The notes below the pieces were generated by a model. It saw only the letters and a list, made by a program, of their open reading frames with translations, was not told the origin of the DNA and searched no databases. From contig CAZOCL010000002.1 of assembly GCA_964578245.1 (NCBI GenBank), forward strand, positions 1,730 through 65,729: 64,000 bases of DNA, written 5' to 3'. Source of the DNA: an uncultured Klebsiella sp. Its GTDB lineage: Bacteria; Verrucomicrobiota; Verrucomicrobiia; Limisphaerales; SXTU01. How positions within the stretch are numbered: the first letter of the stretch is position 1; every line of letters begins with the position of its first letter. Of the stretch, positions 1-64,000 are shown piece after piece. Both the position numbers and the translations under genes were made by a program.

Positions 1-1
1 C

Positions 2-796
2 CGGCACGAGCGGAACATCGGCGCTTACGAAAACTTCATCCATTGCTCCACGCTCGGCCGGGGTGATTTCCTCGTGCTCCATCAGGACGATGACCTGCTG
101 CACGAAGACTTCCTGAACCGCTGCCACCAGGTGTCCGCAACGCGCCCGGAGGTGACGGTGTATGGTTGCGTGGCGCTGGCCGGAAGCGCGGCCGGCGGCT
201 ACACGGCGAGCGTCCTGCCGGACCTGCTGCAAGGACGCTTCGACTGGCCGCTCCGGGATGAGCCGATGGTGGTGGATGGCCGGCGCATGGCGGTGCGGTT
301 CCTGTTTTCGCATTGCATGAACCACCCGGCCATCGCCCTGCGCCGCTCGGCGCTGGTCCGCGTCGGTGGCTATGGTCCAGCTCCGGACTGCTATTGCGAC
401 CTGGTGACGATCCCGCGCGTGATGGCCCAGGGCATGGTGGCCTATGACCCGCGCGTGGGCGGCCTGGGCCGGCTGCATGTGGCGCAGTATTCCTCGCAGA
501 CCACCAAGGCCAAGCGCGAGCTGCTGACCCACCACACCTTCCGCTATCAGATTGACTCACTCCGCGAACTTGTGCCTGATTGGCCGCATATCCTGCGGCG
601 CGAACTGGCCGCGCACTCGGCGAAAAATCTCATGCCCATGCTCAAAGATCTGGTTGGTTTCCGTGCGCCGGGCGAGTGGACTTCCATAGTCTGGGAGCGC
701 TGCCAGCAGGCGGAGCCGCGCCGTGCCAAACTGACCAAAACCCTGCTCTCCCGCATCGGCGCCAAGAACACCCTGCGGCTCATGGCCGGTGGGTGA
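2..796 (+). CDS. Glycosyltransferase family 2 (GT-A), C-terminal part; the 5' end lies outside the window
   Basis: The frame of ORF 74..796 stays open back to the window edge (RHERNIGAYENFIHCSTLGRGDFLVLHQDDD...). It carries an acidic DxD-type motif as in GT2 enzymes. It sits at the head of the sugar operon. Confidence 0.55.
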   Translation, partial: RHERNIGAYENFIHCSTLGRGDFLVLHQDDDLLHEDFLNRCHQVSATRPEVTVYGCVALAGSAAGGYTASVLPDLLQGRFDWPLRDEPMVVDGRRMAVRFLFSHCMNHPAIALRRSALVRVGGYGPAPDCYCDLVTIPRVMAQGMVAYDPRVGGLGRLHVAQYSSQTTKAKRELLTHHTFRYQIDSLRELVPDWPHILRRELAAHSAKNLMPMLKDLVGFRAPGEWTSIVWERCQQAEPRRAKLTKTLLSRIGAKNTLRLMAGG

Positions 797-871
797 TCAG
801 AAGGCGCTGCCGGACGCAGTCACCTCGGGCGGCCCGGCAAACATGGTTCTTATGCATCAAAACTACCAAGC

Positions 872-1645
872 ATGAAGGTTGTAATCCTGTGCGGCGGGCT
901 AGGCACGCGGCTGCGTGAGGAGACGGAGTTCCGCCCCAAGCCGATGGTGCCGGTGGGCGGGCGGCCCATCCTCTGGCACATCATGAAGTATTACGCCCAC
1001 TTTGGGCACAAGGAGTTCATCCTCTGCCTTGGCTACAAGGGCGAGTTCATCAAGGACTACTTCCGCAACTACCATTGGAACACGAGCGATGTGACGCTCA
1101 AGCTGGGACGCAATCCGCAGATCCGTTACCACAACACCCATGACGAGGAGGACTGGACGGTCACCCTGCTCGACACCGGGGCGGAGACGCAGACCGGTGG
1201 CCGCCTGCGCCGCGCACTCGCGCACGTCGAGGACGACACCTTTCTCTTCACCTACGGCGACGGCCTGACGAACAGCGACATCAACGCCTCCGTTGCGTTC
1301 CATCAGCGGCACGGGGCCATCGGCACGGTCACCGCGGTCAAACCCGGCGGACGCTTTGGCGAACTGGCGATGGATGGCGAGACCATCAAGTCCTTTCAGG
1401 AAAAGCCGGAGAAGGAAGCGGGCTTCATCAGTGGCGGCTTCTTCGTGCTCAACAAGGGAATCGGCAACTACCTGACTGGTGATGACTGCGTGCTGGAGAA
1501 GCAGCCGCTCACGAGCCTGGCGGCGGAAGGCCAGCTCAAGGCGTGGCGGCACGATGGATTCTGGCAGTGCATGGACACGCTGCGCGAGATGGAACACCTG
1601 AACAAGCTCTGGGCCACCGGCAGCGCGCCTTGGAAAATCTGGTGA
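872..1645 (+). CDS. rfbF: Glucose-1-phosphate cytidylyltransferase
   Basis: ATG start. N-terminus MKVVILCGGLGTRLREETEFRPKPMVPVGGRPILWHIMKYY, and the full-length pattern is typical of RfbF/DdhA. Confidence 0.92.
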   Translation: MKVVILCGGLGTRLREETEFRPKPMVPVGGRPILWHIMKYYAHFGHKEFILCLGYKGEFIKDYFRNYHWNTSDVTLKLGRNPQIRYHNTHDEEDWTVTLLDTGAETQTGGRLRRALAHVEDDTFLFTYGDGLTNSDINASVAFHQRHGAIGTVTAVKPGGRFGELAMDGETIKSFQEKPEKEAGFISGGFFVLNKGIGNYLTGDDCVLEKQPLTSLAAEGQLKAWRHDGFWQCMDTLREMEHLNKLWATGSAPWKIW

Positions 1646-1647
1646 CC

Positions 1648-2760
1648 ATGTTCGGCGGCTACTACCACGGCAAACGGGTCCTGGTCACCGGGCACACCGG
1701 CTTCAAAGGGGCCTGGCTCTCGCTCTGGCTGAAGCAGCTCGGGGCGGAGGTCTGCGGCGTTGCCCTGCCAGCGGAAGGCTCGCCCAGCCTTCACCAGATC
1801 ATCGCGCCTGAGACCTTTGACTCCGAGGCCCTCGTGGACATCCGGGATTCCGCCGCCGTGGCCAAGGCCGTCCGTGCCGCCCAGCCGGACCTCATATTTC
1901 ATCTCGCTGCCCAGGCTCTCGTGCGGCGTTCCTACGTGGAACCCGTCGCGACGATGGAAACCAACGTGCTGGGCACGGTTCACCTGCTCGAAGCGGTCCG
2001 CCAGCTCGGCCGCCCCGTGCCCGTGCTCATTGTCACCACGGACAAGTGCTACGAAAACCACGCTTGGGACCATGGCTATCGCGAGACGGACGCGCTCGGC
2101 GGGCATGATGTTTATTCCGCGAGCAAGGCCGCCTGTGAACTCGTCGTGGCCGCCTGGCGGCGCTCTTTCTTCCAGCCCGATGCGCAACTCGGCAACGTCG
2201 CCACCGCCCGCGCCGGCAACGTGATCGGCGGCGGGGACTTCGCCATGGATCGCATCGTCCCCGACTGCATCCGGGCGCTCGCATCCAAAGCCCCTGTCCA
2301 GGTCCGCAACCCGCACGCCACCCGTCCGTGGCAGCATGTGCTGGACTGCCTCAGCGGCTATCTCTGGCTCGGTGCGCGCCTCGCCACCGCGCCGAAGAAC
2401 TCACCCCTGGCCAGTGCGTTCAACTTCGGCCCCGCCTTGCAGGCGAACCGCACCGTCCGCGTGCTCGTCGAGGAACTGCTGCGACACTGGCCGGGGAACT
2501 GGGTGGATGGTTCCGATCCCAAGGCCCCGCACGAAGCCGGTCGCCTGCACCTCGCGATTGACAAATCCGCCGCCCAGCTAGGCTGGCAGCCCACTTGGGA
2601 TTTCGCAGACACCGTGAAGCAGACCGCGCTCTGGTATCGCCGTCACCACGGCGATAGCACTCGTGGCCTGCGCACCTTCACCGTGAAGCAGATTGCGGAC
2701 TTCACCCGGGCGGCCAAGGCGCAAGGCCAGGCGTGGGCCGTCGCCGGGAAACTCAAATGA
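1648..2760 (+). CDS. rfbG: CDP-glucose 4,6-dehydratase
   Basis: Internal ATG at 1648, three nt after the rfbF stop. GKRVLVTGHTGFKGAWLSLWL Rossmann motif and an SDR-type body. The 1543 start in the track overlaps rfbF and is unlikely. Confidence 0.88.
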   Translation: MFGGYYHGKRVLVTGHTGFKGAWLSLWLKQLGAEVCGVALPAEGSPSLHQIIAPETFDSEALVDIRDSAAVAKAVRAAQPDLIFHLAAQALVRRSYVEPVATMETNVLGTVHLLEAVRQLGRPVPVLIVTTDKCYENHAWDHGYRETDALGGHDVYSASKAACELVVAAWRRSFFQPDAQLGNVATARAGNVIGGGDFAMDRIVPDCIRALASKAPVQVRNPHATRPWQHVLDCLSGYLWLGARLATAPKNSPLASAFNFGPALQANRTVRVLVEELLRHWPGNWVDGSDPKAPHEAGRLHLAIDKSAAQLGWQPTWDFADTVKQTALWYRRHHGDSTRGLRTFTVKQIADFTRAAKAQGQAWAVAGKLK

Positions 2761-3989
2761 GCGCGGCCACCTTCACCTGCCGCTCCTGCGGCAATGCAGC
2801 GGGACAGCTCGTCCTGAATCTCGGCCTTCAGCCGCTGGCCAACAACCTCCTCCGGCCCGAAGACCTCGCGAAGCCCGAGCCGCGCTTTCCGTTGCGCGTC
2901 TTTGTCTGCCCGCAGTGCTGGCTGCTGCAGATCACCGATCTCGTCCCCCCGGTCGAGCTGTTCAGCGAATACCTCTACTTCTCGTCGTTCTCCGACACGA
3001 TGCTGCGCCACGCCCGCGAGGCTGCGCAGCGTTACCTGCGCGACTTCTCGCTGGGCACCGCCAGCCAGGTCATCGAAATCGCCAGCAACGACGGCTACTT
3101 GCTCGAGAACTTCCGCGACGCCCGCGTGCCCTGCCTCGGCATCGAGCCGGCGGCGAACATCGCGAAGGTTGCGCGGGAAAAGGGCATTGAGACGCGCGTC
3201 GAGTTCTTCAGCGCCAAGCTGGCGGCCGCACTCGCGCAGGAAGGCCGTCAGGCAGATTTGATTTTGGGCAACAACGTCTTCGCCCACGCGCCGGACACGA
3301 ATGATTTCGTGGCCGGCCTGCAGCGGCTGCTCAAGCCGGGTGGGCGCGTGGTGCTGGAGTTTCCGCACGGGCTGGAACTGCTGGAGAAGACCGAATTCGA
3401 CACGATCTACCACGAGCACGTCTTCTACTTCACGCTCACCGCGCTGCTGCCGCTCCTCACGCGGCACGGACTGGAGATTATCCGCGTCGAGCGGCTGCCC
3501 ATTCATGGCGGCTCGCTCCGCGTGCTGGCCGGTCATACGGGTGAGCAGCCGGTGGACGAGACGGTCGCTGCGCTGCTCGCCGAGGAGCACGCGCATGGCG
3601 TGGCTTCCCCGGCCCGCTACACGGCCTTTGGCGGACAAGTCACGGCAATTCGCACCGCACTCGTCGAACTGGTCACCCGCCTGCGGCAGCAGGGCAAAAG
3701 CATCGCGGCCTATGGCGCCTCGGCGAAAGGCAGCACGCTGCTGAACTACTGCGGGCTGGACGACCGGCAGCTCGACTTCGTGGCGGACCGCAGCACTTAC
3801 AAGCAGGGCCGGCTGACGCCGGGGACGCACCTGCCGATTGTCGCAGCGGAGGAGCTGGCCCGCCGTCAGCCCGACTACACGCTCCTGCTCACCTGGAACT
3901 TCGCGGAGGAAATCCTGCGCCAGCAGCAGGGGTATCGCGAGGCCGGCGGACAGTTCATCGTGCCGATCCCCGAGGTGCGCGTCGTATGA
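2757..3989 (+). CDS. NDP-hexose C-methyltransferase-type enzyme (Zn-ribbon, SAM methyltransferase and C-methyltransferase C-terminal domains)
   Basis: ATGA overlap with the rfbG stop. CRSCGN...CPQCWLLQ cysteine pairs, LGLQPLANNL, a methyltransferase core and AAYGASAKGSTLLNYCG, as in TylCIII-like sugar C-methyltransferases. Confidence 0.75.
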   Translation: MSAATFTCRSCGNAAGQLVLNLGLQPLANNLLRPEDLAKPEPRFPLRVFVCPQCWLLQITDLVPPVELFSEYLYFSSFSDTMLRHAREAAQRYLRDFSLGTASQVIEIASNDGYLLENFRDARVPCLGIEPAANIAKVAREKGIETRVEFFSAKLAAALAQEGRQADLILGNNVFAHAPDTNDFVAGLQRLLKPGGRVVLEFPHGLELLEKTEFDTIYHEHVFYFTLTALLPLLTRHGLEIIRVERLPIHGGSLRVLAGHTGEQPVDETVAALLAEEHAHGVASPARYTAFGGQVTAIRTALVELVTRLRQQGKSIAAYGASAKGSTLLNYCGLDDRQLDFVADRSTYKQGRLTPGTHLPIVAAEELARRQPDYTLLLTWNFAEEILRQQQGYREAGGQFIVPIPEVRVV

Positions 3990-4525
3990 ACTTCTCCCCG
4001 ACCCAACTGGCCGGCGTGTGGCTCGTGGACCAGGACCGGCGCGGCGATGACCGCGGCTGGTTCGCGCGGACGTGGTGCGCAGAGGAGTTCGCCAAGCACG
4101 GCCTCAACCCGAAGCTCACCCAGTGCAGCGCCAGCTTCAATGCCCGGCGCGGCACGCTGCGCGGGATGCACTACCAGATCGCGCCGTATGAGGAGGCCAA
4201 ACTCGTGCGCTGCGTGCGCGGGGCCATGTTCGACGTGGCGCTCGACCTGCGGCCCACGTCGCCGACCTTCCGCCAGTGGGTGGGGGTGGAACTGACACCG
4301 GACAACGGCCGCGCGCTCTATGTCCCGGAAGGCTGCGCCCATGGTTTTCAAACCCTGGCCGACGACACGGAAATCCTCTACCAGATCAGCGACCCTTGGC
4401 AGCCCGGCAGCGCCCGTGGGGTGCGCTGGAACGACCCGGCGTTCGGCATCGCGTGGCCGCTGGCCGACGAGGCGATCCTCAACGACCGCGACCGCACGTT
4501 GCCGGACTTCCCGCCCACGCCGTGA
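3986..4525 (+). CDS. NDP-4-dehydro-6-deoxyhexose 3,5-epimerase (RmlC/RfbC cupin family)
   Basis: ATGA overlap with the upstream gene. DDRGWFARTW...RGMHYQ...KLVRCVRGAMFDVALDLR...YVPEGCAHGFQTL are typical RmlC-fold motifs. Confidence 0.85.
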   Translation: MNFSPTQLAGVWLVDQDRRGDDRGWFARTWCAEEFAKHGLNPKLTQCSASFNARRGTLRGMHYQIAPYEEAKLVRCVRGAMFDVALDLRPTSPTFRQWVGVELTPDNGRALYVPEGCAHGFQTLADDTEILYQISDPWQPGSARGVRWNDPAFGIAWPLADEAILNDRDRTLPDFPPTP

Positions 4526-5418
4526 AGCTGCTCCTCACTGGTGCCACCGGGTTCATCGGGTCCGCCTTTCTCACCCTGGCGGCGAGCCGGGGCCATGAAG
4601 TGGCCGCGCTGGTGCGCCCCGGCAAGGAATTGCCGCCCGCGTGGGGCCGGCTGCCCGGCGTGCGCGCCGTGCCAGGCACGCTCGATGACGCGCCTTGGGA
4701 TGCAGTCACGGCCTTCCGGCCTGAAGTTTGCGTCCACTCGGCGTGGATCGCGACGCCCGGGGTCTATCTCGAATCGCCGGAGAACTACCAGTATCAGGCG
4801 TCGAGCCTCGCGTTCCTGCGCCGGGCCAGAGAATGCGGGGCGGCACAAAGTGTCGTGCTCGGCACGTGCATCGAGTATCAGACCGGGACAAGTCCGTTCT
4901 CCGAAATGCACACGCCCCTCGCGCCCGCCACCACCTACGCTCGCTGCAAAAACGCGCTCCGCGTCGCATGGCAGGAGGACTGCCGGATCAATGGCGGCTC
5001 GTTCGCCTGGGCGCGCGTTTTCTATCCCTACGGTCCCGGCGAGCACCCCGCGCGGCTGTGCAGCACGGCCATCCGCAATCTTCGTTCCGGCCAGAAGGTC
5101 ACGGTGAAGTCGCCCAATTGTCCCAAGGACTACCTCTACATTGATGACCTCGCCGAGGCCGTGCTGGCCGTGGTGGAACAGCAGTTCAGCGGAGCCATCA
5201 ATCTCGGGACGGGCACAGGCACGACCGTCGGTGAAGTGGCCCGCACCATCGGCGACCTGCTGCACCGCCCGGACCTGATCGAACTGGCCAGTCCGCCCGC
5301 GCCCGATCCGCTCGGTGAGGTGGTCGCCGACGCCAGCCGTCTCCATGCCCTGGGCTGGCGGGCCAAAGTCACCTTGCGCGAGGGACTGGCGCGGCTGCTT
5401 CAATCCACGGCGTCATGA
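4522..5418 (+). CDS. NAD(P)-dependent sugar epimerase/4-ketoreductase (extended SDR)
   Basis: GTG start overlapping the epimerase stop (GTGA). LLLTGATGFIGSAF glycine-rich motif and YARCK (YxxxK) catalytic motif. Confidence 0.72.
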   Translation: MKLLLTGATGFIGSAFLTLAASRGHEVAALVRPGKELPPAWGRLPGVRAVPGTLDDAPWDAVTAFRPEVCVHSAWIATPGVYLESPENYQYQASSLAFLRRARECGAAQSVVLGTCIEYQTGTSPFSEMHTPLAPATTYARCKNALRVAWQEDCRINGGSFAWARVFYPYGPGEHPARLCSTAIRNLRSGQKVTVKSPNCPKDYLYIDDLAEAVLAVVEQQFSGAINLGTGTGTTVGEVARTIGDLLHRPDLIELASPPAPDPLGEVVADASRLHALGWRAKVTLREGLARLLQSTAS

Positions 5419-6575
5419 GCATCGCCCCCGGCAAACCCTGTCCCGGCTGCGGCGGCGGCCGACTTTCCGCCCCCTACCGCATCGCGCGCCAGCCGGTGGT
5501 GATGAACTACCGCTTCGCCACCGCGGCGGAAGCCCGACGCGTGCCGCGCCGTGACCTGCTCCTGCGGCAATGCCTCGCGTGCGGCTTGATCTTCAACGCC
5601 GCCTTCGACGTCTCCCTGATTCCCTACGACGAACGCTACGAAAACCGCCAGTGCTTCTCCCCCGCGTTCCATGATCATCTGTCCACCCTGGCGGATGACC
5701 TGACCACCCGCCATGCCCTGCAACATGCGCGGGTGCTCGAAGTCGGCTGTGGCAAGGGAGATTTCCTGCAGCTGCTGTGCGAGCGCGCGGGCGCGCGGGG
5801 CGTCGGCTACGACACATCCTACGAAGGCCCGCCCGGCTCGGCGCGCTCGAAGCTCAGGTTCTTCAAGCAGTATGTGGCGGCGCGGGACATTCACTCTCCC
5901 TTTGATGCCATCATCTGCCGGCATGTGGTCGAACACATCGGGCCGATTGGCGAATTCCTGCGCGAGTTGTGCGCCATCGCCACCGCGGCCGGCGATCCCG
6001 TGACCGTGATCGAGACCCCGACGTTTGAGTGGATTGCCCGGCACCTGTGCTTCTGGGACATCTTCAACGAACATTGCAACTACTACACCCTGCCCTGCCT
6101 CGCCCGCCTCTGCGAGCAGGCCGGGTTTGAGATCGTGGATCAGCGCCTGGCCTTTGGCGGCCAGTATCAGGTCATCGAATTGAAGGTCCGGCGAGAAGCC
6201 AGGCCGACGCTCGCTCGCGCTCGCATTCCGGTCCGGCTCGGCACCTTCGCGCGCCAGTCCGAAGCGCAGATTGGCCGGCTGGAGCGGCAGGTCGCCCGTG
6301 CCACCAAAGGCAGCGCATGGGCGATCTGGGGGGCCGGAGCCAAAGGCGTGGCCCTGGTCAACCGCCTCGGTCGGGTGAGCCCAAGCTTCGTCATTGACTC
6401 GAACCCCGCCAAGCAAGGCTGCTTCATCCCCGGCACCCGCGTGCCGGTGATCGCCCCGGATGACCCGCGCATCGCGGGCCTGGGCCTCGTGCTCATTGCC
6501 AACCCGAACTACTGGCGCGAGATCACTTCGACCTTGCGGCAGCACGGCTTTGCTCCAACCATCCTGACCACCTGA
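5415..6575 (+). CDS. Second methyltransferase with NDP-hexose C-methyltransferase architecture
   Basis: ATGA overlap. N-terminal CPGCGG...CLACGLIF zinc-ribbon pairs, VLEVGCGKGDFL SAM motif and a C-terminal AIWGAGAKGVALVN Rossmann-like tail. Confidence 0.68.
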   Translation: MSIAPGKPCPGCGGGRLSAPYRIARQPVVMNYRFATAAEARRVPRRDLLLRQCLACGLIFNAAFDVSLIPYDERYENRQCFSPAFHDHLSTLADDLTTRHALQHARVLEVGCGKGDFLQLLCERAGARGVGYDTSYEGPPGSARSKLRFFKQYVAARDIHSPFDAIICRHVVEHIGPIGEFLRELCAIATAAGDPVTVIETPTFEWIARHLCFWDIFNEHCNYYTLPCLARLCEQAGFEIVDQRLAFGGQYQVIELKVRREARPTLARARIPVRLGTFARQSEAQIGRLERQVARATKGSAWAIWGAGAKGVALVNRLGRVSPSFVIDSNPAKQGCFIPGTRVPVIAPDDPRIAGLGLVLIANPNYWREITSTLRQHGFAPTILTT

Positions 6576-7339
6576 TGCGCATCACCATTGACACCGAGCA
6601 GCGGACCCTGGCCTGTGAAAGCGCCGCCGGCCGCGAGGAACTGCCCCTCTATTCGGACCGGGCGTTTGAGATCCTGTCCGACGAATGGGTCAAGGTCGGC
6701 TGGAACCAGCGCTACTCCTACACGTTCAGTTGGATGGGCCGGCCCATGATCCAGTTGCCGGAGGACGTCATCCGGATCCAGGAGGTCATCTGGCGCGTGC
6801 AGCCGGACGTGATCCTGGAGACCGGCGTGGCCCACGGCGGCTCGCTCGTCTTCTACGCCAGCCTGTGCAAGGCCATCGGTCGCGGCCGCGTCATCGGCAT
6901 TGATATTGAAATCCGGCCGCACAACCGCGCGGCCATCGAGGCGCATCCCCTGGCTTCCTACATCACGCTGATCGAGGGCAGTTCCACCGCGCCCGAAGTC
7001 GTGGCCCGGGCCAAGTCGCTGGTGAAGCCGGGCGAGCGCGTGCTGATCCTGCTGGACTCCTGCCACACCAAGGCCCATGTCCGCGCGGAACTTGAGGCGT
7101 ATGCCTCCCTCGTCAGCCCCGGCTCCTACATCGTGGCCACCGACGGCAGCATGAAGGACCTGCACGACACCCCGCGCGGCCAGCCCGAGTGGACCTGGGA
7201 TCATCCCGTGGCCGCCGCGCAGGAATTTGCCGCCGCGCACCCGGAATTCGTGCCCGAGCAGCCGCAATGGCCGTTCAACGAAAGCCGACTTTCCAAGAAC
7301 ATCACGCACTGGCCGGAAGCCTACTTGCGCCGTGTGTGA
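6575..7339 (+). CDS. CmcI/cephalosporin-hydroxylase-family methyltransferase (sugar O-methyltransferase-like)
   Basis: TGATG overlap. FSWMGRPMIQLPEDVIRIQEVIW...VILETGVAHGGSLVFYA is characteristic of the CmcI family. Confidence 0.72.
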   Translation: MRITIDTEQRTLACESAAGREELPLYSDRAFEILSDEWVKVGWNQRYSYTFSWMGRPMIQLPEDVIRIQEVIWRVQPDVILETGVAHGGSLVFYASLCKAIGRGRVIGIDIEIRPHNRAAIEAHPLASYITLIEGSSTAPEVVARAKSLVKPGERVLILLDSCHTKAHVRAELEAYASLVSPGSYIVATDGSMKDLHDTPRGQPEWTWDHPVAAAQEFAAAHPEFVPEQPQWPFNESRLSKNITHWPEAYLRRV

Positions 7340-7363
7340 CGTGCAGAAGCGTGGCCGGTGCCC

Positions 7364-8191
7364 CTACTTGCCATCCCCTGGCAGCACCCCGGCGAAGTGC
7401 TCCCGCACGAACGGGTCCTCCAAAAACCGCTTCCGCTTCGTCTCGTAGGATTTTCTCAGTCGTGGATCATCCATCTGGCCGGTCAGCAGGCTCGTGATGT
7501 TGCTGGTGTGCCAGAGGAAGCCGCTCATCTCGCGCAGGCTCAGCACCTCCACCCCGTTGCGCACGCCGGTCAAGTGACGGCTCACCAGGTCCCGGTCGCG
7601 CAGGAAGTTGAAGCCCGCCTCGGCCAGCGTGGACCGGCGGGTCAGGACAAAGTGCAGCACCAGCTTGCCCACGCGCTCCGGCCCGGCCTTGCGCTGGTGG
7701 AACTGGTGCTTGAACACGTCCTCCACGCGCTTGCGCCACGGACGGAACGGATTGGCCTCCCGCTCAAACGTGCCCAGCGCGGCAAGATTCTTCGCCTCCA
7801 GATAGCGAAACCATTCCTCATCCCAGCCGGAACGCATGAAGATCGTGTCGCTGTGCACCAGCCCGAGCAGATCGTTCGACGCGGCGGCGATGCCGATGTC
7901 CAGCGCCTCGAAGTTAGCATCCGAGCCGGTGCGCGCCGTGGCATTGTCCAACCGGCGAATGCGCGGAAACTCATCCAGCATCTTCGACTCGGGGCGGCCC
8001 GGCGCATTGTCCACCACGATGACCTCCGGCTCCCCCGTGCTGAAGTGGTAGATGGAATGCAGCGCCATCCGGGTGATCTCCGGCGTCCGGTAGTAGGGGA
8101 TGATGAGCGTGTATTTCACAGGCTGACCGGCTCGTTCGTGACGGCGCAATATGCCGCCCTCGCCGCCGCGACGGCAATCTTTCCGTCGCAC
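7364..8191 (-). CDS. Glycosyltransferase family 2
   Basis: YTLIIPYYRTPEITRMALHSI...VIVVDNAPG is a GT-A N-terminal signature. The true start may be the GTG at 8119 (VKYTLIIPYY). Confidence 0.68.
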   Translation of the reverse strand: MRRKDCRRGGEGGILRRHERAGQPVKYTLIIPYYRTPEITRMALHSIYHFSTGEPEVIVVDNAPGRPESKMLDEFPRIRRLDNATARTGSDANFEALDIGIAAASNDLLGLVHSDTIFMRSGWDEEWFRYLEAKNLAALGTFEREANPFRPWRKRVEDVFKHQFHQRKAGPERVGKLVLHFVLTRRSTLAEAGFNFLRDRDLVSRHLTGVRNGVEVLSLREMSGFLWHTSNITSLLTGQMDDPRLRKSYETKRKRFLEDPFVREHFAGVLPGDGK

Positions 8192-8228
8192 GCCAAAGCC
8201 GAGCCGGCGCGCGGTGACTAGTCATCGC

Positions 8229-8363
8229 TTTCCGCAGGCGACTTGTCGCCGTCATTCAGCCGTGCCGGACTTGCGCCAAGCGGCCCGCCGCGCTCACGCG
8301 AGTGCGAAAGCCGCCCTCCCCCATCCGCACCCCCCCTCGACGGCGACAAGACGCCTGCGGAAA
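8229..8363. repeat. 25-nt inverted repeat pair (one mismatch) separated by 85 nt
   Basis: tttccgcaggcgacttgtcgccgtc (8229-8253) against gacggcgacaagacgcctgcggaaa (8339-8363). It lies in the divergent intergenic region. Confidence 0.8.
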
Positions 8364-8597
8364 GCAGCGAGAACTCGCCGCACACCATAGCTGTGCGCCA
8401 ATCCGTTTTGTGCGTCCGCAACGCGGATGTTGAACATCCTGCCCCCCTTTCATTTGGTTGCGGCTGCGCATCCGTTCCGCCTCTGCGTTGAATTGCAACG
8501 GTCCGGCCAGCCGCATCCCTCAAGCCCGGAAAACGGAAGGAGGTTGCGCAAACTCCACTTGCCTTTGCGGTTTCTTCCGCAACACTCGCCGCGCGTT

Positions 8598-9770
8598 ATG
8601 AGCAAAAACTCCGGGCCCAAAGTATCCAAGAAGTTCGCCAACTATCCGCGCCTGAATCCCCTCGGCGTGGGCAAGGACATCTCCGCCGCTGACCTGATCG
8701 ACCAGGTCATGCTCGCCTACAACGGCGGGCGGCTGCGCGAGGCGAGCCAGCTCCTCGCCAAGAAGATGCTGCCGGCGGATGGCTTCATCGGCATGAGCCT
8801 CACGGGCGCGCTCACGCCTGCCGGCCTCGGCAAGTCCTGCCTCATCCCACTGATGAAGGCCGGTTTCGTCGACTGGATCGTCTCCACGGGCGCAAACCTC
8901 TATCACGACCTGCACTTCGGCCTGGACATGAAGCTGCACAGCGGCTCGCCGTTCCTCGACGACGTCGAGCTGCACCAGGAGGGTGTCATCCGCATCTACG
9001 ACGTGCTCTTTGATTACAACGTGCTGCTGGATACCGATGCCTTTGTGCGCGAAGTCATCCAAGGGCCCGAGTTCCAGCGGCCGATGGGCACGGATGAATT
9101 CCATTACCTCCTGGGCAAATACGTCGCCGCGCGCGGCAAGAAGCTGGGGCTGAAGGACTCTTCCGTCCTGGCCACCGCCTACGAGTGCGGCATCCCGATC
9201 TTCACTAGCAGCCCGGGCGATTCCAGCATTGGCATGAACGTGGCCGCGATGGCCTTGCGCGATTCGAAGCTGCTCCCGGACGTGAACCGCGATGTGAACC
9301 AGACCGCCGCCATCGTCTATCACGCGAAGTCCACCGGGCACACGAGCAGCGTGTGGATTCTCGGCGGCGGCAGCCCAAAGAACTTCATGCTCCAGACCGA
9401 GCCGCAAATCCAGGAGGTCATGGGCATCCAGGAAAAGGGCCACGATTACTTCCTCCAAGTCACCGACGCGCGGCCTGACACCGGCGGCCTGAGCGGCGCG
9501 ACGCCCGCCGAGGCCGTGAGCTGGGGCAAGGTGGACCCGGACAAGCTCCCCGACTCCGTAGTCTGTTACACGGACTCGACCATCGCCCTGCCGCTGCTGA
9601 GCGCCTACGTGCTCACCCGCGTGAAGCCGCGCAAACTCAAGCGCCTGTATGGCCATCGCGATGCGATCCTCGACAAGGTCCGCTCGCTCTACCTGGCCCG
9701 AGGCACGGTGACGAAGGTGCTGACCAGCCGGAAGATTGCCAAGCGCGCCAGCAGCGTGGGGCTGAAGTAA
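8598..9770 (+). CDS. Deoxyhypusine synthase family protein (bacterial DHS/homospermidine-synthase-like)
   Basis: ATG at 8598 (MSKNSGPK...). [14 protein letters not shown]...[14 protein letters not shown]...[10 protein letters not shown] are motifs typical of the DHS fold. Confidence 0.82.
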
Positions 9771-9896
9771 CCCCGTGCCGGCGGCTCGCCGCCGCCGTGT
9801 TGTAGCTTGGAACTTTTTCAGGCTGCTGTGGCCAACGGTCGGCGGCTGCAAGCCGCCGGCACGGGGCCTGGGGCTGCGCAAGCTCGGGCGGTTTGC

Positions 9897-10011
9897 CCCG
9901 GTTCGGAGTCCCGCCTTTAGGCGGCGTGTCGTGAGTGGCACCAAAACACGCGCGGATAGCCCACTGGCAATCGGGCGCCTCGCAGCCTAAAGGCGGGACT
10001 CCGAACCGGGG
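9897..10011. repeat. Perfect 27-bp inverted repeat (REP-like element, 'ggcgggactccgaac' family)
   Basis: ccccggttcggagtcccgcctttaggc (9897-9923) is the exact reverse complement of gcctaaaggcgggactccgaaccgggg (9985-10011). A third copy lies inside mfd at 13812-13835. Confidence 0.9.
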
Positions 10012-10140
10012 ACGGCTCCAAGCCGCGCGCATGCAGGTTGGACAGGGCTATCGGTCGAGAGAGCTTCCAGCCACCGCGACGCTTTTAGGCCGGCGGTTTT
10101 TCCCCTTTCAAGATTCCGGTTGCCAACCGCCGAATCCTGA

Positions 10141-10185
10141 GTTACTGCTATTTCAGTAGTAACAGAAATTACTGATACTGAAATC
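10141..10185. promoter_or_regulatory. AT-rich nested palindrome directly upstream of the 10200 gene (candidate operator)
   Basis: atttcagta (10150-10158) pairs with tactgaaat (10176-10184). gttact (10141-10146) pairs with agtaac (10158-10163). It is a strongly AT-rich island in a GC-rich context, 15 nt before the ATG. Confidence 0.35.
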
Positions 10186-10199
10186 GAGAAAGGCCTCCT

Positions 10200-10631
10200 A
10201 TGAACCCCGCTGAACCAAACCCCGCTGCCATGAACCTCATCGTCTGGACCTACGTCGTTTACCTGCTGGCGAGCGTGGCGCTCACCGTGTGGGTGGCGAA
10301 GACCCTGCACAAGAACGGCCGCATCTTCCTGGTGGACAGCTTTGGCGGGAACGAGCCGCTGGCGGACTCGGTGAACCACCTGCTCGTCGTGGGCTTCTAC
10401 CTGATGAACATCGGCTACGTGACCCTCGCCTTGAAATACGGCGTGGAGATCGCCAACACCCGTGAGGCCATCGAGACCTTCAGCACCAAGATCGGCATGG
10501 TGCTCATGGTCCTGGGCGTAATGCACTTCTTCAACCTGCTCGTCTTCACGCGGATGCGCCGCCGGGCGCTGCTGCACAAGGTCCCGCCGCCGGTCCCGCC
10601 CACAGGCAACCTGCGCCCCGTCAACCTCTGA
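10200..10631 (+). CDS. Small integral membrane protein, unknown function
   Basis: Three or four hydrophobic segments (LIVWTYVVYLLASVALTVWV, LLVVGFYLMNIGYVTL, IGMVLMVLGVMHFFNLLVF) and a Pro-rich tail. Confidence 0.55.
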   Translation: MNPAEPNPAAMNLIVWTYVVYLLASVALTVWVAKTLHKNGRIFLVDSFGGNEPLADSVNHLLVVGFYLMNIGYVTLALKYGVEIANTREAIETFSTKIGMVLMVLGVMHFFNLLVFTRMRRRALLHKVPPPVPPTGNLRPVNL

Positions 10632-10674
10632 AACCTCACGCCCGGCGCGGGCCGACCGCGCCGGGCCTCCTGCC

Positions 10675-11142
10675 ATGAAAACTCTCTACATTCTCTACGA
10701 CGACGGCTGCGCTTTTTGCCGCCGCTGCCGAGACTGGCTGGCCCAGCAGGAGTGCTTGGTGCAACTGCACCCGCTGGCACATCAGGCACCGGAGGTTTTG
10801 TGCCGCTTCCCGGAAGTTCAGTCCTACCTTCACCCCCGCGAACTGACCGTGATCAGTGACACCGGCGAGGTCTGGCATGGGCCGGCGGCGATGGTGGTCT
10901 GCCTGCACGCCATTGAGGAACACCGTAAGATCGCGGCCCGCCTGGCGGAACCAGGGCTGCTGCCGTATGCGCAGAAGGCCTTCGAGTTCCTGATGGACCA
11001 CCCTGAACAGCTCACCCCCTGGCTGCTCTACACCCCGCAGGCCACGGTGGAACAGGCCCTCCGCCACTACACCCTAACCGAGGGCCAGATGAAGCCTGGC
11101 CAAAGCGCGCGGGCAAGGCCGCCGGCCTTCCCCGTGGCGTGA
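10675..11142 (+). CDS. DCC-family thiol-disulfide oxidoreductase (DUF393-like)
   Basis: N-terminal LYILYDDGCAFCRRC, the CxxC motif characteristic of the DCC family. Confidence 0.68.
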   Translation: MKTLYILYDDGCAFCRRCRDWLAQQECLVQLHPLAHQAPEVLCRFPEVQSYLHPRELTVISDTGEVWHGPAAMVVCLHAIEEHRKIAARLAEPGLLPYAQKAFEFLMDHPEQLTPWLLYTPQATVEQALRHYTLTEGQMKPGQSARARPPAFPVA

Positions 11143-11148
11143 ATGACA

Positions 11149-11251
11149 CGTGGCGCGCGGCGTTCACGCCGCTTCACGCTGGGGCGCTTAGGCGTGAGCG
11201 GAAGCGCTGTGGTGTCTGAACGGTGAAGCGGCCTGAAGGCCGCGCGCCACG
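11149..11251. terminator. Inverted pair of 'gcggcc-tgaa-ggccgc' elements between the convergent DCC gene and mfd (bidirectional-terminator-like)
   Basis: Perfect hairpin gcggcc/tgaa/ggccgc at 11228-11243 within cggtgaagcggcctgaaggccgcgcgccacg (11221-11251). A degenerate inverted copy lies at 11149-11179. Confidence 0.4.
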
Positions 11252-11254
11252 GGC

Positions 11255-14200
11255 TCAGAGCGACAGCAGCAGTTTCTTGATCTCCTTCAGGATCGCCAGC
11301 GGCTCGGTCTTCATCAGGCGGGGGAACTTGCCGCCGAGCTGAATGAAGTCGCCGCGGCGGTGGAGCATGAGCTTGTCGCCCTTCGTCTCCACCGCATCCA
11401 GGCCGCGCTCGCCCGCCAGCAGCTTCAGCTCCGTGGCTTGCAACAGCAGTTCCACCGGCTTGGGCCACTTGCCATAGCGGTCCCGGAGTTCCCGGCCGAG
11501 CGCGTCCACGTCCGCCTTCGTCGCCGCCTGGGCAAGCTTGCGGTAGGCTTCGATGCGATGCTGCGGCTCGGGCACGTAGGCGGGGGGCAGGAAGGCGCCA
11601 GCGAGCGGCGTTTTGAGTTTCGCGTTTTGGGTTTCGAGTTCGGAGTGGTCGGGGCGGTCGGGTTGCACCCAGACGTCCGTATCTCGTGGGACTGATATGG
11701 AAGGCGTGGTGCGTGGTGCGTGGTGCGTGGTGCGTGACGGCGTTCGATGCCCTTTGGCGTCGGGCACGGAACACGGAACACGCAACACGTCCGGTTTCTC
11801 CTCCACCGGGTTCATGGCCAGGAAGTCCAGGCGCAGCACCACGTCGGTCCGCTTCGCCAGCTTCTCGCCCTTCAGCGCGGCGACGCTTTGCTTGAGCAAA
11901 TTACAGTAAAGCTCGAAGCCCACGGCGGTGATGTGGCCGCTCTGCTGGGAGCCGAGGAGGTTGCCCGCACCGCGGATTTCGAGGTCGCGCATGGCGATCT
12001 TGAAGCCGCTGCCGAGCTGCGCGTATTGCTTGATGGCGCTCATGCGCTTGCGCACGTCGGTAAGCATGCGCGCATGCCGGGGCAGCAGCAGGTAGGCGAA
12101 GGCTTGGTGCTTGTAGCGGCCCACACGCCCGCGCAACTGATACAACTGGCTCAACCCAAAGCGATCGGCGCGGTCAATGATCAGCGTGTTCGCGTTCGGG
12201 ATGTCCAGGCCGCTCTCGATGATGGTCGTGGAGATGAGCACGTCCGCCTCGCCGTTCACGAACTTGGTCATCACTTCCTCCAGTTCGTCGCCGCTCATCT
12301 GCCCGTGGCCGACGAGGATGCGGGCGTTGGGCACGAGAAGCTGCACACGGGACCGCATCACCTCGATGGTCGTCACGCGGTTGTGCAGGAAAAACACCTG
12401 GCCGCCCCGCTCCAGCTCGCGCCGGATGGCGTCGCGGATGAGCCGCTCATCGTAGTGCTCCACGATGGTCTCGACCGGCAGCCGATCCTGCGGTGGCGTC
12501 TGGATGGTGCTCATGTCCCGCGCGCCGGTGAGCGCGAGATACAGGGTGCGCGGGATGGGCGTGGCGCTGAGGGTGAGCACGTCCACATGCGTGCGCATGA
12601 GCTTGAACTTCTCCTTGTGCATCACGCCGAAGCGCTGCTCTTCGTCAATGACCACGAGGCCGAGGTCCTTGAACGTCACGTCGCTCTGCACGAGGCGGTG
12701 TGTGCCGATCACGATGTCCACCGCGCCGGCGGCGAGCTGCTCCACGACCTTGAGCTGCTCCTTGCGCGTGCGGAAGCGAGAGAGCAGCTCGACGCGCACT
12801 GGGTAGTCCGCCATGCGGTCGCGGAAGGTGTTGTAATGCTGCTGCGCCAGCACGGTGGTGGGCACGAGGATGGCCACCTGCTTGCCGCCCATCACGGCCT
12901 TGAACGCGGCGCGGATGGCCACCTCGGTCTTGCCGAAGCCCACGTCGCCGCAGATGAGGCGGTCCATGGGCTTGGGGATTTCGAGGTCGTGCTTGGCGTC
13001 CTCGATCGCGCGGTGCTGGTCGGGCGTCTCCTCGAAGAGGAAGGACGCCTCGAACTCGCGCTGCCACGGCGTGTCGGGGCCGAAGGCGTAGCCGGGCTGC
13101 GTGGCGCGCTTGGCCTGGATGGCGAGCAGCTCGGAGGCGAGGTCGCGCACGGCGCGTTCGGCCTGCTGCTTGGTCTTCTCCCAACGCTTGCCGCCGAGCG
13201 TGTTCAGCGGCGGACGCGCCTTGCCTGCGCCGACGTATTTGCCGACCAGGTGCGCCTCGGTGATGGGCACGTAGAGCTTCGGCGGCTCGCGGTCGGTGTC
13301 GGACGGCGCGTATTCGATGACGAGGCATTCCTGGCCGGACTCGGTCGCAGCAGGCTGGTCCGGTTCGAGCAGGGTGCGGTCCTTGCGACCGCCCACGGGC
13401 AGCACTTTCAGGCCACGGAAACGCCCGATGCCGTGCTGGAGGTGGACCACGTAATCGCCTTCCTCAAGTTCGCTGAAATCAATGTCCAGGGCGGAACGCG
13501 CCGCGATGGCGTGCGCCGACTTCATGCGGCGGGGGCGCTGGACTTTGTAACGGCCGAAGATCTCGGCGTCGGTCACCACGACGAACTTCGCGGCCTCGCA
13601 GAGGAAGCCGCGGGCGAGCGTGCCGAGGTGGACGGAGGGGAATGGGAGCGGGGATGGGGTCTGGCGTTTGGGGTCTGGGGCGGAGGCGGCCGACTTACGT
13701 AAGCGTGGCCGTCCTCCCTCACCCCGGCCCTCTCCCGCTGGGAGAGGGGGGACATCGTCCGCGCTAGAGCTTGCTGGCCGCGCTTGTGACTCAGCGGCGA
13801 TTGGCGCGCTCGCCGCCTGAAGGCGGGACTCCGAACTAGGGATGGTGCCCAAGCCCATTTCCTGCCACAGCTCGCCGAACCGCTGGGCCTCCCCATCGTT
13901 GTTGCACAACACATGGACCGCGAAGCCCGTGCGCAGCCAGCGCTGGAGCTGGAGGAAGAATTCCCGGCGCTGGGCCTCGGCGACTTCCGGCGCGGAGGGG
14001 CGGTCGGCGATGGGGCGGAAGGCTTCGAGGGAGGAGAGGGAGAGGGAGGAGTGATTAGTAATTAGTGAAGAGTGGGGGCCACGGGGCGAGGGATGCGCGG
14101 ACTGCGACAGCGCCCTGCTTTCTCCCTCGCCCCCATCGGGGGAGAGGGCTGGGGTGAGGGGGCGGGCATCAGCAGCAAGAAGATCGTCAGGATTATCCGA

Positions 14201-15391
14201 ACCCTCCAACTCAGTCTCCGCTGCCAACACTTCATCCTCCAGCATGGCCAGCACGGTCAGCTTGCGGCGGAGCAGTTCCTCGCGCAGCTCTGCCCACGTT
14301 GCGAAGAACGGATCGTTCTCGGGCACCATCTCGCCGTAATCCTCGGCGTGACGCTCGATGGCGGCGGGGTCGCAGAGGAGGACGATGGCGTCGTCGGGGA
14401 GATAATCGAGCAGCGTCGCCAGTGGCGCGTGGCCTTCAGGCCGCTTCGACGTGGTGGCTTCGGGCGTTTCCGAGGCTGCTGGAGCCGACTGGACTCCGTC
14501 CGGTGAAGCGGCCTGAAGGCCGCGCGCCACGCCTACCTCGCGCTTGAGCACTCCGAGTTCCCCAGCGGGTGGTAGGGTGATCTGGTCCAGCTCCCCGCCG
14601 TCGCGCGAGATTTGGGTGACGGGATCGAAGGTGCGCAGGGATTCAAGTTCATCGCCGAAGAATTCCAACCGCACTGGCCAGGGGCTGGTGAGCGGAAAGA
14701 CGTCCACGATGCCGCCGCGCAGGGCGATGTCGCCCTTCGCCGAGACCTGCGCCTCGGAGTCGTAGCCGTTGTCCTCCAGCCACTCGATGAGGTCCATGGG
14801 CTCGATGCGGTCGCCGCGGCGCAGGGTGCGCATGCGGTCGGCCAGCATGGCGGGCGGGAAGGTGCGCTGGAGGAGGGCGGTGATGCTGGTGGTGAGCAAT
14901 GCGGAACGCGGAGTGCGGAATGCGGAATCAAGGCCGGGCGCTTGCGGGCTCGGATTCCGCACTCCGCCTTCCGCACTCCGCATTAACTCCACCAACGTTT
15001 CGAGGCGTTCACTGATGACGTCCGCGTGAGGCAGCTTGTCCTGATGCGGCAGGATTTCCCAGGCGGGGAAGAAGAGGGGGCGCGGATGCTGGATGCTGGA
15101 TGCTGGATGCTGGATGGCCGAGGAGTTCCGCGGTCCGCTGTGGCCGAGCCAGGTTTCCAGGTCTTGCTGGAGGACTTCCTGTGCCTTGAGATTCTCCGCT
15201 ACGAGCACTACTGGACGGGCGGGAAGTTCCTGATGCAGCCAGGCAGCGAGAAAGGCATGAGCGGAGCCGGTGATCCCCTCACACGTCAATGCGCCGCCCG
15301 ACTCCACACGCCGCAGCAGGGCCTGCGCGGCGGGAGCTTGGCGGAGCCGCGTGAACAGATGGTCGAACATACGGGCCGAAGCCCGTTTCAA
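11255..15391 (-). CDS. mfd: Transcription-repair coupling factor Mfd, expanded by in-frame repeat insertions
   Basis: [11 protein letters not shown] Walker [11 protein letters not shown] box, helicase C-terminal motifs (LRGRVGR) and the CarD-like region [12 protein letters not shown]. It is 1378 codons; the start may instead be MFDHLF at 15370. Confidence 0.95.
11704..11789. repeat. Heptamer arrays inside mfd: (gcgtggt)x4, a spacer, then (cacggaa/cacgcaa)x3
   Basis: 11704-11736 is gcgtggt repeated. 11765-11789 is cacggaa cacggaa cacgcaa cacg. They are translated in Mfd as ...[16 protein letters not shown]... Confidence 0.85.
13714..13751. repeat. 'ccctcacccc...ccctctccc-gct-gggagaggg' hairpin element inside mfd
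   Basis: Read directly from the sequence. It encodes ...[13 protein letters not shown]... in Mfd. An inverted copy lies at 14118-14163. Confidence 0.8.
13812..13835. repeat. Copy of the 'ccgcc-tgaa-ggcgggactccgaac' element inside mfd
   Basis: ccgcctgaaggcgggactccgaac belongs to the same family as the 9897-10011 arms. It is translated as SESRLQAAS. Confidence 0.85.
14118..14163. repeat. Inverted copy of the 'gggagaggg...ggggtgaggg' element inside mfd
   Basis: ctttctccctcgcccccatcgggggagagggctggggtgaggg, translated as [15 protein letters not shown]. Confidence 0.8.
14501..14533. repeat. Second copy of the 11221-11251 hairpin element, this one inside mfd
   Basis: cggtgaagcggcctgaaggccgcgcgccacg is identical over 31 nt to 11221-11251. 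It is translated as [11 protein letters not shown]. Confidence 0.9.
14901..14983. repeat. Long imperfect hairpin of 'gcggaat/gcggagt' heptamers inside mfd
   Basis: The arm gcggaacgcggagtgcggaatgcggaatc (14901-14929) faces gattccgcactccgccttccgcactccgcat (14952-14983). It is translated as [21 protein letters not shown]. Confidence 0.85.
15084..15115. repeat. Tandem heptanucleotide array (ggatgct) of about 4.5 units inside mfd
   Basis: ggatgctggatgctggatgctggatgctggat, translated on the minus strand as [14 protein letters not shown]. Confidence 0.9.
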
Positions 15392-15435
15392 CCGCAGGCT
15401 GGCATTCGCGTGGTGAAAGCGTCAAGGGGTGGTTA

Positions 15436-15592
15436 AATTCCAAGTTTCAAATCCCAAATTCCAAAGAAGTTCCAAACTCCAAGCTCCAAGTGGGCTTGCC
15501 GTTCGATCAGGTCGGTGAGCTTCCCGGACGCCTGGCAGATTGGAATTTGAAACTTGGAGCTTGTTTGGATTTTGGAACTTGGAATTTGGACT
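15436..15592. repeat. Foldback element built from 'ccaaa(t/c)tccaa' units in the mfd/hisA divergent intergenic region
   Basis: The left arm (15436-15490) and right arm (15539-15592) are imperfect reverse complements flanking a unique spacer of about 48 nt. Related units occur at 11610-11645, 19997-20024 and 24735-24767. Confidence 0.8.
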
Positions 15593-15646
15593 TTCCCCCC
15601 GCGATTGCCACTCGACACCCGCCCTGCCCCGCTGAAAACTTCCCGC

Positions 15647-16411
15647 GTGTTCCGTCCCTGCATTGACCTGCACGAAGGCAAGGTAAAGCAAATCGTCGGC
15701 GGCTCGCTGCAAGACAGCGGGGCTGGCCTGCGCACCAATTTCGTGAGCGAGCGGCCTGCGTCGTGGTTCGCCGAACTGTATCGGCGCGATGGGCTGACAG
15801 GAGGGCATGTCATTCAGCTTGGGGCGGGCAATGAGACGGCAGCCCGTGAGGCGCTCGCGGCCTTTCCCGGCGGGCTGCACCTCGGTGGCGGGGTGAACCT
15901 CGACAATGCGCGCGGCTGGCTGGATGCGGGGGCGTCGCACGTCATTGTGACGTCCTGGGTCTTCCGGGATGGGCAGCTCGATTTCGACCGCGTGCGTGCA
16001 CTGGTGAAGGCGATTGGCAAGGAGCGGCTGGTGCTGGACCTGAGTTGCCGACTCCGCGGCGACAAGTATTGGGTGGTGACGGACCGCTGGCAGAAGTTCA
16101 CCGAGTTCACGGTGAGCGAGGACGCGCTGACGCGGCTGGCGGTGCACTGCGCGGAGTTCCTCGTGCACGCCGTGGATGTGGAGGGTTTGTGCCAGGGCGT
16201 GGACCTGCGGCTGGTGGAGAAGCTAGCCCACTGGTCGCCCATCCCGGTGACATATGCGGGCGGGGCGCGAGCGATGACCGATCTGGAGGAAGTCACCTGG
16301 GCCGGGCGCGGGCGGGTGCATCTGACCATCGGATCGGCGCTGGATATCTTTGGTGGCACGGGTGTGCGGTATGAGGATGCGGTGGCGTTTAATCGGATGG
16401 CGTCCAGTTAG
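15647..16411 (+). CDS. hisA: ProFAR isomerase, eukaryote/His6-type HisA
   Basis: FRPCIDLHEGKVKQIVGGSL...VIVTSWVF...LVLDLSCR...FLVHAVDVEGLCQGVD...TYAGGA...GSALDIFGG is colinear with yeast His6. The probable start is the GTG at 15647. Confidence 0.85.
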   Translation: MFRPCIDLHEGKVKQIVGGSLQDSGAGLRTNFVSERPASWFAELYRRDGLTGGHVIQLGAGNETAAREALAAFPGGLHLGGGVNLDNARGWLDAGASHVIVTSWVFRDGQLDFDRVRALVKAIGKERLVLDLSCRLRGDKYWVVTDRWQKFTEFTVSEDALTRLAVHCAEFLVHAVDVEGLCQGVDLRLVEKLAHWSPIPVTYAGGARAMTDLEEVTWAGRGRVHLTIGSALDIFGGTGVRYEDAVAFNRMASS

Positions 16412-16414
16412 GTT

Positions 16415-16458
16415 GTCCACCCTTGAGGGTGCCTGCGCCGACACGCTGAAGCGTGGAC
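16415..16458 (+). terminator. Double hairpin after hisA (caccc-ttga-gggtg and cacgc-tgaa-gcgtg) enclosed by gtccac/gtggac
   Basis: Read directly: gtccacccttgagggtgcctgcgccgacacgctgaagcgtggac. There is no T-tract, so its role as a terminator is uncertain. Confidence 0.3.
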
Positions 16459-16526
16459 ACCAAGCAAAGCTCCCCGGTGGATAACTACCAGTTGTCGCTT
16501 GTCCTTTACCCCGTTAGCTTCCGGCC

Positions 16527-16661
16527 ATGAAGTGGCTCACGCGGCAGGAGCAGACGGTGCTGTTCACCGTCCTGGCGCTCGTGTTGCTCGGTCTGGCGGT
16601 GAAGACGTATCGAACGTCCACGCTGGTGCCGCAGTCCAACCCGCCGGCAGCCGCTCGCTGA
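16527..16661 (+). CDS. Possible 44-aa single-pass membrane peptide
   Basis: MKWLTRQEQTVLFTVLALVLLGLAVKTYRTSTLVPQSNPPAAAR. Its stop lies 1 nt before the ATG of the next gene. It is below the ORF-track length cutoff. Confidence 0.3.
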   Translation: MKWLTRQEQTVLFTVLALVLLGLAVKTYRTSTLVPQSNPPAAAR

Positions 16662-16662
16662 C

Positions 16663-17037
16663 ATGCAAAAATCACTCAACATCGAGGAGGTCCTCGAATT
16701 CATTCTCAGCTACGATAAACGATATGACATTGAGGCCTATTATTTCGTCCGCGAGGCGTTGGGACTGGCGCAGAAGCGACTCAGCAGAGCAGCATCCCAA
16801 GGGCCACAGCATGTGACCGGGAAGCAATTGCTTGAAGTGATCCGCACCCATGCCTTGGAGCGGTTTGGACCAGCAACTCTGGAGGTGCTGCGGGGATGGG
16901 GTGTGCGCCGCTGCGAGGACTTCGGCGAAATCGTTTTTAACATGGCGGAAACTTCGTTGCTCGGGACGACGGAGAACGACAGTCGTGAAGACTTCAAAGA
17001 CGGTTATGACTTCCGTGAGGCTTTCGGCAAGCCGTAG
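16663..17037 (+). CDS. Minf_1886-family protein (Verrucomicrobia/Planctomycetes-restricted), paralog 1
   Basis: MQKSLNIEEVLEFIL...AYYFVREAL...WGVRRCEDFGEIVFNM...DSREDFKDGYDF. Its GC content is visibly lower than that of its neighbour. Confidence 0.7.
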   Translation: MQKSLNIEEVLEFILSYDKRYDIEAYYFVREALGLAQKRLSRAASQGPQHVTGKQLLEVIRTHALERFGPATLEVLRGWGVRRCEDFGEIVFNMAETSLLGTTENDSREDFKDGYDFREAFGKP

Positions 17038-17054
17038 TCTGCAATACAGCATCC

Positions 17055-17507
17055 ATGCAAAAATCACTCAACATCGAGGAAGTCCTCGAAACCATCGTCG
17101 CCAAGGACACCCGCTATCCGCGCGAGGCCTACTACTTCGTCCGCGAGGCACTGGATGTGGCGCAGAAGAAGTTCACCCGGGCCGGAGGCAAGGCAGCGAT
17201 CAAGGCGGACAAGGACAAGCCCGCCCAGCATGTCAGCGGCCAGCAGTTGCTCGAAGGCATCCGGGAGCACGCGCTGGAGCAGTTCGGCCCGCTCACGCTG
17301 ATGGTGCTGGAGGAATGGGGCGTGCGGCGCTGCGAGGACTTCGGCGAGATCGTCTTCAACATGGTGGAAAGCTCGCTGCTCGGAAAGACCGACAACGACA
17401 GCCGCGAGGATTTCAAGGGCGGGTATGAATTCTTCGAGGCGTTCCGTAAGCCGTATCTGCCGAAGGGGAAGCAGACGGTAAGGGTCGCTACCGAGTCAGC
17501 AACTTGA
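17055..17507 (+). CDS. Minf_1886-family protein, paralog 2
   Basis: It has the same architecture as 16663..17037 plus a 26-aa longer internal loop and a C-terminal tail. The first 26 nt of the two CDSs are identical. Confidence 0.75.
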   Translation: MQKSLNIEEVLETIVAKDTRYPREAYYFVREALDVAQKKFTRAGGKAAIKADKDKPAQHVSGQQLLEGIREHALEQFGPLTLMVLEEWGVRRCEDFGEIVFNMVESSLLGKTDNDSREDFKGGYEFFEAFRKPYLPKGKQTVRVATESAT

Positions 17508-17551
17508 GGCAGCGGCGGCGGCGCACATCACCTGTGGACGGACCAGACCGA

Positions 17552-17923
17552 ATGAAGGCTGACTTTCTTTCTTCCGGTTCGGCGGACTGCCCGCTTCTAC
17601 GCTTGTTCGATTTTACTTTTGCGGAAGTGGCGGCGCTCCGCGACACGTTTTTAGAGTTGGCCGCTGGTAAGATTCGCCACCGACAGCTCAAGGAATTCGT
17701 GTCGTTGGAAGCAAACACCGCCATCCAACTTACTTTTGAAGCAGGCAGCACAGACGCAGGCGTCGTGCCGGGGACAAACGCGAGTTTTGCGGTAATCCTC
17801 ACCCCGACTGGCTGGGAGCAAGTGGCCGGATTGGTGGAGCCTTTTCTTGACGGCGATTACGGGTATCAATGGCTCGTCGAAGGCCGTGTGCGACTGCTGC
17901 TGTCGAAGGATGGATCTTGGTAG
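17552..17923 (+). CDS. Hypothetical protein
   Basis: ATG at 17552 (MKADFLSSGSADCPLLRLFDF...). The composition looks coding, no motif was recognised, and GC is lower than the surroundings. Confidence 0.45.
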   Translation: MKADFLSSGSADCPLLRLFDFTFAEVAALRDTFLELAAGKIRHRQLKEFVSLEANTAIQLTFEAGSTDAGVVPGTNASFAVILTPTGWEQVAGLVEPFLDGDYGYQWLVEGRVRLLLSKDGSW

Positions 17924-17946
17924 AGCATTCACTTGTGCTTCACTAG

Positions 17947-20583
17947 TTGCCGCCAACCCTCCGGCTGGCTACCTTCCGCCCCCTGACTATGGCTGTTGCC
18001 CGCGCAAATCATCATCGCTCGACGAGTTCCTCCACTTCGCTGCCCGCCATCCCGCCTGGCACCACCGTCACCACGCTGGACAACGGCCTGACCGTCATCC
18101 TGCGGGAGGACCGCTCCGCGCCGGTCGTGTCCGCCCAGGCGTGGGCGCAGACGGGGAGCGTGCATGAGGGGCGCTGGCTCGGCGCAGGCCTGAGCCATGT
18201 GCTGGAGCACATGCTCTTCAAGGGCACGGCCACGCGGCCGCCGGGGAAGATTGACCAGGAGGTGCAGGACGCCGGCGGCTACATGAACGCCTACACCAGC
18301 TTTGACCGGACGGTGTATCACATTGACGCCCCGAACACCGGGGCGCGCATCGCCGTGGATGTGCTCTGCGACATCATGCAGAACGCGACGCTGCCGGAGG
18401 ACGAGCTGAAGAAGGAACTCGACGTCATCCGCCGTGAGATGGACATGGGCCATGACGACCCCGGCCGCCGCACGGGCCGCCGGCTCTTCGAGACGGCCTA
18501 CACGCGCAGCCCGTATCGCTTCACAGTGATCGGCTATCGCGACATCTTCGACACGCTCAAGCGCGAGGACATCGTGAGCTACTACCGCGAGCGTTACGCG
18601 GCGAACAATCTGTTCTTTGTCGTCGTGGGTGACATCGTGGCCGCGGACGTCCTGGCGCAGATCAAGGCGGCCTGGGCGAAGTCCCCTTCCCGCGCGATCC
18701 CGCCGATGGTGCTGCCGGAAGAGCCCTCGCAGGCGGCCTCGCGCGAGGTCATCGAGGAAGCGCCCATCGAACTCGGCCACTTTCACTTTTCCTGGCACAT
18801 CCCCGGCGTGCGGCACGCGGACATTCCCGCGCTCGACGTGCTGGCCACCCTGCTGGGCAGCGGGCGCAGTTCGCGGCTCTTCCAGAGCGTCCGCGAGAAG
18901 CAGGCGCTCGCGCACTCCGCCGACGCGTGGACCTACAACCCCGGGCTCCCGGGACTCTTCGGCATGAGCGGCGTGGTGGATGCGGACAAGTTCACCGCCG
19001 CGCGCGACGCGATGCTCGCCGAGGTGGAGAAGATGAAGGCCAAGCCCGTGGCGAAAGCCGAGCTGGCCAAGGCCGTGAAGCAATTCACTGCGGGCACGCT
19101 GGCCACGCGCAAGACGATGGCCGGACAGGCGCAGGACCTCGGCGGCAACTGGCTGGCCGCGAGCGACCTGAACTTCTCCCAGCGCTTCCTCGACGGCGTG
19201 CGACGGCTCACGCCCGCGGACCTCCAGCGCGTCGCCCGCACCTATCTCACGGCGGAGAACCGCACCCTCTTCGCGCTGCTGCCCGAGGGTGCCACCCCGA
19301 AGCGCGAGTTGAGCGTCGAGGTCAGCAGCCGCAGCGACATCCGCAAGTTCGCTTTGCCGAGCGGCCTGCGCCTGCTGGTGAAGGAAGAGCACCGCCTGCC
19401 GTTCGTTTACTTCCGCGCTGGCTTGCGCGGCGGCGTGCTGGCCGAGACGGCGGCGAACTGCGGCGCGAGTTCCATGCTCACGCGGCTGATGATGAAGGGC
19501 ACCAAGACCCGCACCGCCGAAGCGCAGGCGACCGAGATCGAGAGCCTCGGCGGCAGCCTGGACACCTACAGCGGCAACAACAGCATCGGCGTGACGGCGG
19601 AAGTCTTGCGCGAGGATTTCGCCACCGGGCTTGAGCTGGTCGTGGACCTGCTGCTCAGCCCGGCCTTTCCGAAGGCCGAGCTAGAGCGCGAGCGCGAGAT
19701 CCAGCTCGGCAACATCCGTCACCAGCGCGACGAGCTGCTCACGAGCTGCTTCAAGCTGATGCGCCGCTCCCTCTTCGGCGACACGAGCTACGGTCTCGAT
19801 TCCCTCGGCACCGAGGCGACGGTCAAGGCGATGCAAGTCGCCGGGCTCGCTGCGATGCACAAGCAGCTCGTCACACCGGACAACTGCGTGCTGGCCATCT
19901 ACGGTGCGGTGGAGACAAAGAAGGTGGAGGCGGCGGTGAAACGCGCCTTCGCCAAATGGAAGGCCGTTCCATCCAGCCCGTCCGTCGTCGCAAACCCCAA
20001 ACTCCAAACTCCAAACTCCAAACTTGCCCCTCGCCGTGCCTCCGACACGCGCGACAAGAAACAGGCCGTGCTCGCCATCGGCTTCCCGGGCACGACGATG
20101 CAGCATGAGGACCGCTACGCGCTGGACCTGATCCAGGAGGCGTGCAGCGACATGGGTTCGCGGTTGTTCACGCGCATTCGTGAGCGGCTCGGTCTGGCCT
20201 ACTATGTCGGGGCGCAGCATCTGGCGGGATTGGTGCCGGGCTACTTCGCGTTCTATTGCGGCACGTCGCCGGAGAAGGCGGCGCTCGTCGAGAAGGAGTT
20301 GCTGGCGGAGGCTGATTTGCTGCGCACGGAAGGCTTGAGCGAGGAAGAACTCAAGCGAGCGAAGGCCAAGATCATTGGGCAGAAGAAGATCTCCCGGCAG
20401 GACCTCGGTGGCCAGGCGATGCTGCACGCGCTCGATGAACTCTATGGACTCGGCTACGCGCATCACGAGCAGGACGACGCGCATTACGAGGCGGTGACGC
20501 TGGCGCAGGTGAAGACCGTCGCGGCGCGGTATTTCATCCCTGAGGCAAGTGCGGTGGCGGTGATCAGCGGGCCGGTGGCGTAA
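17947..20583 (+). CDS. Two-module M16 (pitrilysin/insulinase) family zinc peptidase
   Basis: HVLEHMLFKGT (HxxEH) zinc motif in the N-terminal half and a second M16-like half without it. An alternative start is MAVARA at 17989. Confidence 0.9.
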   Translation: MPPTLRLATFRPLTMAVARANHHRSTSSSTSLPAIPPGTTVTTLDNGLTVILREDRSAPVVSAQAWAQTGSVHEGRWLGAGLSHVLEHMLFKGTATRPPGKIDQEVQDAGGYMNAYTSFDRTVYHIDAPNTGARIAVDVLCDIMQNATLPEDELKKELDVIRREMDMGHDDPGRRTGRRLFETAYTRSPYRFTVIGYRDIFDTLKREDIVSYYRERYAANNLFFVVVGDIVAADVLAQIKAAWAKSPSRAIPPMVLPEEPSQAASREVIEEAPIELGHFHFSWHIPGVRHADIPALDVLATLLGSGRSSRLFQSVREKQALAHSADAWTYNPGLPGLFGMSGVVDADKFTAARDAMLAEVEKMKAKPVAKAELAKAVKQFTAGTLATRKTMAGQAQDLGGNWLAASDLNFSQRFLDGVRRLTPADLQRVARTYLTAENRTLFALLPEGATPKRELSVEVSSRSDIRKFALPSGLRLLVKEEHRLPFVYFRAGLRGGVLAETAANCGASSMLTRLMMKGTKTRTAEAQATEIESLGGSLDTYSGNNSIGVTAEVLREDFATGLELVVDLLLSPAFPKAELEREREIQLGNIRHQRDELLTSCFKLMRRSLFGDTSYGLDSLGTEATVKAMQVAGLAAMHKQLVTPDNCVLAIYGAVETKKVEAAVKRAFAKWKAVPSSPSVVANPKLQTPNSKLAPRRASDTRDKKQAVLAIGFPGTTMQHEDRYALDLIQEACSDMGSRLFTRIRERLGLAYYVGAQHLAGLVPGYFAFYCGTSPEKAALVEKELLAEADLLRTEGLSEEELKRAKAKIIGQKKISRQDLGGQAMLHALDELYGLGYAHHEQDDAHYEAVTLAQVKTVAARYFIPEASAVAVISGPVA
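19997..20024. repeat. Tandem heptamer (ccaaact)x4 inside the M16 peptidase gene
   Basis: ccaaactccaaactccaaactccaaact, translated as PKLQTPNSKL in the linker between the two M16 modules. Confidence 0.9.
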
Positions 20584-20683
20584 CGCCGCCAAGAGTTGAG
20601 CCCGCTAAACACGCGAAACAGACGAAAAGCCTAAACCGCGAAGGTTGCTGTGTTCGCGTCTTTTAGCGTGTTTGGCGGGGAAC

Positions 20684-22084
20684 CTACTTCACCTCGAGCA
20701 AACGCTTGATCGCGCCCATCAACACCGCCTCGACTTCAGGGGCGACGTTGCTGGAGCGGGGGGCAGTTTCGTAGCCGCCTTCCTCGTAGGCGCGAGCGGT
20801 GCCGATGTAGGCCGGGCCGTAGTCGCCATAGGCGGCCATCGCCACATTGAGGTCGGGGCGCATGGCCTTCGCGGAGAGTTGATACTCGACGAAGAGTTCA
20901 CCCGGCAGGTGAAGCAGGCGGACGTCGCCGAGGGTAAGGCAGGGAATCTCCGTTTGATGGCCTGCCTTGGCGCGGAGCAGGAACGCCAGCACATCGGCTG
21001 GTCCGAGGAAAGGCACGCTCTTGGCTTTGGGCAGTTCGTCGCGGAGTTTCGCCTCGTCGAGATGCTGGCCGGGCGGCAGGGCAACGCGTTCCACGCGCCA
21101 GTTCACATCCGCGGCGGACAACGGGGTTTTCTGCGTGGCTTCCCAGGCGCGCTTCATGCCGTCGGCGAGACGCAGCGCGAGGGCCATGCGGTTCTCACGG
21201 CTGCCGTCGTTGTATTTGCCCGCGCCGACATTGCCGCCCGCACCGTTGAAGTGGACATGCAGCGCCTCCGGAACCGCCTGCCCGCGCACGAACCGCGCGA
21301 TGCCGGGAAAGTCAGGACTCGGGATGCCCATGCGGTAGTAACTCTGCGGATGGCAGGCGTAATAGCTCAACACAGCAACGGGCCGGTTCGTGCTCCAGAA
21401 ACTCACGAGGTTCACGTCCGGGTCAATCACGCCTTCCGGCTCGGCGCGCAACGCGGGGTCTTTCGTGGCGGTGTAGCGCACGGCGCGGATGCGGCCATCG
21501 GGACTGGGGATTCGGCGGTTGGAAGCCACCTCCAGGACTTTCGCGGTGCCCCAGCCAACGTGCGTGACGGGGTGGGCGCTCGTCAGGCTGGTGCGCAGGG
21601 CCTCGGCAGCGCAGGCCATGGCGGAGCGGGCGAAGGTGCTGTCCCAGCGACCGGGCGGCAGATTCGCCTCCTTGAGGTTGCGCTCGGCACCGAGGTCGAA
21701 GGCGGGCGCGTCGTGCTGATGCAAGGTGTGGACGGCCACGCGGCTGCGTGTGGTGCCGGCGGCCTGCGCGAGCGCATCGCGGAAGGCGTCGTTGGCTTCG
21801 TTGGCAATGCCGATCCAATCCACGGCGCACAGCACGATGGGTTCACCTGCGCCCAGCAGGACAATGCCCCGGCAGCGGAGAGTCAGTTCATCCAGCCGCA
21901 CCACCGGATCGTAGGCCATGACGTTTCCTACCGGCGGCGTGGCGTCCACGTCGAAGGTGGCGAGGCGAAGAGGTTCGGCGGCCCATGCCACGCTGACCGA
22001 CCCGGCCAGCGCGAACGACAAAAGTCGCCACAGGATAAAGCGCATGATGAAAGCGCGGACGAAGGCACAGGCAGGAAAGTTCAT
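20684..22084 (-). CDS. Secreted conserved hypothetical protein (possibly a neutral-ceramidase-like hydrolase fold)
   Basis: Signal peptide [22 protein letters not shown] (alternative start 22045) and coding-like composition. The ceramidase-like call is a weak impression only. Confidence 0.5.
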
Positions 22085-22301
22085 CTTCCTCGGCCAGCAA
22101 GGAACGGCGCAGCTTGCTGGCTCGGAGCGCGGGTCTGCGACCCGCAGAAACGTCCGGTAGTCGTTGCCTTTGGTTCATGCCAGCGGGATTGGTAGTCGGG
22201 AGTTGTTGCGGGTCACAGACCCGTGCTCCGCTGCGTGGCCTTGCGTGCGACCGGTTGATGCGCCACCTTGCCCAAGTCCTCAACGCCAACCCACGCTTGC
22301 C

Positions 22302-23816
22302 ATGAACCCGCCCGTTTCCCGTCGTGGTTTCCTTCACGCTTCCACTGCGACCGCCGCGCTCGGCCTGGGCGGACTTGGTTTCCTGGACCGGCTCGCGCCC
22401 GTGTCCGCCGCCGAGGCGAAGCTGCCCACGGACCGCGTGCGCCTGCATGCGGACATCGAGCCGCTGGTGCGATTGCTCGAGGAAACTCCGCGCGAGCGCG
22501 TGCTGGAGGAATTCGCCGGGCGGGTCCGGCGCGGGACGAGCTATCGCGAGGTGCTGGCGGCACTCCAACTTGCCGGGGTGCGCAGGATCCAGCCGCGCCC
22601 GGTTGGCTTCAAGTTTCACGCGGTGCTGGTGGTGAACTCGGCGCATCTCGCGAGTCTCAACGCACCCGACTCGGATCGCTGGCTGCCTATTTTCTGGGCG
22701 CTGGATCAGTTCAAAAGCTCGCAGGCGCGCAACGTCCAGGAGGGCAACTGGAGCATGTCCCCCGTGGCGGAAACCTCGGTGCCGCCCGCGCATCGGGCAA
22801 AAGTGGCGTTCATCGAGGCGATGGACAACTGGGACCCGGTGGCGGCAGACGTGGCTGTGGCGGGGCTGGCCCGCAGCGCCGGGGCGCAGGAGGTCTTCGA
22901 GCTATTCACCCGTTACGGGGCGCGCGACTTCCGCGACATCGGTCACAAGGCGATCTACGTGGCCAACAGCTGGCGCACGCTTCAGAACATTGGCTGGCAG
23001 CACGCCGAACCTGTCTTGCGCTCGCTCGCTTACGCGCTGTTGGAACACGAGGAGAGCAACCCTGCGAAGCGGGATGGCGCGCCGGACCGGGCGGGGCGGC
23101 GCAATCGCGAACTCGCCGGGAAACTGCGCCCGGACTGGCTTGCGGGCCAGCCGGATGCCGACGCCGCGACGGAACTGCTGCGTGCCTTCCGTCAGGCCAG
23201 CGATGCCGAGGCGGCGGACTTGGTGGTAACGCTGGTCAATCGCGGCGTCTCGCCGACCACGATGTGGGACGGCATCTTTCAGGCGGCTGGGGAGCTGCTC
23301 ATGCGGCAGCCCGCGATCATCTCATTGCACTCGGTGACGAGCGCCAATGCGTTGCACTATGCCTTTCGACAGAGCGCTGACGACGCGACGCGACGCTGGC
23401 TGCTGCTGCAGACGGCTTCGTTCCTCCCCATGTTCCGGGACCGGATGAAGGGAGCCAGACCCGCGCCGCTCGACGAACTGGTGGCGGTGGAACCCAAGGC
23501 GAAGGGGGCTGATGCCATCGCGGAGATCTTCGCCGAGGTGAGCCGGGACAAACCGGCCGCCGCGGCCAAGGTGCTGGGCTATCTGCAAGCCGGCGGGGAC
23601 GCGCAGGCCTATATCGCCACGGCCCGGCGGCTGATTTATCTCAAAGGCACGGACGCCCATGACTACAAGTTCAGCGAGGCGGTGCTGGAGGATTATTCCC
23701 ATGCCTCGCCGAAGCTACGTGACCGCTGCCTGGCCGCCAGTGTAGGCTGGCTCAAGGGTTCCAGCGGCGCGGACAGCCCGTTGGTGGGACGCACGCGCGA
23801 GGCCTTCAAGGCCTGA
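22302..23816 (+). CDS. Tat-signal exported protein of unknown function
   Basis: ATG at 22302: MNPPVSRRGFLHASTATAALGLGGLG is a twin-arginine motif (SRRGFL). No catalytic motif was recognised. Confidence 0.6.
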   Translation: MNPPVSRRGFLHASTATAALGLGGLGFLDRLAPVSAAEAKLPTDRVRLHADIEPLVRLLEETPRERVLEEFAGRVRRGTSYREVLAALQLAGVRRIQPRPVGFKFHAVLVVNSAHLASLNAPDSDRWLPIFWALDQFKSSQARNVQEGNWSMSPVAETSVPPAHRAKVAFIEAMDNWDPVAADVAVAGLARSAGAQEVFELFTRYGARDFRDIGHKAIYVANSWRTLQNIGWQHAEPVLRSLAYALLEHEESNPAKRDGAPDRAGRRNRELAGKLRPDWLAGQPDADAATELLRAFRQASDAEAADLVVTLVNRGVSPTTMWDGIFQAAGELLMRQPAIISLHSVTSANALHYAFRQSADDATRRWLLLQTASFLPMFRDRMKGARPAPLDELVAVEPKAKGADAIAEIFAEVSRDKPAAAAKVLGYLQAGGDAQAYIATARRLIYLKGTDAHDYKFSEAVLEDYSHASPKLRDRCLAASVGWLKGSSGADSPLVGRTREAFKA

Positions 23817-23866
23817 GAATTGCGCCCGAATCCGGGGCGAAGGCATCAGCAAGGATGGCGCGGCGC

Positions 23867-23894
23867 TTGACACGACCCCTTCCTCCGCTACCCT
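23867..23894 (+). promoter_or_regulatory. Candidate sigma70-type promoter of the rpmH operon
   Basis: TTGACA (23867-23872), a 16-nt spacer, then TACCCT (23889-23894), about 70 nt upstream of rpmH. Confidence 0.3.
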
Positions 23895-23966
23895 GCGCGT
23901 TCCGCTTAGGGCGGGAACGCGGCGGTGCGCCGTATTACGAACCGATTTTAGACCAGCTTTTAGCCT

Positions 23967-24104
23967 ATGAAACGCCAGTATCAGCCCTCGAAGATCCGCC
24001 GTCAGCGCCAGCACGGCTTCCGCGCCCGCATGGCCACCCGTGGTGGCCGCAAGGTTCTCGCCAACCGCCGCAAGGTCGGCCGCAAGAAGCTGACCCCGGT
24101 GTGA
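23967..24104 (+). CDS. rpmH: 50S ribosomal protein L34
   Basis: [45 protein letters not shown] (45 aa). It is too short for the ORF track. Confidence 0.95.
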
Positions 24105-24108
24105 TCCC

Positions 24109-24480
24109 ATGTCCGCCAGCCCGTCCACGCGGCTGACGCTCGGGGCCGATCAACGCCTCAAACAGACGCGCGACTTCGCGCGCCTCAAGAAGCAGGGGCG
24201 ACGGCTCGCGCGCGGTTGTGTGCTGATGAACTGGGCGGAACTCCCCGTCACTGGCCGGTCACGCCTCGGCGTGGTGGCCGCCAAACGCATCGGCAATGCC
24301 GTGGTCCGCAGCCGGGCCAAACGGCTGATGCGCCAGGTCTTCCGGCTGCACCAGCATGACCTGCGCGTGCCGGCCGAAGTGGTGCTGGTGGCACGGGACT
24401 CCATTGCGGACAAGGCTTTTGCGGAAGTGGAACGCGATTATCTCGCGGCGCTCCGAGCTGCGGGACTGCTCAAGACTTGA
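24109..24480 (+). CDS. rnpA: Ribonuclease P protein component
   Basis: It sits immediately after rpmH. It is basic and shows the pattern LKQTRDFARLKKQGRR...RLGVVAAKRIGNAVVRSRAKRLMR. Confidence 0.9.
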   Translation: MSASPSTRLTLGADQRLKQTRDFARLKKQGRRLARGCVLMNWAELPVTGRSRLGVVAAKRIGNAVVRSRAKRLMRQVFRLHQHDLRVPAEVVLVARDSIADKAFAEVERDYLAALRAAGLLKT

Positions 24481-24848
24481 ACCACCGGCCAGCCGGCGGC
24501 CAATCAGTGAATCTCGCCCAACATATCCTGCTCGCCGCGCTCCGGCTCTACCGGTGGTTCGTCTCGCCGGCGATCACCCTGCTCTTCGGGGCGGCGTGCC
24601 GCTACGAGCCGAGCTGCTCGGTGTATGCCATGGAGGCGGTGCAGCGCCATGGGGCGATGCGCGGTGGCTGGCTCGCAGCCAGGCGCCTGGCCCGCTGCCA
24701 GCCGTGGGCCGGCTGCGGCTGGGACCCTGTCCCCGTTTCGAGTTTTGAGTTGAGAGTTCCGAGTTCGCGTCCGGAGGCCGTTGCTTCCGGGGACGCCGAC
24801 ACGCACCACGCGGCACGCAACCCATCCGTTTCCATTGCTGCTCACTAG
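24477..24848 (+). CDS. yidD: Membrane protein insertion efficiency factor YidD with a repeat-derived C-terminal extension
   Basis: LRLYRWFVSPA...CRYEPSCSVYAMEAVQRHG...RRLARCQPW..GCGWDPVP is the YidD core. The TTG start overlaps the rnpA stop (an alternative is the GTG at 24507). About 45 extra residues follow. Confidence 0.85.
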   Translation: MNHRPAGGQSVNLAQHILLAALRLYRWFVSPAITLLFGAACRYEPSCSVYAMEAVQRHGAMRGGWLAARRLARCQPWAGCGWDPVPVSSFELRVPSSRPEAVASGDADTHHAARNPSVSIAAH

Positions 24849-24857
24849 CTTTCTTTC

Positions 24858-26639
24858 ATGGACCGCAAATCCGTCGTCATCCTGCTTGTTTCGTTCCTGC
24901 TCATTTTCGGCTGGTTCGAGCTGGTGAAGGTCATGTATCCGCCCCCGCCGCCGCGACCGGCCGGGAGCACCAATACCGTGGCGGGCGCGGCCAGCCCGGG
25001 CACTGGCGGGACCAACCACGCCACGTCGACCCTGTCGGCTCCTGCCCCCGGCGCCACGCAGTGGACGGCCCCGAAAGCTGAGGAGCAACTGCTCACGCTG
25101 GAAACGGCGGACGTCCGCTACACCTTCACGTCCCATGGCGGCGGTCTGAAGCTGGCGGAGCTGATGCATTTCCCCAAGATTGTAGGCAACCGCAAGGTCA
25201 GCGAGTCCGCGCGCGTGGTGACCTTGAACACCAAGGCCCCGGTCGCCGCCATGACCGTGCTCGGCGGCGAGGCCGTGCAGGGTGACGGCCTGTTCACCCT
25301 GGCCAAATCCGAGAAGGGCATGCGGGCGGAGAAGCTGCTGCCCAACGGCCTGCGCATCGTGAAGGAGTTCACCCCCGGCACCAACTATCTGATGCAGGTG
25401 GATGTCTGGCTCGAGAACACCAAGGGCGAATCCATCGCCGTGCCGCCGCAGGAGTGGGTGATCGGCACCGCCACGCCCATCAACCCGCTGGACAAGGGGA
25501 CGTTGATGAAAGTGACCTGGTTCGAGAACGGCAAGAGCAGCAGCGTGGGCGAGCCGTATTTCGAGAACTCGACGCTGATGTGCCTCCCCGGCACGAGGCG
25601 CACCGAGCACAAGGTCGAGGGGAAGTTCGCCTGGGTGGCGGTGCAAAACCAGTTCTTCACGATGGCCGCCGTTCCGAAAGCCCCGGCCGACCAGCTCATC
25701 ACCCACCACGTCACCCTGCCGGCCCACGACTTGGCTGACGTTCCGGACGGCGACAAGGCGGTCACCAATCCGTTCGGTTTCCAGAGCGCGTTTGTGTATC
25801 CGGGACAGACGCTATTCCCGGGCGGGACCAATGCGATCCACCGGGAGTTCACACTCTATGTCGGGCCCAAGGAATACCAGTTGCTGGCGCGGCTCGGGAA
25901 GCAGATGAGCAACGACCTCGATTCCATCATGGACTATGGCAGCTTCTTCGGCTTCTTCGCCAAAGCGCTGCTGCTCTCAATGAACGGCCTGCACGCGCTC
26001 GGGTTGAAATATGCGTGGTGCATCATCGCCATCACCGTGATCATCAAGCTGCTCTTCTGGCCGCTCACGGCCATCAGCACGCGCTCGATGAAGCGGATGT
26101 CTGAACTGCAGCCGCAGATGAAGGCCATCCAGGAGAAATACAAGGATGACCCGACGAAGATGAACCAGAAGACGATGGAGTTCATGCGGGACAACAAGAT
26201 GAACCCCATGGCCGGCTGCCTGCCGATGGTGGTGCAGTTCCCCGTCTTCATCGGCTTTTACACGATGCTCCAGAGCTGCATTGAGCTGCGTGGCGAGGAG
26301 TTCCTGTGGGCGCATGATCTGTCCCAGGAGGACACGGTCGCCTACCTGGCAGGCTTCCCCGTCAACCCGCTGCCCATCGTCATGGCCGTGACCATGTTCT
26401 ATCAGGCCCGGCTCACGCCCCCGTCCCCCGGCATGGACCCGATGCAGCAGAAGATCATGAAGTATATGCCCATGATGTTCGTGGCCATCCTCTACCGCTT
26501 CAGTGCCGCGCTCACGCTCTACTGGACCGTGCAGAACCTGCTGACCATCCTGCAGACCAAGCTCACCAAGATTCACGACCAGAAGAAGGCCGCCGCTGGC
26601 ACCACGGTGCCGGCGAAGGTGGAGCCCAGGAAGAAATAG
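24858..26639 (+). CDS. yidC: Membrane protein insertase YidC
   Basis: N-terminal transmembrane segment, a large periplasmic domain, and the C-terminal 60-kDa insertase core (IIAITVIIKLLFWPLT...GCLPMVVQFPVFIGFY...LTLYWTVQNLLTILQ). Confidence 0.95.
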   Translation: MDRKSVVILLVSFLLIFGWFELVKVMYPPPPPRPAGSTNTVAGAASPGTGGTNHATSTLSAPAPGATQWTAPKAEEQLLTLETADVRYTFTSHGGGLKLAELMHFPKIVGNRKVSESARVVTLNTKAPVAAMTVLGGEAVQGDGLFTLAKSEKGMRAEKLLPNGLRIVKEFTPGTNYLMQVDVWLENTKGESIAVPPQEWVIGTATPINPLDKGTLMKVTWFENGKSSSVGEPYFENSTLMCLPGTRRTEHKVEGKFAWVAVQNQFFTMAAVPKAPADQLITHHVTLPAHDLADVPDGDKAVTNPFGFQSAFVYPGQTLFPGGTNAIHREFTLYVGPKEYQLLARLGKQMSNDLDSIMDYGSFFGFFAKALLLSMNGLHALGLKYAWCIIAITVIIKLLFWPLTAISTRSMKRMSELQPQMKAIQEKYKDDPTKMNQKTMEFMRDNKMNPMAGCLPMVVQFPVFIGFYTMLQSCIELRGEEFLWAHDLSQEDTVAYLAGFPVNPLPIVMAVTMFYQARLTPPSPGMDPMQQKIMKYMPMMFVAILYRFSAALTLYWTVQNLLTILQTKLTKIHDQKKAAAGTTVPAKVEPRKK

Positions 26640-26684
26640 CCGGAGGGTTTTGCCTTTTTCAACGCACCTGCATAATTTCCCGCC

Positions 26685-27143
26685 ATGCCCACCGAACCCA
26701 AGACCATCCTCGCCGACCTCCTGCGCCACCTGAGCTTTGAAGCCACCATCGAAGAGCAGAAGCTCGACGATGGCGGACTCTTCCTCGATGTGAAGACGGC
26801 CGACTCGAACCGGCTGATTGGCCGGCACGGCCAGACGCTGGGCGACCTGCAATACCTCACCAACCGGATCGCCTTCAACCAGGACCCCGAAGCCCCGCGC
26901 ATTACCGTGGACGTCGGGGGCTACCGGGCCGCGGCGCGTGAAGTGCTTATCAAGAAGGCCAAGGATGCCGCCGACAAGGTCCGCAAATGGGGCGACATCG
27001 TCGAGCTGGAGCCGATGAACGCCTACGACCGCCGCGTGGTGCACCAGGCGCTGCGCGAAGACCCGGACATCGAGACGCAGAGTGTGGAAGTCGAAGGCAC
27101 GGACAAGAAGGCGATGCTGCTGCGGCCCAAGCGGAAGGCGTGA
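26685..27143 (+). CDS. jag: Jag/KhpB-like RNA-binding protein (KH and R3H domains)
   Basis: LIGRHGQTLGDLQYL (KH GxxG) and MNAYDRRVVHQAL (R3H). It occupies the canonical position after yidC. Confidence 0.85.
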   Translation: MPTEPKTILADLLRHLSFEATIEEQKLDDGGLFLDVKTADSNRLIGRHGQTLGDLQYLTNRIAFNQDPEAPRITVDVGGYRAAAREVLIKKAKDAADKVRKWGDIVELEPMNAYDRRVVHQALREDPDIETQSVEVEGTDKKAMLLRPKRKA

Positions 27144-27219
27144 GCAGGAAGAGGGGATTACGATCACCAGGCGCACGACCTACTCCTACTCTTAATCCTG
27201 ATCTTCTGTGCCGATCACC

Positions 27220-27447
27220 ATGGAACTCCCCCGCATCTTCGAGCTGCCGGATGAAGTCTCCGAGTGGGACGACAAACTCTACTTCACCTTTTTGCAGGAC
27301 CACCAGTTCGGCTACCAGACACTCCTCGACGACCTGAAGGCGCGCGGCCAGGAGCAATCGGCGGAATACCAGCACTGGCTGGAACAGTTCAAGACGGTGG
27401 AGCACTACCTCGCGCGGGATTTCAACCGGCGCTATCACCAAGGATAG
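27220..27447 (+). CDS. Small acidic hypothetical protein
   Basis: MELPRIFELPDEVSEWDDKLYFTFLQDHQF... The codon usage looks coding. No family was recognised. Confidence 0.45.
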   Translation: MELPRIFELPDEVSEWDDKLYFTFLQDHQFGYQTLLDDLKARGQEQSAEYQHWLEQFKTVEHYLARDFNRRYHQG

Positions 27448-27491
27448 GGTTTCGCGTTTCCAAAGCCGCGCCCCGGCGGCAGTCTGGCGCC

Positions 27492-28526
27492 GTGCGCACC
27501 CTCTGGCTCCATCTGAAATCCCGGCGCTGGCTGCTACGGCTGCTGCTGCTCGGAGTTTCCACGGTGGTTTCGCTGCTCCTGCTGGAGATGGCCGTCCGGG
27601 TGCTGCTGCCGTATTACCACCCCCGTGCGCAACTGGTGTTTGAAACCCGCCCCAGCGGAGTGCGGACCGGCCCGCCGGGAGCGACCCGGCGGCTGTTCAA
27701 CTCCAAGAGCGACTTCGATGTGGCGGTGACGTTCAACCAGCTCGGGCTGGTGGACCGCAAGGATCTCCGGACGGCCAAGACCAACGCGCTCTACGCCATC
27801 GGCGACTCCTACACGATGGGCTGGGGCCTGCCGGAGGACGAGCGGTTCAGCAACCTGCTGGAGCATCGCCTGGGCGAGCCGGTGTATAACGTCGCCATCC
27901 CCACGGACCTCCGGGGCTACCAGCAACTGGCGGCCTATGCCGAGGAGCACGGGCCCCGGATCAGCCGGCTGGTGCTGGCCATCTGCATGGAGAATGACCT
28001 GCATGATTACCGGGCCGACCAGCCGCCCCGCGCTCCGCGCAAGCCCCCTTCCCTGCTGGTCCGGACGGAACGCTGGGTGCGGACGCACAGCGCGCTCTTC
28101 CTCGCCACCACGCATAATCTCCAGAAGATCATGTTCATCCGCCGGTCGCTGGAACGCCTCGGACTGGTCGCGGACGGCGAACAACCATTGCGGCTCCGGA
28201 CGTTCGACGAACCCGCGCTGCGCTCCTGCCGGGATCAAGTGCTCCCGCTTGCGCAAGGCCGCGAACTGGTGGTGCTGCTGATCCCGGAACGCAGCCTCTG
28301 GCTCCGTGGCGAAGGGGACACTGGCCGCACCCTGCACGATCGATTCGCCGCCCTGCTCCGCGAGGCCGGGCTGAAAGTGGTGGACCCGTTGCCGAGGTTT
28401 GACCGCGAGGGCAACCCGCTGCAGTTCTATTTCAAGGCCGATCCACACTGGAACGCGCGCGGGCACCAGATTGCGGCGGAAGAACTCCTGGCGGCGATGA
28501 AGCCAGCGGGAACCAACGCGCCCTGA
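27492..28526 (+). CDS. SGNH/GDSL-family hydrolase with an N-terminal membrane anchor
   Basis: GTG at 27492. Transmembrane segment WLLRLLLLGVSTVVSLLLL, and YAIGDSYTMGWG (the GDS block I). The longer 27264 start overlaps the previous gene. Confidence 0.65.
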   Translation: MRTLWLHLKSRRWLLRLLLLGVSTVVSLLLLEMAVRVLLPYYHPRAQLVFETRPSGVRTGPPGATRRLFNSKSDFDVAVTFNQLGLVDRKDLRTAKTNALYAIGDSYTMGWGLPEDERFSNLLEHRLGEPVYNVAIPTDLRGYQQLAAYAEEHGPRISRLVLAICMENDLHDYRADQPPRAPRKPPSLLVRTERWVRTHSALFLATTHNLQKIMFIRRSLERLGLVADGEQPLRLRTFDEPALRSCRDQVLPLAQGRELVVLLIPERSLWLRGEGDTGRTLHDRFAALLREAGLKVVDPLPRFDREGNPLQFYFKADPHWNARGHQIAAEELLAAMKPAGTNAP

Positions 28527-28527
28527 A

Positions 28528-29118
28528 TCACCGCCCGAACTGCTTCAGAAACGCCGCCGCGTCGAAACCGTCCGGCTTGAAGACCAGTTCCGGGTTCAAC
28601 GGCGGTTCATAGCCCGCGTCCACCCCGGTCATCTCCCGCAGGGCACCGGTGGCCGCCCGACGGTAAAGCCCCTTGGGATCGCGTTGCTGGCAGACCACCA
28701 GCGGCGTGTCGGCGAACACCTCGATGAACTGGCCGGGGGCAAAGGTCCGGCGGAGGGCGTCCCGCTGCGCGCGGAAGGGCGAGATGCAGGCCACCACCAC
28801 GGTGAAGGACTGCGCCACCAGCACGCGCGCCATCTCGCCGATGCGCCGGACGTTCTCATGCCGGGCAGCCTCCGAGTATCCCAGGTCCGCGTTGACGGTC
28901 CGACGCAGGTCGTCCCCATCCAGCACCACGACCGGGAGGTTCTGTGACTGCAGCGCGGCCTGAATGCGCTGGGCGAGTGTGGTCTTGCCAGCGGCGGGCA
29001 GGCCGGTGATCCAGATCACGGCGGGCAACTCAAGGGTGGCGGTGGGTGCGCTCAACGGCAGAAAGCAGGCGGCAATTGCACGGGAAAGGCAAGCCGAAGC
29101 CAGCCTCTCCGGGGACAA
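28528..29118 (-). CDS. cysC: Adenylylsulfate (APS) kinase
   Basis: VIWITGLPAAGKTTLA P-loop, LDGDDLR, ACISPFR and PKGLYRRA are canonical APS-kinase blocks. The start is TTG. Confidence 0.88.
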   Translation of the reverse strand: MSPERLASACLSRAIAACFLPLSAPTATLELPAVIWITGLPAAGKTTLAQRIQAALQSQNLPVVVLDGDDLRRTVNADLGYSEAARHENVRRIGEMARVLVAQSFTVVVACISPFRAQRDALRRTFAPGQFIEVFADTPLVVCQQRDPKGLYRRAATGALREMTGVDAGYEPPLNPELVFKPDGFDAAAFLKQFGR

Positions 29119-29161
29119 TCACCTTGAAGGCGGCGCAGGCGGTCCTAGACTTTGACCCAGC

Positions 29162-29920
29162 GTGTTCGCCCAGCTCAAAGCCAGCCTCAAGAACTGGCAG
29201 CACTCTCGCTCGGCCCCGGCCCGCGTGGTTTATCAAGTTTCCCGGCTGGGCTGGTTGGGCTGCCGTCTGCTCGTGGATGCCCGCCTGCGGGCGGAGACCC
29301 TCGGCCACTGGCGGCACCGCGCCGCCTATCTTCAGCCAGCCACGGAAACCTACCTCAATCGTTATCCCGGGCTGTTCAGGCAATGCCGACTGCGGTTCGC
29401 CGAACATCCTAATCCCCGGATCCTCTCGTTTGGCTGCTCGACCGGAGAGGAGGTCCGCTCCCTGGCCAAACACCTGCCGCAGGCGGTCATTGTAGGGGTG
29501 GACATCAATGACTGGTGCCTGTCCGAGTGCTGGCGCAAGGACCCGCACCACCGGCACACCTTCCTTCATCGGCTATCTGCGGAGTTTGAACGAGAGCCGG
29601 CTTTCGATGCCATCTTCTGCATGGCCGTCCTGCAGCATACGCTGAACCGCGCCAGCGCCGACAATGCCGTGGCCCAAGGCATCACCTTCGAGGAATTCGC
29701 GCGCGAAGTGGCCGTGCTGGATGCCAAGCTGAAAACCGGCGGCCTGCTCTTTCTGGATCATGTGGACTTCCGTTTTGGGGACACGCCCTGCGCCAGCCGC
29801 TACACCCCGCTGGACTTTCCAAGAAATCGCGCCCCGCGCCCGCGGCCCATCTACGGGCCGGATCACCGCAAGCTGGCTGACGTGCAGGACACGCCAAGGG
29901 TGTTCGTCAAGCAGCGCTGA
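29162..29920 (+). CDS. Class I SAM-dependent methyltransferase (lasso-cluster associated)
   Basis: ILSFGCSTGEEVRSLA (motif I) and VGVDIND. GTG start, divergent from cysC with a 43-nt gap. Confidence 0.6.
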   Translation: MFAQLKASLKNWQHSRSAPARVVYQVSRLGWLGCRLLVDARLRAETLGHWRHRAAYLQPATETYLNRYPGLFRQCRLRFAEHPNPRILSFGCSTGEEVRSLAKHLPQAVIVGVDINDWCLSECWRKDPHHRHTFLHRLSAEFEREPAFDAIFCMAVLQHTLNRASADNAVAQGITFEEFAREVAVLDAKLKTGGLLFLDHVDFRFGDTPCASRYTPLDFPRNRAPRPRPIYGPDHRKLADVQDTPRVFVKQR

Positions 29921-30034
29921 ACCGGCAGCCTCCGCGCCGGCCCTGACCACAACCGGCCAGCCAGAGAACCCCGGCCCAGACCGGGAGATTTCAACTTGTT
30001 CCAATCGCCGGACCGCAGGTAGGATTTCGCACTC

Positions 30035-30967
30035 GTGGCTCCGACACTGGACCCTCTTCCGCCGCACCGACACCGCGTCTATGGCCTGACCATCGCGGCA
30101 TGGATTCCCTTTCCCCAGTTGCCAACGGCACCGGCAGACGCCCCTGTGGACGCTGTCTTCCGCCTCGGCGAGGTGCCGGCGGAGCTGCCGGATTTCAAGA
30201 GCCGGGGTGCCCGCTTCCGGGTTGCGCCGGGCAGATTGCTGGTCTGGATTAACGGCGTGGCGCGCTATCTGGTGGTGGACGGCCGGGAGATCATCGTCCA
30301 GCCGGCCCCGGACGCGGAGGAGAACGACCTGCGCGAGCTGCTCCTCTGCTCGCCGATGGGTGCCCTGCTGCATCAACGCGGCGTGCTGCCGCTGCATGCC
30401 AGCGTCATCGCCACCCCGCGCGGGGCGGTCGCGTTCATGGCCCACTCCGGGCATGGCAAGTCCACCCTCGCCGCGCACTTCCGCCAGCGCGGCTTCAAGA
30501 TTCTCGCCGATGACATCGCAGCGGTGTCCTTTGATGCGGGGGGGAGGCCGATGGTCGCGCCGGGCTACCCCCAGTTCAAACTCTGGCCGGACTCCGTCAA
30601 CGAACTGGGCCACAGCACGACGGATCTGCGTCAGTTCCGGACGAATGTGGAGAAGTTCTTCCTCACGTTCCCAGACGCCTTCCACTCCGAGCCGCTGCCG
30701 CTCACGCAACTGTATGTGGTGGAGGGACGGAATGACGCTGACGGGGTGACATTGGAGCCCTTGAGCGTGCCGGACAAGCTGCGCTACCTCCTCACCCACA
30801 CTTACCGCGCCCAGTATGTGCCTGGGCTCGGCCGGGAGAAGGCCCACTTCCAGACCGTGGGGCGGCTGGCGGCCACAGTTTCCGCCAAGCGCGTGCGGCG
30901 GCCCACCGATGGCACCTTCCGCCTCGAACAACTGGCCGACGCCTTGACGGCCGATTTTGCGCGATGA
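30035..30967 (+). CDS. HPr-kinase-like serine kinase (lasso peptide kinase type)
   Basis: LHASVIATPRGAVAFMAHSGHGKSTLAA P-loop, as in the HprK C-terminal domain. GTG start, followed by cluster genes. Confidence 0.75.
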   Translation: MAPTLDPLPPHRHRVYGLTIAAWIPFPQLPTAPADAPVDAVFRLGEVPAELPDFKSRGARFRVAPGRLLVWINGVARYLVVDGREIIVQPAPDAEENDLRELLLCSPMGALLHQRGVLPLHASVIATPRGAVAFMAHSGHGKSTLAAHFRQRGFKILADDIAAVSFDAGGRPMVAPGYPQFKLWPDSVNELGHSTTDLRQFRTNVEKFFLTFPDAFHSEPLPLTQLYVVEGRNDADGVTLEPLSVPDKLRYLLTHTYRAQYVPGLGREKAHFQTVGRLAATVSAKRVRRPTDGTFRLEQLADALTADFAR

Positions 30968-31809
30968 AAGGCATCGTCTGGCTGGCGAGTTATCCGAAGT
31001 CCGGTAACACTTGGTTCCGGATTTTCCTCGCCAACCTGCTGGCCGACCAGCCGACGCCGGTGGACATTAACGCCATTGAAACCGAGAACTTCGCCGCTCG
31101 AACCACTTATGACCGGGCGCTGGGCTGGGAGACCTCCGACCTGACGCTGGCGGAAGCGTCCCAAGCCCGCCTCGATGTGCAGGAAGCCCTCGCACTGGAG
31201 GACAATGTCTTCTTCAAGGTCCACGAGTCCTTCCGTGATCCAGTCAGCCACGCGCTGCTGTTCTCCCGGGTCGCGACCCGAGCTGTGTTCTACTTTCTCC
31301 GCAACCCGCTGGATGTGGCAGTCTCCTTCAGCCATCATCGGGGCAGGGACCTCGACAACACCATTGTCCGGATGAACAATCCAAACGCCACCATTGCGCC
31401 AGGCCAGGACGGACTGGGACCGCAATTACCCCAGCCCACGGGCGACTGGAGCTGGCATGTGCGGAGCTGGGCCGACGAACCGGGGCTGCCCGTGCTGGTC
31501 CTGCGCTACGAGGACATGCTGGCGCGCCCGCAGGAGGTGTTTCAAGCAGCCTGTGAGTTCGCTGGCCTGCCCAGCGAGCCAGCCCGGGTGGCCCGCGCAC
31601 TGAACCATGCCCGGTTTGAGAATGTCCGCGCGCAGGAGCAGGCAAAAGGCTTCCGTGAGGCGATGGACCGGCGCCCCTTTTTCCGGCATGGCAAGGCTGG
31701 CGGCTGGCGTGAAACCTTGTCGCCAGCGCAGGTTGCCGCTATCGTCTCCCAACATGGCGATGTCATGCGGCGCTTCGGATACCTGAACGCCGATGGTTCG
31801 CCGGTGTAA
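30964..31809 (+). CDS. PAPS-dependent sulfotransferase
   Basis: SYPKSGNTWFR (5'-phosphosulfate binding loop) and FLRNPLDVAVSFSHH (3'-phosphate binding). ATGA overlap with the kinase gene. Confidence 0.82.
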   Translation: MKGIVWLASYPKSGNTWFRIFLANLLADQPTPVDINAIETENFAARTTYDRALGWETSDLTLAEASQARLDVQEALALEDNVFFKVHESFRDPVSHALLFSRVATRAVFYFLRNPLDVAVSFSHHRGRDLDNTIVRMNNPNATIAPGQDGLGPQLPQPTGDWSWHVRSWADEPGLPVLVLRYEDMLARPQEVFQAACEFAGLPSEPARVARALNHARFENVRAQEQAKGFREAMDRRPFFRHGKAGGWRETLSPAQVAAIVSQHGDVMRRFGYLNADGSPV

Positions 31810-31814
31810 GTTTT

Positions 31815-31913
31815 CACACCACGAATGAACACGAATGAACACGAAGATGGCCATGCAGGGCAGAAGCGCCATTCTCCCGGCTTGAATTCGTGTGCGTTGG
31901 TGTGCATTCGTAG
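31815..31913. repeat. Foldback of 'acgaatgaac' units between the sulfotransferase and B1 genes
   Basis: cacaccacgaatgaacacgaatgaacacgaag (31815-31846) faces cttgaattcgtgtgcgttggtgtgcattcgtag (31881-31913); the pairing is imperfect. Confidence 0.75.
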
Positions 31914-31929
31914 TTTCTGATTTTTGCCT

Positions 31930-32217
31930 ATGACCAAGACCGCCCTCACCCTCCAGTCTGTCGTCGCCCAGTCGCCTGATCTGGTCGGGACGAACATCGA
32001 GGACCACACCGCGCTCCTGAGCATCACCAACGGTGCGTATTACAGCCTGGACCCCGTGGCCAGCCGCGTCTGGCAGCTCATTGAGCAGCCGCGCCCGGTG
32101 ACGGCGGTCGTGGACCATTTGCTCACCGAATACACCGTGGAGCGGGCCACTTGCGAGGCGCACACGCTCGCCTTCCTCCAGCAGCTCGCCGACGCCGATC
32201 TGCTGGCCAAGCAGTAA
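31930..32217 (+). CDS. Lasso peptide biosynthesis B1 protein (PqqD-family RRE)
   Basis: LLSITNGAYYSLDPVASRVWQLIEQPRPVTAVVDHLLTEYTV...AFLQQLADADLL is a PqqD-like winged helix. Confidence 0.82.
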   Translation: MTKTALTLQSVVAQSPDLVGTNIEDHTALLSITNGAYYSLDPVASRVWQLIEQPRPVTAVVDHLLTEYTVERATCEAHTLAFLQQLADADLLAKQ

Positions 32218-32663
32218 TGTCCCGCCTCGCCAAGTTTCTCCGGCATGACTGGGCCGGACGCGGCCTGCTGCTGGAGGCGCTGGCCTGGCTGGTCTGGGCC
32301 AAGCTGCTCCTGCTGGTCGTCCCGTTTCGCTGGATTGCGCCGCGCCTGGGCAGGCCAATGACGGAGAGCGCCGCCAGCCTGACCGAGCCCGGAAGCCTGC
32401 TTGCCTCCCGAATTTCCTGGGCCGTGCAATCCGTGGCGGCAAACGTGCCGCTAGGGCTGGTCTGCCTGCCGCAAGCCATGGCGGCCAAATGGATGCTCCG
32501 CCGCAGGCACCTCGCCAGCACGCTTTACCTCGGCGTGGCCCGGCCGGATGAGGCGAAGTTCACCGCGCACGCCTGGCTCCGCGCCGGCAACAAGATCCTG
32601 ACCGGCCGCGCCGAGAGCCGCACCCACACCACGCTCGCCTCCTTTGCTGAGGAATGGCCGTGA
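32217..32663 (+). CDS. Lasso peptide biosynthesis B2 protein (transglutaminase-like leader protease)
   Basis: TAATG overlap with B1. CLPQAMAAKWML (catalytic Cys) and FTAHAWL (His), with the size and N-terminal hydrophobic helix typical of B2. Confidence 0.82.
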   Translation: MSRLAKFLRHDWAGRGLLLEALAWLVWAKLLLLVVPFRWIAPRLGRPMTESAASLTEPGSLLASRISWAVQSVAANVPLGLVCLPQAMAAKWMLRRRHLASTLYLGVARPDEAKFTAHAWLRAGNKILTGRAESRTHTTLASFAEEWP

Positions 32664-32688
32664 ATTCCATCCCGCCTGCCGCGTTCCG

Positions 32689-34605
32689 ATGAGCGCTCTC
32701 TGCGGCTTCCTCAACCTCGACGCCGCTCCGGCTGACTCCCAGCTCGTCGCGGCGCAGGTGGCCCGATTGCAGCATCGCGGGCCGGACGGTTCCGGCACGT
32801 TCACGGAGGGTCCCTGCGCGCTGGGCCATCTGCTCCTGCGCATCACGCCGGAGGCGGACGGGGAAACGTCTCCCTTTCACAGCCCGGACGACCAGCTCGT
32901 GATCGCCTTCGACGGCCGGCTGGATCACCGCGAGGACCTGCTGGCCGCGCTCGGCGTCCCGCCCTCGGAGCGTGGCCTGCCCGATCCCGCGCTCATCCTC
33001 CGCGCGTATGCGCAGTGGGGTGCCGATTGCGTGACCAGGCTCGACGGCGAGTTTGCCTTCGCCGTCTGGGACCGGCGGCGGCAGGAGTTGTTCTGCGCGA
33101 GTGACGCTTTTGGCAGCCGCCCGTTTTACTTTTACCAGGACGCGCGGCGGCTGGTGTTTGCCAGCGCCATCCGCGGCGTGCTGGCCGTGCCCGGGGTGCC
33201 GCGCGAACTCGACGAGCTGTCCCTCGCCTGCTCGCTCGGAGGCGCGCCCCAACCGCCGGGCCAGACGCTCTACGCCCGCATTTCCTTTCTGCCCGGTGGT
33301 CGCACGCTGACCGTGCCGCGCGGTGGCCGGCCGGTGATCCGGACCTGGTGGCAGTTGACGATGGAACCGGAAATCCAGCTCCGCTCCACCGAAGACTATA
33401 CCGAGGCCTTGCGTGAACTGCTGGAGCGGGCCACGCGCTCAGCCATGCGCACGCGGCATCCGGTGGGTGCCATGCTCAGCGGCGGGCTGGACTCCAGCGG
33501 CGTAGCCTGCCTCGCTGCGCGCGACCTCGCCTCGCGCGGCCAGCGGCTCGTCACGGTGTCCACGGTGTTGCCCGAGGATTTCCAAGGCGTGGAATGGGAG
33601 AAGGAGGAAAGCGCGTTCATCCGCAGCGCCCTGGAGCGCTACCCGAACATGGCCCCGCACTGGGCGCGGGGCCTGGCTTTTCCAGTCATCACCTTCAATG
33701 ACGCGGCCTACCAGTTGCACGACGAGCCTGACAACGATCCAAAATCTTTCCGGACAGCGGAGCTGTTCCGGCTTGCGGAGCAGGCGGGGACGCGCGTCCT
33801 GCTCGGCGGCATGGGGGGCGACATGGCCGCTTCGTTCAAGGGCACCGGTTACCTGCAGCAGCTCGCCCTGGGCGCGCGCTGGGGGGAACTGGTCCGTCAC
33901 CTCCAGTTGCTGGCGCGCGTCCGGGGCGAGACGGTGCCCGGCATCTTCCGGCGCGAAGTGCTCCGGCCGCTGGCCCCCGAATGGCTGCGCCGTTGGAACG
34001 ACACGTTCCGGCACGATGCCGCAGCAACTCGGGATGAGTTCAGCATCCAGCCCGAGTTCGCCGCGCGGATGCAGATGGCCGAACGCCGCCGGGCCGCCGG
34101 ACGGGACATCGAAAGGCCGGCGGATTTCCGACGCCTGCAGGTTTCGCTGGCGAACGCCGGCCTCCTCGGCGGCGGCTCAGGCTGGGCGAGCCGCCACACC
34201 CCGCACATGGAAAGCCCCCAGCCGCTCATGAACCGCCGGCTTTGGGAGTGGTGCCACCGGGTGCCGCTGGGAGAGTTCACGCGGGATGGCATGTCCCGCG
34301 GGCTCTACCGCCGTGCGCTGCACGATGTGCTGCCGGAGCGCATTCTGCGCCGCCACTCCAAAGGCTGGTTCGCGCCGGACTACGTGCAGCGCCTCGCTGC
34401 CTGCCGCCCGGCGATGGAACGCTTCCTCGCGGAGCATCCCGCGCAGGACGCGGTTTGGAATTACGTGAGCCGCCCTCAAGTGGAGGCGACCTTACAGCGT
34501 CTGGCCGCCGCTGGCACTCAGGCCAGATGGGACAATCGTTACCAAATCATCCTGTGTCAGGGCCTCCGGCTAGCACACTTTGTCACTTGGATGCGGGGGC
34601 GGTGA
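32689..34605 (+). CDS. Lasso peptide cyclase (asparagine-synthetase-like, C protein)
   Basis: MSALCGFL N-terminus, MLSGGLDSSGVA PP-loop, and about 640 aa in length. It follows B2. Confidence 0.85.
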   Translation: MSALCGFLNLDAAPADSQLVAAQVARLQHRGPDGSGTFTEGPCALGHLLLRITPEADGETSPFHSPDDQLVIAFDGRLDHREDLLAALGVPPSERGLPDPALILRAYAQWGADCVTRLDGEFAFAVWDRRRQELFCASDAFGSRPFYFYQDARRLVFASAIRGVLAVPGVPRELDELSLACSLGGAPQPPGQTLYARISFLPGGRTLTVPRGGRPVIRTWWQLTMEPEIQLRSTEDYTEALRELLERATRSAMRTRHPVGAMLSGGLDSSGVACLAARDLASRGQRLVTVSTVLPEDFQGVEWEKEESAFIRSALERYPNMAPHWARGLAFPVITFNDAAYQLHDEPDNDPKSFRTAELFRLAEQAGTRVLLGGMGGDMAASFKGTGYLQQLALGARWGELVRHLQLLARVRGETVPGIFRREVLRPLAPEWLRRWNDTFRHDAAATRDEFSIQPEFAARMQMAERRRAAGRDIERPADFRRLQVSLANAGLLGGGSGWASRHTPHMESPQPLMNRRLWEWCHRVPLGEFTRDGMSRGLYRRALHDVLPERILRRHSKGWFAPDYVQRLAACRPAMERFLAEHPAQDAVWNYVSRPQVEATLQRLAAAGTQARWDNRYQIILCQGLRLAHFVTWMRGR

Positions 34606-34689
34606 ATTCGCCCACGGCTCGGTCGCGGCTGCCAGGCAGGGATTCCGAACGGAGCCGCACTCCAAGCGGTGCGCCTTGGCCGCAACCGT

Positions 34690-34987
34690 CTGCCTCAGGG
34701 GCGCATCTCAGTTTCTTGCAAGGCGTCTCCGGTCGAGCCGAGAAACCCGGAGGGTTTCAAGGTGAATAGCCGTGGGTGAAATCCACGAGGGGGGCGGTTT
34801 TCCGTCTCCACCCTGAAAGGGTCGAACGCGCGCGTATCAGAGGTGTTGCATTCAACCCCTCCCGGGGTTGTGGCCCATGACGCGCTCACCGTGGGTTTCA
34901 CCCACGGCTATTCACATGACACCCTCCAAGGTGTTTGAAGACTGTGCCAGCACGCCTGCAAGAAATCGAGTTGCGCCCCTGCCTCAG
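34690..34987. mobile_element. Foldback (MITE-like) element of about 300 bp with imperfect terminal inverted repeats of about 100 bp
   Basis: The inner arms are perfect: gtgaatagccgtgggtgaaa (34762-34781) against tttcacccacggctattcac (34896-34915). The outer arms caggggcgcatctcagtttcttgca and tgcaagaaatcgagttgcgcccctg are imperfect. No transposase is present. Confidence 0.7.
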
Positions 34988-35004
34988 TTGGCAGAAAAAA
35001 AGAC

Positions 35005-35034
35005 TTGTCGGCTTGCTAAAAATGTGAGCATACT
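35005..35034 (+). promoter_or_regulatory. Candidate promoter of precursor gene A1
   Basis: TTGTCG (35005-35010), an 18-nt spacer, then CATACT (35029-35034), in an AT-enriched patch 17 nt before the ATG. The match is weak. Confidence 0.25.
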
Positions 35035-35050
35035 TCGCGCGGATTTGAAA

Positions 35051-35221
35051 ATGAGCCTTATGAACACGACCACCGCCTCCGCCTCAGTCGAAAACACCGA
35101 GTCCAAGCAGGTTTGGACCGCCCCCACTTTGACGACGCTTTCGCTCCCGCTGGGAACGCTTTCCAATGCTGCCACCGGTGCGGATGGCATGTCGTCGAAA
35201 GCGGCGGGAAGCCTAAGCTAA
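35051..35221 (+). CDS. Lasso peptide precursor A1 (56 aa)
   Basis: MSLMNTTTASASVENTESKQVWTAPTLTTLSLPLGTL|SNAATGADGMSSKAAGSLS. It has a WxxPxL leader motif, Thr at -2 and Asp at core position 8. Its paralog is at 36727. Confidence 0.8.
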   Translation: MSLMNTTTASASVENTESKQVWTAPTLTTLSLPLGTLSNAATGADGMSSKAAGSLS

Positions 35222-35248
35222 GACCATCTTTTTCGTCGGTTCCAATTT

Positions 35249-35285
35249 GCCAAAAGTCCTCCTCGCGAGTGCTTTTGGCTTTTTT
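35249..35285 (+). terminator. Rho-independent terminator after precursor A1
   Basis: Stem gccaaaag (35249-35256) paired with cttttggc (35272-35279), followed by tttttt (35280-35285). Confidence 0.65.
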
Positions 35286-35343
35286 GTGATCCGATCCGTC
35301 AGCCATTTTTCACGTTCACGTTCACGTCTCTCGCCTTCCCCAC

Positions 35344-36495
35344 ATGTATAGCTTGCGCGGTTATGGAGAAATGATCGCGGATGAAGGCCGGGCCACCGCC
35401 TTCGAGCAATCGATCCGTGCCGCCGTCAAGCCACAGTCTGTGGTGCTCGAGCTGGGCACGGCCACCGGGCTGATGGCCCTCTGGGCTGCGCAGGCCGGTG
35501 CGCGCCATGTCCATGCCGTCGAGCCAGATAAATCCATCGTCCTCGCCCGACAAAGTGCGAGAGACAATGGGTTTGCCAGCCGCATTACCTGTCATCAGAA
35601 GCTGTCCACCCAGCTCACGCTGTCGGAGCGGGCGGACGTGTTCATAGAGGATTTGCGCGGGTCCATGCCGTGCTGCAGGACTCGGTTGCTGGACATCATG
35701 GACGCGCGGGCGCGGCTGCTCACGCCGGATGCGACTTTGATCTGCCAGCGGGATACGTGCTTCGTCACGGTGGCCGAGGCCGAGAAGCCGTCGCGTCACA
35801 TGCACGCAGTGTGGGACGGAAGCCGCTGGGGGCTGGACTTGAGGGCGGTGCAACGGCTGGCACCCAATTGCATGACCCATCATCGCTGCGCCCCCGAGGA
35901 ACTGCTAGCGGAACCGCGCGCCTGGGCGGAGATTCACTACCCGACCGTCAGTTCGCCCCATGTGCGGGGCGCGGCGGAGCTCACTGTCCTTCGTCCTGCC
36001 ACCGCGCACGGGCTGGCGCTCTGGTTCGACGCGGAACTGTTCGGCGGCATCCGTTTCTCGAATGCCCCAAGCGAGCCGAAGCACGTTTACAACAATGCCT
36101 TCCTGCCATGGCCAGCACCCACGCCCCTGCAGGCGGGCGACCGGGTGGTGGTGAAGCTGGACGCGGTCTTTACTGGCGGAGAATATGAGTGGAACTGGGC
36201 GAGCACCGTCTGGCGCGAAGGCGCGGCGGAACCCGTCGCGCGGTTCAGCCAGTCCACGTTACAAGGCCGGCCGGTTTCCGCGCCGGCACTGGCCCTTCGC
36301 ACCGGCAGCTTCCGCCCGCACCGCAATGACGCCGCCGAAGTGGAGCGCTTCCTGCTCGAACGCATGGATGGCCAGGCCACCAACGACCAACTGGCCGCCG
36401 CGCTCCGCACCCAGTTTCCCAATGCCTTCCCCACCGACACCGCCGCGCTCGCCCGCGTGGTGGACACCGTGGAGAAGTTCAGCGCTACGAGTTGA
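35344..36495 (+). CDS. PRMT-like class I methyltransferase with a PqqD/RRE-like C-terminal domain
   Basis: VLELGTATGLMALWAAQAGARHVHAVE (PRMT-type motif I) and a beta-barrel-like middle region. The C-terminal FLLERMDGQATNDQLAAALRTQFP...ALARVVDTVEKF resembles PqqD. Confidence 0.65.
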   Translation: MYSLRGYGEMIADEGRATAFEQSIRAAVKPQSVVLELGTATGLMALWAAQAGARHVHAVEPDKSIVLARQSARDNGFASRITCHQKLSTQLTLSERADVFIEDLRGSMPCCRTRLLDIMDARARLLTPDATLICQRDTCFVTVAEAEKPSRHMHAVWDGSRWGLDLRAVQRLAPNCMTHHRCAPEELLAEPRAWAEIHYPTVSSPHVRGAAELTVLRPATAHGLALWFDAELFGGIRFSNAPSEPKHVYNNAFLPWPAPTPLQAGDRVVVKLDAVFTGGEYEWNWASTVWREGAAEPVARFSQSTLQGRPVSAPALALRTGSFRPHRNDAAEVERFLLERMDGQATNDQLAAALRTQFPNAFPTDTAALARVVDTVEKFSATS

Positions 36496-36506
36496 ACCGC
36501 GAGCGC

Positions 36507-36626
36507 TCACCATCCCAGCCACGCGCGCAGGCCGCCGCTGATGAACAGCACCGCTGGATCGCAGGCCAGACATGCCCAGATGCAGGAGAATGACTCCGGC
36601 CATGAACACCGCCGCCGTCAGCCCGC
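36507..36626 (-). pseudogene. Truncated, frame-disrupted copy of the 3' end of membrane-protein gene 37908..38747
   Basis: Minus-strand reading gives GLTAAVFMAGVILLHLG, then a deletion of about 37 nt, then WACLACDPAVLFISGGLRAWLGW*. The intact gene reads AAVFVAGVFLLHLG...WAFLACYPAVLFTSGGLRTWLGW*. Confidence 0.75.
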
Positions 36627-36726
36627 GCGAATGCGTTCGTCACTGCCAGTTGAAGAATGAAAGACTTGCAGGTTCGCGGGCAATACGACTATCCTCCACA
36701 AGGTTTTACCGCAGGGATTTGTGAAC

Positions 36727-36876
36727 ATGAACACCGCCACCGTCGAAAACACTGATGGGTCCAAGCAGGTTTGGACCGCCCCCACTTTGACAACGCTTTC
36801 GCTCCCGCTGGGAACGCTGGCCACCGGTAACAATGGTTCGGATGGTGGCGTCATGGCCAGCACCACCAGGAGTTAG
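36727..36876 (+). CDS. Lasso peptide precursor A2 (49 aa)
   Basis: MNTATVENTDGSKQVWTAPTLTTLSLPLGTL|ATGNNGSDGGVMASTTRS. About 60 nt of the leader are near-identical to A1. It is below the ORF-track cutoff. Confidence 0.8.
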   Translation: MNTATVENTDGSKQVWTAPTLTTLSLPLGTLATGNNGSDGGVMASTTRS

Positions 36877-37041
36877 CTGGTTGTTGTCAAATGGCAGCCT
36901 GACCATGCACTGCCCGCACCGTGGAGAAGTCCAACCCCACGGGCTCGGAGGCACGGAACGTGGCCGTGAGGCCGCCGAAACGTGAGCAGGCCACGGTGGA
37001 TGCGAACGCACTACTCCAGTCAGGGTTCTGCGGCGTTCCAT

Positions 37042-37815
37042 TCAAAACAAGCCCGTGTCGTAGTGTTTCAGCCACCGGAACAGTCCACGGTGCTCCTCCG
37101 GAATGGCAGCCAGACGCTCTGGTGAAATCTTCATAAATGGCTGCTGGCGGTAGTTCTGGTAGTCCTTGAACCACGGGCGGTGATACACGCAGTAGAGCAT
37201 GGGCCGAGGCTGGTCGGAAAGGTTCGCGGTGCCGTGATGGAACAGCCGGTAGTCCACCAGCAGGCCGCAGCCCAGCGGCACGGTGGGATCCAGCCCGGGA
37301 GTTGCCTTGCCCTCCTCGTCCGGTTTCAAGTGCGAGCCGGGCATCAGGCGGGTGGTGCCGTTGGTTGCGTTGAACTCGCGGAGCGGGATGAAGAGATTGA
37401 CCGCGTGGGGCGGGAGAAAACGGTTTAGCACGGGACCGAACAGCAGCGGGTTGTCCCGATGAAGGTGCTGGTCCTTGGCTCCCGGCAAGGATGTGACTGA
37501 GGCAAAGCTGCCCAGCACCAAGTCCGACCCGAGCAACTGCTGGAGCACCGGCAGGACGAGCGGGTTGGCGTAAAGCGCCGCATCAAGAAAGGGCATCTCC
37601 ATCTCCAAAGTAACCATGAACCGGCGGCTGCCCACCTTGAGCGCATCCCCTGGCCGGTCTTCGTCGAAATACCGGGCGTAACGCTCGCAATACACTTCAC
37701 CGAGCTGGCTGACGAGTTCACGGGGCAGCAGGTCACGAACGAGCAGGCATCCATGACGGCGAAATTGCTCGGCGCAGCTTTCCGGAGTCGAGGCGGCGGT
37801 GAGTTCGGGAACCAT
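37042..37815 (-). CDS. PhyH-family Fe(II)/2-oxoglutarate dioxygenase
   Basis: DQHLHRD (HxD) and LFHHGTAN (distal His). The length and pattern are those of phytanoyl-CoA-dioxygenase-like hydroxylases. Confidence 0.75.
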   Translation of the reverse strand: MVPELTAASTPESCAEQFRRHGCLLVRDLLPRELVSQLGEVYCERYARYFDEDRPGDALKVGSRRFMVTLEMEMPFLDAALYANPLVLPVLQQLLGSDLVLGSFASVTSLPGAKDQHLHRDNPLLFGPVLNRFLPPHAVNLFIPLREFNATNGTTRLMPGSHLKPDEEGKATPGLDPTVPLGCGLLVDYRLFHHGTANLSDQPRPMLYCVYHRPWFKDYQNYRQQPFMKISPERLAAIPEEHRGLFRWLKHYDTGLF

Positions 37816-37907
37816 GGGCGCAATTGAACAACCGGGGATTTACGACTGCAAGCGTGGGCTGCCACCCCCAGCCGCAGATGGCCTGCCGTTCGGTGCGATG
37901 GCGAAAC

Positions 37908-38747
37908 TCACCACCCCAGCCACGTGCGCAGCCCGCCGCTGGTGAACAGCACCGCTGGATAGCAGGCGAGGAAGGCCCATAGAAACGGCGCGAGGCCCAT
38001 GAAGTGGCCGATGCCGAGGTGCAAGAGGAAGACCCCGGCCACAAACACCGCCGCCACCGGCCCGCCCGTCAGCCAGGCCAGCGGGAAGCCGATCTCCAAC
38101 ACGAGCGCGCCCCAGGTCGCCGTCCGATTCACTGCGGGGTGCGCGGCCAGCCACGCCGCCAGCCGGCGGTCTCCCATCAGGTCCTGCCGCAGCAGGCAGC
38201 CGATGGCTTCTCCCGAGCGCCAGGCCCCGGTCGTGAGGGCCTTGAGCACACCGCTCGTGAAGTAGGCCAGCGCGCACTGACCGGCGATGAACCACAGGAC
38301 CGCCTGCGCCACGGATGCGCTCGCCGGCGCGAGTTCCCGCAGCACGAGCGCGCCCAGCACGGCAAGCCGCATCCGGTCCGCCCCGAGCACGCCCAGACCG
38401 AATTGCCGCACATTGATCAGCACGGCGGCCACCACGCCCAGCCACAAGGCGAGGGGACGCACCACGGGGTCGGCCGGCACCAGCACCAGCACCAGCCCGG
38501 CGAGCAGTCGGGCCACCTGGAGGGCAGCAAACCCGGTGGCGCGGAACAGGCAACCCAGCGCCACCGGACCTTCGCCCCGCAGGCGCGAGCGCTGGCGCAG
38601 CAGTGGCCAGCCCAGCACCGCGTCATCCGCCCAGGCGTTGCGGGCGGCCAGCCATTCGGCCGCCGAAACCGCGAGACTGACGCCAGCAAGCCGTGTGACC
38701 AGTGTCACGCACGCGAAGGGATCCTGCAGCCAGACGGCGTCAATCAC
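37908..38747 (-). CDS. Polytopic membrane protein, unknown function
   Basis: About 8 hydrophobic segments. The GTG start overlaps the upstream stop (GTGA). No family was recognised with confidence. Confidence 0.6.
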   Translation of the reverse strand: MIDAVWLQDPFACVTLVTRLAGVSLAVSAAEWLAARNAWADDAVLGWPLLRQRSRLRGEGPVALGCLFRATGFAALQVARLLAGLVLVLVPADPVVRPLALWLGVVAAVLINVRQFGLGVLGADRMRLAVLGALVLRELAPASASVAQAVLWFIAGQCALAYFTSGVLKALTTGAWRSGEAIGCLLRQDLMGDRRLAAWLAAHPAVNRTATWGALVLEIGFPLAWLTGGPVAAVFVAGVFLLHLGIGHFMGLAPFLWAFLACYPAVLFTSGGLRTWLGW

Positions 38748-39280
38748 ACGGCCTCCCCTCCCGTTGCCAGCGGCAGAAACTCGGAGGTGTAGAGGCGCTG
38801 CTCGGGGGCGTCCGCCGTGATCAGCAGTTGCTCGCGCAGTTCAAACTGCCGCGCGGTCGTTCCCGGCGGGCCGGCCACGCCCGCCACGCAGTGCCATAAA
38901 GCCCGCCAGGCTGGAGTGCTGGCCAGGCGTTCCGCCGGCAGCGCGGCGCGCACGCGGTCGGCCAGCAGCTCCGCGAGCGAATACTGCGCGTCGGCTGCGA
39001 ACAGCTCCGGATTGAAGAACGCGCGCCAGGGCCGCTGGCTGCGCTCGGCAGGCAACCACCGCCATTCGCCGACGCTCCCAGCGGCATCCCGGTCGCGATA
39101 ATAGAGCCGCACATTCGTCGGGAGCCCGGTGTAAAGCCGCCAGCTCGGCACGAGCCGTAAGAAGTCGAATCGCGCCATGACTGCGGTCAGGCGGGTGAAG
39201 CACAGTTGGTAGGCCACGGAGACGGCGAACCATGCTGCCAGCAGCAGGAGGGCGAGCCATTCCATGACGGCGAGATTCAT
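38744..39280 (-). CDS. Membrane-anchored hypothetical protein
   Basis: ATG at 39280 (MNLAVMEWLALLLLAAWFAVSVAY...) in an ATGA overlap with the upstream gene. The longer 39460 start overlaps that gene and is unlikely. Confidence 0.5.
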   Translation of the reverse strand: MNLAVMEWLALLLLAAWFAVSVAYQLCFTRLTAVMARFDFLRLVPSWRLYTGLPTNVRLYYRDRDAAGSVGEWRWLPAERSQRPWRAFFNPELFAADAQYSLAELLADRVRAALPAERLASTPAWRALWHCVAGVAGPPGTTARQFELREQLLITADAPEQRLYTSEFLPLATGGEAV

Positions 39281-40464
39281 GATTGGGCAGCGAGCCGCCG
39301 CTTCACCCACAGCAGCGGCCAGAGCACGTAGTAGAGGGCGAACCACCGGTCCGGGAGGGGCAGCGTCTGCCAGTCCGCCGGGTTCACCACGCGCGGACGC
39401 AACATGCGGAGGCGCACGCGCCAGCTTGGCTGCAGCCGCCAGGCGTAGCCAACCATCCACCAGTGCGCCGAGCCGGTCTTGATTTCATCCGGCGTCAGCT
39501 CCATGTGGCGGCAGGCGTCGTCCACGAGCTGGGTGAGCACGGGAGTTTCCGGCGGAGCCGGCAGCCCGGCCGGCAGCGGCACGGCGAGGAGTTCACGCGC
39601 GAGCAGGACGCTCTGCCAGAAGACGCGCTCCAGTTTCGTCGCCTCCGCCCGGGCGAGCAGGCGCGGCCAGTCGAGTGTGCCAGCCTGCATCAGCAGCGCG
39701 ATGTCCAGGAGCCAGAAGAGCCGGAACCAGCCGTGGTCCGCGCCGTGCAGGAGCAGGTGCAGCGCGGCCGTCTCCGCCGGCAGCACGGCGATGCGCTGGC
39801 CCGCAATGGTCGCCGTGCCCGGAGCTTCCCCCAGCGTGCTGCGGTGGAAGTGCTCGTGGTTCACCAGCCGCCACATGATCTCCAATCGCAGCGCGCCGTC
39901 CGCGCTGAAATACTCAAACTCATGACGCACGCTGAAGTATTTCTGCTGCTGGAGCGGCGTGAGCGGAAAGTCCGGCTGGGTGCGACGGAACCCGGCGTCT
40001 TGCAGCAGCCGGTCCGCGCGTTCGGCGTCCGCCTGGCGGATCAGCAGGTCCAGGTCGCCCGAGTGGCGCAGGCCCAGATCGCCATACAAGTCGCGAGCCA
40101 GCAGCGGCCCTTTCACGCTCGTGACGGGGATGCCGGCTTGTTCGAGCAGCTTCACGAGGCGCGTCAGTTCGCCGGTGCGCTGCATGGCGCGGAGGGCGGT
40201 GTCCCGGGCACTGCTGGCGAGCCGCTGGCGCACTGCCTCCGGCAGCGCGGCCAAAGCCTCGCGGGGCAGCCGTTGTTGCAGGAACGCACCCACGCGATGC
40301 CGCTCGACGAGGGCCAGGAACGTGCCGGCGTCCGTGCCCTCCGGCCAGGGCAACTCCGGCGGCGCAGTGCGCAGCGCGACCCGCAAGGCGTGGAGGAGGA
40401 GGCGTATTTCCGCCGGCCAGTGGCGGGCGCGGCCGGGGAGTTCCAGGGGTGGCACGGGGTTCAT
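39277..40464 (-). CDS. NTP_transf_5-type uncharacterised nucleotidyltransferase
   Basis: ATG at 40464 (MNPVPPLELPG...). VKGPLLARDLYGDLGLRHSGDLDLLI (G..hS.DlDlL motif) and HGADHGW are typical of this family. Confidence 0.65.
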   Translation of the reverse strand: MNPVPPLELPGRARHWPAEIRLLLHALRVALRTAPPELPWPEGTDAGTFLALVERHRVGAFLQQRLPREALAALPEAVRQRLASSARDTALRAMQRTGELTRLVKLLEQAGIPVTSVKGPLLARDLYGDLGLRHSGDLDLLIRQADAERADRLLQDAGFRRTQPDFPLTPLQQQKYFSVRHEFEYFSADGALRLEIMWRLVNHEHFHRSTLGEAPGTATIAGQRIAVLPAETAALHLLLHGADHGWFRLFWLLDIALLMQAGTLDWPRLLARAEATKLERVFWQSVLLARELLAVPLPAGLPAPPETPVLTQLVDDACRHMELTPDEIKTGSAHWWMVGYAWRLQPSWRVRLRMLRPRVVNPADWQTLPLPDRWFALYYVLWPLLWVKRRLAAQS

Positions 40465-40761
40465 GGCGCACACCGTGGGGGGCAGGACGCGCTCACTCCG
40501 AGCGCCGAAGCGGGCGGACACCGCCGGCCCGGAGCGCGGCCTGCAGGCCGCAGAAACGTGCGCCGGCCCGGGGTGGTTCGAACGCACTTCTCGCGTCGGA
40601 GCTTTCTGCGGCCTGAAGGCCGCGCTGCACGGGCGCGAAGTTCCGCCGGCTCGTGGAGGCCCATACCAGCGTGGGTCGAAATTCTTGTGTTCGCGAGTGT
40701 CATCCTGACCAGATGCGGAAAAGCAGGCGCAGACCGGAGTAAAATGGCAAAGCAAAACCAC

Positions 40762-40791
40762 AAAAAAGGGCGGCTCCTCGCGGAGCCGCCC
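40762..40791 (-). terminator. Rho-independent terminator of the MFS gene
   Basis: On the minus strand, gggcggctcc-gcga-ggagccgccc followed by tttttt (plus-strand aaaaaa at 40762-40767). Confidence 0.7.
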
Positions 40792-40815
40792 TCTGGAGCG
40801 CTACCAGCAGCGCCA

Positions 40816-42399
40816 TTACTTGCCGTCGGCACCACCGCCTTCAAGGTGCACGGCCTTGTAACCGCCGATGGACTTGAAGTAGAGCAGGATGCCCAGATAA
40901 ATCAGCGCCATCATGGCGGGGATGGCGGAATCGGCCACGAGCGTGCGGCGATCACCGGCAATGGAGGCTTCCGCCGCAGCCTTCTGCTCCGGCGTGCGCT
41001 TGGCCGCCTCTGCCTTCTGAGCATCGGCGAGTTTGGTGCCATCGAGGCCGTTCACTTCGCTGAAGAAGAGGAAGGAACTGGACTTGTCCGCCTTGAACTG
41101 TTTGTAGGCTTCCGGGTTTGCCTTCTGCAATTCCTCGCCAGCGAAGCGGTCCTTGGCGTAGCCAAGACCGGGGGAGCCGAGCATGCCCGCCGACATCATG
41201 CCGATGCCACCCATGATGGAGATGGCGATGGCACCCGTGCGCGGGAAACGATCTGAGGCCACGGCCAGCATGGTCGGCCAGAAGAAGGTCTTGCCGATGC
41301 CGTAAACCGTGAGGGCGAGTAGCGCCCCGCCGAAGCTGGAGATGCCGCTGACGAGGTTGAGGCCGACGCACGCGAGCACCGCGCAGGTGAGCAGGATGGC
41401 CACCGGGGTAAGGCCGATTTTGCGCTCGATGAAGTCCGCGCAGAAGCGCAGTGCAAACATCGTGGCCGAGGTGAAGACGAAGAGAATCTTGCCTTCGCTG
41501 GAGCTGAGGATGTTGCCGGTGATGTTCTGAATCCATCCGTCCGTGCCGAGTTCGACTGCGCCAACCAGCGCATGGGCCAGGAAAAGGACGAACAGGAGCA
41601 CCGAGCCCATGGAGAACTTGGTCATCACCGCGACCACCACGAGCAACGCGCCGCCGATGCCATAGGAAATCCCGGCGGAAAGACCGAGCGTGTCCTTGCA
41701 GAAGAGCGCCAGCAGGCTGCACACAACGAGGCCGCCAAGGATGCCGACATCCTTGAGCATTTCGCCGAGGCTCAGCCCTTTCTTGGAAGCCTCCGATTTG
41801 GGGAAGCTCTGGCCGAAGAACATGATGCCGTAGGCGACGGTGGGGATCAGGTAGAGGCCGAGCTGGATCTTCCAGTTGACCTTCATCTGGTCGTCCAGCA
41901 CCCAGCCCAGCACGCCACCGATGATGAGGCCGGCGGGCCAGGAGGCATGGAGGATGTTCAGGTAGTGCGTGCGGTTGTGCGGGAAAAGTGTGGCCACGAG
42001 CGGATTGGCGACGGCTTCAAGCGTTCCGTTGGCGAAGGCGAAGATGAACATGCCCCACTTGAGCATGTCGAAGGCGTTCTCCTTGCTCGTGGCCCCGAAG
42101 GTCACGAAGGCGGACAGCACATGCAGCGCGAAGGCGACAATCACCAGCTTGCCGTAGCCGATCTTGTCGCAGACCACGCCACCGATGATGATGCCGAAGC
42201 AGAAGCCGGTGAAGCCAGCGCCGCCGATCGCCCCAAGCTGGGCACCCGTAAAGCCAAACTCCTCGCCCCAGTTGTCAAAGATGCCGCCGCGGATGGCGAA
42301 GCCGACACCGGCAGCGAGAATGGCCATGAAGCCGGCCCACAGCAGCCGTTTGGCATTGGGCGCGATGGCCTCGTTGGAGATCGTTTTGTCTTCTATCAT
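40816..42399 (-). CDS. MFS transporter
   Basis: About 12 transmembrane segments. [12 protein letters not shown] loop 2-3 motif and a long hydrophilic C-terminal tail. Confidence 0.8.
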
Positions 42400-42445
42400 A
42401 GGTGTGCTGGCTTGATGGTTTCGTTACGGACTGCTGACTGGCTGA

Positions 42446-43567
42446 CTACAGGGTGAATGCCGGGAGCTTGACGATCTTGCCGCCCTTGGTCGCGGACTCG
42501 TGTGAGCAGAGGCCCACACAGGTCCAGTTCGCGGACTGCTTTGCATTCGGGAAGGGGTCGCGGTTCTCGACGAGGGCCATGGCGAGCTCGTGCGCGAGGT
42601 GCGGGTGGCTGCCGCCGTGGCCGCTGCCCTGCGTGAAGCTCAGGTGGGTCTTCTTGCTGGAATCGTAAACCCCTTGCGTCGTGTATTTCGCAATGCTCCT
42701 GGGCAGGCGCTTCGCGAAGTCCGGGCACTTGACCGGCTTGGGAATCTTCGGCTCGGGCTTCTTGGCGGTGTGGAGGATCAACGGATCGTGCTCGACCAGC
42801 GGCCACTCGACCGAGGCCTTGTCGCCATAGACATCAATGCTCTCGCGATACTGGCGCGCAGTATCAAAGAGGGAGCGGATGATGCGGGCGTTGACGTCGG
42901 TATTCGCAAACTTGATGTGGGCGGTCTCGACGGCGAAGGGGGAGCCGTATTTCTCGATGAGTTCCTGGCGGATGGTGCCGGAGCCGAAGCAGCTCACGTA
43001 TTCCGCCGGCTGGCCGATGAGTCCGGCGACCGGGCCGACGCAGTGGGTGGCATACCACATGGGCGGGAGGCCGGGCCAGTAGTTGGGCCAGCCGTCCATG
43101 TCCTGCTGGTGCGAGGCCTGGACGAACTGGAGCTTGCCGAGCTTGCCGTCGTCGAGCAGCTCCTTCATGAAGAGATACTCGCGGGCATACACGACGGTCT
43201 CCATCATCATGTATTTGAGGCCGGTCTGCTTGACGAGGTCCACGATCTTCTTGCAGTCGGCGATATTCGTGGCCATCGGGACGGTGCAGGCGACGTGCTT
43301 GCCGGCCTTGAGCGCCGCAATGGACATCCATGCGTGGTCAGGGATGGGAGAGTTGATGTGGACGACGTCCACAGCCGGGTCCTTGAGCAGTGCGGCGAAG
43401 TCCTGATAGCGCTGCTCGACGCCGAAGTAGTCACCGATGGACTTGAGTTTGTCCTCGTTGCGCTGGCAGATGGCGTAGCAGGTGGTGTGCGGATGCTTCT
43501 GCCAGAGGGGAATGAATTCCGCTCCGAAACCGAGTCCGACGACGGCGACGTTGATCTTTTTGCTCAT
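42446..43567 (-). CDS. Gfo/Idh/MocA-family NAD(P)-dependent oxidoreductase
   Basis: ATG at 43567: MSKKINVAVVGLGFGAEFIPLW Rossmann N-terminus and GKHVACTVPMA. Confidence 0.82.
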   Translation of the reverse strand: MSKKINVAVVGLGFGAEFIPLWQKHPHTTCYAICQRNEDKLKSIGDYFGVEQRYQDFAALLKDPAVDVVHINSPIPDHAWMSIAALKAGKHVACTVPMATNIADCKKIVDLVKQTGLKYMMMETVVYAREYLFMKELLDDGKLGKLQFVQASHQQDMDGWPNYWPGLPPMWYATHCVGPVAGLIGQPAEYVSCFGSGTIRQELIEKYGSPFAVETAHIKFANTDVNARIIRSLFDTARQYRESIDVYGDKASVEWPLVEHDPLILHTAKKPEPKIPKPVKCPDFAKRLPRSIAKYTTQGVYDSSKKTHLSFTQGSGHGGSHPHLAHELAMALVENRDPFPNAKQSANWTCVGLCSHESATKGGKIVKLPAFTL

Positions 43568-44006
43568 GGTATATGGCTGGTTAACGATTGGCAGCGCGCA
43601 CCATGCCCGCTCCGCCGACGTCCAGCCATGAGTTCCTGCGCATTCGATTTGAACAATTTCCCGCCGGTCGTGGACGCGAAAAAGCGCTTCCACGAATGAG
43701 TTTGACCGGCGGCAACGCGGCGAATCAAACCGCTCCGCCATTCGACCGTCAACGCGAAACTGGAAAACGTGCAACGAGGACGGGCGGAACTTATCTCACC
43801 ACTCGTCGGCCGGGTCCGGAAATCCGAAGGGGAGGCCGGTGCGAAGGAGCGGAAGCATTTCCCAATTCGCGACCTTGCGCGCCGTTCGCGTCTGCGTTCC
43901 GTTCCTTTCACATGGCCGCGAGTCAACCCAGCTTGGTGGTTTGGCTCGCGGGGCTCCTGACTTTGCGGCTTGCCACGCCCGGGCCTTTTCGCTTAGAAGT
44001 CGGGGG

Positions 44007-45080
44007 ATGCCGTTGCCGTTTTTCAGCAGCTTCGAAAAGAAGCGGGACCAGGTAATGGTCATCGACCTGGGAGCCAAGGTCACGAAAGCGGTCCATATTT
44101 CCCGCAAGTCCAACGGCTTCACCCTGAACAATTTCGCGCTGGTGGACGCACCGGTGTATGACAAGGGCTTGAACGTCGTGCCGATGGCCAACCACCTCCG
44201 CGCGGTGGCCCAGGTGCTGAATGCACGGCTCAAACCCGTCAGCCTGGCCGTGGGCGTGGAAAGCTCCCTGCTGCGCCATGCGGACATGCCCCTGGTCACG
44301 GCGCATGACATGCGGCAGATGCTCAAATTCAGCAGCAAGAACTACTTGCAGCAGGATCTCTCGGACTGTGTCTTCGACGTGCATATCCTGCCTCCGAAGG
44401 TGGACTCCGCGCCCAAGGGTGCCGACGCGCCCAAGGCCGCCACACCGAAGACTCGAGTGCTGGTCGGCGCGGCCAAGAAGCAGGTGGTGGAGGACCTCAA
44501 GGAAGCCGCCGAGCAGGCAGGCTTGCAGGCGGATCAGATCATCCCGAGCTTCATCGGCCCGGCCAATGCGTTTGAGCAGGCGCAGCCGGATGCGTTCGGG
44601 AAGGAAGTGGTCGCCCTGGTGGACGTGGGCTACAAGAACACGACCATCTGCATCCTTTATAATGGCGAGCTGACCTTGAGCCGCGTGGTGGCCTTTGGCT
44701 CTGGCAAGCTCACGCAGGGCATTTCCGAGGCGCTGGGCATGAGCATGGACGAGGCGGAGGGCGCGAAACTGACCATGCCGCCTGAGGTGGAGTCCGTGGC
44801 GCAGTCGCTGCTCTCCCCCCTGGGCCGGGAACTGCGGGCCTCGATCGATTTCCACGACCACCAGCGGGACCGCGCCGTGAGCCAGGTGTTTTTCTCTGGC
44901 GGGGCCTCGCGGAGCGCACAGATCGTGCAGGCGCTCCAGGTGGAACTGATGGTGCCGTGCCAGACTTGGAACCCGACCAGCTTCATGACGTTGAACCTGC
45001 CGCCGCAACTGCTGGGCGAGATCGAATCCATCGCGCCGCAGTTGACCGTGGCCGTGGGCGCGGCAATGGCCGCCTTTTAG
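44007..45080 (+). CDS. pilM: Type IV pilus assembly ATPase-fold protein PilM
   Basis: ATG at 44007. It has an actin-like fold pattern (VIDLGAKVTK...VDVGYKNTTI...FSGGASR) and is followed by pilN/O/Q-like genes. Confidence 0.8.
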   Translation: MPLPFFSSFEKKRDQVMVIDLGAKVTKAVHISRKSNGFTLNNFALVDAPVYDKGLNVVPMANHLRAVAQVLNARLKPVSLAVGVESSLLRHADMPLVTAHDMRQMLKFSSKNYLQQDLSDCVFDVHILPPKVDSAPKGADAPKAATPKTRVLVGAAKKQVVEDLKEAAEQAGLQADQIIPSFIGPANAFEQAQPDAFGKEVVALVDVGYKNTTICILYNGELTLSRVVAFGSGKLTQGISEALGMSMDEAEGAKLTMPPEVESVAQSLLSPLGRELRASIDFHDHQRDRAVSQVFFSGGASRSAQIVQALQVELMVPCQTWNPTSFMTLNLPPQLLGEIESIAPQLTVAVGAAMAAF

Positions 45081-45086
45081 ACTGAC

Positions 45087-45755
45087 ATGCCGATTCGCAT
45101 CAATCTGCTGTCCGAAGAGCAATACATGGCCGAGGTGCGCCGACGCGATCCGGTCAAGCGGGCGGCGTATCTGGGCGGTTTGCTGGTGGTATTGTCCCTC
45201 TGCTGGTGGGGCTGGCTGCTGTTTGCCAAGAGCGTGGCGAGCCATTCACTGGAAGGTCAGAACTCCGCGTTTACCAAGCTCGAGAAGGGGGCGAAGGAGG
45301 TGGCCGACCACCAGAAACGCACGGCGGAGATCGAGCGGAACATTCACGGGCTGCACCGCATGGTCACCAACCGGGTGCTCTGGTCAGCCTGCCTCAACGC
45401 GTTGCAGGAGAGCACGCAGGAGTCCATCCAGGCCACGCGTATCCGGGTGGAGCAGAGCTACAAGGTGGAGCCGGCCGTGGTGTCACGCGAGCGCGGCAAG
45501 AGCAAGGCCGCCAGTTCCACGGAGACCATCGTGGTCACCATCACCGGGCGGGATTATGGCCGCCAGGAGGACCAGAACTACATCAAGTTCAAGGAAAAGC
45601 TCGAGGCGCATCCGTGGTTCAAGCAGCACCTGGCCAAGGACAGCCCGATCACCTTCAAGGGTTTCTCCAATCCCACGGCGGACAAGGATGATCCCACGCG
45701 CAGCTATGTGACTTTCACCATGCAGTGCGCGTTCACCGAACAATTCCGGAACTGA
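45087..45755 (+). CDS. pilN: PilN-like pilus assembly protein
   Basis: MPIRINLLSEE N-terminal INLL motif, a single transmembrane segment, and a coiled coil. Confidence 0.7.
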   Translation: MPIRINLLSEEQYMAEVRRRDPVKRAAYLGGLLVVLSLCWWGWLLFAKSVASHSLEGQNSAFTKLEKGAKEVADHQKRTAEIERNIHGLHRMVTNRVLWSACLNALQESTQESIQATRIRVEQSYKVEPAVVSRERGKSKAASSTETIVVTITGRDYGRQEDQNYIKFKEKLEAHPWFKQHLAKDSPITFKGFSNPTADKDDPTRSYVTFTMQCAFTEQFRN

Positions 45756-45756
45756 A

Positions 45757-46368
45757 ATGATCAGCGAGATCAAACAGCTTTCGAACGAGAAGAAACAGCA
45801 CCTGTTTGCGGTGGTGATGGGGACGCTGATGGTGCTGGCGCTGGTGTATTTCTTTGTCATCAGCTCGGCCAAGGCCAGCCTGGCGAAGATCCACACGGAC
45901 ATCACTGAGGCGGAAAAGAAATACTCCGAGGCGTCCAAGCTCGTCCGCAGTTCCGAGGCGGAGGACGAAAAGCTGACCCGGCGCGAGGAGCAGCTTGCCG
46001 CCATCGAGTCGGGCATGGTCACGGGTGACCCCAACCTCTGGATCCGGCTCACGTTCGACAAATTCCGTGCGCAGGCACCCTACAAGGTGGAGATCCCGAA
46101 CTTCCCGACGCCCGCCATTGGGGACATGGCGATGATCCCCGATTTCCCTTACAAAGCGGCGACTTACCGGGTCGCGGGCTCGGCGTATTACCATGACCTC
46201 GGCAAGTTTCTCTCCGAGTTCGAGAACTTCTTCCCCTACATCCGGGTGCTCAATCTGGACCTGTCTCCGGAGGACGCCGCCACCAGTGTCGCCTCGGGAG
46301 ATGATCGGGAGAAGCTGACTTTCTCCTTTGAAATTGTCGTGCTGGTCAAACCGCCCAAAAAGAACTGA
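45757..46368 (+). CDS. pilO: PilO-like pilus assembly protein
   Basis: Single N-terminal transmembrane segment, a coiled coil and a C-terminal ferredoxin-like region. The call also rests on its position between pilN and pilQ. Confidence 0.6.
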   Translation: MISEIKQLSNEKKQHLFAVVMGTLMVLALVYFFVISSAKASLAKIHTDITEAEKKYSEASKLVRSSEAEDEKLTRREEQLAAIESGMVTGDPNLWIRLTFDKFRAQAPYKVEIPNFPTPAIGDMAMIPDFPYKAATYRVAGSAYYHDLGKFLSEFENFFPYIRVLNLDLSPEDAATSVASGDDREKLTFSFEIVVLVKPPKKN

Positions 46369-46371
46369 CCG

Positions 46372-47046
46372 ATGAAGCCCGCCCTGCAACGACTCCGCAC
46401 ACGCGCCACCTGGCTGGCGCTGGCGGCCGCGTTGTGCCTGGCCTCGCTGGGCGCGGCACCGGCAGACGAGAAGAAAGACAAAGCCCCGGAGAAGAAGGCC
46501 GTTGATCCGAAAAAAGATCCCAAAGCGGCCGCGAAGGAAGCGGCCCCCGCGGTCACCAACACGCCGCCGATTCTGATTTCGTTCCCGAAGTCGGTGTTCA
46601 ATACCGCGCTGGAGGCGGGCAAGGATCCGTTCTTCCCGAACAGCAAACGGCGCTTCCCGAAGGCCGTGGTCGAGCCGGTCAAACCGCCGCCCGTGCCCGT
46701 GCCGACCAATCCGACCGTCGTGGTAACGGTGGGCACTACCAATGCTACGCCGCCCATCGCTACCACCAACACAAACACTCTGCCCGTGATCCCGCCGCCC
46801 ACCCTGATCGGCAGCGCCAATCTCCGGCTGCTCGGCATCGTGGGCAGCAAGCTCCGCCCGCGCGCGTCCATTCACACCGGCGTGAAGAGCTATGACTTCC
46901 TGAAAGGCGAGGAGATGCTCATCCGCCTGCCCAATGACAAGGTGCTGAAGGTGCGCTGCGTGGACATCAAGGACCGCTCTGCCACCTTTCAGGCCGAAGG
47001 TGAACCTGACATCAAAGAAATCTTTTTACGTGAGGGAGCCTTCTGA
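46372..47046 (+). CDS. PilP-like secreted protein (Pro/Thr-rich linker)
   Basis: Signal peptide and a C-terminal beta domain (LRLLGIVGS...ASIHTGVKSYDFLKGEEM...). It sits just before the secretin gene. Confidence 0.5.
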   Translation: MKPALQRLRTRATWLALAAALCLASLGAAPADEKKDKAPEKKAVDPKKDPKAAAKEAAPAVTNTPPILISFPKSVFNTALEAGKDPFFPNSKRRFPKAVVEPVKPPPVPVPTNPTVVVTVGTTNATPPIATTNTNTLPVIPPPTLIGSANLRLLGIVGSKLRPRASIHTGVKSYDFLKGEEMLIRLPNDKVLKVRCVDIKDRSATFQAEGEPDIKEIFLREGAF

Positions 47047-47082
47047 GACCGCTCGGCGGCGCGAGCCGCCGGCCAACCGACC

Positions 47083-48792
47083 ATGCGCATGAAAACGACG
47101 TCTGTCCTCCTGCTGGTAGCGGGACTCCTGCTGCCCGCCGCCCTGCTCGTGGCGCAAGCCCCGCCGCCCGCCCAGCCGGCCCCGGCCAATCCGCGCCCGG
47201 TGCAGCCGGTCCCCAGCCCGGAGAGCAAGGCCAAGGCCGCCGCGGACGCGAAAGAAGCCGTCAAGGCGGCCTTCGAGAACGAGGTCATTCTTGAACTCAA
47301 GTATGACGACATGGACTTGGTGGATCTGATCAAGAGCCTGGCCTTGCAGGCGGAAATCAACGTCTTGTTCGATCCCAAGCTGACTCAGGTCACCCGCGCT
47401 CCGGACGGCACGCCGCTGCCTTCGCCGAAAGTTCCCGCGTTCCGCATGACGAATGTCACCGCCCGGCAGGCACTGGAAGCCATCCTGGCCAACAACAACC
47501 TGCTGATGGCTCATGATCCCAAGACCAACACCTACCGCGTGAGCCCCAAGGGCGCTGCAGTGGAGGAGCCGCTCATCACCAAGATCATCGAGCTGAGATA
47601 CACCAGCCCGACCAACCTCGCCACCGTGCTGGCTCCCGGCACCGGGGTGCTCTCGTCCCGCTCCAAGGTGATCCCCGATCCCCGCACACAGCGCATGATC
47701 ATCTCCGCCACCGAGCGCGAGTGGGACTTCTTGAACGAAGTGCTCGAGAAGCTCGACACGCCGACGATGCAGGTGCTCATCGAAGCGCGCATTTTGGAAA
47801 CCTCCCGCAACCCCCAGACCCTCCGCGGCGTGGACTGGAGCGGCACCCTGCAGAACCAGCAGATCGGCTTCGGCAACGGCAACATCTCCGGCTCTGTGGG
47901 CAACGTCCGGCCCGGCGCGACCACCACGACCACGACCACCCTCCCGGGCGGACGCGTCATCACAAGTCAAAGCACTGCCCCGTCCAGCACCACGGAGACG
48001 CTTACCACGACCGTCGGCGGACTGGTGCCGGGCTTCAACATCAACACGCGGGACGGCATGAACCCGGCCGTTGGCTTCCTCAATGCCGACGGCCTCCGCG
48101 CCACGCTCTCCTTCCTGAACACGGACACCGAGACCGAGGTCATCTCCACGCCGCGCTCGGTGATGATGGACGGCCAGACTGCGCGCCTCGCTGTCACGCG
48201 CGCCTTCCCGATCTTCCAGGTCACGCCTGGTTCGGCCAACACGCCGGCTGCCGCGAGCGTCACCTACACGAACCTCGGCACCATTCTCGAGGTCAGCCCG
48301 CGCATCGCCGCCAACAGCAACATCGCGCTCAAGGTCATTCCCGAGGTGTCGAACATCGACTCGAAAGACCGCCAGACCATCAACGGCCAGGTCAACGAGG
48401 CGAACGTCTATGCCATCCGCCGGATTGAGACACAGGTGATGATCCCCAGCGGCCACACGCTGGTCATGGGCGGCCTGATCACGGACAACATCAACAAGGG
48501 CTATACGAAGGTGCCGTTCCTCGGCGATCTGCCAGGCATCGGCTGGGGCTTCCGCAAGGAGTCCAAAATCCGCACCAAGGCCAACCTCCTGATCTTCGTC
48601 ACGCCCACGATCATCGAGAGCAATCATTTCCAGACGCCCAGCACTGATTTCCTGCAAGGCAAGTCGAACCCGACGGCCACGGACTTCCTCCTGCAGCGCG
48701 CCCCGGTGATGCAGGATAAACCCGATTCCTTTTTGGACTCAGGCAAGCCGATACTGCCAGGGTCAAAACCGGTGAATCCGGAAAAATTCTGA
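47083..48792 (+). CDS. pilQ: Secretin (PilQ/GspD family)
   Basis: IIELRYTSPTNLATVL N-domain, QVLIEARILE, and the C-terminal VPFLGDLPGIGWGFR...ANLLIFVTPTII secretin signature. Confidence 0.88.
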   Translation: MRMKTTSVLLLVAGLLLPAALLVAQAPPPAQPAPANPRPVQPVPSPESKAKAAADAKEAVKAAFENEVILELKYDDMDLVDLIKSLALQAEINVLFDPKLTQVTRAPDGTPLPSPKVPAFRMTNVTARQALEAILANNNLLMAHDPKTNTYRVSPKGAAVEEPLITKIIELRYTSPTNLATVLAPGTGVLSSRSKVIPDPRTQRMIISATEREWDFLNEVLEKLDTPTMQVLIEARILETSRNPQTLRGVDWSGTLQNQQIGFGNGNISGSVGNVRPGATTTTTTTLPGGRVITSQSTAPSSTTETLTTTVGGLVPGFNINTRDGMNPAVGFLNADGLRATLSFLNTDTETEVISTPRSVMMDGQTARLAVTRAFPIFQVTPGSANTPAAASVTYTNLGTILEVSPRIAANSNIALKVIPEVSNIDSKDRQTINGQVNEANVYAIRRIETQVMIPSGHTLVMGGLITDNINKGYTKVPFLGDLPGIGWGFRKESKIRTKANLLIFVTPTIIESNHFQTPSTDFLQGKSNPTATDFLLQRAPVMQDKPDSFLDSGKPILPGSKPVNPEKF

Positions 48793-48814
48793 GCAGTCGC
48801 GAATTTCTAGTTCC

Positions 48815-51800
48815 ATGAGTGCCATCCGCACAGCAGGTGAGACGCCCGGCGCAAGCCGGGTGACGCGCTGGGCCATCGCGCTCCTGCTGGGCGCGCTGGC
48901 GCACACGGCCGCCTTGGCGCAGACCACGGTCACGACGCTCAGCGGCGGGCCAAGCTCCACGCGGCCGGGCTTTGCCGGTTCTGATGACGGGGATCTGACG
49001 TCCGTGGCCCAGTTCAATCTGCCGGGTGGCGTGGTGTTCGAACCCTCGGGCAGCATCCTCTGGCTGGCGGATACCGGTAACAACACGATCCGTCGGCTGG
49101 ATCTCACCGCCGGGACCGCGTCCACCCTCAGCACGAATTCCGTGGGTGGCATCCTCCTCTTCAACGCGCCGGTGGACGTGGCGGTGGACGGCAACACGAA
49201 CCTTTACATCCTGACGCGGGACGATGGCCGCATCCATCAACTCGACCTGCGTAACATTGCTTTCGGGGCCACCGTGACGCCGATCACTCCCGCCGGCACC
49301 TTCACCGCGCCCAACGCGCTGGCGTTCGATGGCGTCGGCAACCTGTATGTCGTCGAGGAGGCCGGCGCGCTGCGGCGGGTGGCACTTTCCAATTTCACGG
49401 TCAGCGCCAGCCTCTTGCCCGTCGGCAGCTTCGTCACGCCGCGGGGCGTGGAGGTGCTCGACAGTGGCAAGATCGCCGTGAGCGATGCCAGCCGGCACAC
49501 CATCCACCTGGTGGATCCGAACACGCTCACCGTCACTTTCCTGGCCGGCGGCACGAACACTCCCGGCACGGCCCTGGGCACCGGCGCAGCCGCCCGCTTC
49601 AATTCGCCGCATCATCTGGCGAAGGCCGGAAACAACACGCTCGTGGTGGCGGACCGGGGCAACCATCAGGTGCGTTTGGTGGACACCACGGGTGCCACGA
49701 GCGTGCTTTACGGCGTGCTGTCCAATTTCTGGGTGAACTTCCCTGATCCCTCCATCTACCCGGGCTGGGCGGATGGCTCGGCGCAGTTCGCGGAATCCCG
49801 CCTGCCGACCGGTGTGGTGGTGGATGGCAGCGGCACCACCTACGTGACCGAGCAGTATTATCACCTCATCCGCAAGGTGACCGGTTCCGGGCTGACCGGC
49901 CCCACCGGCGTGGGCAGCGGCTCGGGCGGCTCCAGTGCGTTGAACCCGCCTTCGCTGGCCTTCACCCCGAACTCCGGTTATTTCCCGCTGGGCACCACGG
50001 TCACGGTGACCAGTTCCAGCACGAACGTGTTCTACACGGCGGATGGCACCGAGCCGACCACCAACAGCACGCGGGTCATCATCACCGGCGGCACCGGCAC
50101 CATCTTGTGGCAGAATTCCACCAACGACCTCACCGGCCTGCGCGTGGCGGCGTTTGCGACCAGCGGCACGAACAGTGCGAGCACGAACATCACTGGCATC
50201 GCGTCCACCGCCACGACCCTGGGCGTGCCCGCTGGCCTGAACACCAACCTGTTCGCGGGCGTGGGGGCGCGCATCGTGGTGCCGCTCGTGCTGAACCTCC
50301 GCACCAACGATTCGCTGCGCACGCTCCAGTTCCGGGTCGAAGTCACCCCTAACGGCGCGGCCCCGATGATCGGAGCGACGTTCGGTGCGCAGGCCATCGG
50401 CACGAATGATTTCATCACGGTCACCACTGGGGGCGCGGCCAGCTTCAGTTCGCTGGCCTATACCCTGGGCACCACGCGCGGGCTGGTAGTTTCCTTCCTG
50501 GGCACCAACGCAAACTTGCTGGTGAACCGCTTCGCGGTCGCTGCATTGCTTACGGTGCCCATTCCCGCCGGTGCCGCGCAGGGCAGCACCTACAACATCG
50601 ACATCCTCCAGCCCTCCGGCACGGTCGATGGCCAGCAGAATGTGGTCGCCATCGCGCCCGCCGGCACCCGGGTCATCACCGTCACGAACCTGGCTTACCG
50701 CGTCGGCGACACCTCGCCGGGTGGCTGGTATAACGCGGGCGACTTCGGCAACGGCAATCTCGACAACGCGGACGTCAACAACGCCTTCAACGCCGCCGCC
50801 GGCATCCGCCTGCCGTTCGCGTTCAGTGATGCGTTCGACGCGATGGACGCCTTCCCGGAGGACACTGCTGGCACGGTGGGCGGCGACGGCCAGATCCGGT
50901 TCCTGGACTGGCAGATCATCCTCCTGCGCGCGCTGCGCCTGAACACCAACCCGGCGATCGGCGTGAGCACCACGAACTGGTCGCGCATGTGGTCCGGCGG
51001 TGTGCGGGTGACCACGGTGACCAATCTCCTTTCCCCGGCTGGCCGGCGTCCCACTGCCCTCCCGCCGCCGGGCGATGTCTGGAACCGGCAGGCCGCCATC
51101 GGGGCCGTGCCACTGGAGAATATCCCGCCCGGAACGACCGTGAACGTGCCGGTCTTTGCGCGGGTGGCTCCCGGTGCAGCCATCTCCGGCCTCCAGTTTC
51201 GCGCGCTGGTGAACCCGTCGGAGGGGGCGCCCGCACTCGCCCAGCCACCACAGTTCATCGCGTTCAGCCTGCCGTTCCAGCCCGCCTTCCTCTCGGGCCA
51301 GACCAACGCCATCGCCGCCGCGTGGAATGTCGGCCAGCTTGCCTTGCCGGCACTGAGCAGCAACCTGCTCGGCTTCGTGCGCTTCACGGTCCCAGTCGCC
51401 GCTCCAGCAGGTTCGAGTTACGCGGTAAGTTTTGCGAACGCGGACGGCTCGCCGGACTTCTTCACCCAATACAGCTTCGAGACGCGCGGGGCGTCGGTGT
51501 GGGTGTCACGGTCTGCGCCGGGGCCGCTCTCCATCATTTCGGATGAGTGGAAGATCGCCTTCTTCGGAAGCGCGACGAATCCCGACGCCGCCGATCTGGC
51601 CGACCCCGACGGCGACGGAGTGCCGAACGCGCTGGAATACCTCGCGGGCACCGATCCGACCAGCGCCACCTCCCGCGTGCAGCTCGCCCCGGGCGGCTTC
51701 CGCAATGGCGGCAGTGATCTGGCGCTCCAGCTTCTGAGCGCCCCAGGCAAACTCTACGTGCTGGAAAGCGCGACCACTCTTGGGAATCCCGTCTGGTCGC

Positions 51801-51898
51801 CGGTGCTCACCAATCTCGGCGACGGCAATTTGAAGGAATTTATCCAGGCGGTGACCCCGGGCGGGCCACGCTACTACCGGCTGAAGGTGCTGCCGTGA
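48815..51898 (+). CDS. Giant secreted NHL-repeat protein with cohesin-/dockerin-like modules and a TSP3-like C-terminus
   Basis: Signal peptide and six NHL-like blades (e.g. FNSPHHLAKAGNNTLVVADRGNHQVRLVD). Also FYTADGTEPT, GDFGNGNLDNADV/GGDGQIRFLD Ca-loop pairs, DPDGDGVPNALEY, and the ending PRYYRLKVLP. Confidence 0.8.
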   Translation: MSAIRTAGETPGASRVTRWAIALLLGALAHTAALAQTTVTTLSGGPSSTRPGFAGSDDGDLTSVAQFNLPGGVVFEPSGSILWLADTGNNTIRRLDLTAGTASTLSTNSVGGILLFNAPVDVAVDGNTNLYILTRDDGRIHQLDLRNIAFGATVTPITPAGTFTAPNALAFDGVGNLYVVEEAGALRRVALSNFTVSASLLPVGSFVTPRGVEVLDSGKIAVSDASRHTIHLVDPNTLTVTFLAGGTNTPGTALGTGAAARFNSPHHLAKAGNNTLVVADRGNHQVRLVDTTGATSVLYGVLSNFWVNFPDPSIYPGWADGSAQFAESRLPTGVVVDGSGTTYVTEQYYHLIRKVTGSGLTGPTGVGSGSGGSSALNPPSLAFTPNSGYFPLGTTVTVTSSSTNVFYTADGTEPTTNSTRVIITGGTGTILWQNSTNDLTGLRVAAFATSGTNSASTNITGIASTATTLGVPAGLNTNLFAGVGARIVVPLVLNLRTNDSLRTLQFRVEVTPNGAAPMIGATFGAQAIGTNDFITVTTGGAASFSSLAYTLGTTRGLVVSFLGTNANLLVNRFAVAALLTVPIPAGAAQGSTYNIDILQPSGTVDGQQNVVAIAPAGTRVITVTNLAYRVGDTSPGGWYNAGDFGNGNLDNADVNNAFNAAAGIRLPFAFSDAFDAMDAFPEDTAGTVGGDGQIRFLDWQIILLRALRLNTNPAIGVSTTNWSRMWSGGVRVTTVTNLLSPAGRRPTALPPPGDVWNRQAAIGAVPLENIPPGTTVNVPVFARVAPGAAISGLQFRALVNPSEGAPALAQPPQFIAFSLPFQPAFLSGQTNAIAAAWNVGQLALPALSSNLLGFVRFTVPVAAPAGSSYAVSFANADGSPDFFTQYSFETRGASVWVSRSAPGPLSIISDEWKIAFFGSATNPDAADLADPDGDGVPNALEYLAGTDPTSATSRVQLAPGGFRNGGSDLALQLLSAPGKLYVLESATTLGNPVWSPVLTNLGDGNLKEFIQAVTPGGPRYYRLKVLP

Positions 51899-51911
51899 AA
51901 TTGCGAATTGC

Positions 51912-54900
51912 ATGAGAACTGCTCCTGCCCATCGCGCCATGACTTTTGCACGCCGGTTCCGTCCCGCCCTCGCGGCCCTCGTCGCGGGCTGGGCGGTCGT
52001 CGCGGGCGCACAGTCGGTGGACGTCGTCATCACGAACGGGCTGGTGGAGCCGCACAGCCTGACCGTGGACCCGGCGGGGACGCTGTATATCACCGACCAG
52101 GGTGGAATTTCCTTTTTCGGCCAGCCGTCGGCCAACCGCATCCTCAAGTTCATCCCCACCACTTCCACGTTCACGGTGCTGGCAGGTGACCGGGACGGGA
52201 GCAACGGCACGAACGACAATCCCACCGCCAACGCCGGCTTCAACGCGCGCTTTTACAACCCGGCGGGCATCGTCACTGCCCGCGGGGGGCTGGTGGTGGC
52301 CGATTCCGCGAACCACACCATCCGCTACGTTGGCTTCGACGGCGTAGTCTCGAACATCGCCGGTGCGCCGACGATTGCGGGGCTGGCGGATGCCACTGGC
52401 GGGGCCGCTCGCTTCAACACTCCGATTGGCCTGGCCGTGGATGCCGGCGGCAACATCTACGTCGCCGATTCGAAGAACAATGTCATCCGGAAGATCGACC
52501 CGGCCAACGCCGTCACCACCTACGCGGTCGGCTTCAACCAGCCCAATGGCGTCACCGTGGGTGACAACGGCGATCTCTGGGTAGCGGACACGCTCAATCA
52601 CCAGATCAAGTCCGTTGCCACCGGCGGTGCCGTCACCGTGCGTGCGGGCACCGGCATCGCGGGCAGTGCGGACACTTTCCCCATTGCCGCCTCGGCGCAG
52701 CTCTCCTTCCCGCGCGGCGTGGTGTGGATGGGGGCGGCGGGACTGCTCATCACCGATTCCGGCAACCACACCGTCCGCCGACTCTACACGAACACCTCGG
52801 TCAGCACCTACACGATTGAAACCTCGGCCGGTGCGGCCGGGCAGGCCGGCTTCGTGAATGGCGGGACGAATGTGGCGCGCTTGAATTCCCCCGTCGGCCT
52901 CGTGGCGGATGTATTGAACGGCGCGTTTCTGGTGGCTGACCAGGGGAACAAGGCCATCCGCCGGATCCAGCAGACCGCCGCCCAGCCGCCCATCGGCAAC
53001 CCCACCATCGGCATCGTCGAGTTGAAGACCGATCCCACCACCGGGCAGACCGGCACCGTGCTCACGAGCATCACCTCGTCCGTCTTTAACAACGACGTGG
53101 TCATCGCCATCCTCGCCGATGCGGGGGTGAACACCTATTTCAACTACGGCGTCACGCCGACGAACGCCTTCGTGGACACCATTGCTCCGCCCGGCCCCGG
53201 CACCGGCAGCGCGCCCGCCTACGCGAACGGGGCCGCCTCGCTGCCCTCCACGATCATCAACCCGGTGCTGCCTGACCTGACCATCAAGGCGCAAAGCTCC
53301 CAGAATGGCCGCATCGCCAGCGGCGTGGTCAGCGCCCGCTTCCAGTTCCAGACCGCCAACCCGACCGTCGTCGGCAACAACGCCGCCTCGTTCCTGGTCA
53401 ACAATATCAGCAGTGGCGCACAGATGTATTACACCGTTGACGGCACGGAGCCCACCAACGGCGCGCCGAGCCTGGGCCCGATCACCTCCGGCACGACGCT
53501 GTCCTTCAATCTCAACAACAGCAACCTGGTGTTTCAGATCAAGGCGTTCAAGGCCAACTACGCGGCCAGCACGACCATCTCGAATGTCTTTTCGCCTTCG
53601 AACTTTGTCGCCAACCGGATCTCCTTTGGTTTTGACGGCGGCGAGGCCTCGAGCGGCTTCATCGCGGCGGCCGGCCAGACCTTTTACGCCCCGGTCACGC
53701 TGGGCCTGCTGGCCGCCCAGCAGATGAACTCGCTTCAGTTCTCCATCTCCGCCACCAACGGCACCGGCCCGTCGCTGGCCGCCGGGGGCATCGGCTTCGC
53801 GTCGCGCCTGTTGAAGCCTGACCCCAATAATCCGGGCGTTTACCTCATCATCCCGCCGCAGTTCTTCACCGGCTTCACCACCAACATCGTCGGCACGACG
53901 ACGAACATCGTCCAGAACTTCACGAACATGGTCACCACGAACAGCGTGTTGAACCTGCTCTCCGTGGGCTGGATCGAGCGCGAGGGCGCAACGAATCTTT
54001 ACGACACGACCGCGCAGGACCTGCTGAAGTTCTCCTCCGCACATGACACGCTCTTCGACGGGGGCAACGGCAAGGTGGTGGTCGGTGCATTTGCGGTGAA
54101 GGTGCCGACCACGGCCACCAACGGGCACACTTACACGATCCAGATCCGCCGGCCTTCCGGCACGGTGGACGGCATCAACCAGGACGTTTTCATCGACGCG
54201 CCCACCAATGGCAGTCTCACCGCCCCCAGCCCGATCAACGCCATCCGGACGCTCACCGTCGGCTCACCCGTCTATCTCGTCGGCGACGCCGTGCCCTTCC
54301 GCTGGTTCAACGCGGGTGACTTTGGCGACACCAACCTGCTGGCGAACGACATTGCCCAGATTTTCCAGGCGGCGGTCTATGGTGTCAACAGCCCGGCGGG
54401 CGGCAGTGACTTCGAGGATGCGATGGATTCCTGCTGCGGCTCCATCATTCCGGCCGGTGGTGGTCTCTTCCTGCAAGGGCCGAACGTGGGCGGTTCGCTC
54501 GCTTCCGGTGATGATACGGTCATCAATACCATCGGCTTCGGGGACGGCACGCTGGATGTGGCGGACATCTTCGTGACTTTCCGCCGCTCGCTGGATGCTT
54601 CGCTCACCAATTTCTTCCGGTTCCGTTCGAACGGCTTCCATTACGCCTTCGCAGGATCAAATTCGTTCCGCGGGGTTTCTGGCCAGTCGCTGACGTCAGG
54701 GGGCAAGACCGGGTCACGCGGCGGTCCGGTGGCACAGTCCCTCCTCACGCCGGGTGATGTGCCCTCCGTCACCTTCAGTGCCGGGGAGAGCATCGGTGGA
54801 GCCGGTCAGACGCTGAACATCCCCATTTCGGCGACCATTTCCGGCTCCTTGCCGCTGCGCGTGCTCATGCTGAATCTCAGCGTGGTTCCGCTGGAAGGTT

Positions 54901-55571
54901 CCCCGGCGATCACCACCCCGGTGCAATTCCTGCCCAGCGGCCTGCTGGGTTCGCCCGGGCTGACACAGTCGCGCGGCGCGGGCAATTACTCGGCGGCCTG
55001 GCTCAACAATACCATTGGCGGCCTGAGCGGTGATGCGACGGTGGGCACGCTGGTCATGACGCTGCCCGCGGGAGCCGGCCCGAACGCCGCGTATGCCGTG
55101 CGGTTCGACCATGCCTCCGCCTCCCCGACGGGCCTCGGCACGGTGCCTGCCCGCCGCGAGGCCGGGCTCATCACGACGCGGGTTCGCAGCACGTCTTCAT
55201 GGGGAGACGCCATTCCGGATGCGTGGCGCTTGAAGCACTTTGGCGCGTTGAACAATCTGCTGTCCGCCGCGGATGCGGATGCGGATGGCGATGGCATTCC
55301 GAACTGGGCGGAATTCCGCGCCGGCACGGACCCGAATGACGCCTCCTCCGGGCTGCAGCTCCGCACCCCTGGCCTGCTGAGCAGTGGTCCGCGCTTGCGC
55401 TGGCCCACGACATCGGGGAAGAGCTACGTGCTGGAGGTCTCCGGCTCCATCGCCGGCACCAACTGGACCGCGATCGCCACCAATGTGCCTGGCACCGGCC
55501 GGGACATCGAGTTCCAGACGCCACCGCCCGCCGGGCCGCAATTCTATCGCGTGCGTTTGGTGGAGCCCTGA
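51912..55571 (+). CDS. Giant secreted NHL-repeat protein, paralogous architecture
   Basis: It has NHL blades (FNTPIGLAVDAGGNIYVADSKNNVIRKID and others). Also YYTVDGTEPT, GDFGDTNLLANDI/FGDGTLDVADIF, DADGDGIPNWAEF, and the ending PQFYRVRLVEP. Confidence 0.8.
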   Translation: MRTAPAHRAMTFARRFRPALAALVAGWAVVAGAQSVDVVITNGLVEPHSLTVDPAGTLYITDQGGISFFGQPSANRILKFIPTTSTFTVLAGDRDGSNGTNDNPTANAGFNARFYNPAGIVTARGGLVVADSANHTIRYVGFDGVVSNIAGAPTIAGLADATGGAARFNTPIGLAVDAGGNIYVADSKNNVIRKIDPANAVTTYAVGFNQPNGVTVGDNGDLWVADTLNHQIKSVATGGAVTVRAGTGIAGSADTFPIAASAQLSFPRGVVWMGAAGLLITDSGNHTVRRLYTNTSVSTYTIETSAGAAGQAGFVNGGTNVARLNSPVGLVADVLNGAFLVADQGNKAIRRIQQTAAQPPIGNPTIGIVELKTDPTTGQTGTVLTSITSSVFNNDVVIAILADAGVNTYFNYGVTPTNAFVDTIAPPGPGTGSAPAYANGAASLPSTIINPVLPDLTIKAQSSQNGRIASGVVSARFQFQTANPTVVGNNAASFLVNNISSGAQMYYTVDGTEPTNGAPSLGPITSGTTLSFNLNNSNLVFQIKAFKANYAASTTISNVFSPSNFVANRISFGFDGGEASSGFIAAAGQTFYAPVTLGLLAAQQMNSLQFSISATNGTGPSLAAGGIGFASRLLKPDPNNPGVYLIIPPQFFTGFTTNIVGTTTNIVQNFTNMVTTNSVLNLLSVGWIEREGATNLYDTTAQDLLKFSSAHDTLFDGGNGKVVVGAFAVKVPTTATNGHTYTIQIRRPSGTVDGINQDVFIDAPTNGSLTAPSPINAIRTLTVGSPVYLVGDAVPFRWFNAGDFGDTNLLANDIAQIFQAAVYGVNSPAGGSDFEDAMDSCCGSIIPAGGGLFLQGPNVGGSLASGDDTVINTIGFGDGTLDVADIFVTFRRSLDASLTNFFRFRSNGFHYAFAGSNSFRGVSGQSLTSGGKTGSRGGPVAQSLLTPGDVPSVTFSAGESIGGAGQTLNIPISATISGSLPLRVLMLNLSVVPLEGSPAITTPVQFLPSGLLGSPGLTQSRGAGNYSAAWLNNTIGGLSGDATVGTLVMTLPAGAGPNAAYAVRFDHASASPTGLGTVPARREAGLITTRVRSTSSWGDAIPDAWRLKHFGALNNLLSAADADADGDGIPNWAEFRAGTDPNDASSGLQLRTPGLLSSGPRLRWPTTSGKSYVLEVSGSIAGTNWTAIATNVPGTGRDIEFQTPPPAGPQFYRVRLVEP

Positions 55572-55636
55572 AGCTGCCGAAGCGCAGCGGCGAGTGGCCC
55601 GGCCAGGCTTGAACTTTGTTTGACGCAGCCCGAAAC

Positions 55637-58150
55637 ATGAAGCGCCGCTTACGTTTCCTGCCGGTTGTGATGGGTCTGTGGCTGGCCGTCTCCCTCGCGG
55701 CCTTCGCCCAGTCCTCCATCACGAATTTCGCCGGTGCCGCCGGCAATTCTGGCAGCGCGGATGGTTCGGCCACGACCGCGCGCTTCACCTCGCCGGCCGC
55801 CGTGGCGGTGGATGGCTCGGGCAACGTGTATGTCGTCGAGAGTGTCAACAACACCCTGCGCCTCATCACCCCGCTGGGAGATGTGAGCACCTTGGCTGGC
55901 ACGGCGGGCGTCTCCGGCAGCACGGACAGCACGAACAGCGCGGCCAGCTTTAAGACACCCAGTGGCGTGGCGGTGGACAGCGCGGGGAACATCTACATCG
56001 CCGACTACGGCAATCACACCATCCGCATGGTCACTTCCGCCGGGGTGGTGACCACCCTGGCCGGTCTCGCCGGTTCCGCTGGCAGTGCGGACGGCACAGG
56101 GGCAAGCGCCCGGTTCAGCAACCCGGCGGGCGTGGCGGTGGATTCCTCCGGCAATGTGTATGTCGCCGATACCGCCAACAGCACAATCCGCAAGATTACT
56201 TCGGGCGGCGTCGTGACCACGCTGGCGGGCACGGCGGGGAGCTTCGGCTCAACGGATGGCACCGGCGCGGCGGCCCGGTTCTTCCTGCCTTTCGGCGTGG
56301 CGGTGGATTCCGGAGGCACGGTATACGTGGCGGACACCTACAACCAGACGATCCGCGTGGTGACCGCCGGGGGCGTGGTGACGACCCTCGCCGGCATGAA
56401 AGGCTCGCCCGGCAGCGCGGACGGCGCGGGGACGGCGGCGCAATTCCGCTCGCCGCGCAGCGTGGCGGTGGATGCGACGGGCAGCCTCTACGTGGCCGAC
56501 TATGACAATGACGTGATCCGCAAGCTCAGTTCCGGCGGTGTGGTGACCACCCTCGCCGGCATGGCGGGCAGCAAAGGCAGCACGGACGCGGATGGGACCA
56601 GCGCGCGGTTTCGCGGACCCTCCGGCATCGCGGTGGACATCGCGGGCAACATCTACATCGCCGACAGTGGGAACCACACCATCCGCCGCGGCCTCAAGCC
56701 TTCCGCGCCCGCCATCAGCACGCAGCCCGTCAGCCAGACCATCGTCACCAACGGCAACGTCTCCTTTGTGGTCAGCGCCACGGGGGGCGGGACGCTCTAT
56801 TATCAGTGGCGCAAAGACGGCACGAACCTGAACGGCCAGGTCAATGCCACGCTGACGCTCTTCAACGCCCAGATCAGCCAGGCCGGGGCCTACTCCGTTG
56901 TCGTCTCGAACACCACCGCCAGCATCGTCAGCCAGGCCGCGCAACTGGCCTTCTACACGAACTACACCAATACCGTCCTGGGCGGCGTGGTGGTGGACGC
57001 GCTGACCGGCAATCCCAGCCCGAATGTGGTGGTCACCATCGCGGGCACGAATGTCACCTCCGGCGTGAACGGCAGTTTTCATTTCAATGCCGTGCCGGCC
57101 TTGCCAGTGACCCTCCTGGCCACGCTCTCGGGCTACGCGCCCTTCTCGGACACGCTCAATCTGCAGGTGGGCATCAGCAACCACTATGAGTTTGCCATCT
57201 CGCCGCAGCTCACGGACCCCAACAGCTTCCGGCTGGTGCTCAACTGGGGGGCGCTGCCAACGGATCTGGACTCGCACCTCACCACCCCGCTGATCGGCGG
57301 GCAGAACTACCACGTTTTCTATGCGAGCCGCGGCAGCGTGCAGGGGCCGCCGTTTGCGAACCTTGATGTGGACGACGTCACGAGCTACGGCCCGGAAACG
57401 ATCACCATCACGAATTTCTCGCCGGGCACCTACACCTACTACATCCACCAGTATAGCAGCAGCGGCTCGTTGCCCACCTCGGGCGCCATCGCACGCATCT
57501 ACACCTCCGCCGGCCTGTTCACCACGCTGCCGGTGCCCACCACCGGCTCGGGCATCTACTGGTATGTCTGCCAGATTGACGGGCAGACGAAGGCGGTGAA
57601 CGTGCTGAACTACATTTCCAATTCGCCGCCGGCCACGCCCAGCGGTCCCGCCCGCATCAGCACGCAGCCGCTCAGCGTGACCGCCACCGCCGGGGGCAGC
57701 GCCAGCTTCGCGGTCATCGCCACCGGGGCCGGCCCGGTCGCGTTCCAGTGGCGGCGGGACGGCACGAACATCACGGATGCAACCAACTCTTCCCTGTCGC
57801 TGCCCTTCGTTTCCCGTGCGAGCGCCGGGGTGCTCTCCGTGCTGGTCACCAACGCCACTGGTGGCGAGATCAGCGCCAACGCCCTCCTCCGCGTGCTGGG
57901 CCCGACGCGGTTTGACCCGCTGGAGCCGCAGCCCGGCGGCGCGGCGCGGCTCCGCTTTGCCGATCTCGGCGGCTTCCCATTGACCACGCAGAATTTCGCG
58001 GGCTTCCAGGTGCAGGTGAACACCAATCTCGCCACCACCAACTGGGTGTCGCTCACCAATGCCTTCCAGGTCATCAACGGCAAGATCGAAGTGGACGATC
58101 CCGGCGCGCTCCAGCAGCCGCGCCGCTTCTACCGCGTGATTGAACGATAA
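55637..58150 (+). CDS. Secreted NHL-repeat protein with Ig-like domains
   Basis: ATG at 55637 (MKRRLRFLPVVMGLWLAV). It has at least seven tandem NHL blades (FxxPxGVAVDxxGNxYVAD) and two Ig-like modules (YYQWRKDGTNL, FQWRRDGTNI). It ends RRFYRVIER. Confidence 0.8.
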   Translation: MKRRLRFLPVVMGLWLAVSLAAFAQSSITNFAGAAGNSGSADGSATTARFTSPAAVAVDGSGNVYVVESVNNTLRLITPLGDVSTLAGTAGVSGSTDSTNSAASFKTPSGVAVDSAGNIYIADYGNHTIRMVTSAGVVTTLAGLAGSAGSADGTGASARFSNPAGVAVDSSGNVYVADTANSTIRKITSGGVVTTLAGTAGSFGSTDGTGAAARFFLPFGVAVDSGGTVYVADTYNQTIRVVTAGGVVTTLAGMKGSPGSADGAGTAAQFRSPRSVAVDATGSLYVADYDNDVIRKLSSGGVVTTLAGMAGSKGSTDADGTSARFRGPSGIAVDIAGNIYIADSGNHTIRRGLKPSAPAISTQPVSQTIVTNGNVSFVVSATGGGTLYYQWRKDGTNLNGQVNATLTLFNAQISQAGAYSVVVSNTTASIVSQAAQLAFYTNYTNTVLGGVVVDALTGNPSPNVVVTIAGTNVTSGVNGSFHFNAVPALPVTLLATLSGYAPFSDTLNLQVGISNHYEFAISPQLTDPNSFRLVLNWGALPTDLDSHLTTPLIGGQNYHVFYASRGSVQGPPFANLDVDDVTSYGPETITITNFSPGTYTYYIHQYSSSGSLPTSGAIARIYTSAGLFTTLPVPTTGSGIYWYVCQIDGQTKAVNVLNYISNSPPATPSGPARISTQPLSVTATAGGSASFAVIATGAGPVAFQWRRDGTNITDATNSSLSLPFVSRASAGVLSVLVTNATGGEISANALLRVLGPTRFDPLEPQPGGAARLRFADLGGFPLTTQNFAGFQVQVNTNLATTNWVSLTNAFQVINGKIEVDDPGALQQPRRFYRVIER

Positions 58151-58327
58151 GGAACCCTGCCGGAGTTCCCGCTCCGGCGACGTTTCTGGTTTTGACGGAC
58201 CTCTTCTGCGCCGCTCTGCCTTTCTCCGCAGGCTTCTGTCGGCAACCCGTTCACTAGGGCCGTTCAACCCCTGCCATCTACCTGCTTGAGGCTGGCAGTG
58301 GGCGTGCTGACTGTGACGTGTCAGAGC

Positions 58328-58840
58328 ATGCACCTGCGTCCCGCCATTCCGTCCGCCGCCACCAACGGTGCCCGCGCGTTCAGCCTGATCGAAGCCATGG
58401 TCTCGGCCTGTGTCGTGGGCGTGCTCTTCACCTCCCTCTACGCAGGCATCACCGCCGGCTTCGGGGCGCTCAACTCCGCCCGGGAGAACCTGCGGGCCAC
58501 GCAGGTGATGATCGACAAGATGGAGACGCTCCGGCTCTACAGCTGGACCCAGCTCTCCACCTTTGGCTCCTCCACTTCCTACATTCCCACGACCTTTGTT
58601 GAGTCTTTCTATCCCACCTCGACCAACTACAGCGTGAGCACCGTCACCACCACGAATGCCACCGGCAGCGGGTTTGTTTATTACGGATCTGTGGCGGTCG
58701 CCAGCGCGGGCTTCAGCCAGAACTACTCGAACAGCATGAAGCTGGTGACCATCACGCTGCGCTGGACCAACGGCGTGCCCCGCTCGCAAAGCATGTCCAC
58801 CTACGTCGGCCAGTATGGAATTCAAAACTACATCTACTAG
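58328..58840 (+). CDS. Prepilin-type minor pseudopilin
   Basis: ATG at 58328. ARAFSLIEAMVSACVVGVLF is a prepilin N-terminal cleavage/methylation helix. Confidence 0.7.
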   Translation: MHLRPAIPSAATNGARAFSLIEAMVSACVVGVLFTSLYAGITAGFGALNSARENLRATQVMIDKMETLRLYSWTQLSTFGSSTSYIPTTFVESFYPTSTNYSVSTVTTTNATGSGFVYYGSVAVASAGFSQNYSNSMKLVTITLRWTNGVPRSQSMSTYVGQYGIQNYIY

Positions 58841-59363
58841 GCGCCGGCAGCTCGCCATGACGCTCGTCGAGGTGATGATTGCCACGGGCATCGGGACCAT
58901 GATCCTGGCCGCCGCCGGCTCGCTGATGGTTTACAACGTCCGCAGCCTGGCGGCGTTGACCAATTACGCCGACCTCGACCGCTACAGCCGCACGGCGGTG
59001 GACAAGCTCTCGCAGGACATCCGGCAGTCCACGGATTTGATTTCCTTCTCCACGACGGAACTTGAGTTCAACTCCTCGCGCGGCCGGAGCAACATCACCT
59101 ACACTTACTATCCGGACAGCCGGACCCTCGTGCGGCGGCAGGGTTCCAATCGCGAAACCCTGCTGAAGGAATGCGACTCGCTCGTTTTCACGGTTTACGG
59201 CCGGAACAACGTCTCCAACACCTGGGACCAGTTCGTCGTGACGACCGCTTCCGGGGCCAAGCTGATCAAGCTCAACTGGACCTGCTCCCGCACCATCCTC
59301 GGCCAGGCGGTCAACACGGAAAGCGTGCAGACGGCCAAGATTGTCATGCGGAAACAAGACTGA
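58815..59363 (+). CDS. Prepilin-type minor pseudopilin
   Basis: RRRQLAMTLVEVMIATGIGTMILAAAG N-terminal helix. It overlaps the upstream gene by 26 nt. Confidence 0.65.
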   Translation: MEFKTTSTRRRQLAMTLVEVMIATGIGTMILAAAGSLMVYNVRSLAALTNYADLDRYSRTAVDKLSQDIRQSTDLISFSTTELEFNSSRGRSNITYTYYPDSRTLVRRQGSNRETLLKECDSLVFTVYGRNNVSNTWDQFVVTTASGAKLIKLNWTCSRTILGQAVNTESVQTAKIVMRKQD

Positions 59364-59370
59364 CTGGCCT

Positions 59371-60921
59371 ATGAAACTCCTCCTCCGTCCCGCCCGTCCC
59401 GCTGGCAGCGTGCTCGTGGTCACGCTGGTGATCGCCATGATCATCGGCATCACGCTCGCCGCCTTCATGGACCTCAGCAGCGCCGCCCATCGCTCAGTGA
59501 TCCGCTCCGGCGTATGGAACGCCTGCATTCCGGTCGCCGAGGCTGGCGTGGAAGAGGCGCTCACGCACGTTTACCTGAACAGCACCAACCTCGCGGCTCA
59601 AGGCTGGAGCATGAGTTCCTCGGGCCTGACCATGAGCAACGGCGTCGCCCTCACCGGCACGGTTTACTACAAGTCCCGCAGCCTCAACGGTGGCAACTAC
59701 ATTGCTGCCATCCAGGGTGGGACCACCCCCACCATCACCGTGCAAGGCAACCTGCCCAAACCGCTTTCGACCACGGAAATGATCTCCCGCACCGTGCAGT
59801 TGAAGACGGTCGGCGGTGCGCTCTTTGCCCGCGGCATGGTGGCTCGAGGCACCATCAACTGGAATGGCAGCATTCTCTCCGACAGCTTCGACTCGCAAGA
59901 TCCTCGCTTCAGCAATGGCGGCCGTTACGACCCGGCGCTGCGCAACGACAACGGCTCCATCGGGTCGGTCGAAGGCAGCATTGATGTCGGGGCCAACGGC
60001 ATCATCTACGGCACCGCCGGCACCGGCCCCACCGGCCTCATCACCACCGGTTCGCACGGCGCGGTGGGGGACGCGGCCTTCGTCTCCGGAGGGGGCACGG
60101 GCATCCAGGCCGGGCATTCTCAAAACGACCTCAATGTATCCTTTCCCGATGCTACGGTTCCCTTCACGACGGGCTACAGCATTCCGGGAGGCGGTTACGT
60201 CACGAACTACACGACGGTTACCAGCGGTGCCAGCGTCACCTCCCTGATCTATCCTTCCCCCGCGCCAAGCCAGGTCACCACCAATTCGGTGACCAGCACG
60301 GCCTATCCCTCTGGCACGCCCTACTCCGTGACCACCAACGTCCTGGCCACACGGCGTGGCCGGACGACCACGTTTTCCACCAACTACACCTTCACCCAGT
60401 TCAGCTATTCCACCAACCTGGTGACGACGAACACCACCGTCACTTATTACGACCACATCCTCGACACGGGTGACTACTTTTTGAGCGGCATCAACAACGA
60501 GAATGTCCTCGTCCGCGGTAACGCCCGCCTCTATGTGCAGGGCAGTGTTTCCGAGTCGGGCGGCGCGGCCATCAGTGTGGCCAGTTCGGGCACGCTCCAG
60601 ATGTGGGTGTCCGGCAGCATCAGCCTGTCGGGCCGGGCCGCGGTCAACAACACGGGCGACGCGCTGCGCATGTCGGTCTATGGCCTGCCTACTTGCACCA
60701 GCGCGACCTTCAGCGGCAACGCTGAGTTCACCGGCACCCTTTACGCCCCGTCGGCCACCATGACCTACAATGGCGGCGGCTCGGATACGGCAGACTTCAT
60801 GGGCGGGGCAATCGTCGGCTCGGCGCAATTGAACGGTCACTTTTCCTTTCACTATGACGAGAACCTCGGCCGCAATGGTCCCAGCAGTTCCTTCGTGATC
60901 GATTCCTGGGTGGAACTTTGA
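59371..60921 (+). CDS. Large PilX/GspK-like minor pilin with a beta-helix-like C-terminal domain
   Basis: ATG at 59371. GSVLVVTLVIAMIIGITLAAF N-terminal helix, and Gly/Ser/Thr-rich repeats (GNARLYVQGSVS..., GNAEFTGTLYAPSATMTYNGG). Confidence 0.65.
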   Translation: MKLLLRPARPAGSVLVVTLVIAMIIGITLAAFMDLSSAAHRSVIRSGVWNACIPVAEAGVEEALTHVYLNSTNLAAQGWSMSSSGLTMSNGVALTGTVYYKSRSLNGGNYIAAIQGGTTPTITVQGNLPKPLSTTEMISRTVQLKTVGGALFARGMVARGTINWNGSILSDSFDSQDPRFSNGGRYDPALRNDNGSIGSVEGSIDVGANGIIYGTAGTGPTGLITTGSHGAVGDAAFVSGGGTGIQAGHSQNDLNVSFPDATVPFTTGYSIPGGGYVTNYTTVTSGASVTSLIYPSPAPSQVTTNSVTSTAYPSGTPYSVTTNVLATRRGRTTTFSTNYTFTQFSYSTNLVTTNTTVTYYDHILDTGDYFLSGINNENVLVRGNARLYVQGSVSESGGAAISVASSGTLQMWVSGSISLSGRAAVNNTGDALRMSVYGLPTCTSATFSGNAEFTGTLYAPSATMTYNGGGSDTADFMGGAIVGSAQLNGHFSFHYDENLGRNGPSSSFVIDSWVEL

Positions 60922-61284
60922 CTCAGCCGGCGGGGATGGTTCGTGGGAGGTTCGCTCGTGCCCGGGTGCCTTCGGCGGAGCCGAAATCTCAAGTTGAAGA
61001 TTTCACAGTTGAGGACCGCCGCATCCCGCTCGTCCCGTCCTTGGCTACTCGCCGGCCGCGCTCCAAACCCTGTGTGTCAGGCGAAGTTCATTTCGGGACC
61101 GCTTCGCTCCACGTATGGCTTGGGCCATCCGTCACCGTGCGCAGAGCCATAATACACCGTCGTCGGCCCTGCTGCGCGGCCCGACACTAGCTATGATTCG
61201 CATGTCGGTGCCGGTCATGGCCACCGCAATCATTCATAACCAACGCGGCGATCTTCCGCTGCATTTCACTAATCCTCGTTCCTC

Positions 61285-61641
61285 ATGAAAACCTCCCGCT
61301 CCCGCTCCGCTGGCTTCACCCTTGTCGAAATCATGATCGTCGTCGCGATCATTGGCCTCCTGGCCGCCATCGCGATTCCGAACTTCGTGAAGGCGCGCGC
61401 CACCGCCCAGAAGAACGCCTGCATCGCCAACCTCAAGCAGATTGATGGCGCAGTCCAGCAATGGGCCTTGGAAAACAAGAAGGCCGCGACGGACACCTAC
61501 GCCCTCACCGACACCACGTTTCTCGCCTACCTCAAAGGTTCACTCCTGCCCGCCTGCCCCGGCGGAGGCGCCTACAGTGCGGCCACCACCGTTTCCGGCT
61601 CGCCCACCTGCAGCCTCTCTGCAGACGGGCACACGCTCTAG
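61285..61641 (+). CDS. Major prepilin-type pseudopilin (T2SS GspG / type IV pilin-like)
   Basis: MKTSRSRSAGFTLVEIMIVVAIIGLLAAIAIPNF is a canonical G|FTLVE processing site and methylation motif. Confidence 0.85.
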   Translation: MKTSRSRSAGFTLVEIMIVVAIIGLLAAIAIPNFVKARATAQKNACIANLKQIDGAVQQWALENKKAATDTYALTDTTFLAYLKGSLLPACPGGGAYSAATTVSGSPTCSLSADGHTL

Positions 61642-61905
61642 GCCCGTTCCGCTGGTTCGCGACTTAGCGACTTTACCCGGCGGACGTCGAGAAAAGGGTG
61701 CTGCCTGCACGGCAGAGAACCGACGTCAACGACGCAATTGTTCGGGGGGAACCTTCAGAAAGGAAGATCCGGGCGGCAGACGCCAAGGAGGTGGGGCTGG
61801 GGAAGCCCGCTGAAGAAACGTGCTGCCACCCGGATCGAAAAACCAACTGGGAGAGTAATATCGCACTTCTGGTCAGAGTCAAGTGGCCGGGCTCCCGGCC
61901 GAGTT

Positions 61906-62352
61906 TCAGGCGGCAAGGGCAGGCCGCTGCCATGCCCCGCTCACCTGGCTGACCAGTTCCACCATGGCATGAAAGTCGAATGGTTTTGCCCGGTAGAACA
62001 GGTTGGCCTGGGGCTCATCCTTGGGCCGCTTCTCCGGCGACCATTGGGCGCTCATCACCACGCAGGGGAAGCCCGGCTGGCGTAGCTGGATGTGCGTGAC
62101 CAGATCCAGTCCCGTCTGCCCCTCAGGAAAAGAATAGTCCGTCAGCACGGCATTGATGTGCTGATGATTCGCCGTGAAGAGCTTGATCCCGTCGGCGACC
62201 GACTTGGCTTCCAGGATATGCCACCCGTGCCGTTGGAAGAACATCCGCAAGGCGAGGAGCAGGTGCGTGTCATCATCCACCAGCAACAGGGTGCGGTTGT
62301 TTTCGACGGCCCGGGTGGAGAACGGCGAGGCGTTGGCGCGTTTGATGATCAT
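61906..62352 (-). CDS. Stand-alone response regulator receiver protein
   Basis: LLLVDDD, VLTDYSFPEG (phospho-acceptor Asp) and the conserved Lys in YRAKPFD. ATG at 62352. Confidence 0.78.
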   Translation of the reverse strand: MIIKRANASPFSTRAVENNRTLLLVDDDTHLLLALRMFFQRHGWHILEAKSVADGIKLFTANHQHINAVLTDYSFPEGQTGLDLVTHIQLRQPGFPCVVMSAQWSPEKRPKDEPQANLFYRAKPFDFHAMVELVSQVSGAWQRPALAA

Positions 62353-62875
62353 GCTTGCAGGCAAGTCCTTGCCCGGCGACTGCGGCTGGTCTTGCCAACT
62401 CGTTCTTGTAACCCAGCCGTCCTCCGGCGCGAAATGGTTTTACCATTCGTTTACAATCTTGCGGACCGTCTGGGAGACAAGCGGAGCAGGCGCAGCGCAC
62501 GATTGGCAGCGGCTCCGTTTCCCCATCGCGTCCGCCGATGGGTGCTGCGGCTCGCTCGGGCACTGCGCCCGGCCTGTCTTCGCATCCCTGCGATACGCCC
62601 GGTCACGCTCTCAGCCCTGCGGATTCGCGGGAGGGTGGCTTTGCCTCGCCCGCGCTTCGGGGATTCCCCTAGCCGTCCCCTCATTTCCCGCGCCAGTCGC
62701 TGGCTTTACGGGGGTTTCGGTTGAAAAGCAGCTTTTTGTCGCTCACTGTCTTGAACCAGCGAATGATTTGTTGCTGCTGGACGGCCCTAATTCAGGGACC
62801 AGCCTTCCAACGGTGGCATACGGATTGCGTGAGTCACCTGTTGTGAGCGGGAGTGCCCGCCGCGCGAAGTGGCCG

Positions 62876-63418
62876 ATGAAACTGAATCTTAACAAACTAG
62901 TCGCCAGTCTGCTGGCTGCCGCCGGGCTGCTGGCGCTGGCGGCGGACGCTTCCGCGCAAGCCAAGGGCAAGGACAACAACGGGAACAGCCTCAACAACAG
63001 CAACGCCAAAGGCCAGGACAAGCCCACGATTGACCAGCGCCCGACGGTCATCCCCCGTGACCCGGCGGCTGATCCCGCGACCGCCCCTGATCAGAAGGGC
63101 AAGCCAGCCACCCCCGGCCGGCCAGACAAGACCCCGCCTCCAGCCGATGTCCAGACACTCGTCCGGGATTTCCAAACCGCGCGCGAAAAGTTCCTCGCGG
63201 ATCAGAAGGCCCTGGCCCGCCAATACAGCCAGGCCTCTGAAGAGGAGCGCAAGGCCATCCGCGAGCGGATGAAGGACATGATCGAGCAGTTGCGGGAGCA
63301 GCAAAAGGCCCTCCAGCAGGACATGCGCGATCGCGCGAAGGAACTCAAACAGCAGTTGCATCCCGACCTCAACCGCCTGATCGACAGCGGCTCCACCGAG
63401 GGAGGGCGTGGCCGATGA
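62876..63418 (+). CDS. Secreted low-complexity/coiled-coil protein (Spy/CpxP-like impression)
   Basis: ATG at 62876. Signal peptide MKLNLNKLVASLLAAAGLLALAADASA and a C-terminal charged helical repeat region. The long N-terminal extension of ORF 62174 looks non-coding. Confidence 0.5.
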   Translation: MKLNLNKLVASLLAAAGLLALAADASAQAKGKDNNGNSLNNSNAKGQDKPTIDQRPTVIPRDPAADPATAPDQKGKPATPGRPDKTPPPADVQTLVRDFQTAREKFLADQKALARQYSQASEEERKAIRERMKDMIEQLREQQKALQQDMRDRAKELKQQLHPDLNRLIDSGSTEGGRGR

Positions 63419-63495
63419 ACCCACGCCCCACTCCCCGGGCGGTGCCGGACGCAGCGCGTCCCGTCGTCGTCGCGAACAGCACCTGACCCTGTGTC

Positions 63496-64000
63496 GTGAT
63501 CCACCCACCCGTCACAGCCACCACCGAACCGGAGCGCCCCTGGCTCCGCTCGCGGCATTTGCCCGCGCTGGTCATCGGCGCGACGCTGGGCATTTTCGCG
63601 CTCGGCATCCTCGCCGTCACCCTGCACCTGCGCCTGGAGATCCGGGAGGACATCGCGCGGCGGGAAGGGGAAATCCTGCACTCCGTCGCCATGATGCTCC
63701 AGGCGGAAGAGGACCGGACCTTGCTAGACGAACCCAGCGTCCAGTTGAATGTCCTGCTCAAGACTTCCCGTTTGAAGGGCGTCGTGGCCGCGCGGCTTTT
63801 TGACGCGCGGGGACAGTTTGTCTCCGCCTTCCCCGCGTATGTCAGCGATGGGGCGCTGGCGGCCGCGGACCTCGCAGGCCTGCAGAAGTTGCAGACCGTG
63901 GCGCGTCCGCGCGAACGCGTGTCGCAGGGCGCGTTCTTCACCTCGACCGCGCCGGAAAAGCTGCCCTTGGAACTCTACGAAATCATCGTGCCGCTCCATA
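63496..64000 (+). CDS. Membrane sensor protein N-terminus (probable histidine kinase), 3' end outside the window
   Basis: The frame is open from the GTG at 63496 to the window edge. Transmembrane segment LPALVIGATLGIFALGILAVTL is followed by a periplasmic-looking domain. The kinase assignment is an inference from the neighbouring regulator. Confidence 0.4.
   Translation, partial: MIHPPVTATTEPERPWLRSRHLPALVIGATLGIFALGILAVTLHLRLEIREDIARREGEILHSVAMMLQAEEDRTLLDEPSVQLNVLLKTSRLKGVVAARLFDARGQFVSAFPAYVSDGALAAADLAGLQKLQTVARPRERVSQGAFFTSTAPEKLPLELYEIIVPLH

Follow-up and report, generated by a model that had tools for sequence, protein, structure and literature searches.

Kinases, sulfotransferases and nucleotidyltransferases are accessory enzymes already known from paeninodin-like lasso peptide clusters, and the presence of sulfotransferase genes in lasso clusters has been remarked on since 2014. 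The lasso kinases are ATP/GTP-dependent and use the linear precursor rather than the threaded lasso as their substrate. PadeK, ThcoK, SyanK and PsmK (poly)phosphorylate the C-terminal Ser of the linear precursor (PMC9266682, PMC8498205, PMC6993621), and the His-Lys-Asp-Asp motif of PadeK/ThcoK proved essential by mutagenesis (PMC9266682). SyanK of Sphingobium yanoikuyae polyphosphorylates the C-terminal Ser, which is the sole feature its precursor has in common with the others (PMC9266682, PMC8498205), while in pseudomycoidin biosynthesis the phosphorylated terminal Ser receives one or two hexoses in a step that requires PsmN (PMC6993621). LppK, another HprK-like RiPP kinase with a discrete RRE, polyphosphorylates a single residue, Ser3 of the core, and Thr is rejected at that position (PMC13381572). 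Here, we analysed a 64,000-nucleotide stretch of DNA (the window) in which an ORF that probably encodes a lasso kinase of the PadeK kind (K) heads a lasso peptide cluster.

Gene content and order of the cluster

K is the sole ORF of its type in the window and the first gene of a single-strand run, K-ST-B1-B2-C-A1-MT2-A2. The ORFs and their Pfam/NCBIfam matches agree with the first-pass annotation, which had placed K at the head of a kinase-sulfotransferase-B1-B2-C string. New relative to that annotation are N, the APS kinase, MT1, MT2 and the PhyH and HTTM genes, as well as the K/ST coupling, the Thr-ending precursors and the kinase clade with Cys-Leu ends described below. The genes of this run and their neighbours are as follows.

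28528-29118, minus strand: APS kinase (CysC); APS_kinase 3.4e-53, TIGR00455 4e-57
29162-29920, plus strand: class I SAM methyltransferase (MT1), its gene immediately preceding K; Methyltransf_12/23/25
30035-30967, plus strand: K, putative lasso-peptide precursor kinase, 310 aa, GTG start; assigned from homologs, motif and predicted fold
30964-31809, plus strand: PAPS-type sulfotransferase (ST); Pfam Sulfotransfer_1 2e-25; translational coupling to K through an overlapping ATGA
31924-32217, plus strand: B1, PqqD-type leader-binding chaperone (RRE); PqqD 7.5e-18, NF033536 2.5e-20 but below its cut-off (72.4 vs 80 bits)
32217-32663, plus strand: B2, transglutaminase-like leader peptidase; NF033537 5e-25; inferred start at the Met overlapping the B1 stop
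32689-34605, plus strand: C, lasso macrolactam cyclase; NF033535 9.5e-118 but below its cut-off (394.5 vs 525 bits), Asn_synthase 8e-30; inferred start at Met16 of the 32644 ORF
35051-35221, plus strand: precursor A1; leader with WTAPTL and Thr at -2; core SNAATGADGMSSKAAGSLS (35162-35221 including the stop); terminal Ser codon 35216-35218
35344-36495, plus strand: PRMT/PrmA-like methyltransferase (MT2), between A1 and A2; PRMT_C, PrmA
36721-36876, plus strand: precursor A2; leader as in A1; core ATGNNGSDGGVMASTTRS (36820-36876 including the stop); terminal Ser codon 36871-36873
37042-37815, minus strand: PhyH-family Fe/2OG dioxygenase; PhyH 1.9e-16
37908-38747, minus strand: HTTM/SdpB-like membrane protein; TIGR04033, weak (7e-6)
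39277-40446, minus strand: PsmN-type nucleotidyltransferase (N), NTP_transf_5; PF14907 6.6e-57 (match within ORF 39277-40761); start inferred from homolog lengths
40816-42399, minus strand: MFS transporter, candidate exporter; MFS_1 6.5e-18; assigned to the cluster from its position only

Much of this gene set recurs elsewhere. The core of B1, B2, C and precursor is found again in related kinase loci, the APS kinase gene also adjoins K in L001, L004, L020 and L100, and MT1 neighbours K in L001, L002 and L054; a methyltransferase-kinase fusion protein (P0195) was found as well. Homologs of MT2 are present in many kinase loci and those of N in about 30, including the Paenibacillus locus L018. 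The close relative L001 is without both the PhyH gene and A2 and keeps the HTTM/SdpB-like gene.

Like the PadeK/ThcoK systems of Firmicutes (Zhu et al. 2016, via PMC9266682 and PMC8498205), the window combines an HprK-like protein (about 310 aa) that bears a P-loop and the H-K-D-D motif with a split-B lasso cluster and Ser-ending precursors. The organisation differs, however: the Firmicutes clusters run C-A-K-B1-B2-D with an ABC transporter, whereas the window, which is Verrucomicrobiota-like by its nearest relatives, runs K-ST-B1-B2-C-A with an MFS transporter and has two precursors and many added tailoring genes. The SyanK lasso cluster, likewise Gram-negative and equipped with a kinase, also departs from the Firmicutes organisation. 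As with PsmK/PsmN of Bacillus pseudomycoides, a kinase and an NTP_transf_5 nucleotidyltransferase occur here in one lasso cluster, with N on the strand opposite to K and about 8 kb away; beyond that system, the window carries ST and the APS kinase, MT1 and MT2, the PhyH dioxygenase and the HTTM/SdpB-like protein. The LppK clusters, in contrast, yield a linear peptide, rely on a signal-peptidase-like protease for leader removal and lack a cyclase (PMC13381572), and the presence of B2 and C places the window outside the LPP class, which is defined by an SpI-like leader peptidase and the lack of a macrolactam cyclase.

Kinase motif, fold and relation to HPr kinase/phosphorylase

The HprK-type P-loop that the first-pass annotation had read in this ORF is indeed encoded there, and the remaining residues of the motif lie on either side of it.

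30395-30397, plus strand: codon of His121, predicted to be the catalytic His in H-K-D-D; counterpart of the LH of HprK/P in the alignment
30440-30466, plus strand: P-loop AHSGHGKST, residues 136-144, including Lys142; from translation of the bases
30509-30514, plus strand: codons of Asp159-Asp160; align with the DD of HprK/P

The LH...GKS...DD of L. casei HprK/P aligns with His121, Lys142, Asp159 and Asp160 of K, and these four residues are invariant in an alignment of 39 K homologs, as are Gly141, Lys142 and Ser143 of the P-loop in the homolog alignment. Conservation is nearly as complete among 99 related kinases (His121 in 97, Lys142 and Asp159 in all 99, Asp160 in 96), with His121 retained in 71 of 73 kinases of the main clade and in 26 of 26 of a second clade linked to MT2. 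The AF2 model of K (mean pLDDT 94.9) has a PEPCK/HprK-type fold and matches PEPCK structures in Foldseek at E ~1e-7; a PDB search with the single K sequence returned chance matches and one weak PEPCK match, and nothing else.

K belongs to a large family. At E<=1e-3 we counted at least 1389 homologs in one database, a lower bound because scoring covered the 8000 candidates with most words in common, and K matched 17,599 cluster representatives in a second database; genomes were scanned for kinase relatives with an alignment of 9 sequences. Proteobacterial relatives are 30-39% identical to the window kinase. PadeK, ThcoK, SyanK and PsmK were likened to K by their published descriptions, and the sequence comparison was made with the kinase of the Priestia pB2.3 cluster, itself an uncharacterised protein, which is a full-length homolog sharing 33% identity with K over residues 5-293 (BLASTP, E=1e-53). 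The precursor of that cluster passes the NF033524 model 'paeninodin family lasso peptide' and ends in ..TFES, and PF27840 is common to the homologs of the window kinase and the Firmicutes kinases. With the Priestia kinase as query, the best 120 matches were all from Bacillaceae at 60% identity or more, and PadeK and PsmK were not among the matches listed.

Since relatives of K are often named 'HPr kinase/phosphorylase' in databases, and since the P-loop and the LH...DD motifs are common to both, K might be taken for a true HPr kinase/phosphorylase, one that serves carbon catabolite control and just happens to lie beside a lasso cluster. We regard this as extremely improbable. K scores 14.7 bits against Pfam Hpr_kinase_C (cut-off 33.3) and 33 against HprK_rel_A (cut-off 200), TIGR00679 gives no match to K at E<=0.01, and Hpr_kinase_N is absent among its Pfam matches; by the Pfam/NCBIfam thresholds K is not an HprK. 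The K-family profile matches the HprK/P structures in the PDB at residues 120-172 only (27 bits, E=1.5e-5). With HprK/P (e.g. PDB 1jb1 and 1ko7) K therefore shares the P-loop core, the catalytic His, Lys and Asp-Asp and a PEPCK-like fold, a likeness that spans about 50 residues, whereas the N-terminal domain, substrate and genomic context differ; moreover, K is translationally coupled into a lasso operon in an arrangement that is kept in many loci. A genuine HprK/P was accordingly rejected, on the curated models, which K does not pass, and the short PDB profile match. The description of the ORF as HPr-kinase-like holds for the P-loop core, to which the likeness is confined, and fails for the whole ORF; grouping with genuine HPr kinases/phosphorylases, which the first-pass annotation had named as the result that would overturn its proposal, was not what these comparisons revealed.

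Judged from sequence and predicted structure, K is likely to be a tailoring kinase for lasso peptides, of the same kind as PadeK, ThcoK, SyanK and PsmK: a P-loop enzyme with the PEPCK/HprK fold that acts on the C-terminal Ser of the precursor. It adds a verrucomicrobial member to a published family, the rule of an HprK-like kinase plus a C-terminal Ser having been in print since 2016 (PMC8498205, PMC9266682).

Precursor C-termini and the putative phosphate acceptor

The leaders of A1 and A2 (...KQVWTAPTLTTLSLPLGTL) are nearly identical, also at the DNA level, and in both precursors residue -2 is Thr and the eighth core residue is Asp. The leader motif WTAPTL agrees with the RRE-binding consensus [Y/W]xxPx[L/V/I] (PMC13381572); the PadeA family model (NF033524) matched neither A1 nor A2. 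The cores have diverged, and it was correctly noted before that both nevertheless end in Ser, for which A1 and A2 use the codons AGC and AGT, respectively. The L001 ortholog of A1 ends in ..NSLS. Several further Ser/Thr residues lie within both cores.

This C-terminal preference extends across the main kinase clade. There, 35 loci gave 40 candidate precursors, found by motif search and curated by eye, of which 38 end in Ser (33) or Thr (5), as compared with 10.3% Ser-ending and 4.7% Thr-ending (about 15% together) among the small ORFs at these loci. All 15 kinase groups delimited at 40% identity include a precursor with a Ser or Thr end (binomial ~5e-13). Thr-ending precursors are found in five close verrucomicrobial relatives, so that Thr can stand in for Ser at the precursor C-terminus in sister clusters. 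For L005, L007, L011, L016 and L104 no precursor was found, relaxed scans included. The terminal Ser is the sole hydroxyl of the candidate core at L033, on which we do not lean because the cluster has no detectable cyclase and an odd intervening region. Taken with homology, the H-K-D-D motif and the lasso cluster itself, the 38 Ser/Thr ends lend computational support to the earlier suggestion that the terminal Ser fits C-terminal O-phosphorylation.

The MT2-linked clade shows where this association ends: its kinases keep the catalytic H/K/D/D intact, yet the precursors end in Cys-Leu, and the kinase gene alone therefore does not determine the acceptor. The window kinase is placed in the clade with Ser/Thr-ending precursors, outside the MT2-linked one. 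Four residues track with these precursors, namely Q114 (68/71 in the main clade vs 4/26 in the MT2-linked clade), R115 (72/73 vs 14/26), R258 (64/73 vs 9/26) and R289 (68/73 vs 0/26), and this correlation makes them candidate contacts of the free C-terminus.

The same divergence invites the reading that K acts on an internal Ser/Thr of the core or leader, and that conservation of the terminal Ser has a different cause, such as a role as the acceptor of ST or as a feature of the lasso tail. Besides the retention of H/K/D/D in a clade whose precursors are without a terminal Ser, the choice of Ser3 by LppK (PMC13381572) and the Ser/Thr-rich cores of the window speak for it. We nevertheless consider it very unlikely: the terminal Ser/Thr is the sole hydroxyl position present in all kinase lineages sampled, while the cores otherwise differ, the characterised lasso-cluster kinases described in two reviews (PMC9266682, PMC8498205) all target the terminal Ser, and the window kinase does not belong to the MT2-linked clade.

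If K indeed acts on the terminal Ser, the pathway may run as follows. A1 and A2 would be made with their common leader, whose WxxPxL motif would be bound by the PqqD-type B1. On the linear precursor, K would move at least one phosphoryl group from ATP (or GTP) to the side-chain hydroxyl of the C-terminal Ser, that is, Ser19 in core 1 and Ser18 in core 2, with Lys142 of the P-loop holding the nucleotide and His121 and Asp159/Asp160 providing catalysis. B2 would then cut the leader after Leu-1, and C would join residue 1 to Asp8, enclosing the tail in a ring of eight residues. Further decoration of the phosphoserine is probable: N, being of PsmN type, may put a hexose on the phosphate, as in pseudomycoidin, and the coupled ST probably sulfates the peptide or its decoration with PAPS, for which the adjacent APS kinase is the presumed source. 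Homology, motif conservation, the make-up of the cluster and the Ser/Thr ends of the precursors are observed; phosphotransfer by K, its site and timing and every later decoration are inferred from them.

The coupled sulfotransferase

The K stop overlaps the ST start codon (gcgcgATGAaa). In all 19 K/ST pairs whose geometry was examined (from Verrucomicrobia, Alphaproteobacteria and Alteromonadaceae), K precedes ST on one strand, and at least 13 of the 19 share the 4-nt overlap. Among long loci of the main clade, 10 have ST only, 13 have N only and 4 have both, so that ST and N mostly alternate. The closest solved relatives of ST are Teg12, Teg14 and StaL. The literature searched assigned no function to a lasso-cluster sulfotransferase.

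Kept across phyla, this order and overlap raise the possibility that K and ST form an obligate relay, in which the phosphoserine made by K is sulfated by the PAPS-dependent ST, either directly, giving a peptidyl phosphosulfate, or via a sugar added by N, and the K product is an intermediate only. The alternation of ST with N as partners of K, N being an enzyme that acts on phosphate (PMC6993621), is in line with such a relay, as is the dedicated APS kinase beside the cluster in several loci. Furthermore, the precursors of clusters with and without ST have no hydroxyl position in common other than the terminal one; a position conserved in the precursors of ST-bearing clusters alone was not evident. 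On the other hand, we know of no sulfotransferase with a phosphate acceptor, Teg12, Teg14 and StaL perform O-sulfation of hydroxyls on peptide antibiotics, and the coupling of the genes is explicable by co-expression alone; the literature searched held no paper on a sulfated lasso peptide and nothing relevant on phosphosulfate. We therefore judge the relay unlikely, and phosphorylation of the terminal Ser by K remains the preferred reading.

Sulfate (+79.957 Da) and phosphate (+79.966 Da) are close in mass. The readout of +79.966 Da proposed earlier for phosphorylation is confounded at this locus because the adjacent sulfotransferase would add +79.957 Da.

The kinase assignment alone adds little: with it, a known family and the rule of the C-terminal Ser reach Verrucomicrobiota-like bacteria. 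The value of the locus lies in its context: a cluster unusually rich in tailoring genes, where a kinase, a sulfotransferase and a nucleotidyltransferase are joined by a dedicated source of PAPS, a pair of methyltransferases, a dioxygenase and an HTTM protein, and, around it, the coupling of K to ST across phyla, the alternation of ST and N, the methyltransferase-kinase fusion and the four residues tracking Ser/Thr ends, all of which are testable leads. If true, the relay would build up a compound anionic group at the C-terminal residue of the lasso peptide, a modification so far undescribed for any peptide, and would provide a first function for the long-noted lasso-cluster sulfotransferase. 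The cluster is thus a good candidate for learning what this sulfotransferase does.

The kinase gene and its family

Pfam and NCBIfam scans of the window confirm that the HprK-like kinase gene (K) is the first of a kinase-sulfotransferase-B1-B2-C string, as the first-pass annotation had read it.

Genes of the lasso peptide cluster and its surroundings (coordinates, strand, assignment)
28528-29118, -, APS kinase
29162-29920, +, MT1, SAM methyltransferase
30035-30967, +, K, kinase
30964-31809, +, ST, sulfotransferase (Sulfotransfer_1)
31924-32217, +, B1, PqqD
~32217-32663, +, B2
~32689-34605, +, C, lasso cyclase
35051-35221, +, A1, precursor
35344-36495, +, MT2, PRMT-like methyltransferase
36721-36876, +, A2, precursor
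37042-37815, -, PhyH dioxygenase
37908-38747, -, HTTM/SdpB-like membrane protein downstream of N; sole family match SdpB, weak (7e-6)
38744-39460, -, ORF without assigned family (~180-238 aa), downstream of N
39277-40446, -, N, PsmN-type nucleotidyltransferase (NTP_transf_5, 6.6e-57)
40816-42399, -, MFS transporter

The closest relative, locus L001 (kinase 95% identical), carries the same cluster, with the HTTM/SdpB-like gene and the 38744-39460 ORF in the same relative positions, but without A2 and the PhyH dioxygenase (L001:15394-17394 versus window 36721-37815). Because both are missing there, A2 and the dioxygenase may form a unit, with the hydroxylase specific to A2. The MAG records with the closest relatives, L001 and L008, bear the names 'uncultured Klebsiella sp.' and 'Klebsiella pneumoniae', labels that a content of ~65% GC with Limisphaerales/Verrucomicrobiota relatives suggests are wrong.

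K starts at a GTG codon with AGGTAGGA ~10 nt upstream, encodes 310 aa, and its stop codon overlaps the start of ST (ATGA). The previously noted HprK-type P-loop, AHSGHGKST, is indeed present, translated from bases 30440-30466. The local Pfam scan returned no match for K because PF27840 (named ScmC), to which precomputed annotation assigns its homologs, postdates the Pfam version scanned. The family is very large: one collection yields at least 1389 homologs at E<=1e-3 (8000 candidates scored), and K matches 17,599 cluster representatives, of which 2,040 reach E<=1e-30. Across 39 aligned homologs with identities as low as 40%, the invariant residues include H121, S138, G141, K142, S143, D159 and D160, and the profile of this alignment matches the HprK/P structures 1jb1, 2qmh and 1ko7 over residues 120-172 only (27 bits, E=1.5e-5), aligning LH...GxSGxGKS...DD between the two. 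The AlphaFold model of K is confident (pLDDT 94.9, pTM 0.92) and has its best fold matches among PEP carboxykinases, whose superfamily also includes the HprK/P catalytic domain. His, Lys and Asp-Asp form the conserved, mutationally essential motif of lasso-tailoring kinases, according to the portion of PMC9266682 that summarises Zhu et al. 2016, and H121, K142, D159 and D160 of K occupy these motif positions.

Kinship with genuine HPr kinases would offer another reading of the P-loop, and the first-pass annotation had named such a placement as grounds for abandoning its own proposal. The curated models do not recognise K: the NCBIfam scan gave no match to TIGR00679, Hpr_kinase_C reached 14.7 bits where its cut-off is 33.3, and Hpr_kinase_N was absent among the Pfam matches. 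We therefore reject K as a genuine HPr kinase, and that objection falls away.

Among plasmids searched with tblastn, Priestia aryabhattai pB2.3 emerged with a cluster that RefSeq annotates in the order lasso cyclase, 'paeninodin family lasso peptide', 311-aa 'aldolase', PqqD chaperone, B2 and ABC transporter. The precursor there, MKKEWKKPELEVLDVNKTMLGGSGEYTDAAFPTHTPKGDLTFES, has a terminal Ser and scores 57.7 bits with NF033524, above the cut-off of 27. Residues 5-293 of K align with the 'aldolase' at 33% identity (E=1e-53), a match to a typed cluster rather than to a characterised protein, and PF07475 occurs together with PF27840 in close relatives of the 'aldolase'. Judged by its sequence, the pB2.3 'aldolase' is the kinase, and K is a new member of the known lasso-kinase family. 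Misleading names for lasso-cluster kinases are widespread among RefSeq/UniRef Firmicutes homologs, including 'aldolase' and 'HPr kinase/phosphorylase' (also L017:6998-7933); others are 'ATP-binding cassette domain-containing protein' and 'phosphoenolpyruvate carboxykinase (ATP)'.

Precursor C-termini in two kinase clades

A1 and A2 share a leader (...KQVWTAPTLTTLSLPLGTL, Thr at -2) that is almost identical at the DNA level and whose WTAPTL matches the RRE motif [Y/W]xxPx[L/V/I] (PMC13381572). Their cores, SNAATGADGMSSKAAGSLS and ATGNNGSDGGVMASTTRS, have diverged; each has Asp8 available for an 8-residue ring and ends in Ser, encoded by AGC in A1 and AGT in A2. The translations thus bear out the earlier description of two otherwise differing, Ser-terminal cores.

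Species-representative genomes of Limisphaerales, other Verrucomicrobiota, Azospirillum, Alteromonadaceae and further groups supplied 16 loci, to which we added 80 from metagenomes, three from plasmids and five from look-ups. The window proteins were turned into HMMs, iterated, to annotate these loci, and precursors were sought by combining the leader motif, Thr(-2) and an acidic core residue at positions 7-9. On a neighbour-joining tree, 99 kinases fall into two groups: a main clade, with the window, other Verrucomicrobia, Proteobacteria and the Firmicutes paeninodin type, and an MT2-linked clade. Among 40 main-clade precursors from 35 loci, listed as motif hits curated by eye (the weakest step of the census), 33 end in Ser, five in Thr, one in Ile and one in Gly, against a background of 10.3% Ser and 4.7% Thr in small ORFs of the same loci. 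The Ile- and Gly-ending precursors belong to one locus, alongside a third with terminal Ser. When kinases were grouped at 40% identity, to lessen the effect of relatedness, all 15 groups had a Ser- or Thr-ending precursor (binomial ~5e-13). The conserved terminal Ser, proposed earlier as a phosphorylation-site signal, is supported by these counts (Ser/Thr in 38/40), and, within the limits of sequence evidence, so is the reading that K phosphorylates the C-terminal Ser of its precursors, as in paeninodin.

The reviews consulted describe a conserved C-terminal Ser. The five Thr endings come without exception from verrucomicrobial sister clusters of the window cluster (L004, L008, L009, L010 and L020, with tails ..TNLT, ..MNNT, ..QSAT, ..NTNT and ..ATLT). 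A candidate precursor on a Thalassobaculum sp. OXR-137 plasmid (L019:9142-9231), next to genes for a cyclase, a sulfotransferase and two kinases, has a core, GPSTFSSGQAAHVS, that contains neither Asp nor Glu and so could not close the isopeptide ring typical of lassos.

Kinases of the MT2-linked clade (25-33% identity) mostly adjoin PRMT-like methyltransferases (L066-L098, e.g. L074:5946-6947 and L082:7986-8969); none of their 12 precursors ends in Ser or Thr, and seven end in Cys-Leu. The H/K/D/D residues are kept in both clades, and four others are conserved only in the main clade, that of the Ser/Thr-ending precursors.

Clade-specific kinase residues (main clade; MT2-linked clade)
Q114: 68/71; 4/26
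R115: 72/73; 14/26
R258: 64/73; 9/26
R289: 68/73; 0/26

This distribution suggests that the four residues may recognise the free C-terminus. MT2 of the window is a homolog of that clade's methyltransferase, yet the window cores have no Cys.

Sulfotransferase and other partner genes

N belongs to the PsmN family, lies ~8 kb downstream of K on the other strand and has homologs in ~30 of the kinase loci examined; PsmN is required for hexose addition to the phosphate on the terminal Ser of pseudomycoidin (PMC6993621). The window cluster thus combines K, ST and N, the full set of three accessory genes recorded for paeninodin-like clusters.

Among proteins of solved structure, the nearest to ST are Teg12, Teg14 and StaL, sulfotransferases of glycopeptide antibiotics. 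Where the N-terminal part of ST aligns with Teg12 it contains YPKSGNTW, which corresponds to the PAPS 5'-phosphosulfate-binding loop of sulfotransferases, and in the window a dedicated APS kinase gene lies beside the cluster, as one does in L001, L004, L020 and L100; the pathway therefore very likely includes sulfation. Of 105 kinase genes, 20 have an adjacent ST. In all 19 pairs with geometry examined, ST comes after K on its strand, and in at least 13 the two overlap through ATGA, GTGA or TTGA; the pairs span Verrucomicrobia, Alphaproteobacteria and Alteromonadaceae. Long main-clade loci carry ST only (10), N only (13), both (4, including the window) or neither (9), and this mostly alternating occurrence fits, but does not prove, that ST is a second-step partner of K, as N is. 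That ST actually depends on K, with the K-made phosphoserine serving as its acceptor directly or via an added hexose, seems to us rather improbable. That lasso clusters can contain HPr kinase and sulfotransferase genes was recorded in 2014 (PMC4289311) and repeated in a review of 2021 (PMC8498205), in neither case with a function assigned; our literature searches brought up no report of a sulfated lasso peptide. Because sulfate (+79.957 Da) almost coincides in mass with phosphate (+79.966 Da), a phosphate mass shift can be read only with high resolution and phosphatase controls.

MT1, a class I SAM methyltransferase, lies directly upstream of K, as in L001, L002 and L054, and in P0195, a 751-aa protein from elsewhere, a methyltransferase domain is fused to the kinase. 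Both observations suggest a functional link between methyltransferase and kinase, such as methylation of either the phosphate or the C-terminal carboxylate.

By homology with PadeK, ThcoK, SyanK and PsmK (PMC9266682, PMC8498205, PMC6993621), K would likely phosphorylate the terminal Ser side chain of the linear precursor, possibly several times and perhaps assisted by B1, after which B2 would cleave the leader and C would form the ring. As the family is known and the rule of a kinase plus C-terminal Ser was published in 2016, the kinase finding as stated is of modest interest; the interest lies in what the coupled sulfotransferase does, and in its dependence on K.

What the first reader, a model, noticed from the sequence alone, without database searches (positions are those of the whole stretch)
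35051..36876. Two paralogous precursors with conserved leader, predicted 8-residue rings and plug-poor Gly/Ser/Thr-rich tails ending in Ser
A1 (35051-35221) and A2 (36727-36876) share about 60 near-identical nucleotides encoding SKQVWTAPTLTTLSLPLGTL. They then diverge completely.

The leader carries an aromatic-xx-P-x-L motif (WTAPTL), like the YxxPxL RRE-binding motif, and has Thr at -2 relative to a cut after GTL. The predicted cores are:
- SNAATGADGMSSKAAGSLS
- ATGNNGSDGGVMASTTRS

Both have a small residue 1 (Ser/Ala), Asp at position 8 (giving an 8-membered macrolactam) and a C-terminal Ser. Neither tail contains Phe, Tyr, Trp or His. Only Met and one Lys or Arg are available as steric plugs, which is unusual for threaded lassos. 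Enzymatically added bulky or charged groups may therefore act as the lock.
Basis: partly seen in the sequence, partly recalled or inferred. Interest (0 to 1): 0.85.

Follow-up and report, generated by a model that had tools for sequence, protein, structure and literature searches.

The report
Two phosphoserine-type lasso peptide precursors
These two small genes are very probably genuine precursors of knotted "lasso" peptides of an already known type whose last serine is phosphorylated, and their lack of bulky locking residues, which looked odd, is common in that type.

Summary
A1 (35051/35060-35221) and A2 (36721/36727-36876) share a 59-nt leader segment with one mismatch (chance expectation 0) and have unrelated cores. 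They lie in a complete split-B lasso cluster: PqqD/B1, B2, cyclase C, an HprK-like kinase, a sulfotransferase with an APS kinase, an NTP_transf_5 nucleotidyltransferase, two methyltransferases, a PhyH dioxygenase and an MFS pump.

In eight clade precursors the W-x-x-P-T-L-T-T-L motif, Thr(-2), Gly6 and Asp8 are invariant. Against the syntenic ortholog, the leader shows 4 synonymous and 0 non-synonymous changes, and the terminal Ser-Leu-Ser is kept through synonymous codon switches.

The "unusual" traits are typical of the type. Of 54 predicted cores next to kinase homologs, 43 end in Ser, 38 have 8-residue rings and 22 have no aromatic or His residue in the tail. A C-terminal Ser is the known substrate of paeninodin-type kinases. 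A lock made of bulky C-terminal modifications was already proposed for pseudomycoidin (PMC6993621).

Verdict: a new member of a known kind, from an uncultured Limisphaerales-like verrucomicrobium. Its tailoring set is richer and uncharacterised. A2 and the dioxygenase arrived as a later insertion.

The parts
28528..29118 (-). APS (adenylylsulfate) kinase; probable PAPS supply for the sulfotransferase
   Evidence: Pfam APS_kinase, E 3.4e-53. Conserved next to the cluster in L008, L011 and L109.
29162..29920 (+). Class I SAM methyltransferase (MT1); substrate unknown
   Evidence: Pfam Methyltransf_12/23/25. Found only in L008 and L009 among the relatives.
30035..30967 (+). HprK-like lasso-peptide kinase; predicted to phosphorylate the C-terminal Ser of the linear precursors
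   Evidence: NCBIfam HprK_rel_A, weak hit. Homologs carry PF27840/PF07475. His121, Lys142, Asp159 and Asp160 are present. 33% identical to the kinase beside a precursor I recognise as paeninodin-like in Bacillus locus L080.
30964..31809 (+). Sulfotransferase; target unknown
   Evidence: Pfam Sulfotransfer_1, E 2e-25. Lies directly downstream of the kinase in 36 of 79 loci.
31924..32217 (+). B1, the PqqD-type RRE leader-binding protein
   Evidence: Pfam PqqD, E 7.5e-18. NCBIfam lasso_PqqD_Bac, E 2.5e-20.
32151..32663 (+). B2 leader peptidase (transglutaminase-like Cys protease)
   Evidence: Pfam Transglut_core3, E 8e-24. NCBIfam lasso_biosyn_B2, above its cutoff. Cys (LVCLPQ) and His (AHAW) are present.
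32644..34605 (+). C, the lasso macrolactam cyclase (Asn-synthase homolog)
   Evidence: Pfam Asn_synthase plus GATase_6/7. NCBIfam lasso cyclase, E 9.5e-118 but below the curated cutoff.
35051..35221 (+). Precursor A1 (alternative start at 35060). Leader ends ...WTAPTLTTLSLPLGTL. Core is SNAATGADGMSSKAAGSLS.
35249..35285 (+). Hairpin followed by a U-run after A1; probable intrinsic terminator or attenuator
   Evidence: Fold of the 69-nt 35222-35290 window containing the hairpin: -19.5 kcal/mol, z -3.1. Conserved in L008, where the inner stem differs in sequence but still pairs. The consensus scan missed it because the stem is A/U-rich.
35344..36495 (+). PRMT-fold methyltransferase (MT2) between A1 and A2. 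It lacks the arginine-binding signature; its substrate is unknown.
   Evidence: PDB PRMT2/PRMT6, E about 1e-16. In the alignment the double-E loop positions read Asp/Arg and THW reads HVY. Homologs sit in lasso-like clusters.
36506..36629 (.). Decayed copy of the 3' end of the HTTM/SdpB-like gene; a scar of the insertion that brought in A2 and PhyH
   Evidence: 79-88% identical to 37907-38068, with a 38-bp deletion. Its left flank matches the MT2/HTTM junction of L008.
36727..36876 (+). Precursor A2 (alternative GTG start at 36721). Same leader as A1. Core is ATGNNGSDGGVMASTTRS.
37042..37815 (-). PhyH-family Fe(II)/2-oxoglutarate dioxygenase, present only in this genome's version of the cluster
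   Evidence: Pfam PhyH, E 1.9e-16. PDB KanJ, E 2e-16. Absent from L008 and from all 79 loci.
37908..38747 (-). HTTM/SdpB-like polytopic membrane protein
   Evidence: NCBIfam export_SdpB, weak hit at E 7e-6. Conserved in L008 at 86%.
38744..39280 (-). 178-aa protein of unknown function with an N-terminal hydrophobic segment
   Evidence: No family hit. Gene call in L005. 73% identical in L008.
39277..40464 (-). NTP_transf_5 nucleotidyltransferase, which I take to be the family of PsmN
   Evidence: Pfam NTP_transf_5, E 6.6e-57. 395-aa gene call. 28% identical to the homolog in the Bacillus cluster L080. PsmN function is described in PMC6993621.
40816..42399 (-). MFS transporter; candidate exporter
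   Evidence: Pfam MFS_1, E 6.5e-18. Not conserved in relatives, so membership in the cluster is uncertain.

Best explanation
A1 and A2 are two functional precursor genes of one split-B lasso-peptide pathway of the paeninodin/pseudomycoidin type.

Proposed sequence of events:
1. The PqqD protein B1 binds the shared leader through W(-16)-x-x-P(-13)-x-L(-11).
2. [quoted passage not shown]
3. B2 cuts after Thr(-2)-Leu(-1).
4. The cyclase C joins the new amino terminus (Ser1 in A1, Ala1 in A2) to Asp8, closing an 8-residue ring around the tail. The products are 19 and 18 residues long.
5. The NTP_transf_5 enzyme, the sulfotransferase (fed by the adjacent APS kinase), the two methyltransferases and the dioxygenase add further decoration. 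This probably happens on or near the phosphorylated terminus.

Basis of each step. Shown here by sequence: the gene content, the conserved leader and ring positions, purifying selection on the leader and the terminal residues, and the catalytic motif of the kinase. Inferred from characterised homologs: the order of the steps and phosphorylation of the terminal Ser. Hypothesis only: the modified terminus, together with the conserved penultimate Leu or Arg, is what keeps the tail threaded.
For: Cluster content: B1, B2, C, kinase, sulfotransferase, APS kinase and NTP_transf_5.

Precursor conservation:
- In eight clade precursors the WTxPTLTTL motif, Thr(-2), Gly6 and Asp8 are invariant. The C-terminus is always Ser or Thr, and the penultimate residue is Leu in 7 of 8.
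- A1 versus its ortholog in the syntenic cluster L008: 20 leader codons show 4 synonymous and 0 non-synonymous changes. The ring shows 1 conservative change. The terminal SLS is kept through AGC>TCA and CTA>TTG. The loop and tail are hypervariable, with indels.

Family context:
- A leader HMM finds precursors in 45 of the kinase-anchored loci.
- Of 54 predicted cores, 43 end in Ser against a 10% background, and 38 have 8-residue rings.
- The kinase has the His-Lys-Asp-Asp motif, which is required in lasso kinases (PMC9266682).

Literature:
- The paeninodin kinase acts on the linear precursor at the C-terminal Ser, and proteobacterial homologs polyphosphorylate it (PMC8498205).
- PsmN, an NTP_transf_5 enzyme, adds hexose to the phosphate. 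Unmodified pseudomycoidin unthreads on purification (PMC6993621).

Multi-precursor loci with one leader and different cores are common in this family: 8 sources, plus L123 with three precursors.
Against: - There are no expression, mass-spectrometry or topology data.
- The cyclase and kinase score below the curated NCBIfam cutoffs for their nearest named models.
- No sigma-70 consensus promoter was found near A1 or A2.
- A2 has no terminator hairpin and no ortholog anywhere, so its use by the pathway rests on sequence integrity alone.
- Some kinase-linked precursors in other lineages do not end in Ser or Thr, so the link between kinase and terminal residue is not absolute.
Confidence: 0.8

Rival explanations
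1. The ordinary side chains (Met10, Lys13 and Leu18 in A1; Val11, Met12 and Arg17 in A2) are enough to hold an 8-residue ring. The C-terminal modifications then serve another purpose, such as solubility, export, target binding or self-protection, and are not a mechanical lock.
For: - In solved lasso structures the residues flanking the ring come from 17 of 20 (upper) and 14 of 20 (lower) amino acid types (PMC12214591).
- From my own knowledge, not checked here: 8-residue-ring lassos such as benenodin-1 are held by Glu/Gln.
- A penultimate Leu or Arg is conserved in the clade.
- I take the aromatic-bearing L080 core to be paeninodin-like, so by inference paeninodin itself carries an aromatic residue in its tail and is still phosphorylated (PMC8498205).
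Against: - Unmodified pseudomycoidin purifies as a branched-cyclic peptide, and a Leu-to-Phe change is needed to lock it (PMC6993621).
- Many family members have almost featureless tails, for example DGGGGNQGS in sphingomonads.
Confidence: 0.35
2. A2 is a passenger of a recent insertion and is not matured, or only poorly. A1 is the real substrate.
For: - A2 and PhyH are absent from the syntenic relative L008, where MT2 abuts the HTTM gene.
- A decayed HTTM 3' fragment marks the insertion.
- A2 has no ortholog in 5.8 billion proteins and no terminator hairpin.
Against: - The A2 ORF is intact.
- Its RRE-binding segment differs from A1 by one synonymous base.
- It keeps Thr(-2), Gly6, Asp8 and the terminal Ser.
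- It keeps the AAAGACTTG element found upstream of A1 and, on reading the L008 sequence, upstream of the L008 precursor too.
- It is identical in three independent metagenome runs (read).
- Multi-precursor loci are common in this family.
Confidence: 0.12
3. The mature products are branched-cyclic (unthreaded) peptides in vivo, not true lassos.
For: - The tails lack aromatic residues.
- Wild-type pseudomycoidin was isolated in branched-cyclic form (PMC6993621).
Against: - The same study showed that the cyclase makes a threaded product that unthreads later.
- Lasso cyclases close the ring around a pre-folded tail (established knowledge).
- The modifications here are installed before cyclisation in the characterised homologs (PMC8498205).
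Confidence: 0.15
4. The cut site or the ring is different from the prediction. One example is cleavage after TLTTL, giving a core that starts SLPLGTL...
For: A second Thr-x pair (T-L) lies upstream in the leader.
Against: - That core would have no Asp or Glu at positions 7-9.
- In eight homologs only the GT-L / ET-H / ET-Q / NT-L site is followed by an invariant Gly6 and Asp8.
- The spacing from Trp to the cut (15-16 residues) matches most of the family.
Confidence: 0.03

Closest known systems
Paeninodin (Paenibacillus dendritiformis) and the ThcoA/SyanA precursors with their HprK-like kinases PadeK, ThcoK and SyanK
   Same: - Split B1/B2 plus C plus an HprK-like kinase with the His-Lys-Asp-Asp motif.
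- A leader with W-x-x-P-x-L and Thr(-2).
- A core ending in Ser, which the kinase phosphorylates on the linear precursor.
- The sphingomonad precursors found here (e.g. SQRGATPDGGGGNQGS; I take these to be SyanA-like) share the Ser1-Asp8 ring and the Gly-rich tail without aromatic residues (PMC8498205, PMC9266682).
   Different: - Only 33-39% kinase identity.
- I recall paeninodin as having a 9-residue ring and aromatic tail residues; the core in L080 that I take to be paeninodin-like shows both.
- This cluster adds a sulfotransferase with an APS kinase, two methyltransferases, a dioxygenase and an HTTM-like membrane protein.
- An MFS pump lies adjacent here. I recall an ABC exporter (the D gene, PMC8498205) in the paeninodin cluster; the flanks beyond 28.5-42.4 kb were not screened for one.
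- The host is a verrucomicrobium.
Pseudomycoidin (Bacillus pseudomycoides): PsmK kinase plus PsmN nucleotidyltransferase
   Same: - A kinase and an NTP_transf_5 gene in one lasso cluster.
- A C-terminal Ser.
- A tail too weakly plugged to stay threaded without help.
- The published proposal that the phospho-hexose terminus is the lock (PMC6993621).
   Different: - The nucleotidyltransferase is only about 28% identical to the Bacillus-type homolog in L080.
- The ring here is 8 residues, not 9.
- Extra tailoring genes are present.
- There is no evidence here for leader-independent cyclisation.
Uncharacterised kinase-sulfotransferase lasso clusters noted in genome-mining papers (PMC4289311, PMC8498205)
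   Same: An HPr-kinase homolog and a sulfotransferase sit side by side in a lasso cluster. This pairing occurs in 36 of 79 loci across many phyla.
   Different: No product of such a cluster has been described in the literature I could search, including reviews to 2026. There is therefore nothing chemical to compare with.

Membership tests
Lasso peptide precursor (class II, split-B pathway) | Encoded next to a PqqD/RRE (B1), a transglutaminase-like protease (B2) and an Asn-synthase-like cyclase (C) | tested here: met
   B1 at 31924-32217, B2 at 32151-32663 and C at 32644-34605, with A1 446 nt downstream of C.
Lasso peptide precursor (class II, split-B pathway) | Leader with an aromatic-x-x-P-x-L recognition motif and Thr at the penultimate leader position | tested here: met
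   W(-16), P(-13), L(-11) and T(-2) are invariant in 8 clade homologs. The same pattern appears in precursors from 45 other loci.
Lasso peptide precursor (class II, split-B pathway) | Core of about 15-30 residues with Asp or Glu at position 7, 8 or 9 | tested here: met
   Cores of 19 and 18 residues. Asp8 is invariant in the clade, and residue 1 is Ser or Ala.
Lasso peptide precursor (class II, split-B pathway) | Mature product has a threaded (rotaxane) topology | not testable with these tools
   Needs NMR, ion mobility or a carboxypeptidase assay on the isolated product.
C-terminally phosphorylated lasso peptides (paeninodin / pseudomycoidin type) | HprK-like kinase in the cluster with the catalytic His-Lys-Asp-Asp residues | tested here: met
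   His121, Lys142 (Walker A: HSGHGKST), Asp159 and Asp160. The motif is described in PMC9266682, and the Asp pair was mutated in PsmK (PMC6993621). The hit to the named NCBIfam models is only weak.
C-terminally phosphorylated lasso peptides (paeninodin / pseudomycoidin type) | Precursor ends in Ser | tested here: met
   Both A1 and A2 end in Ser. Of 54 kinase-linked cores, 43 end in Ser against a 10% background. The terminal Ser is kept through a three-base codon switch in the ortholog.
C-terminally phosphorylated lasso peptides (paeninodin / pseudomycoidin type) | The terminal Ser is actually phosphorylated on the linear precursor | not testable with these tools
   Needs an in vitro kinase assay or MS of the product.
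Phosphoglycosylated lasso peptides (pseudomycoidin) | PsmN-type NTP_transf_5 enzyme in the cluster | tested here: met
   Pfam NTP_transf_5, E 6.6e-57. A homolog is present in 22 of 79 kinase loci. Its chemistry here is unknown.
Protein arginine methyltransferase (for MT2, 35344-36495) | PRMT catalytic core and beta-barrel fold | tested here: met
   phmmer to PRMT2/PRMT6 structures, E about 1e-16 over residues 4-268. This is sequence similarity only; no structure was predicted.
Protein arginine methyltransferase (for MT2, 35344-36495) | Double-E loop and THW loop that bind the substrate guanidinium | tested here: not met
   In the alignment to PRMT2, the two Glu positions (located from my own knowledge of the PRMT motif) are Asp and Arg, and THW is HVY.
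Protein arginine methyltransferase (for MT2, 35344-36495) | An Arg is available in the substrate | tested here: not met
   The cores that accompany MT2 orthologs in L008, L109 and L123 contain no Arg or Lys. MT2 is therefore not filed as a PRMT.

The most novel reading that the evidence does not exclude
In this verrucomicrobial clade the mechanical lock of the lasso is not a side chain. It is an enzymatically built C-terminal stopper: a phospho-Ser/Thr extended by the NTP_transf_5 enzyme, then sulfated (sulfotransferase plus a dedicated APS kinase) and/or methylated (by a PRMT-fold enzyme that has lost its arginine pocket). That would be the first demonstrated 'third strategy' for holding a lasso. 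It would also be a new terminal chemistry, a sulfated or methylated phospho-glycosyl end. The A2/PhyH cassette would be a recently added second product.
Probability: 0.2. Interest if true: 0.7.

Novelty: new member of a known kind. Interest (0 to 1): 0.35.

Why it matters
This is a clean, compact candidate for testing a hypothesis that has been open since 2019: whether post-translational groups on the last residue can replace bulky side chains as the lock of a lasso peptide. Here the tails are nearly featureless. The kinase, the nucleotidyltransferase and a sulfotransferase with its own PAPS supply are all present. A natural pair of substrates shares one leader.

It also points to the kinase-sulfotransferase pair, found in 36 of 79 loci across many phyla. 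No product of that pair is described in the literature I could search. Otherwise this is an ordinary genome-mining hit for a known RiPP sub-family.

Tried and rejected
- Exact look-up of the A1 peptide in the contig index found nothing. The source contig itself could not be retrieved, so taxonomy rests on the nearest relatives (Limisphaerales/Verrucomicrobiota MAGs).
- The two primary papers on lasso kinases (JBC 2016, FEBS Lett 2016) are not held. Their content is cited through reviews.
- The consensus promoter/terminator scan found no promoter and missed the A/U-rich hairpin after A1. I keep the hairpin on the basis of folding and conservation. I make no promoter claim beyond a conserved AAAGACTTG element upstream of A1 and A2, which I also read upstream of the L008 precursor.
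- A PDB sequence search with the kinase gave no meaningful hit.
- My first regex for precursors gave many false positives and was replaced by a leader HMM. The automatic cut-site heuristic gives some doubtful first residues (Leu, Asn, Gln, His) in distant loci. Ring-size counts outside the clade are therefore approximate.
- No precursor was found in L012, L029 (only a weak hit) or L037.
- The Rfam and tRNA scans of the window found nothing; the tandem-repeat scan found nothing beyond short arrays (largest 48 nt), one of them in the ST-B1 spacer.
- I considered that MT2 methylates Lys13 or Arg17 to make a bulkier plug. I rejected this because orthologous cores have no Lys or Arg and the Arg-binding loops are not conserved.
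- No structure prediction was run, because it cannot address lasso topology.
Full report
**1. The observation**

The two ORFs exist as described:
- A1 = MSLMNTTTASASVENTESKQVWTAPTLTTLSLPLGTL|SNAATGADGMSSKAAGSLS
- A2 = MNTATVENTDGSKQVWTAPTLTTLSLPLGTL|ATGNNGSDGGVMASTTRS

The segment 35102-35160 recurs at 36760-36818 with one mismatch. No such pair occurs in 100 shuffles of the window. The repeat finder extends the pair to 87 nt at 87% identity, and the sequences then diverge. Both ORFs are called genes in a public NCBI assembly on a 75,458-bp contig, and each is a singleton at 90% identity.

**2. The surroundings**

The region 28.5-42.4 kb is one biosynthetic cluster. In order:
- APS kinase (-)
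- class I methyltransferase MT1
- HprK-like kinase K
- sulfotransferase ST
- PqqD/B1
- B2
- cyclase C
- A1
- a PRMT-fold methyltransferase MT2
- A2
- PhyH dioxygenase (-)
- HTTM/SdpB-like membrane protein (-)
- a 178-aa unknown protein (-)
- NTP_transf_5 nucleotidyltransferase (-)
- MFS transporter (-)

B2 has its Cys and His. K has His121, Lys142, Asp159 and Asp160. This is the His-Lys-Asp-Asp motif that mutagenesis showed to be essential in lasso-peptide kinases (PMC9266682; the Asp pair in PsmK, PMC6993621).

**3. Are the small ORFs real, and is the cut site right?**

The only other homolog among 5.8 billion proteins is a 66-aa peptide. It sits in a fully syntenic cluster of a related MAG, L001/L008. 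Comparing A1 with this ortholog:
- The 20 leader codons SKQVWTAPTLTTLSLPLGTL carry 4 synonymous and 0 non-synonymous differences.
- The ring has one conservative change, Thr to Ser.
- The last three residues, Ser-Leu-Ser, are preserved although two of the three codons changed (AGC>TCA, CTA>TTG).
- The stretch in between is rewritten, with indels.

A degenerate leader pattern run against metagenome contigs gave six more clade precursors, in L088/L109, L113 and L123 (three in tandem); L011 had already come from the genome scan. In the 8-sequence alignment the invariant columns include W, P, T-L-T-T-L, Thr(-2), Gly6 and Asp8. The C-terminus is always Ser or Thr, and the penultimate residue is Leu in 7 of 8. 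Conserved recognition motif, ring-closing residue and terminus with a free loop is the pattern expected of a lasso precursor. It fixes the cut after GT-L and an 8-residue ring. The alternative cut after TLTTL leaves no acidic residue at positions 7-9.

**4. The wider family**

K has more than 1,300 homologs. A genome scan with a kinase alignment returned 79 loci from Verrucomicrobiota, Chloroflexota, Acidobacteriota, Proteobacteria, Actinomycetota, Bacillota, Cyanobacteria and other phyla. The nearest are Limisphaerales/Verrucomicrobiota MAGs.

Of the 79 loci, 57 contain a cyclase homolog, 59 a B1 or B2, and 43 a sulfotransferase. In 36 loci the sulfotransferase lies directly after the kinase. 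22 contain an NTP_transf_5 gene.

A leader HMM found precursors in 45 loci. Of 54 distinct predicted cores:
- 43 end in Ser, against a 10% background for ORF ends in the same DNA;
- 38 have an 8-residue ring;
- 22 have no Phe, Tyr, Trp or His after the ring.

Sphingomonad examples such as SQRGATPDGGGGNQGS are even barer than A1 and A2. Eight sources carry two or three precursors with one leader and different cores.

**5. What is known**

[quoted passage not shown] Proteobacterial and Thermobacillus homologs add up to four phosphates. Sulfotransferase and nucleotidyltransferase genes were noticed in such clusters, but the sulfotransferase was not characterised (PMC8498205, PMC9266682, PMC4289311).
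- In pseudomycoidin, PsmK phosphorylates the terminal Ser and the NTP_transf_5 enzyme PsmN adds one or two hexoses to the phosphate. The unmodified peptide is isolated unthreaded, and a Leu21Phe change locks it. The authors proposed the bulky C-terminal modification as a third way to hold a lasso (PMC6993621).
- Reviews up to 2026 list no sulfated lasso peptide.

**6. Mechanism proposed**

The sequence of steps is given under Best explanation. The gene content, the motifs and the selection pattern are shown here. The order of steps and the phosphorylation are inferred from homologs. The locking role of the modified terminus is hypothesis.

Because the characterised homologs modify the precursor before ring closure, a bulky terminus would not hinder threading. 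It could act as the lower stopper together with the conserved penultimate Leu or Arg. That would imply a long loop and a two-residue tail, the shortest tail seen in solved lassos (PMC12214591).

The main rival is that Met, Lys, Arg or Leu suffice for an 8-residue ring, and that the modifications serve another role.

**7. History of A2**

In L008 the stop codon of MT2 abuts that of the HTTM-like gene, and there is no A2 or PhyH. In the window, 36506-36629 is a decayed copy of the HTTM 3' end with a 38-bp deletion, and its left flank matches the L008 junction. A2 and PhyH, together with an intact HTTM 3' end, were therefore inserted there.

Within the genome, the RRE-binding segments of A1 and A2 differ by one base, whereas the orthologs differ by four. 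The N-terminal leader parts and the cores of the paralogs are far more diverged than those of the orthologs. This suggests that gene conversion, or strong constraint from the single B1, keeps that segment uniform. This is inference.

A2 keeps the AAAGACTTG element found upstream of A1, which I also read upstream of the L008 precursor. A1, but not A2, is followed by a conserved hairpin and U-run.

**8. MT2**

MT2 lies inside the finding's coordinates. It matches PRMT2/PRMT6 structures at E about 1e-16. In the alignment, however, the two Glu positions of the double-E loop are Asp and Arg, and THW is HVY. The cores that accompany its orthologs contain no Arg or Lys.

Its family is small, with 74 hits. 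The members I inspected lie in clusters with an Asn-synthase homolog and PqqD genes in other lineages, next to precursors ending in Ser or Thr. I take it to be a lasso-associated methyltransferase with a PRMT fold and an unknown acceptor.

**9. Verdict**

This is a new member of the known family of C-terminally phosphorylated lasso peptides, from a poorly sampled phylum. It carries an unusually rich and uncharacterised set of tailoring genes. The plug-poor tail and the terminal Ser are common family traits, and the lock hypothesis is published. Interest is moderate, at 0.35. The value lies mainly in being a good experimental system for that hypothesis and for the widespread kinase-sulfotransferase pair.

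Noticed in passing
window 36506-36629 versus 37907-38068: A decayed duplicate (79-88% identity, 38-bp deletion) of the 3' end of the HTTM/SdpB-like gene lies between MT2 and A2. It marks the insertion that brought A2 and the PhyH dioxygenase into a cluster that lacks both in the closest relative.
   Followed up: yes
window 35344-36495; L144, L145, L146, L015, L109, L123: A small family of PRMT-fold methyltransferases (74 database hits). Members lack the double-E and THW arginine-binding loops and sit in lasso-like clusters of several phyla. The accompanying cores often have no Arg or Lys, so the acceptor is unknown.
   Followed up: partly
window 30035-31809 and 28528-29118; 36 of 79 loci (L008-L086): In 36 of 79 loci, across many phyla, a sulfotransferase gene lies directly downstream of the HprK-like kinase. 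In this clade a dedicated APS kinase lies next to the pair. No sulfated lasso peptide appears in the literature searched.
   Followed up: partly
L011, L088/L109, L113, L123: Most sister-clade precursors end in Thr (NLT, SLT, QLT, TLT) instead of Ser; the third L123 precursor ends NQS. The kinases there may therefore accept a C-terminal Thr. L123 carries three tandem precursors upstream of its MT2 homolog.
   Followed up: partly
L033, L034, L061, L063, L065 (leaders ending HVSLDTA): A sub-family of kinase- and sulfotransferase-linked precursors does not end in Ser or Thr (the endings are R, D, I, K and P). The kinase may have another target there, or the cut-site and ORF-end predictions may be off.
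   Followed up: no
L144 and L145: MT2 homologs sit in clusters with two PqqD genes, two JmjC-type hydroxylases and an Asn-synthase homolog. The candidate precursors end in Ser (e.g. ...GKYTMFNIESAPDNGPLPS). This looks like a different tailoring combination.
   Followed up: no
L001/L008 (CAZCBE010000006.1): The closest relative's record is titled 'uncultured Klebsiella sp.'. Its cluster is 86-97% identical (73% for the unknown 178-aa protein) to this window, and the next relatives are Limisphaerales/Verrucomicrobiota MAGs. The label looks wrong.
   Followed up: no
window 31820-31845: A perfect 10-nt tandem repeat (CACGAATGAA, 2.6 copies) in the spacer between the sulfotransferase and B1. Its significance is unknown.
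   Followed up: no
window 35249-35285; L008 about 15298-15334: An A/U-rich hairpin and U-run directly after A1. In the ortholog the inner stem differs in sequence but still pairs. The arrangement would suit attenuated read-through into MT2.
   Followed up: partly

Follow-up and report, generated by a model that had tools for sequence, protein, structure and literature searches.

The open reading frame at positions 35344–36495 on the forward strand of the window, the whole 64,000-nucleotide stretch of DNA that was analysed, starts with ATG and encodes a protein of 383 residues. The protein is probably a SAM-dependent methyltransferase of lasso peptides with the architecture of a protein arginine methyltransferase (PRMT), a rebuilt acceptor pocket, and a C-terminal tail derived from PqqD. 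It belongs to a large, undescribed family of bacterial PRMT-fold proteins whose genes have an accessory, tailoring role in lasso-peptide clusters. The analysis shows the fold, the missing motifs, the size of the family, its synteny, and the statistics of the core peptides; catalysis on the peptide, the identity of the methyl acceptor, and the function of the tail are inferred.

The methyltransferase gene is located between two paralogous lasso precursor genes on the same strand, A1 (35051–35221) and A2 (36721–36876), as the first-pass annotation had stated. The A1 precursor has a leader ending in SKQVWTAPTLTTLSLPLGTL, with threonine at position −2, and the core SNAATGADGMSSKAAGSLS (35162–35218), which contains an aspartate at position 8 for the macrolactam, a C-terminal serine, and one lysine, Lys13. 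The A2 core, ATGNNGSDGGVMASTTRS (36820–36873), contains one arginine, Arg17, and translation of A2 probably starts at the ATG at 36727. The single lysine of A1 and the single arginine of A2 were both noted in the annotation and are present in the predicted cores. The leader sequence KQVWTAPTLTTLSLPLGTL is common to the two precursors.

The precursor genes belong to a complete kinase-type lasso cluster. Its forward-strand genes encode an HprK-related peptide kinase (30035–30967; TIGR04352 HprK_rel_A, E 2.5e-8, far under the cutoff), the complete stand-alone PqqD/RRE protein B1 (31924–32217; PF05402, 65 bits, E 7.5e-18; NF033536 lasso_PqqD_Bac, E 2.5e-20, 72.4 bits, under the 80-bit cutoff), the leader peptidase B2 (32151–32663; NF033537, E 5e-25; PF13471), and the lasso cyclase C (32644–34605; NF033535, E 9.5e-118, 394.5 bits, under the 525-bit cutoff; Asn_synthase). 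The features of the kinase subtype are all present: a B1 RRE, a B2 peptidase, an asparagine-synthetase-like cyclase, an HprK-like kinase, threonine at position −2 of the precursor, and aspartate or glutamate at core positions 7–9. Loci of orthologues carry the same set of lasso genes. The cluster also encodes a sulfotransferase (30964–31809, forward strand; PF00685, E 2e-25) and an NTP_transf_5 nucleotidyltransferase-like protein (39277–40761, reverse strand; PF14907, E 6.6e-57), whose coordinates are those of the longest open reading frame, the real start probably lying later. A PhyH-type Fe/2OG dioxygenase (37042–37815, reverse strand; PF05721, E 1.9e-16) is encoded nearby. A second, ordinary methyltransferase is encoded at 29162–29920 and could explain any peptide methylation found.

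The family of the window enzyme comprises 2256 clusters at 50% sequence identity (E<=1e-30). Literature searches for PRMT-like or N-methylating enzymes of lasso peptides returned nothing relevant, and the family is unreported in that literature. Among 80 genome loci that were selected by the methyltransferase alone, the kinase was present in 66, the cyclase in 59, and B1 and NTP_transf_5 in 46 each. The kinase and methyltransferase genes overlap or abut in 36 of the 63 pairs located on the same strand, and in one locus (L057) they are fused into a single in-frame open reading frame. An orthologue with 86% sequence identity (L006) is located inside the same type of cluster. The co-location with lasso genes recurs in Verrucomicrobiota, Acidobacteriota, Gemmatimonadota, Chloroflexota, Myxococcota, and other phyla. 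A housekeeping methyltransferase, for example a PrmA-like enzyme modifying a ribosomal protein, could have come to lie in the cluster by chance. Such an origin would agree with the weak similarity to PrmA in Pfam and NCBIfam and with a copy of 76% identity in L008 that is not part of a lasso cluster, since no lasso gene lies within 10 kb of it. However, the PrmA matches are limited to the generic Rossmann part, and the co-location across many phyla together with the overlap with the kinase gene largely refutes the housekeeping function, which we consider very improbable. Given its size, its spread over many phyla, and its tight coupling to the gene of the peptide kinase, the family probably marks an entire subclass of lasso peptides that carry both phosphate and methyl groups, found mainly in uncultured Acidobacteriota and Verrucomicrobiota.

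The methyltransferase is predicted to have the full two-domain PRMT fold. A phmmer search of the PDB matched residues 4–268 to PRMT2 and PRMT6 (E ~1e-16). The AlphaFold model of the 383-residue protein has a mean pLDDT of 95.5, and Foldseek aligned 309–331 columns of it to PRMT6, PRMT2, and PRMT1 (E ~1e-25; target-normalised TM-scores 0.72–0.86). The similarity is far above chance, and these results bear out the PRMT-like identity proposed in the first-pass annotation. The Rossmann SAM-binding domain, supported by alignment to PRMT2 and by conservation in 120 family members, is formed by residues 1–135 (35344–35748, forward strand). It contains the elements that characterise PRMTs: an N-terminal YGEMxxDxxR helix (M10, D13, R16), motif I LELGTATG (residues 35–42), and the acidic post-I residue E60. 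The string that had been quoted as motif I, VLELGTATGLMALWAAQAGARHVHAVE, was located at residues 34–60. The arginine of the N-terminal helix binds the carboxylate of SAM in PRMTs, and the corresponding R16 is present in 120/120 family members, M10 in 118/120, and E60 in 114/120; G38 and G42 of motif I are also conserved. The Rossmann domain is followed by a β-barrel with an arm-like insertion (residues 136–319; 35749–36300, forward strand), which is evident from the secondary structure of the AlphaFold model and from the Foldseek alignments, in agreement with the β-barrel-like region that had been expected. PF22528 (PRMT_C) matches residues 138–270, under the cutoff. The β-barrel region includes a family-specific F-x-Q-S-T strand (residues 301–305), in which Q303 is conserved in 119/120 members, and W285 is invariant (120/120).

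PRMTs clamp the guanidinium group between two invariant glutamates of the double-E loop, and the clamp together with the THW loop is needed for arginine. The alignment to PRMTs places the remodelled double-E loop of the window protein at residues 103–114 (35650–35685, forward strand). The loop reads D103-L-R105-G106...P109...R114, where PRMTs have E-W-M-G...E. Aspartate replaces the first glutamate in 120 of the 120 family members, R105 is present in 114, and P109 in all 120. The position of the second glutamate (112) is not conserved and is occupied by Gln in 38, Glu in 26, Gly in 24, Arg in 11, and Ser in 6 of the 120 sequences. Position 114, which we take to be the place of PRMT1 Met155, is histidine in 90 of the 120 members and arginine in the window protein. 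The THW loop is not kept either: at the aligned residues 247–249 the family has [LTM]-[IV]-Y, and neither histidine nor tryptophan is conserved among the 120 members. Y249, the loop of which stands where PRMTs have THW, is invariant (120/120). These replacements speak against the working PRMT arginine site implied by the first-pass annotation. Judged by its motifs, the window methyltransferase is not a canonical PRMT. The ability of the PRMT fold to lose the arginine clamp and yet stay conserved bears on the evolution of PRMT specificity.

The cores of the lasso precursors provide indirect evidence on the methyl acceptor. A regular-expression search for the WTAPTL leader retrieved close relatives only; the precursor family was found by all-against-all clustering of small open reading frames. 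The survey covered 66 precursors from 53 methyltransferase loci and subsequently 80 loci selected by the kinase. Of the 71 cores beside tailed enzymes, 44 lack arginine, as do all 20 cores that accompany tail-less enzymes. Arginine makes up 2.4% of the core residues beside the methyltransferase, versus 13.9% in clusters without it, to which the arginine-rich cores belong, whereas the share of lysine is 9% in both. The basic residues in cores beside the methyltransferase are almost all lysines. This lysine/arginine contrast between clusters with and without the enzyme could be phylogenetic rather than functional. Cores beside the methyltransferase are also unusually rich in methionine. The cores beside the enzyme do not all share any one side chain, and the only features that every associated core has are the C-terminus and a serine or threonine. 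The core SNAASGADANDTMNTNNSLS, encoded beside the 86%-identical orthologue, and the core AVTHAGADGGMTTMGDLGSSVT, encoded beside a tail-less orthologue in L003, contain neither lysine nor arginine.

The first-pass annotation implied that an arginine/lysine N-methyltransferase binds the WTAPTL leader by its own RRE and methylates the arginine of A2 and the lysine of A1 on the linear precursor. The PRMT fold, the one lysine and one arginine near the C-termini of the two cores, and the PqqD matches of the tail are consistent with this proposal. In the wider family, lysine occurs in 64/71 cores, and K[TS] or R[TS] is present near the end of 57/71. However, this basic-[Thr/Ser] motif is also kept in kinase clusters without the methyltransferase, which indicates that it goes with the kinase. 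A lysine or arginine close to the C-terminus was therefore rejected as a general acceptor rule, since the motif also occurs where the methyltransferase is absent and the cores of the closest orthologues lack both residues. Furthermore, the cores that accompany the enzyme are poor in arginine instead of enriched in it, neither the double-E clamp nor the THW loop is conserved, and the tail lacks the β-sheet of an RRE. The proposal as a whole is unlikely. Given the sequences of the pocket and the cores, arginine is an unlikely methyl acceptor of the window enzyme. Lysine is retained as one acceptor candidate.

The window enzyme could instead be an O-methyltransferase that acts on an anionic group of all cores. 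This group could be the carboxylate of the C-terminus, which is the one modified in lassomycin, or a phosphate ester formed by the neighbouring kinase on the C-terminal serine or threonine. The C-terminus and the serine or threonine are the groups that all the associated cores offer, and the genes of the methyltransferase and the kinase are coupled or even fused. The replacement of the two glutamates by aspartate, together with Arg105 and His/Arg114, would make the pocket less acidic. C-terminal O-methylation is already known on lasso peptides (PMC9266682). The occurrence of family members in the kinase-less clusters L001, L012, and L047 speaks against this alternative. We also know of no PRMT-fold enzyme that O-methylates, and we regard O-methylation of an anionic group as improbable, to a similar degree as the arginine/lysine proposal with its own RRE.

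The tail of the methyltransferase (residues 320–383; 36301–36492, forward strand) was characterised by structure models, hmmsearch, Pfam, Foldseek, and hhalign. It consists of a linker with a conserved FRP motif and helices 329–340, 347–357, and 365–379, with pLDDT >90 in models of both the full-length protein and the isolated tail. The helices form the three-helix bundle of a winged helix-turn-helix and resemble α1–α3 of PqqD. No strands were predicted from residue 305 to the C-terminus in either model, and the three-stranded sheet of an RRE is not present. In RREs, β3 of this sheet pairs with the leader; the canonical leader-pairing edge is therefore missing from the tail.

The resemblance of the segment AEVERFLLERMDGQATNDQLAAALRTQFP...ARVVDTVEKF (326–379) to PqqD, which had been noticed previously, was recovered by the PDB profile search, Pfam, and Foldseek, each of which returned PqqD as the best match, but every match is weak and the usual significance thresholds were not reached. 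In the hmmsearch of the PDB, the PqqD structure 3g2b was first (E 0.07) and 5sxy third. The tail of the window protein scored 13.9 bits against Pfam PqqD (PF05402), under the gathering cutoff of 23.4, and Pfam PqqD matched 21 of 38 homologous tails (E<=10), with the best E of 2e-4. The top Foldseek match of the tail was 3g2b (E 0.8, probability 0.92, TM 0.46). Comparison by hhalign aligned the tail to the PqqD of L047 in the α1–α2 register (P 1e-4), and to the alignment of the clusters' own B1 in the expected register with P 0.009 and a probability of 4%. The PKMT C-terminal winged helix (PF21782), which gave weak matches to 9 of the 38 tails, was rejected as the identity of the tail, since true PqqD matches it equally weakly, which indicates cross-talk between related models.

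When the tail HMM was run over all open reading frames of 167 loci, the strongest match outside the methyltransferases was a true PqqD (E 0.002), the gene of which directly follows a tail-less family member. In L047, the gene of a family member without the tail overlaps a stand-alone PqqD gene at its start. Orthologues that lack the tail are present in this cluster type as well (P0020 in L003 and a Pyrinomonadaceae clade), and when the DNA downstream of the tail-less genes was searched by tblastn and with the tail HMM, no trace of a split or pseudogenised tail was seen.

The tail might be unrelated to RREs and represent a family-specific helical extension for oligomerisation or for docking to the kinase or B1, with its likeness to PqqD due to a convergent helix-turn-helix. 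The sub-threshold similarity scores, the lack of a β-sheet in the models, the repeated loss of the tail without a change of cluster type, and the complete B1 already present in the cluster would all fit such an extension. Nevertheless, each of three independent libraries returned PqqD first, every time in the α1–α2 register, and the top outside match of the tail HMM was a true PqqD behind a tail-less member. We consider an unrelated tail less probable than a PqqD-derived one, though with a better chance than either of the acceptor alternatives discussed above. In the models, the tail is the three-helix half of a PqqD fold and at best a degenerate remnant of an RRE, not a complete one. The three PqqD-like helices are there, but the β-sheet and a score at the Pfam cutoff are not. 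Because the tail is half a PqqD fold, a complete B1 is encoded in the cluster, and orthologues lack the tail, a leader-recognition domain of the enzyme's own, as suggested in the first-pass annotation, would be at best degenerate. The half-RRE tail offers a natural experiment as to which portion of an RRE is still required when a complete B1 is available.

Based on the model, the family alignment, and the cores, a mechanism of lasso-peptide methylation can be proposed. The window enzyme would be a peptide methyltransferase that keeps the N-terminal helix, Rossmann domain, β-barrel, and arm of PRMTs. Its acceptor pocket appears rebuilt, with Asp-x-Arg-Gly in place of Glu-Trp-Met-Gly, usually histidine in place of Met155, and tyrosine in place of the THW tryptophan. 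By analogy with characterised lasso kinases, the kinase, to whose gene that of the methyltransferase is most often translationally coupled, would phosphorylate a serine or threonine at or near the core C-terminus. The methyltransferase probably modifies the A1 and A2 precursors or cores in step with the kinase. The first candidate acceptor is the ε-amine of lysine where it is present, because the basic residues in cores beside the enzyme are almost all lysines. The second is an oxygen nucleophile that every core offers, which may be the carboxylate of the C-terminus, the hydroxyl of the serine or threonine, or the phosphate on that hydroxyl. The C-terminal 60 residues probably represent a three-helix module that was acquired from a neighbouring PqqD gene and lost its β-sheet; the module may help to dock the enzyme on the complex of leader and B1, and is missing from some orthologues. 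Candidate products include lysine N-methylation beside phosphothreonine or phosphoserine, phosphate-ester methylation, and a change on methionine-rich cores. We tentatively suggest, as a possibility somewhat short of even, that this recruited PRMT-fold family of >2000 sequence clusters adds a lasso methylation unlike the known O-methylations of C-terminal and aspartate carboxyls, aided by the sheet-less PqqD remnant. There is demand for lasso peptides as stable scaffolds, and every new tailoring enzyme widens what can be built on them.

The window enzyme shares with eukaryotic type I PRMTs (PRMT1, PRMT2, PRMT6, and CARM1) the two-domain fold over ~320 residues, the N-terminal M-x-x-D-x-x-R helix, motif I, the post-I glutamate, and a D-A-R motif. 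In contrast to these enzymes, its family has aspartate for the first glutamate, no conserved second glutamate, and x-[IV]-Y for THW. The window enzyme also differs in its additional F-x-Q-S-T strand and C-terminal helical tail, in being bacterial and encoded in a RiPP cluster, and in its likely substrates, most of which lack arginine. The tail resembles PqqD and RREs (Xanthomonas campestris PqqD 3g2b and lasso B1) in its three helices and in the pattern x-x-[IL]-x-x-[LM]-D-G-x-x-T-x-x-E/Q-[IL]-A-x-x-L-x-x-x-F of α1–α2, but it lacks the three-stranded sheet, scores under the family thresholds, and forms the fused C-terminal end of a methyltransferase.

The known lasso methyltransferases are LasF/StspM, which O-methylate the C-terminal carboxyl, and the PIMT-type TceM/LihM, which O-methylate aspartate to give aspartimide (PMC9266682, PMC8498205, PMC13352647). 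These two carboxyl O-methylations, by enzymes of other folds, are the only lasso methylations in the literature consulted, up to a review of June 2026. The window enzyme is, like them, a SAM-dependent tailoring enzyme encoded in a lasso cluster, but it is of a different fold and family, and Pfam (E<=0.1) found no match of Methyltransf_2 (O-methyltransferase family 2) or PCMT in it. The cluster resembles the kinase-type clusters of paeninodin, pseudomycoidin, and BsfA/BsfK in its HprK-like kinase, split B1/B2, cyclase, and NTP_transf_5, and in cores that end in or near serine or threonine. Whereas a PRMT-like methyltransferase has not been reported for those three clusters, the association with the kinase gene is conserved in the family of the window enzyme.

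The 383-residue methyltransferase encoded at 35344–36495 (+) lies between two paralogous lasso precursor genes, A1 (35051–35221, core SNAATGADGMSSKAAGSLS) and A2 (36721–36876, core ATGNNGSDGGVMASTTRS), which share the leader KQVWTAPTLTTLSLPLGTL. This placement had been proposed by the first-pass annotation, and the reading frame, motif I (residues 34–60), the quoted tail (residues 326–379) and the paralogous flanking precursors were all located. Both cores contain Asp at position 8 and Ser as the C-terminal residue, with Thr at position −2. The methyltransferase and precursors are surrounded by a complete kinase-type lasso cluster that includes an HprK-related kinase (30035–30967, +), a sulfotransferase (30964–31809, +), the PqqD/RRE protein B1 (31924–32217, +), the leader peptidase B2 (32151–32663, +), the cyclase (32644–34605, +) and an NTP_transf_5 protein (39277–40761, −).

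Directly 5′ of the kinase, the cluster encodes an ordinary class-I methyltransferase (Methyltransf_12/23/25; 29162–29920, +), which is a competing source of any methylation seen on the peptides. It adjoins an APS kinase (28528–29118, −), which could provide PAPS for the sulfotransferase, and the same pair is present in locus L006. A PhyH-type Fe/2OG dioxygenase (37042–37815, −) directly follows A2 and is missing from the otherwise syntenic L006, which likewise has no A2; the enzyme may act as a hydroxylase on a single core only. A conserved pair adjoining the methyltransferase in Verrucomicrobial lasso clusters consists of an SdpB/HTTM-like membrane protein and an uncharacterised protein of some 180–240 residues (window 37908–38747, −, and 38744–39460, −, the latter of 238 residues; L001 12516–15262, with two copies of the pair; L003 8037–9403; L006 11159–12534).

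Searching 1.84 billion representatives with a profile of the methyltransferase family identified 2256 clusters at E ≤ 1e-30; among the 150 best, almost every one is roughly 380 residues long and extends over the tail. Eighty genome loci were picked by the methyltransferase alone, and they belong to Verrucomicrobiota, Acidobacteriota, Longimicrobium, Myxococcales, Chloroflexota, cyanobacteria and others. An HprK-like kinase was present in 66 of the 80 loci, the cyclase in 59, and B1 and NTP_transf_5 in 46 each. The common gene order is B1-B2-cyclase-precursor(s)-kinase-methyltransferase-NTP_transf_5, and of 63 kinase–methyltransferase pairs on one strand, 36 have the start of the methyltransferase gene overlapping or directly adjoining the kinase stop. 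The cluster of the window gene recurs in L006 around an orthologue of 86% identity. In L057, kinase (residues 102–299) and PRMT fold (423–780) are joined in one in-frame 796-residue reading frame (8735–11125), a single case in which a sequencing error is possible. The window enzyme is probably a RiPP tailoring methyltransferase.

Several loci deviate from this arrangement. The lasso clusters of two Opitutaceae loci, L001 and L012, combine the methyltransferase with two JmjC enzymes and two PqqD genes and have no kinase; their candidate cores are AKFCMFGGEAAPDNGPRVTNCS (L001 16414–16602, −) and GKYTMFNIESAPDNGPLPS (L012 16169–16387, −), and a second PRMT-like protein is encoded at the 3′ edge of L001. 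In the Anaerolineae locus L047, the methyltransferase occurs with PqqD and a radical-SAM/SPASM enzyme. There (5452–8375), the gene of a tail-less family member overlaps that of a stand-alone PqqD; next come the radical-SAM/SPASM enzyme and a candidate precursor (MTTDSDSRAMQVKRTERKPWQPPTIVLERPLEV...GGKGTCK), and this gene set indicates a further role for the family in a RiPP class other than lasso peptides. In a Limisphaerales MAG, a copy with 76% identity (L008 10001–11146) neighbours MurJ, a HAD hydrolase and DUF1501, with no lasso genes within 10 kb. Some Pyrinomonadaceae clusters (L022, L038 and L044) encode two PRMT-fold paralogues, in tandem in L022 (10001–12426).

The PRMT fold expected from the first-pass annotation was recovered in three ways. 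Residues 4–268 matched PRMT2, PRMT6, PRMT7, PRMT1 and CARM1 at E values of 1e-17 to 1e-10 (phmmer against PDB sequences), the AlphaFold model built with 59 homologues has a mean pLDDT of 95.5, and about 320 of its residues align to PRMT6, PRMT2 and PRMT1 at E of about 1e-25 (Foldseek). The family shares with PRMTs the N-terminal YGEMxxDxxR helix, motif I, the post-I Glu and the DAR motif. However, the arginine-binding signature of PRMTs is not conserved among 120 distinct family members. The E-W-M-G motif is replaced by D103-L-R105-G106 (Asp in 120 and Arg in 114 of 120), the second Glu of the double-E loop by a variable position 112 (Gln 38, Glu 26, Gly 24, Arg 11), and T-H-W by x-[IV]-Y249 (Tyr in all 120). 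The equivalent of PRMT1 Met155, position 114, is His in 90 of 120 members and Arg in the window protein. Judged on PRMT-defining features, the family is a fold relative of PRMTs and not a member.

All-against-all clustering of small reading frames recovered 66 precursors from 53 loci, with the leader KKPYxxPxLxxYGxIxEIT-x and cores of 18–24 residues that contain Asp at position 8–10 and K[TS] or R[TS] 0–4 residues from the C-terminus. To separate effects of the kinase from those of the methyltransferase, 80 metagenome loci were retrieved by the kinase, 14 of which extend at least 1.5 kb 3′ of it and contain no methyltransferase anywhere in the locus. Among 71 distinct cores accompanied by a tailed methyltransferase, 50 have K[TS] near the end, seven only R[TS], 27 any Arg and three neither Lys nor Arg (Arg 2.4%, Lys 9.1%, Met 6.7% of residues). 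The corresponding counts are 19, zero, zero and one for the 20 cores beside a tail-less enzyme (Arg 0.0%, Lys 8.6%, Met 0.5%), and five, five, 11 and zero for the 13 cores without a methyltransferase (Arg 13.9%, Lys 9.0%, Met 0.4%). Therefore, the basic-[TS] motif goes with the kinase rather than the methyltransferase, and Arg is depleted where the methyltransferase is present. Across L014–L167, cores beside the tailed enzyme are Met-rich (for example AVGNTGMMDGGADMMMDQTQP) and Arg-poor, and those from clusters without the methyltransferase are Arg- and His-rich with nearly no Met.

The cores of the closest relatives, SNAASGADANDTMNTNNSLS in L006 and AVTHAGADGGMTTMGDLGSSVT in L003, lack both Lys and Arg. 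Together with the core statistics, this makes arginine methylation, one of the two activities first suggested for the enzyme, unlikely, and the missing PRMT arginine signature also speaks against it. Lys is a possible acceptor in most clusters, given that nearly every basic residue in them is Lys, yet it cannot serve universally. All cores have in common only the C-terminus and Ser/Thr, or a phosphate on Ser/Thr. From its sequence, the less acidic pocket (Asp, Arg105 and His/Arg114) could suit an acceptor that is neutral or anionic.

The tail (residues 320–383) had been read as the enzyme's own leader-binding RRE; its resemblance to PqqD was detected, weakly, by several searches, whereas its self-sufficiency was not upheld. 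Full-length and isolated-tail models contain three helices (residues 329–340, 347–357 and 365–379) after a linker with a conserved FRP, and both lack any predicted strand beyond residue 305. When a profile built from 38 tails was searched against PDB sequences, PqqD 3g2b ranked first (E 0.07) and PqqCD 5sxy third. Pfam PqqD was the commonest match (21 of 38 members, best E 2e-4), with the window tail at 13.9 bits, under the cutoff of 23.4. The top Foldseek match was again 3g2b (E 0.8, probability 0.92, TM 0.46), and hhalign aligned the tail in the right register with the clusters' B1 proteins (P 0.009) and with the L047 PqqD (P 1e-4, probability 58%). All these tests point in one direction, and all are weak. 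Weak PKMT_2nd matches were rejected as cross-talk because true PqqD yields them too.

The tail is probably the α1–α3 half of the PqqD fold and is not a complete RRE. A tail-helix HMM run against all reading frames of 167 loci found its strongest non-methyltransferase match in the L047 PqqD (E 0.002), whose gene overlaps the 3′ end of the tail-less family member, a plausible picture of the pre-fusion state. Tail-less orthologues also occur in the same cluster type (P0020 from L003, 70% identical, and a Pyrinomonadaceae clade), and no tail remnant was found 3′ of their genes. B1 proteins have been shown to assist enzymes that tailor lasso peptides, the kinase BsfK among them (PMC10368454; PMC9266682). 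The window encodes a full B1 besides the tail, which may dock on the leader/B1 complex or have another role.

Fusion of RREs to tailoring enzymes is a familiar theme; the novelty lies in an enzyme of PRMT fold encoded within a RiPP cluster, in the remodelling of its pocket and in the half-RRE. No PRMT-like or N-methylating lasso enzymes were found in the literature searched. The family is of moderate interest, as it is large, undescribed in that literature and probably the source of a new lasso modification. The reviews and papers searched describe two lasso methylations, C-terminal carboxyl O-methylation (lassomycin, StspM) and Asp O-methylation leading to aspartimide (TceM/LihM) (PMC9266682; PMC8498205; PMC13352647), and both are carried out by enzymes with folds other than the PRMT fold of the window enzyme.
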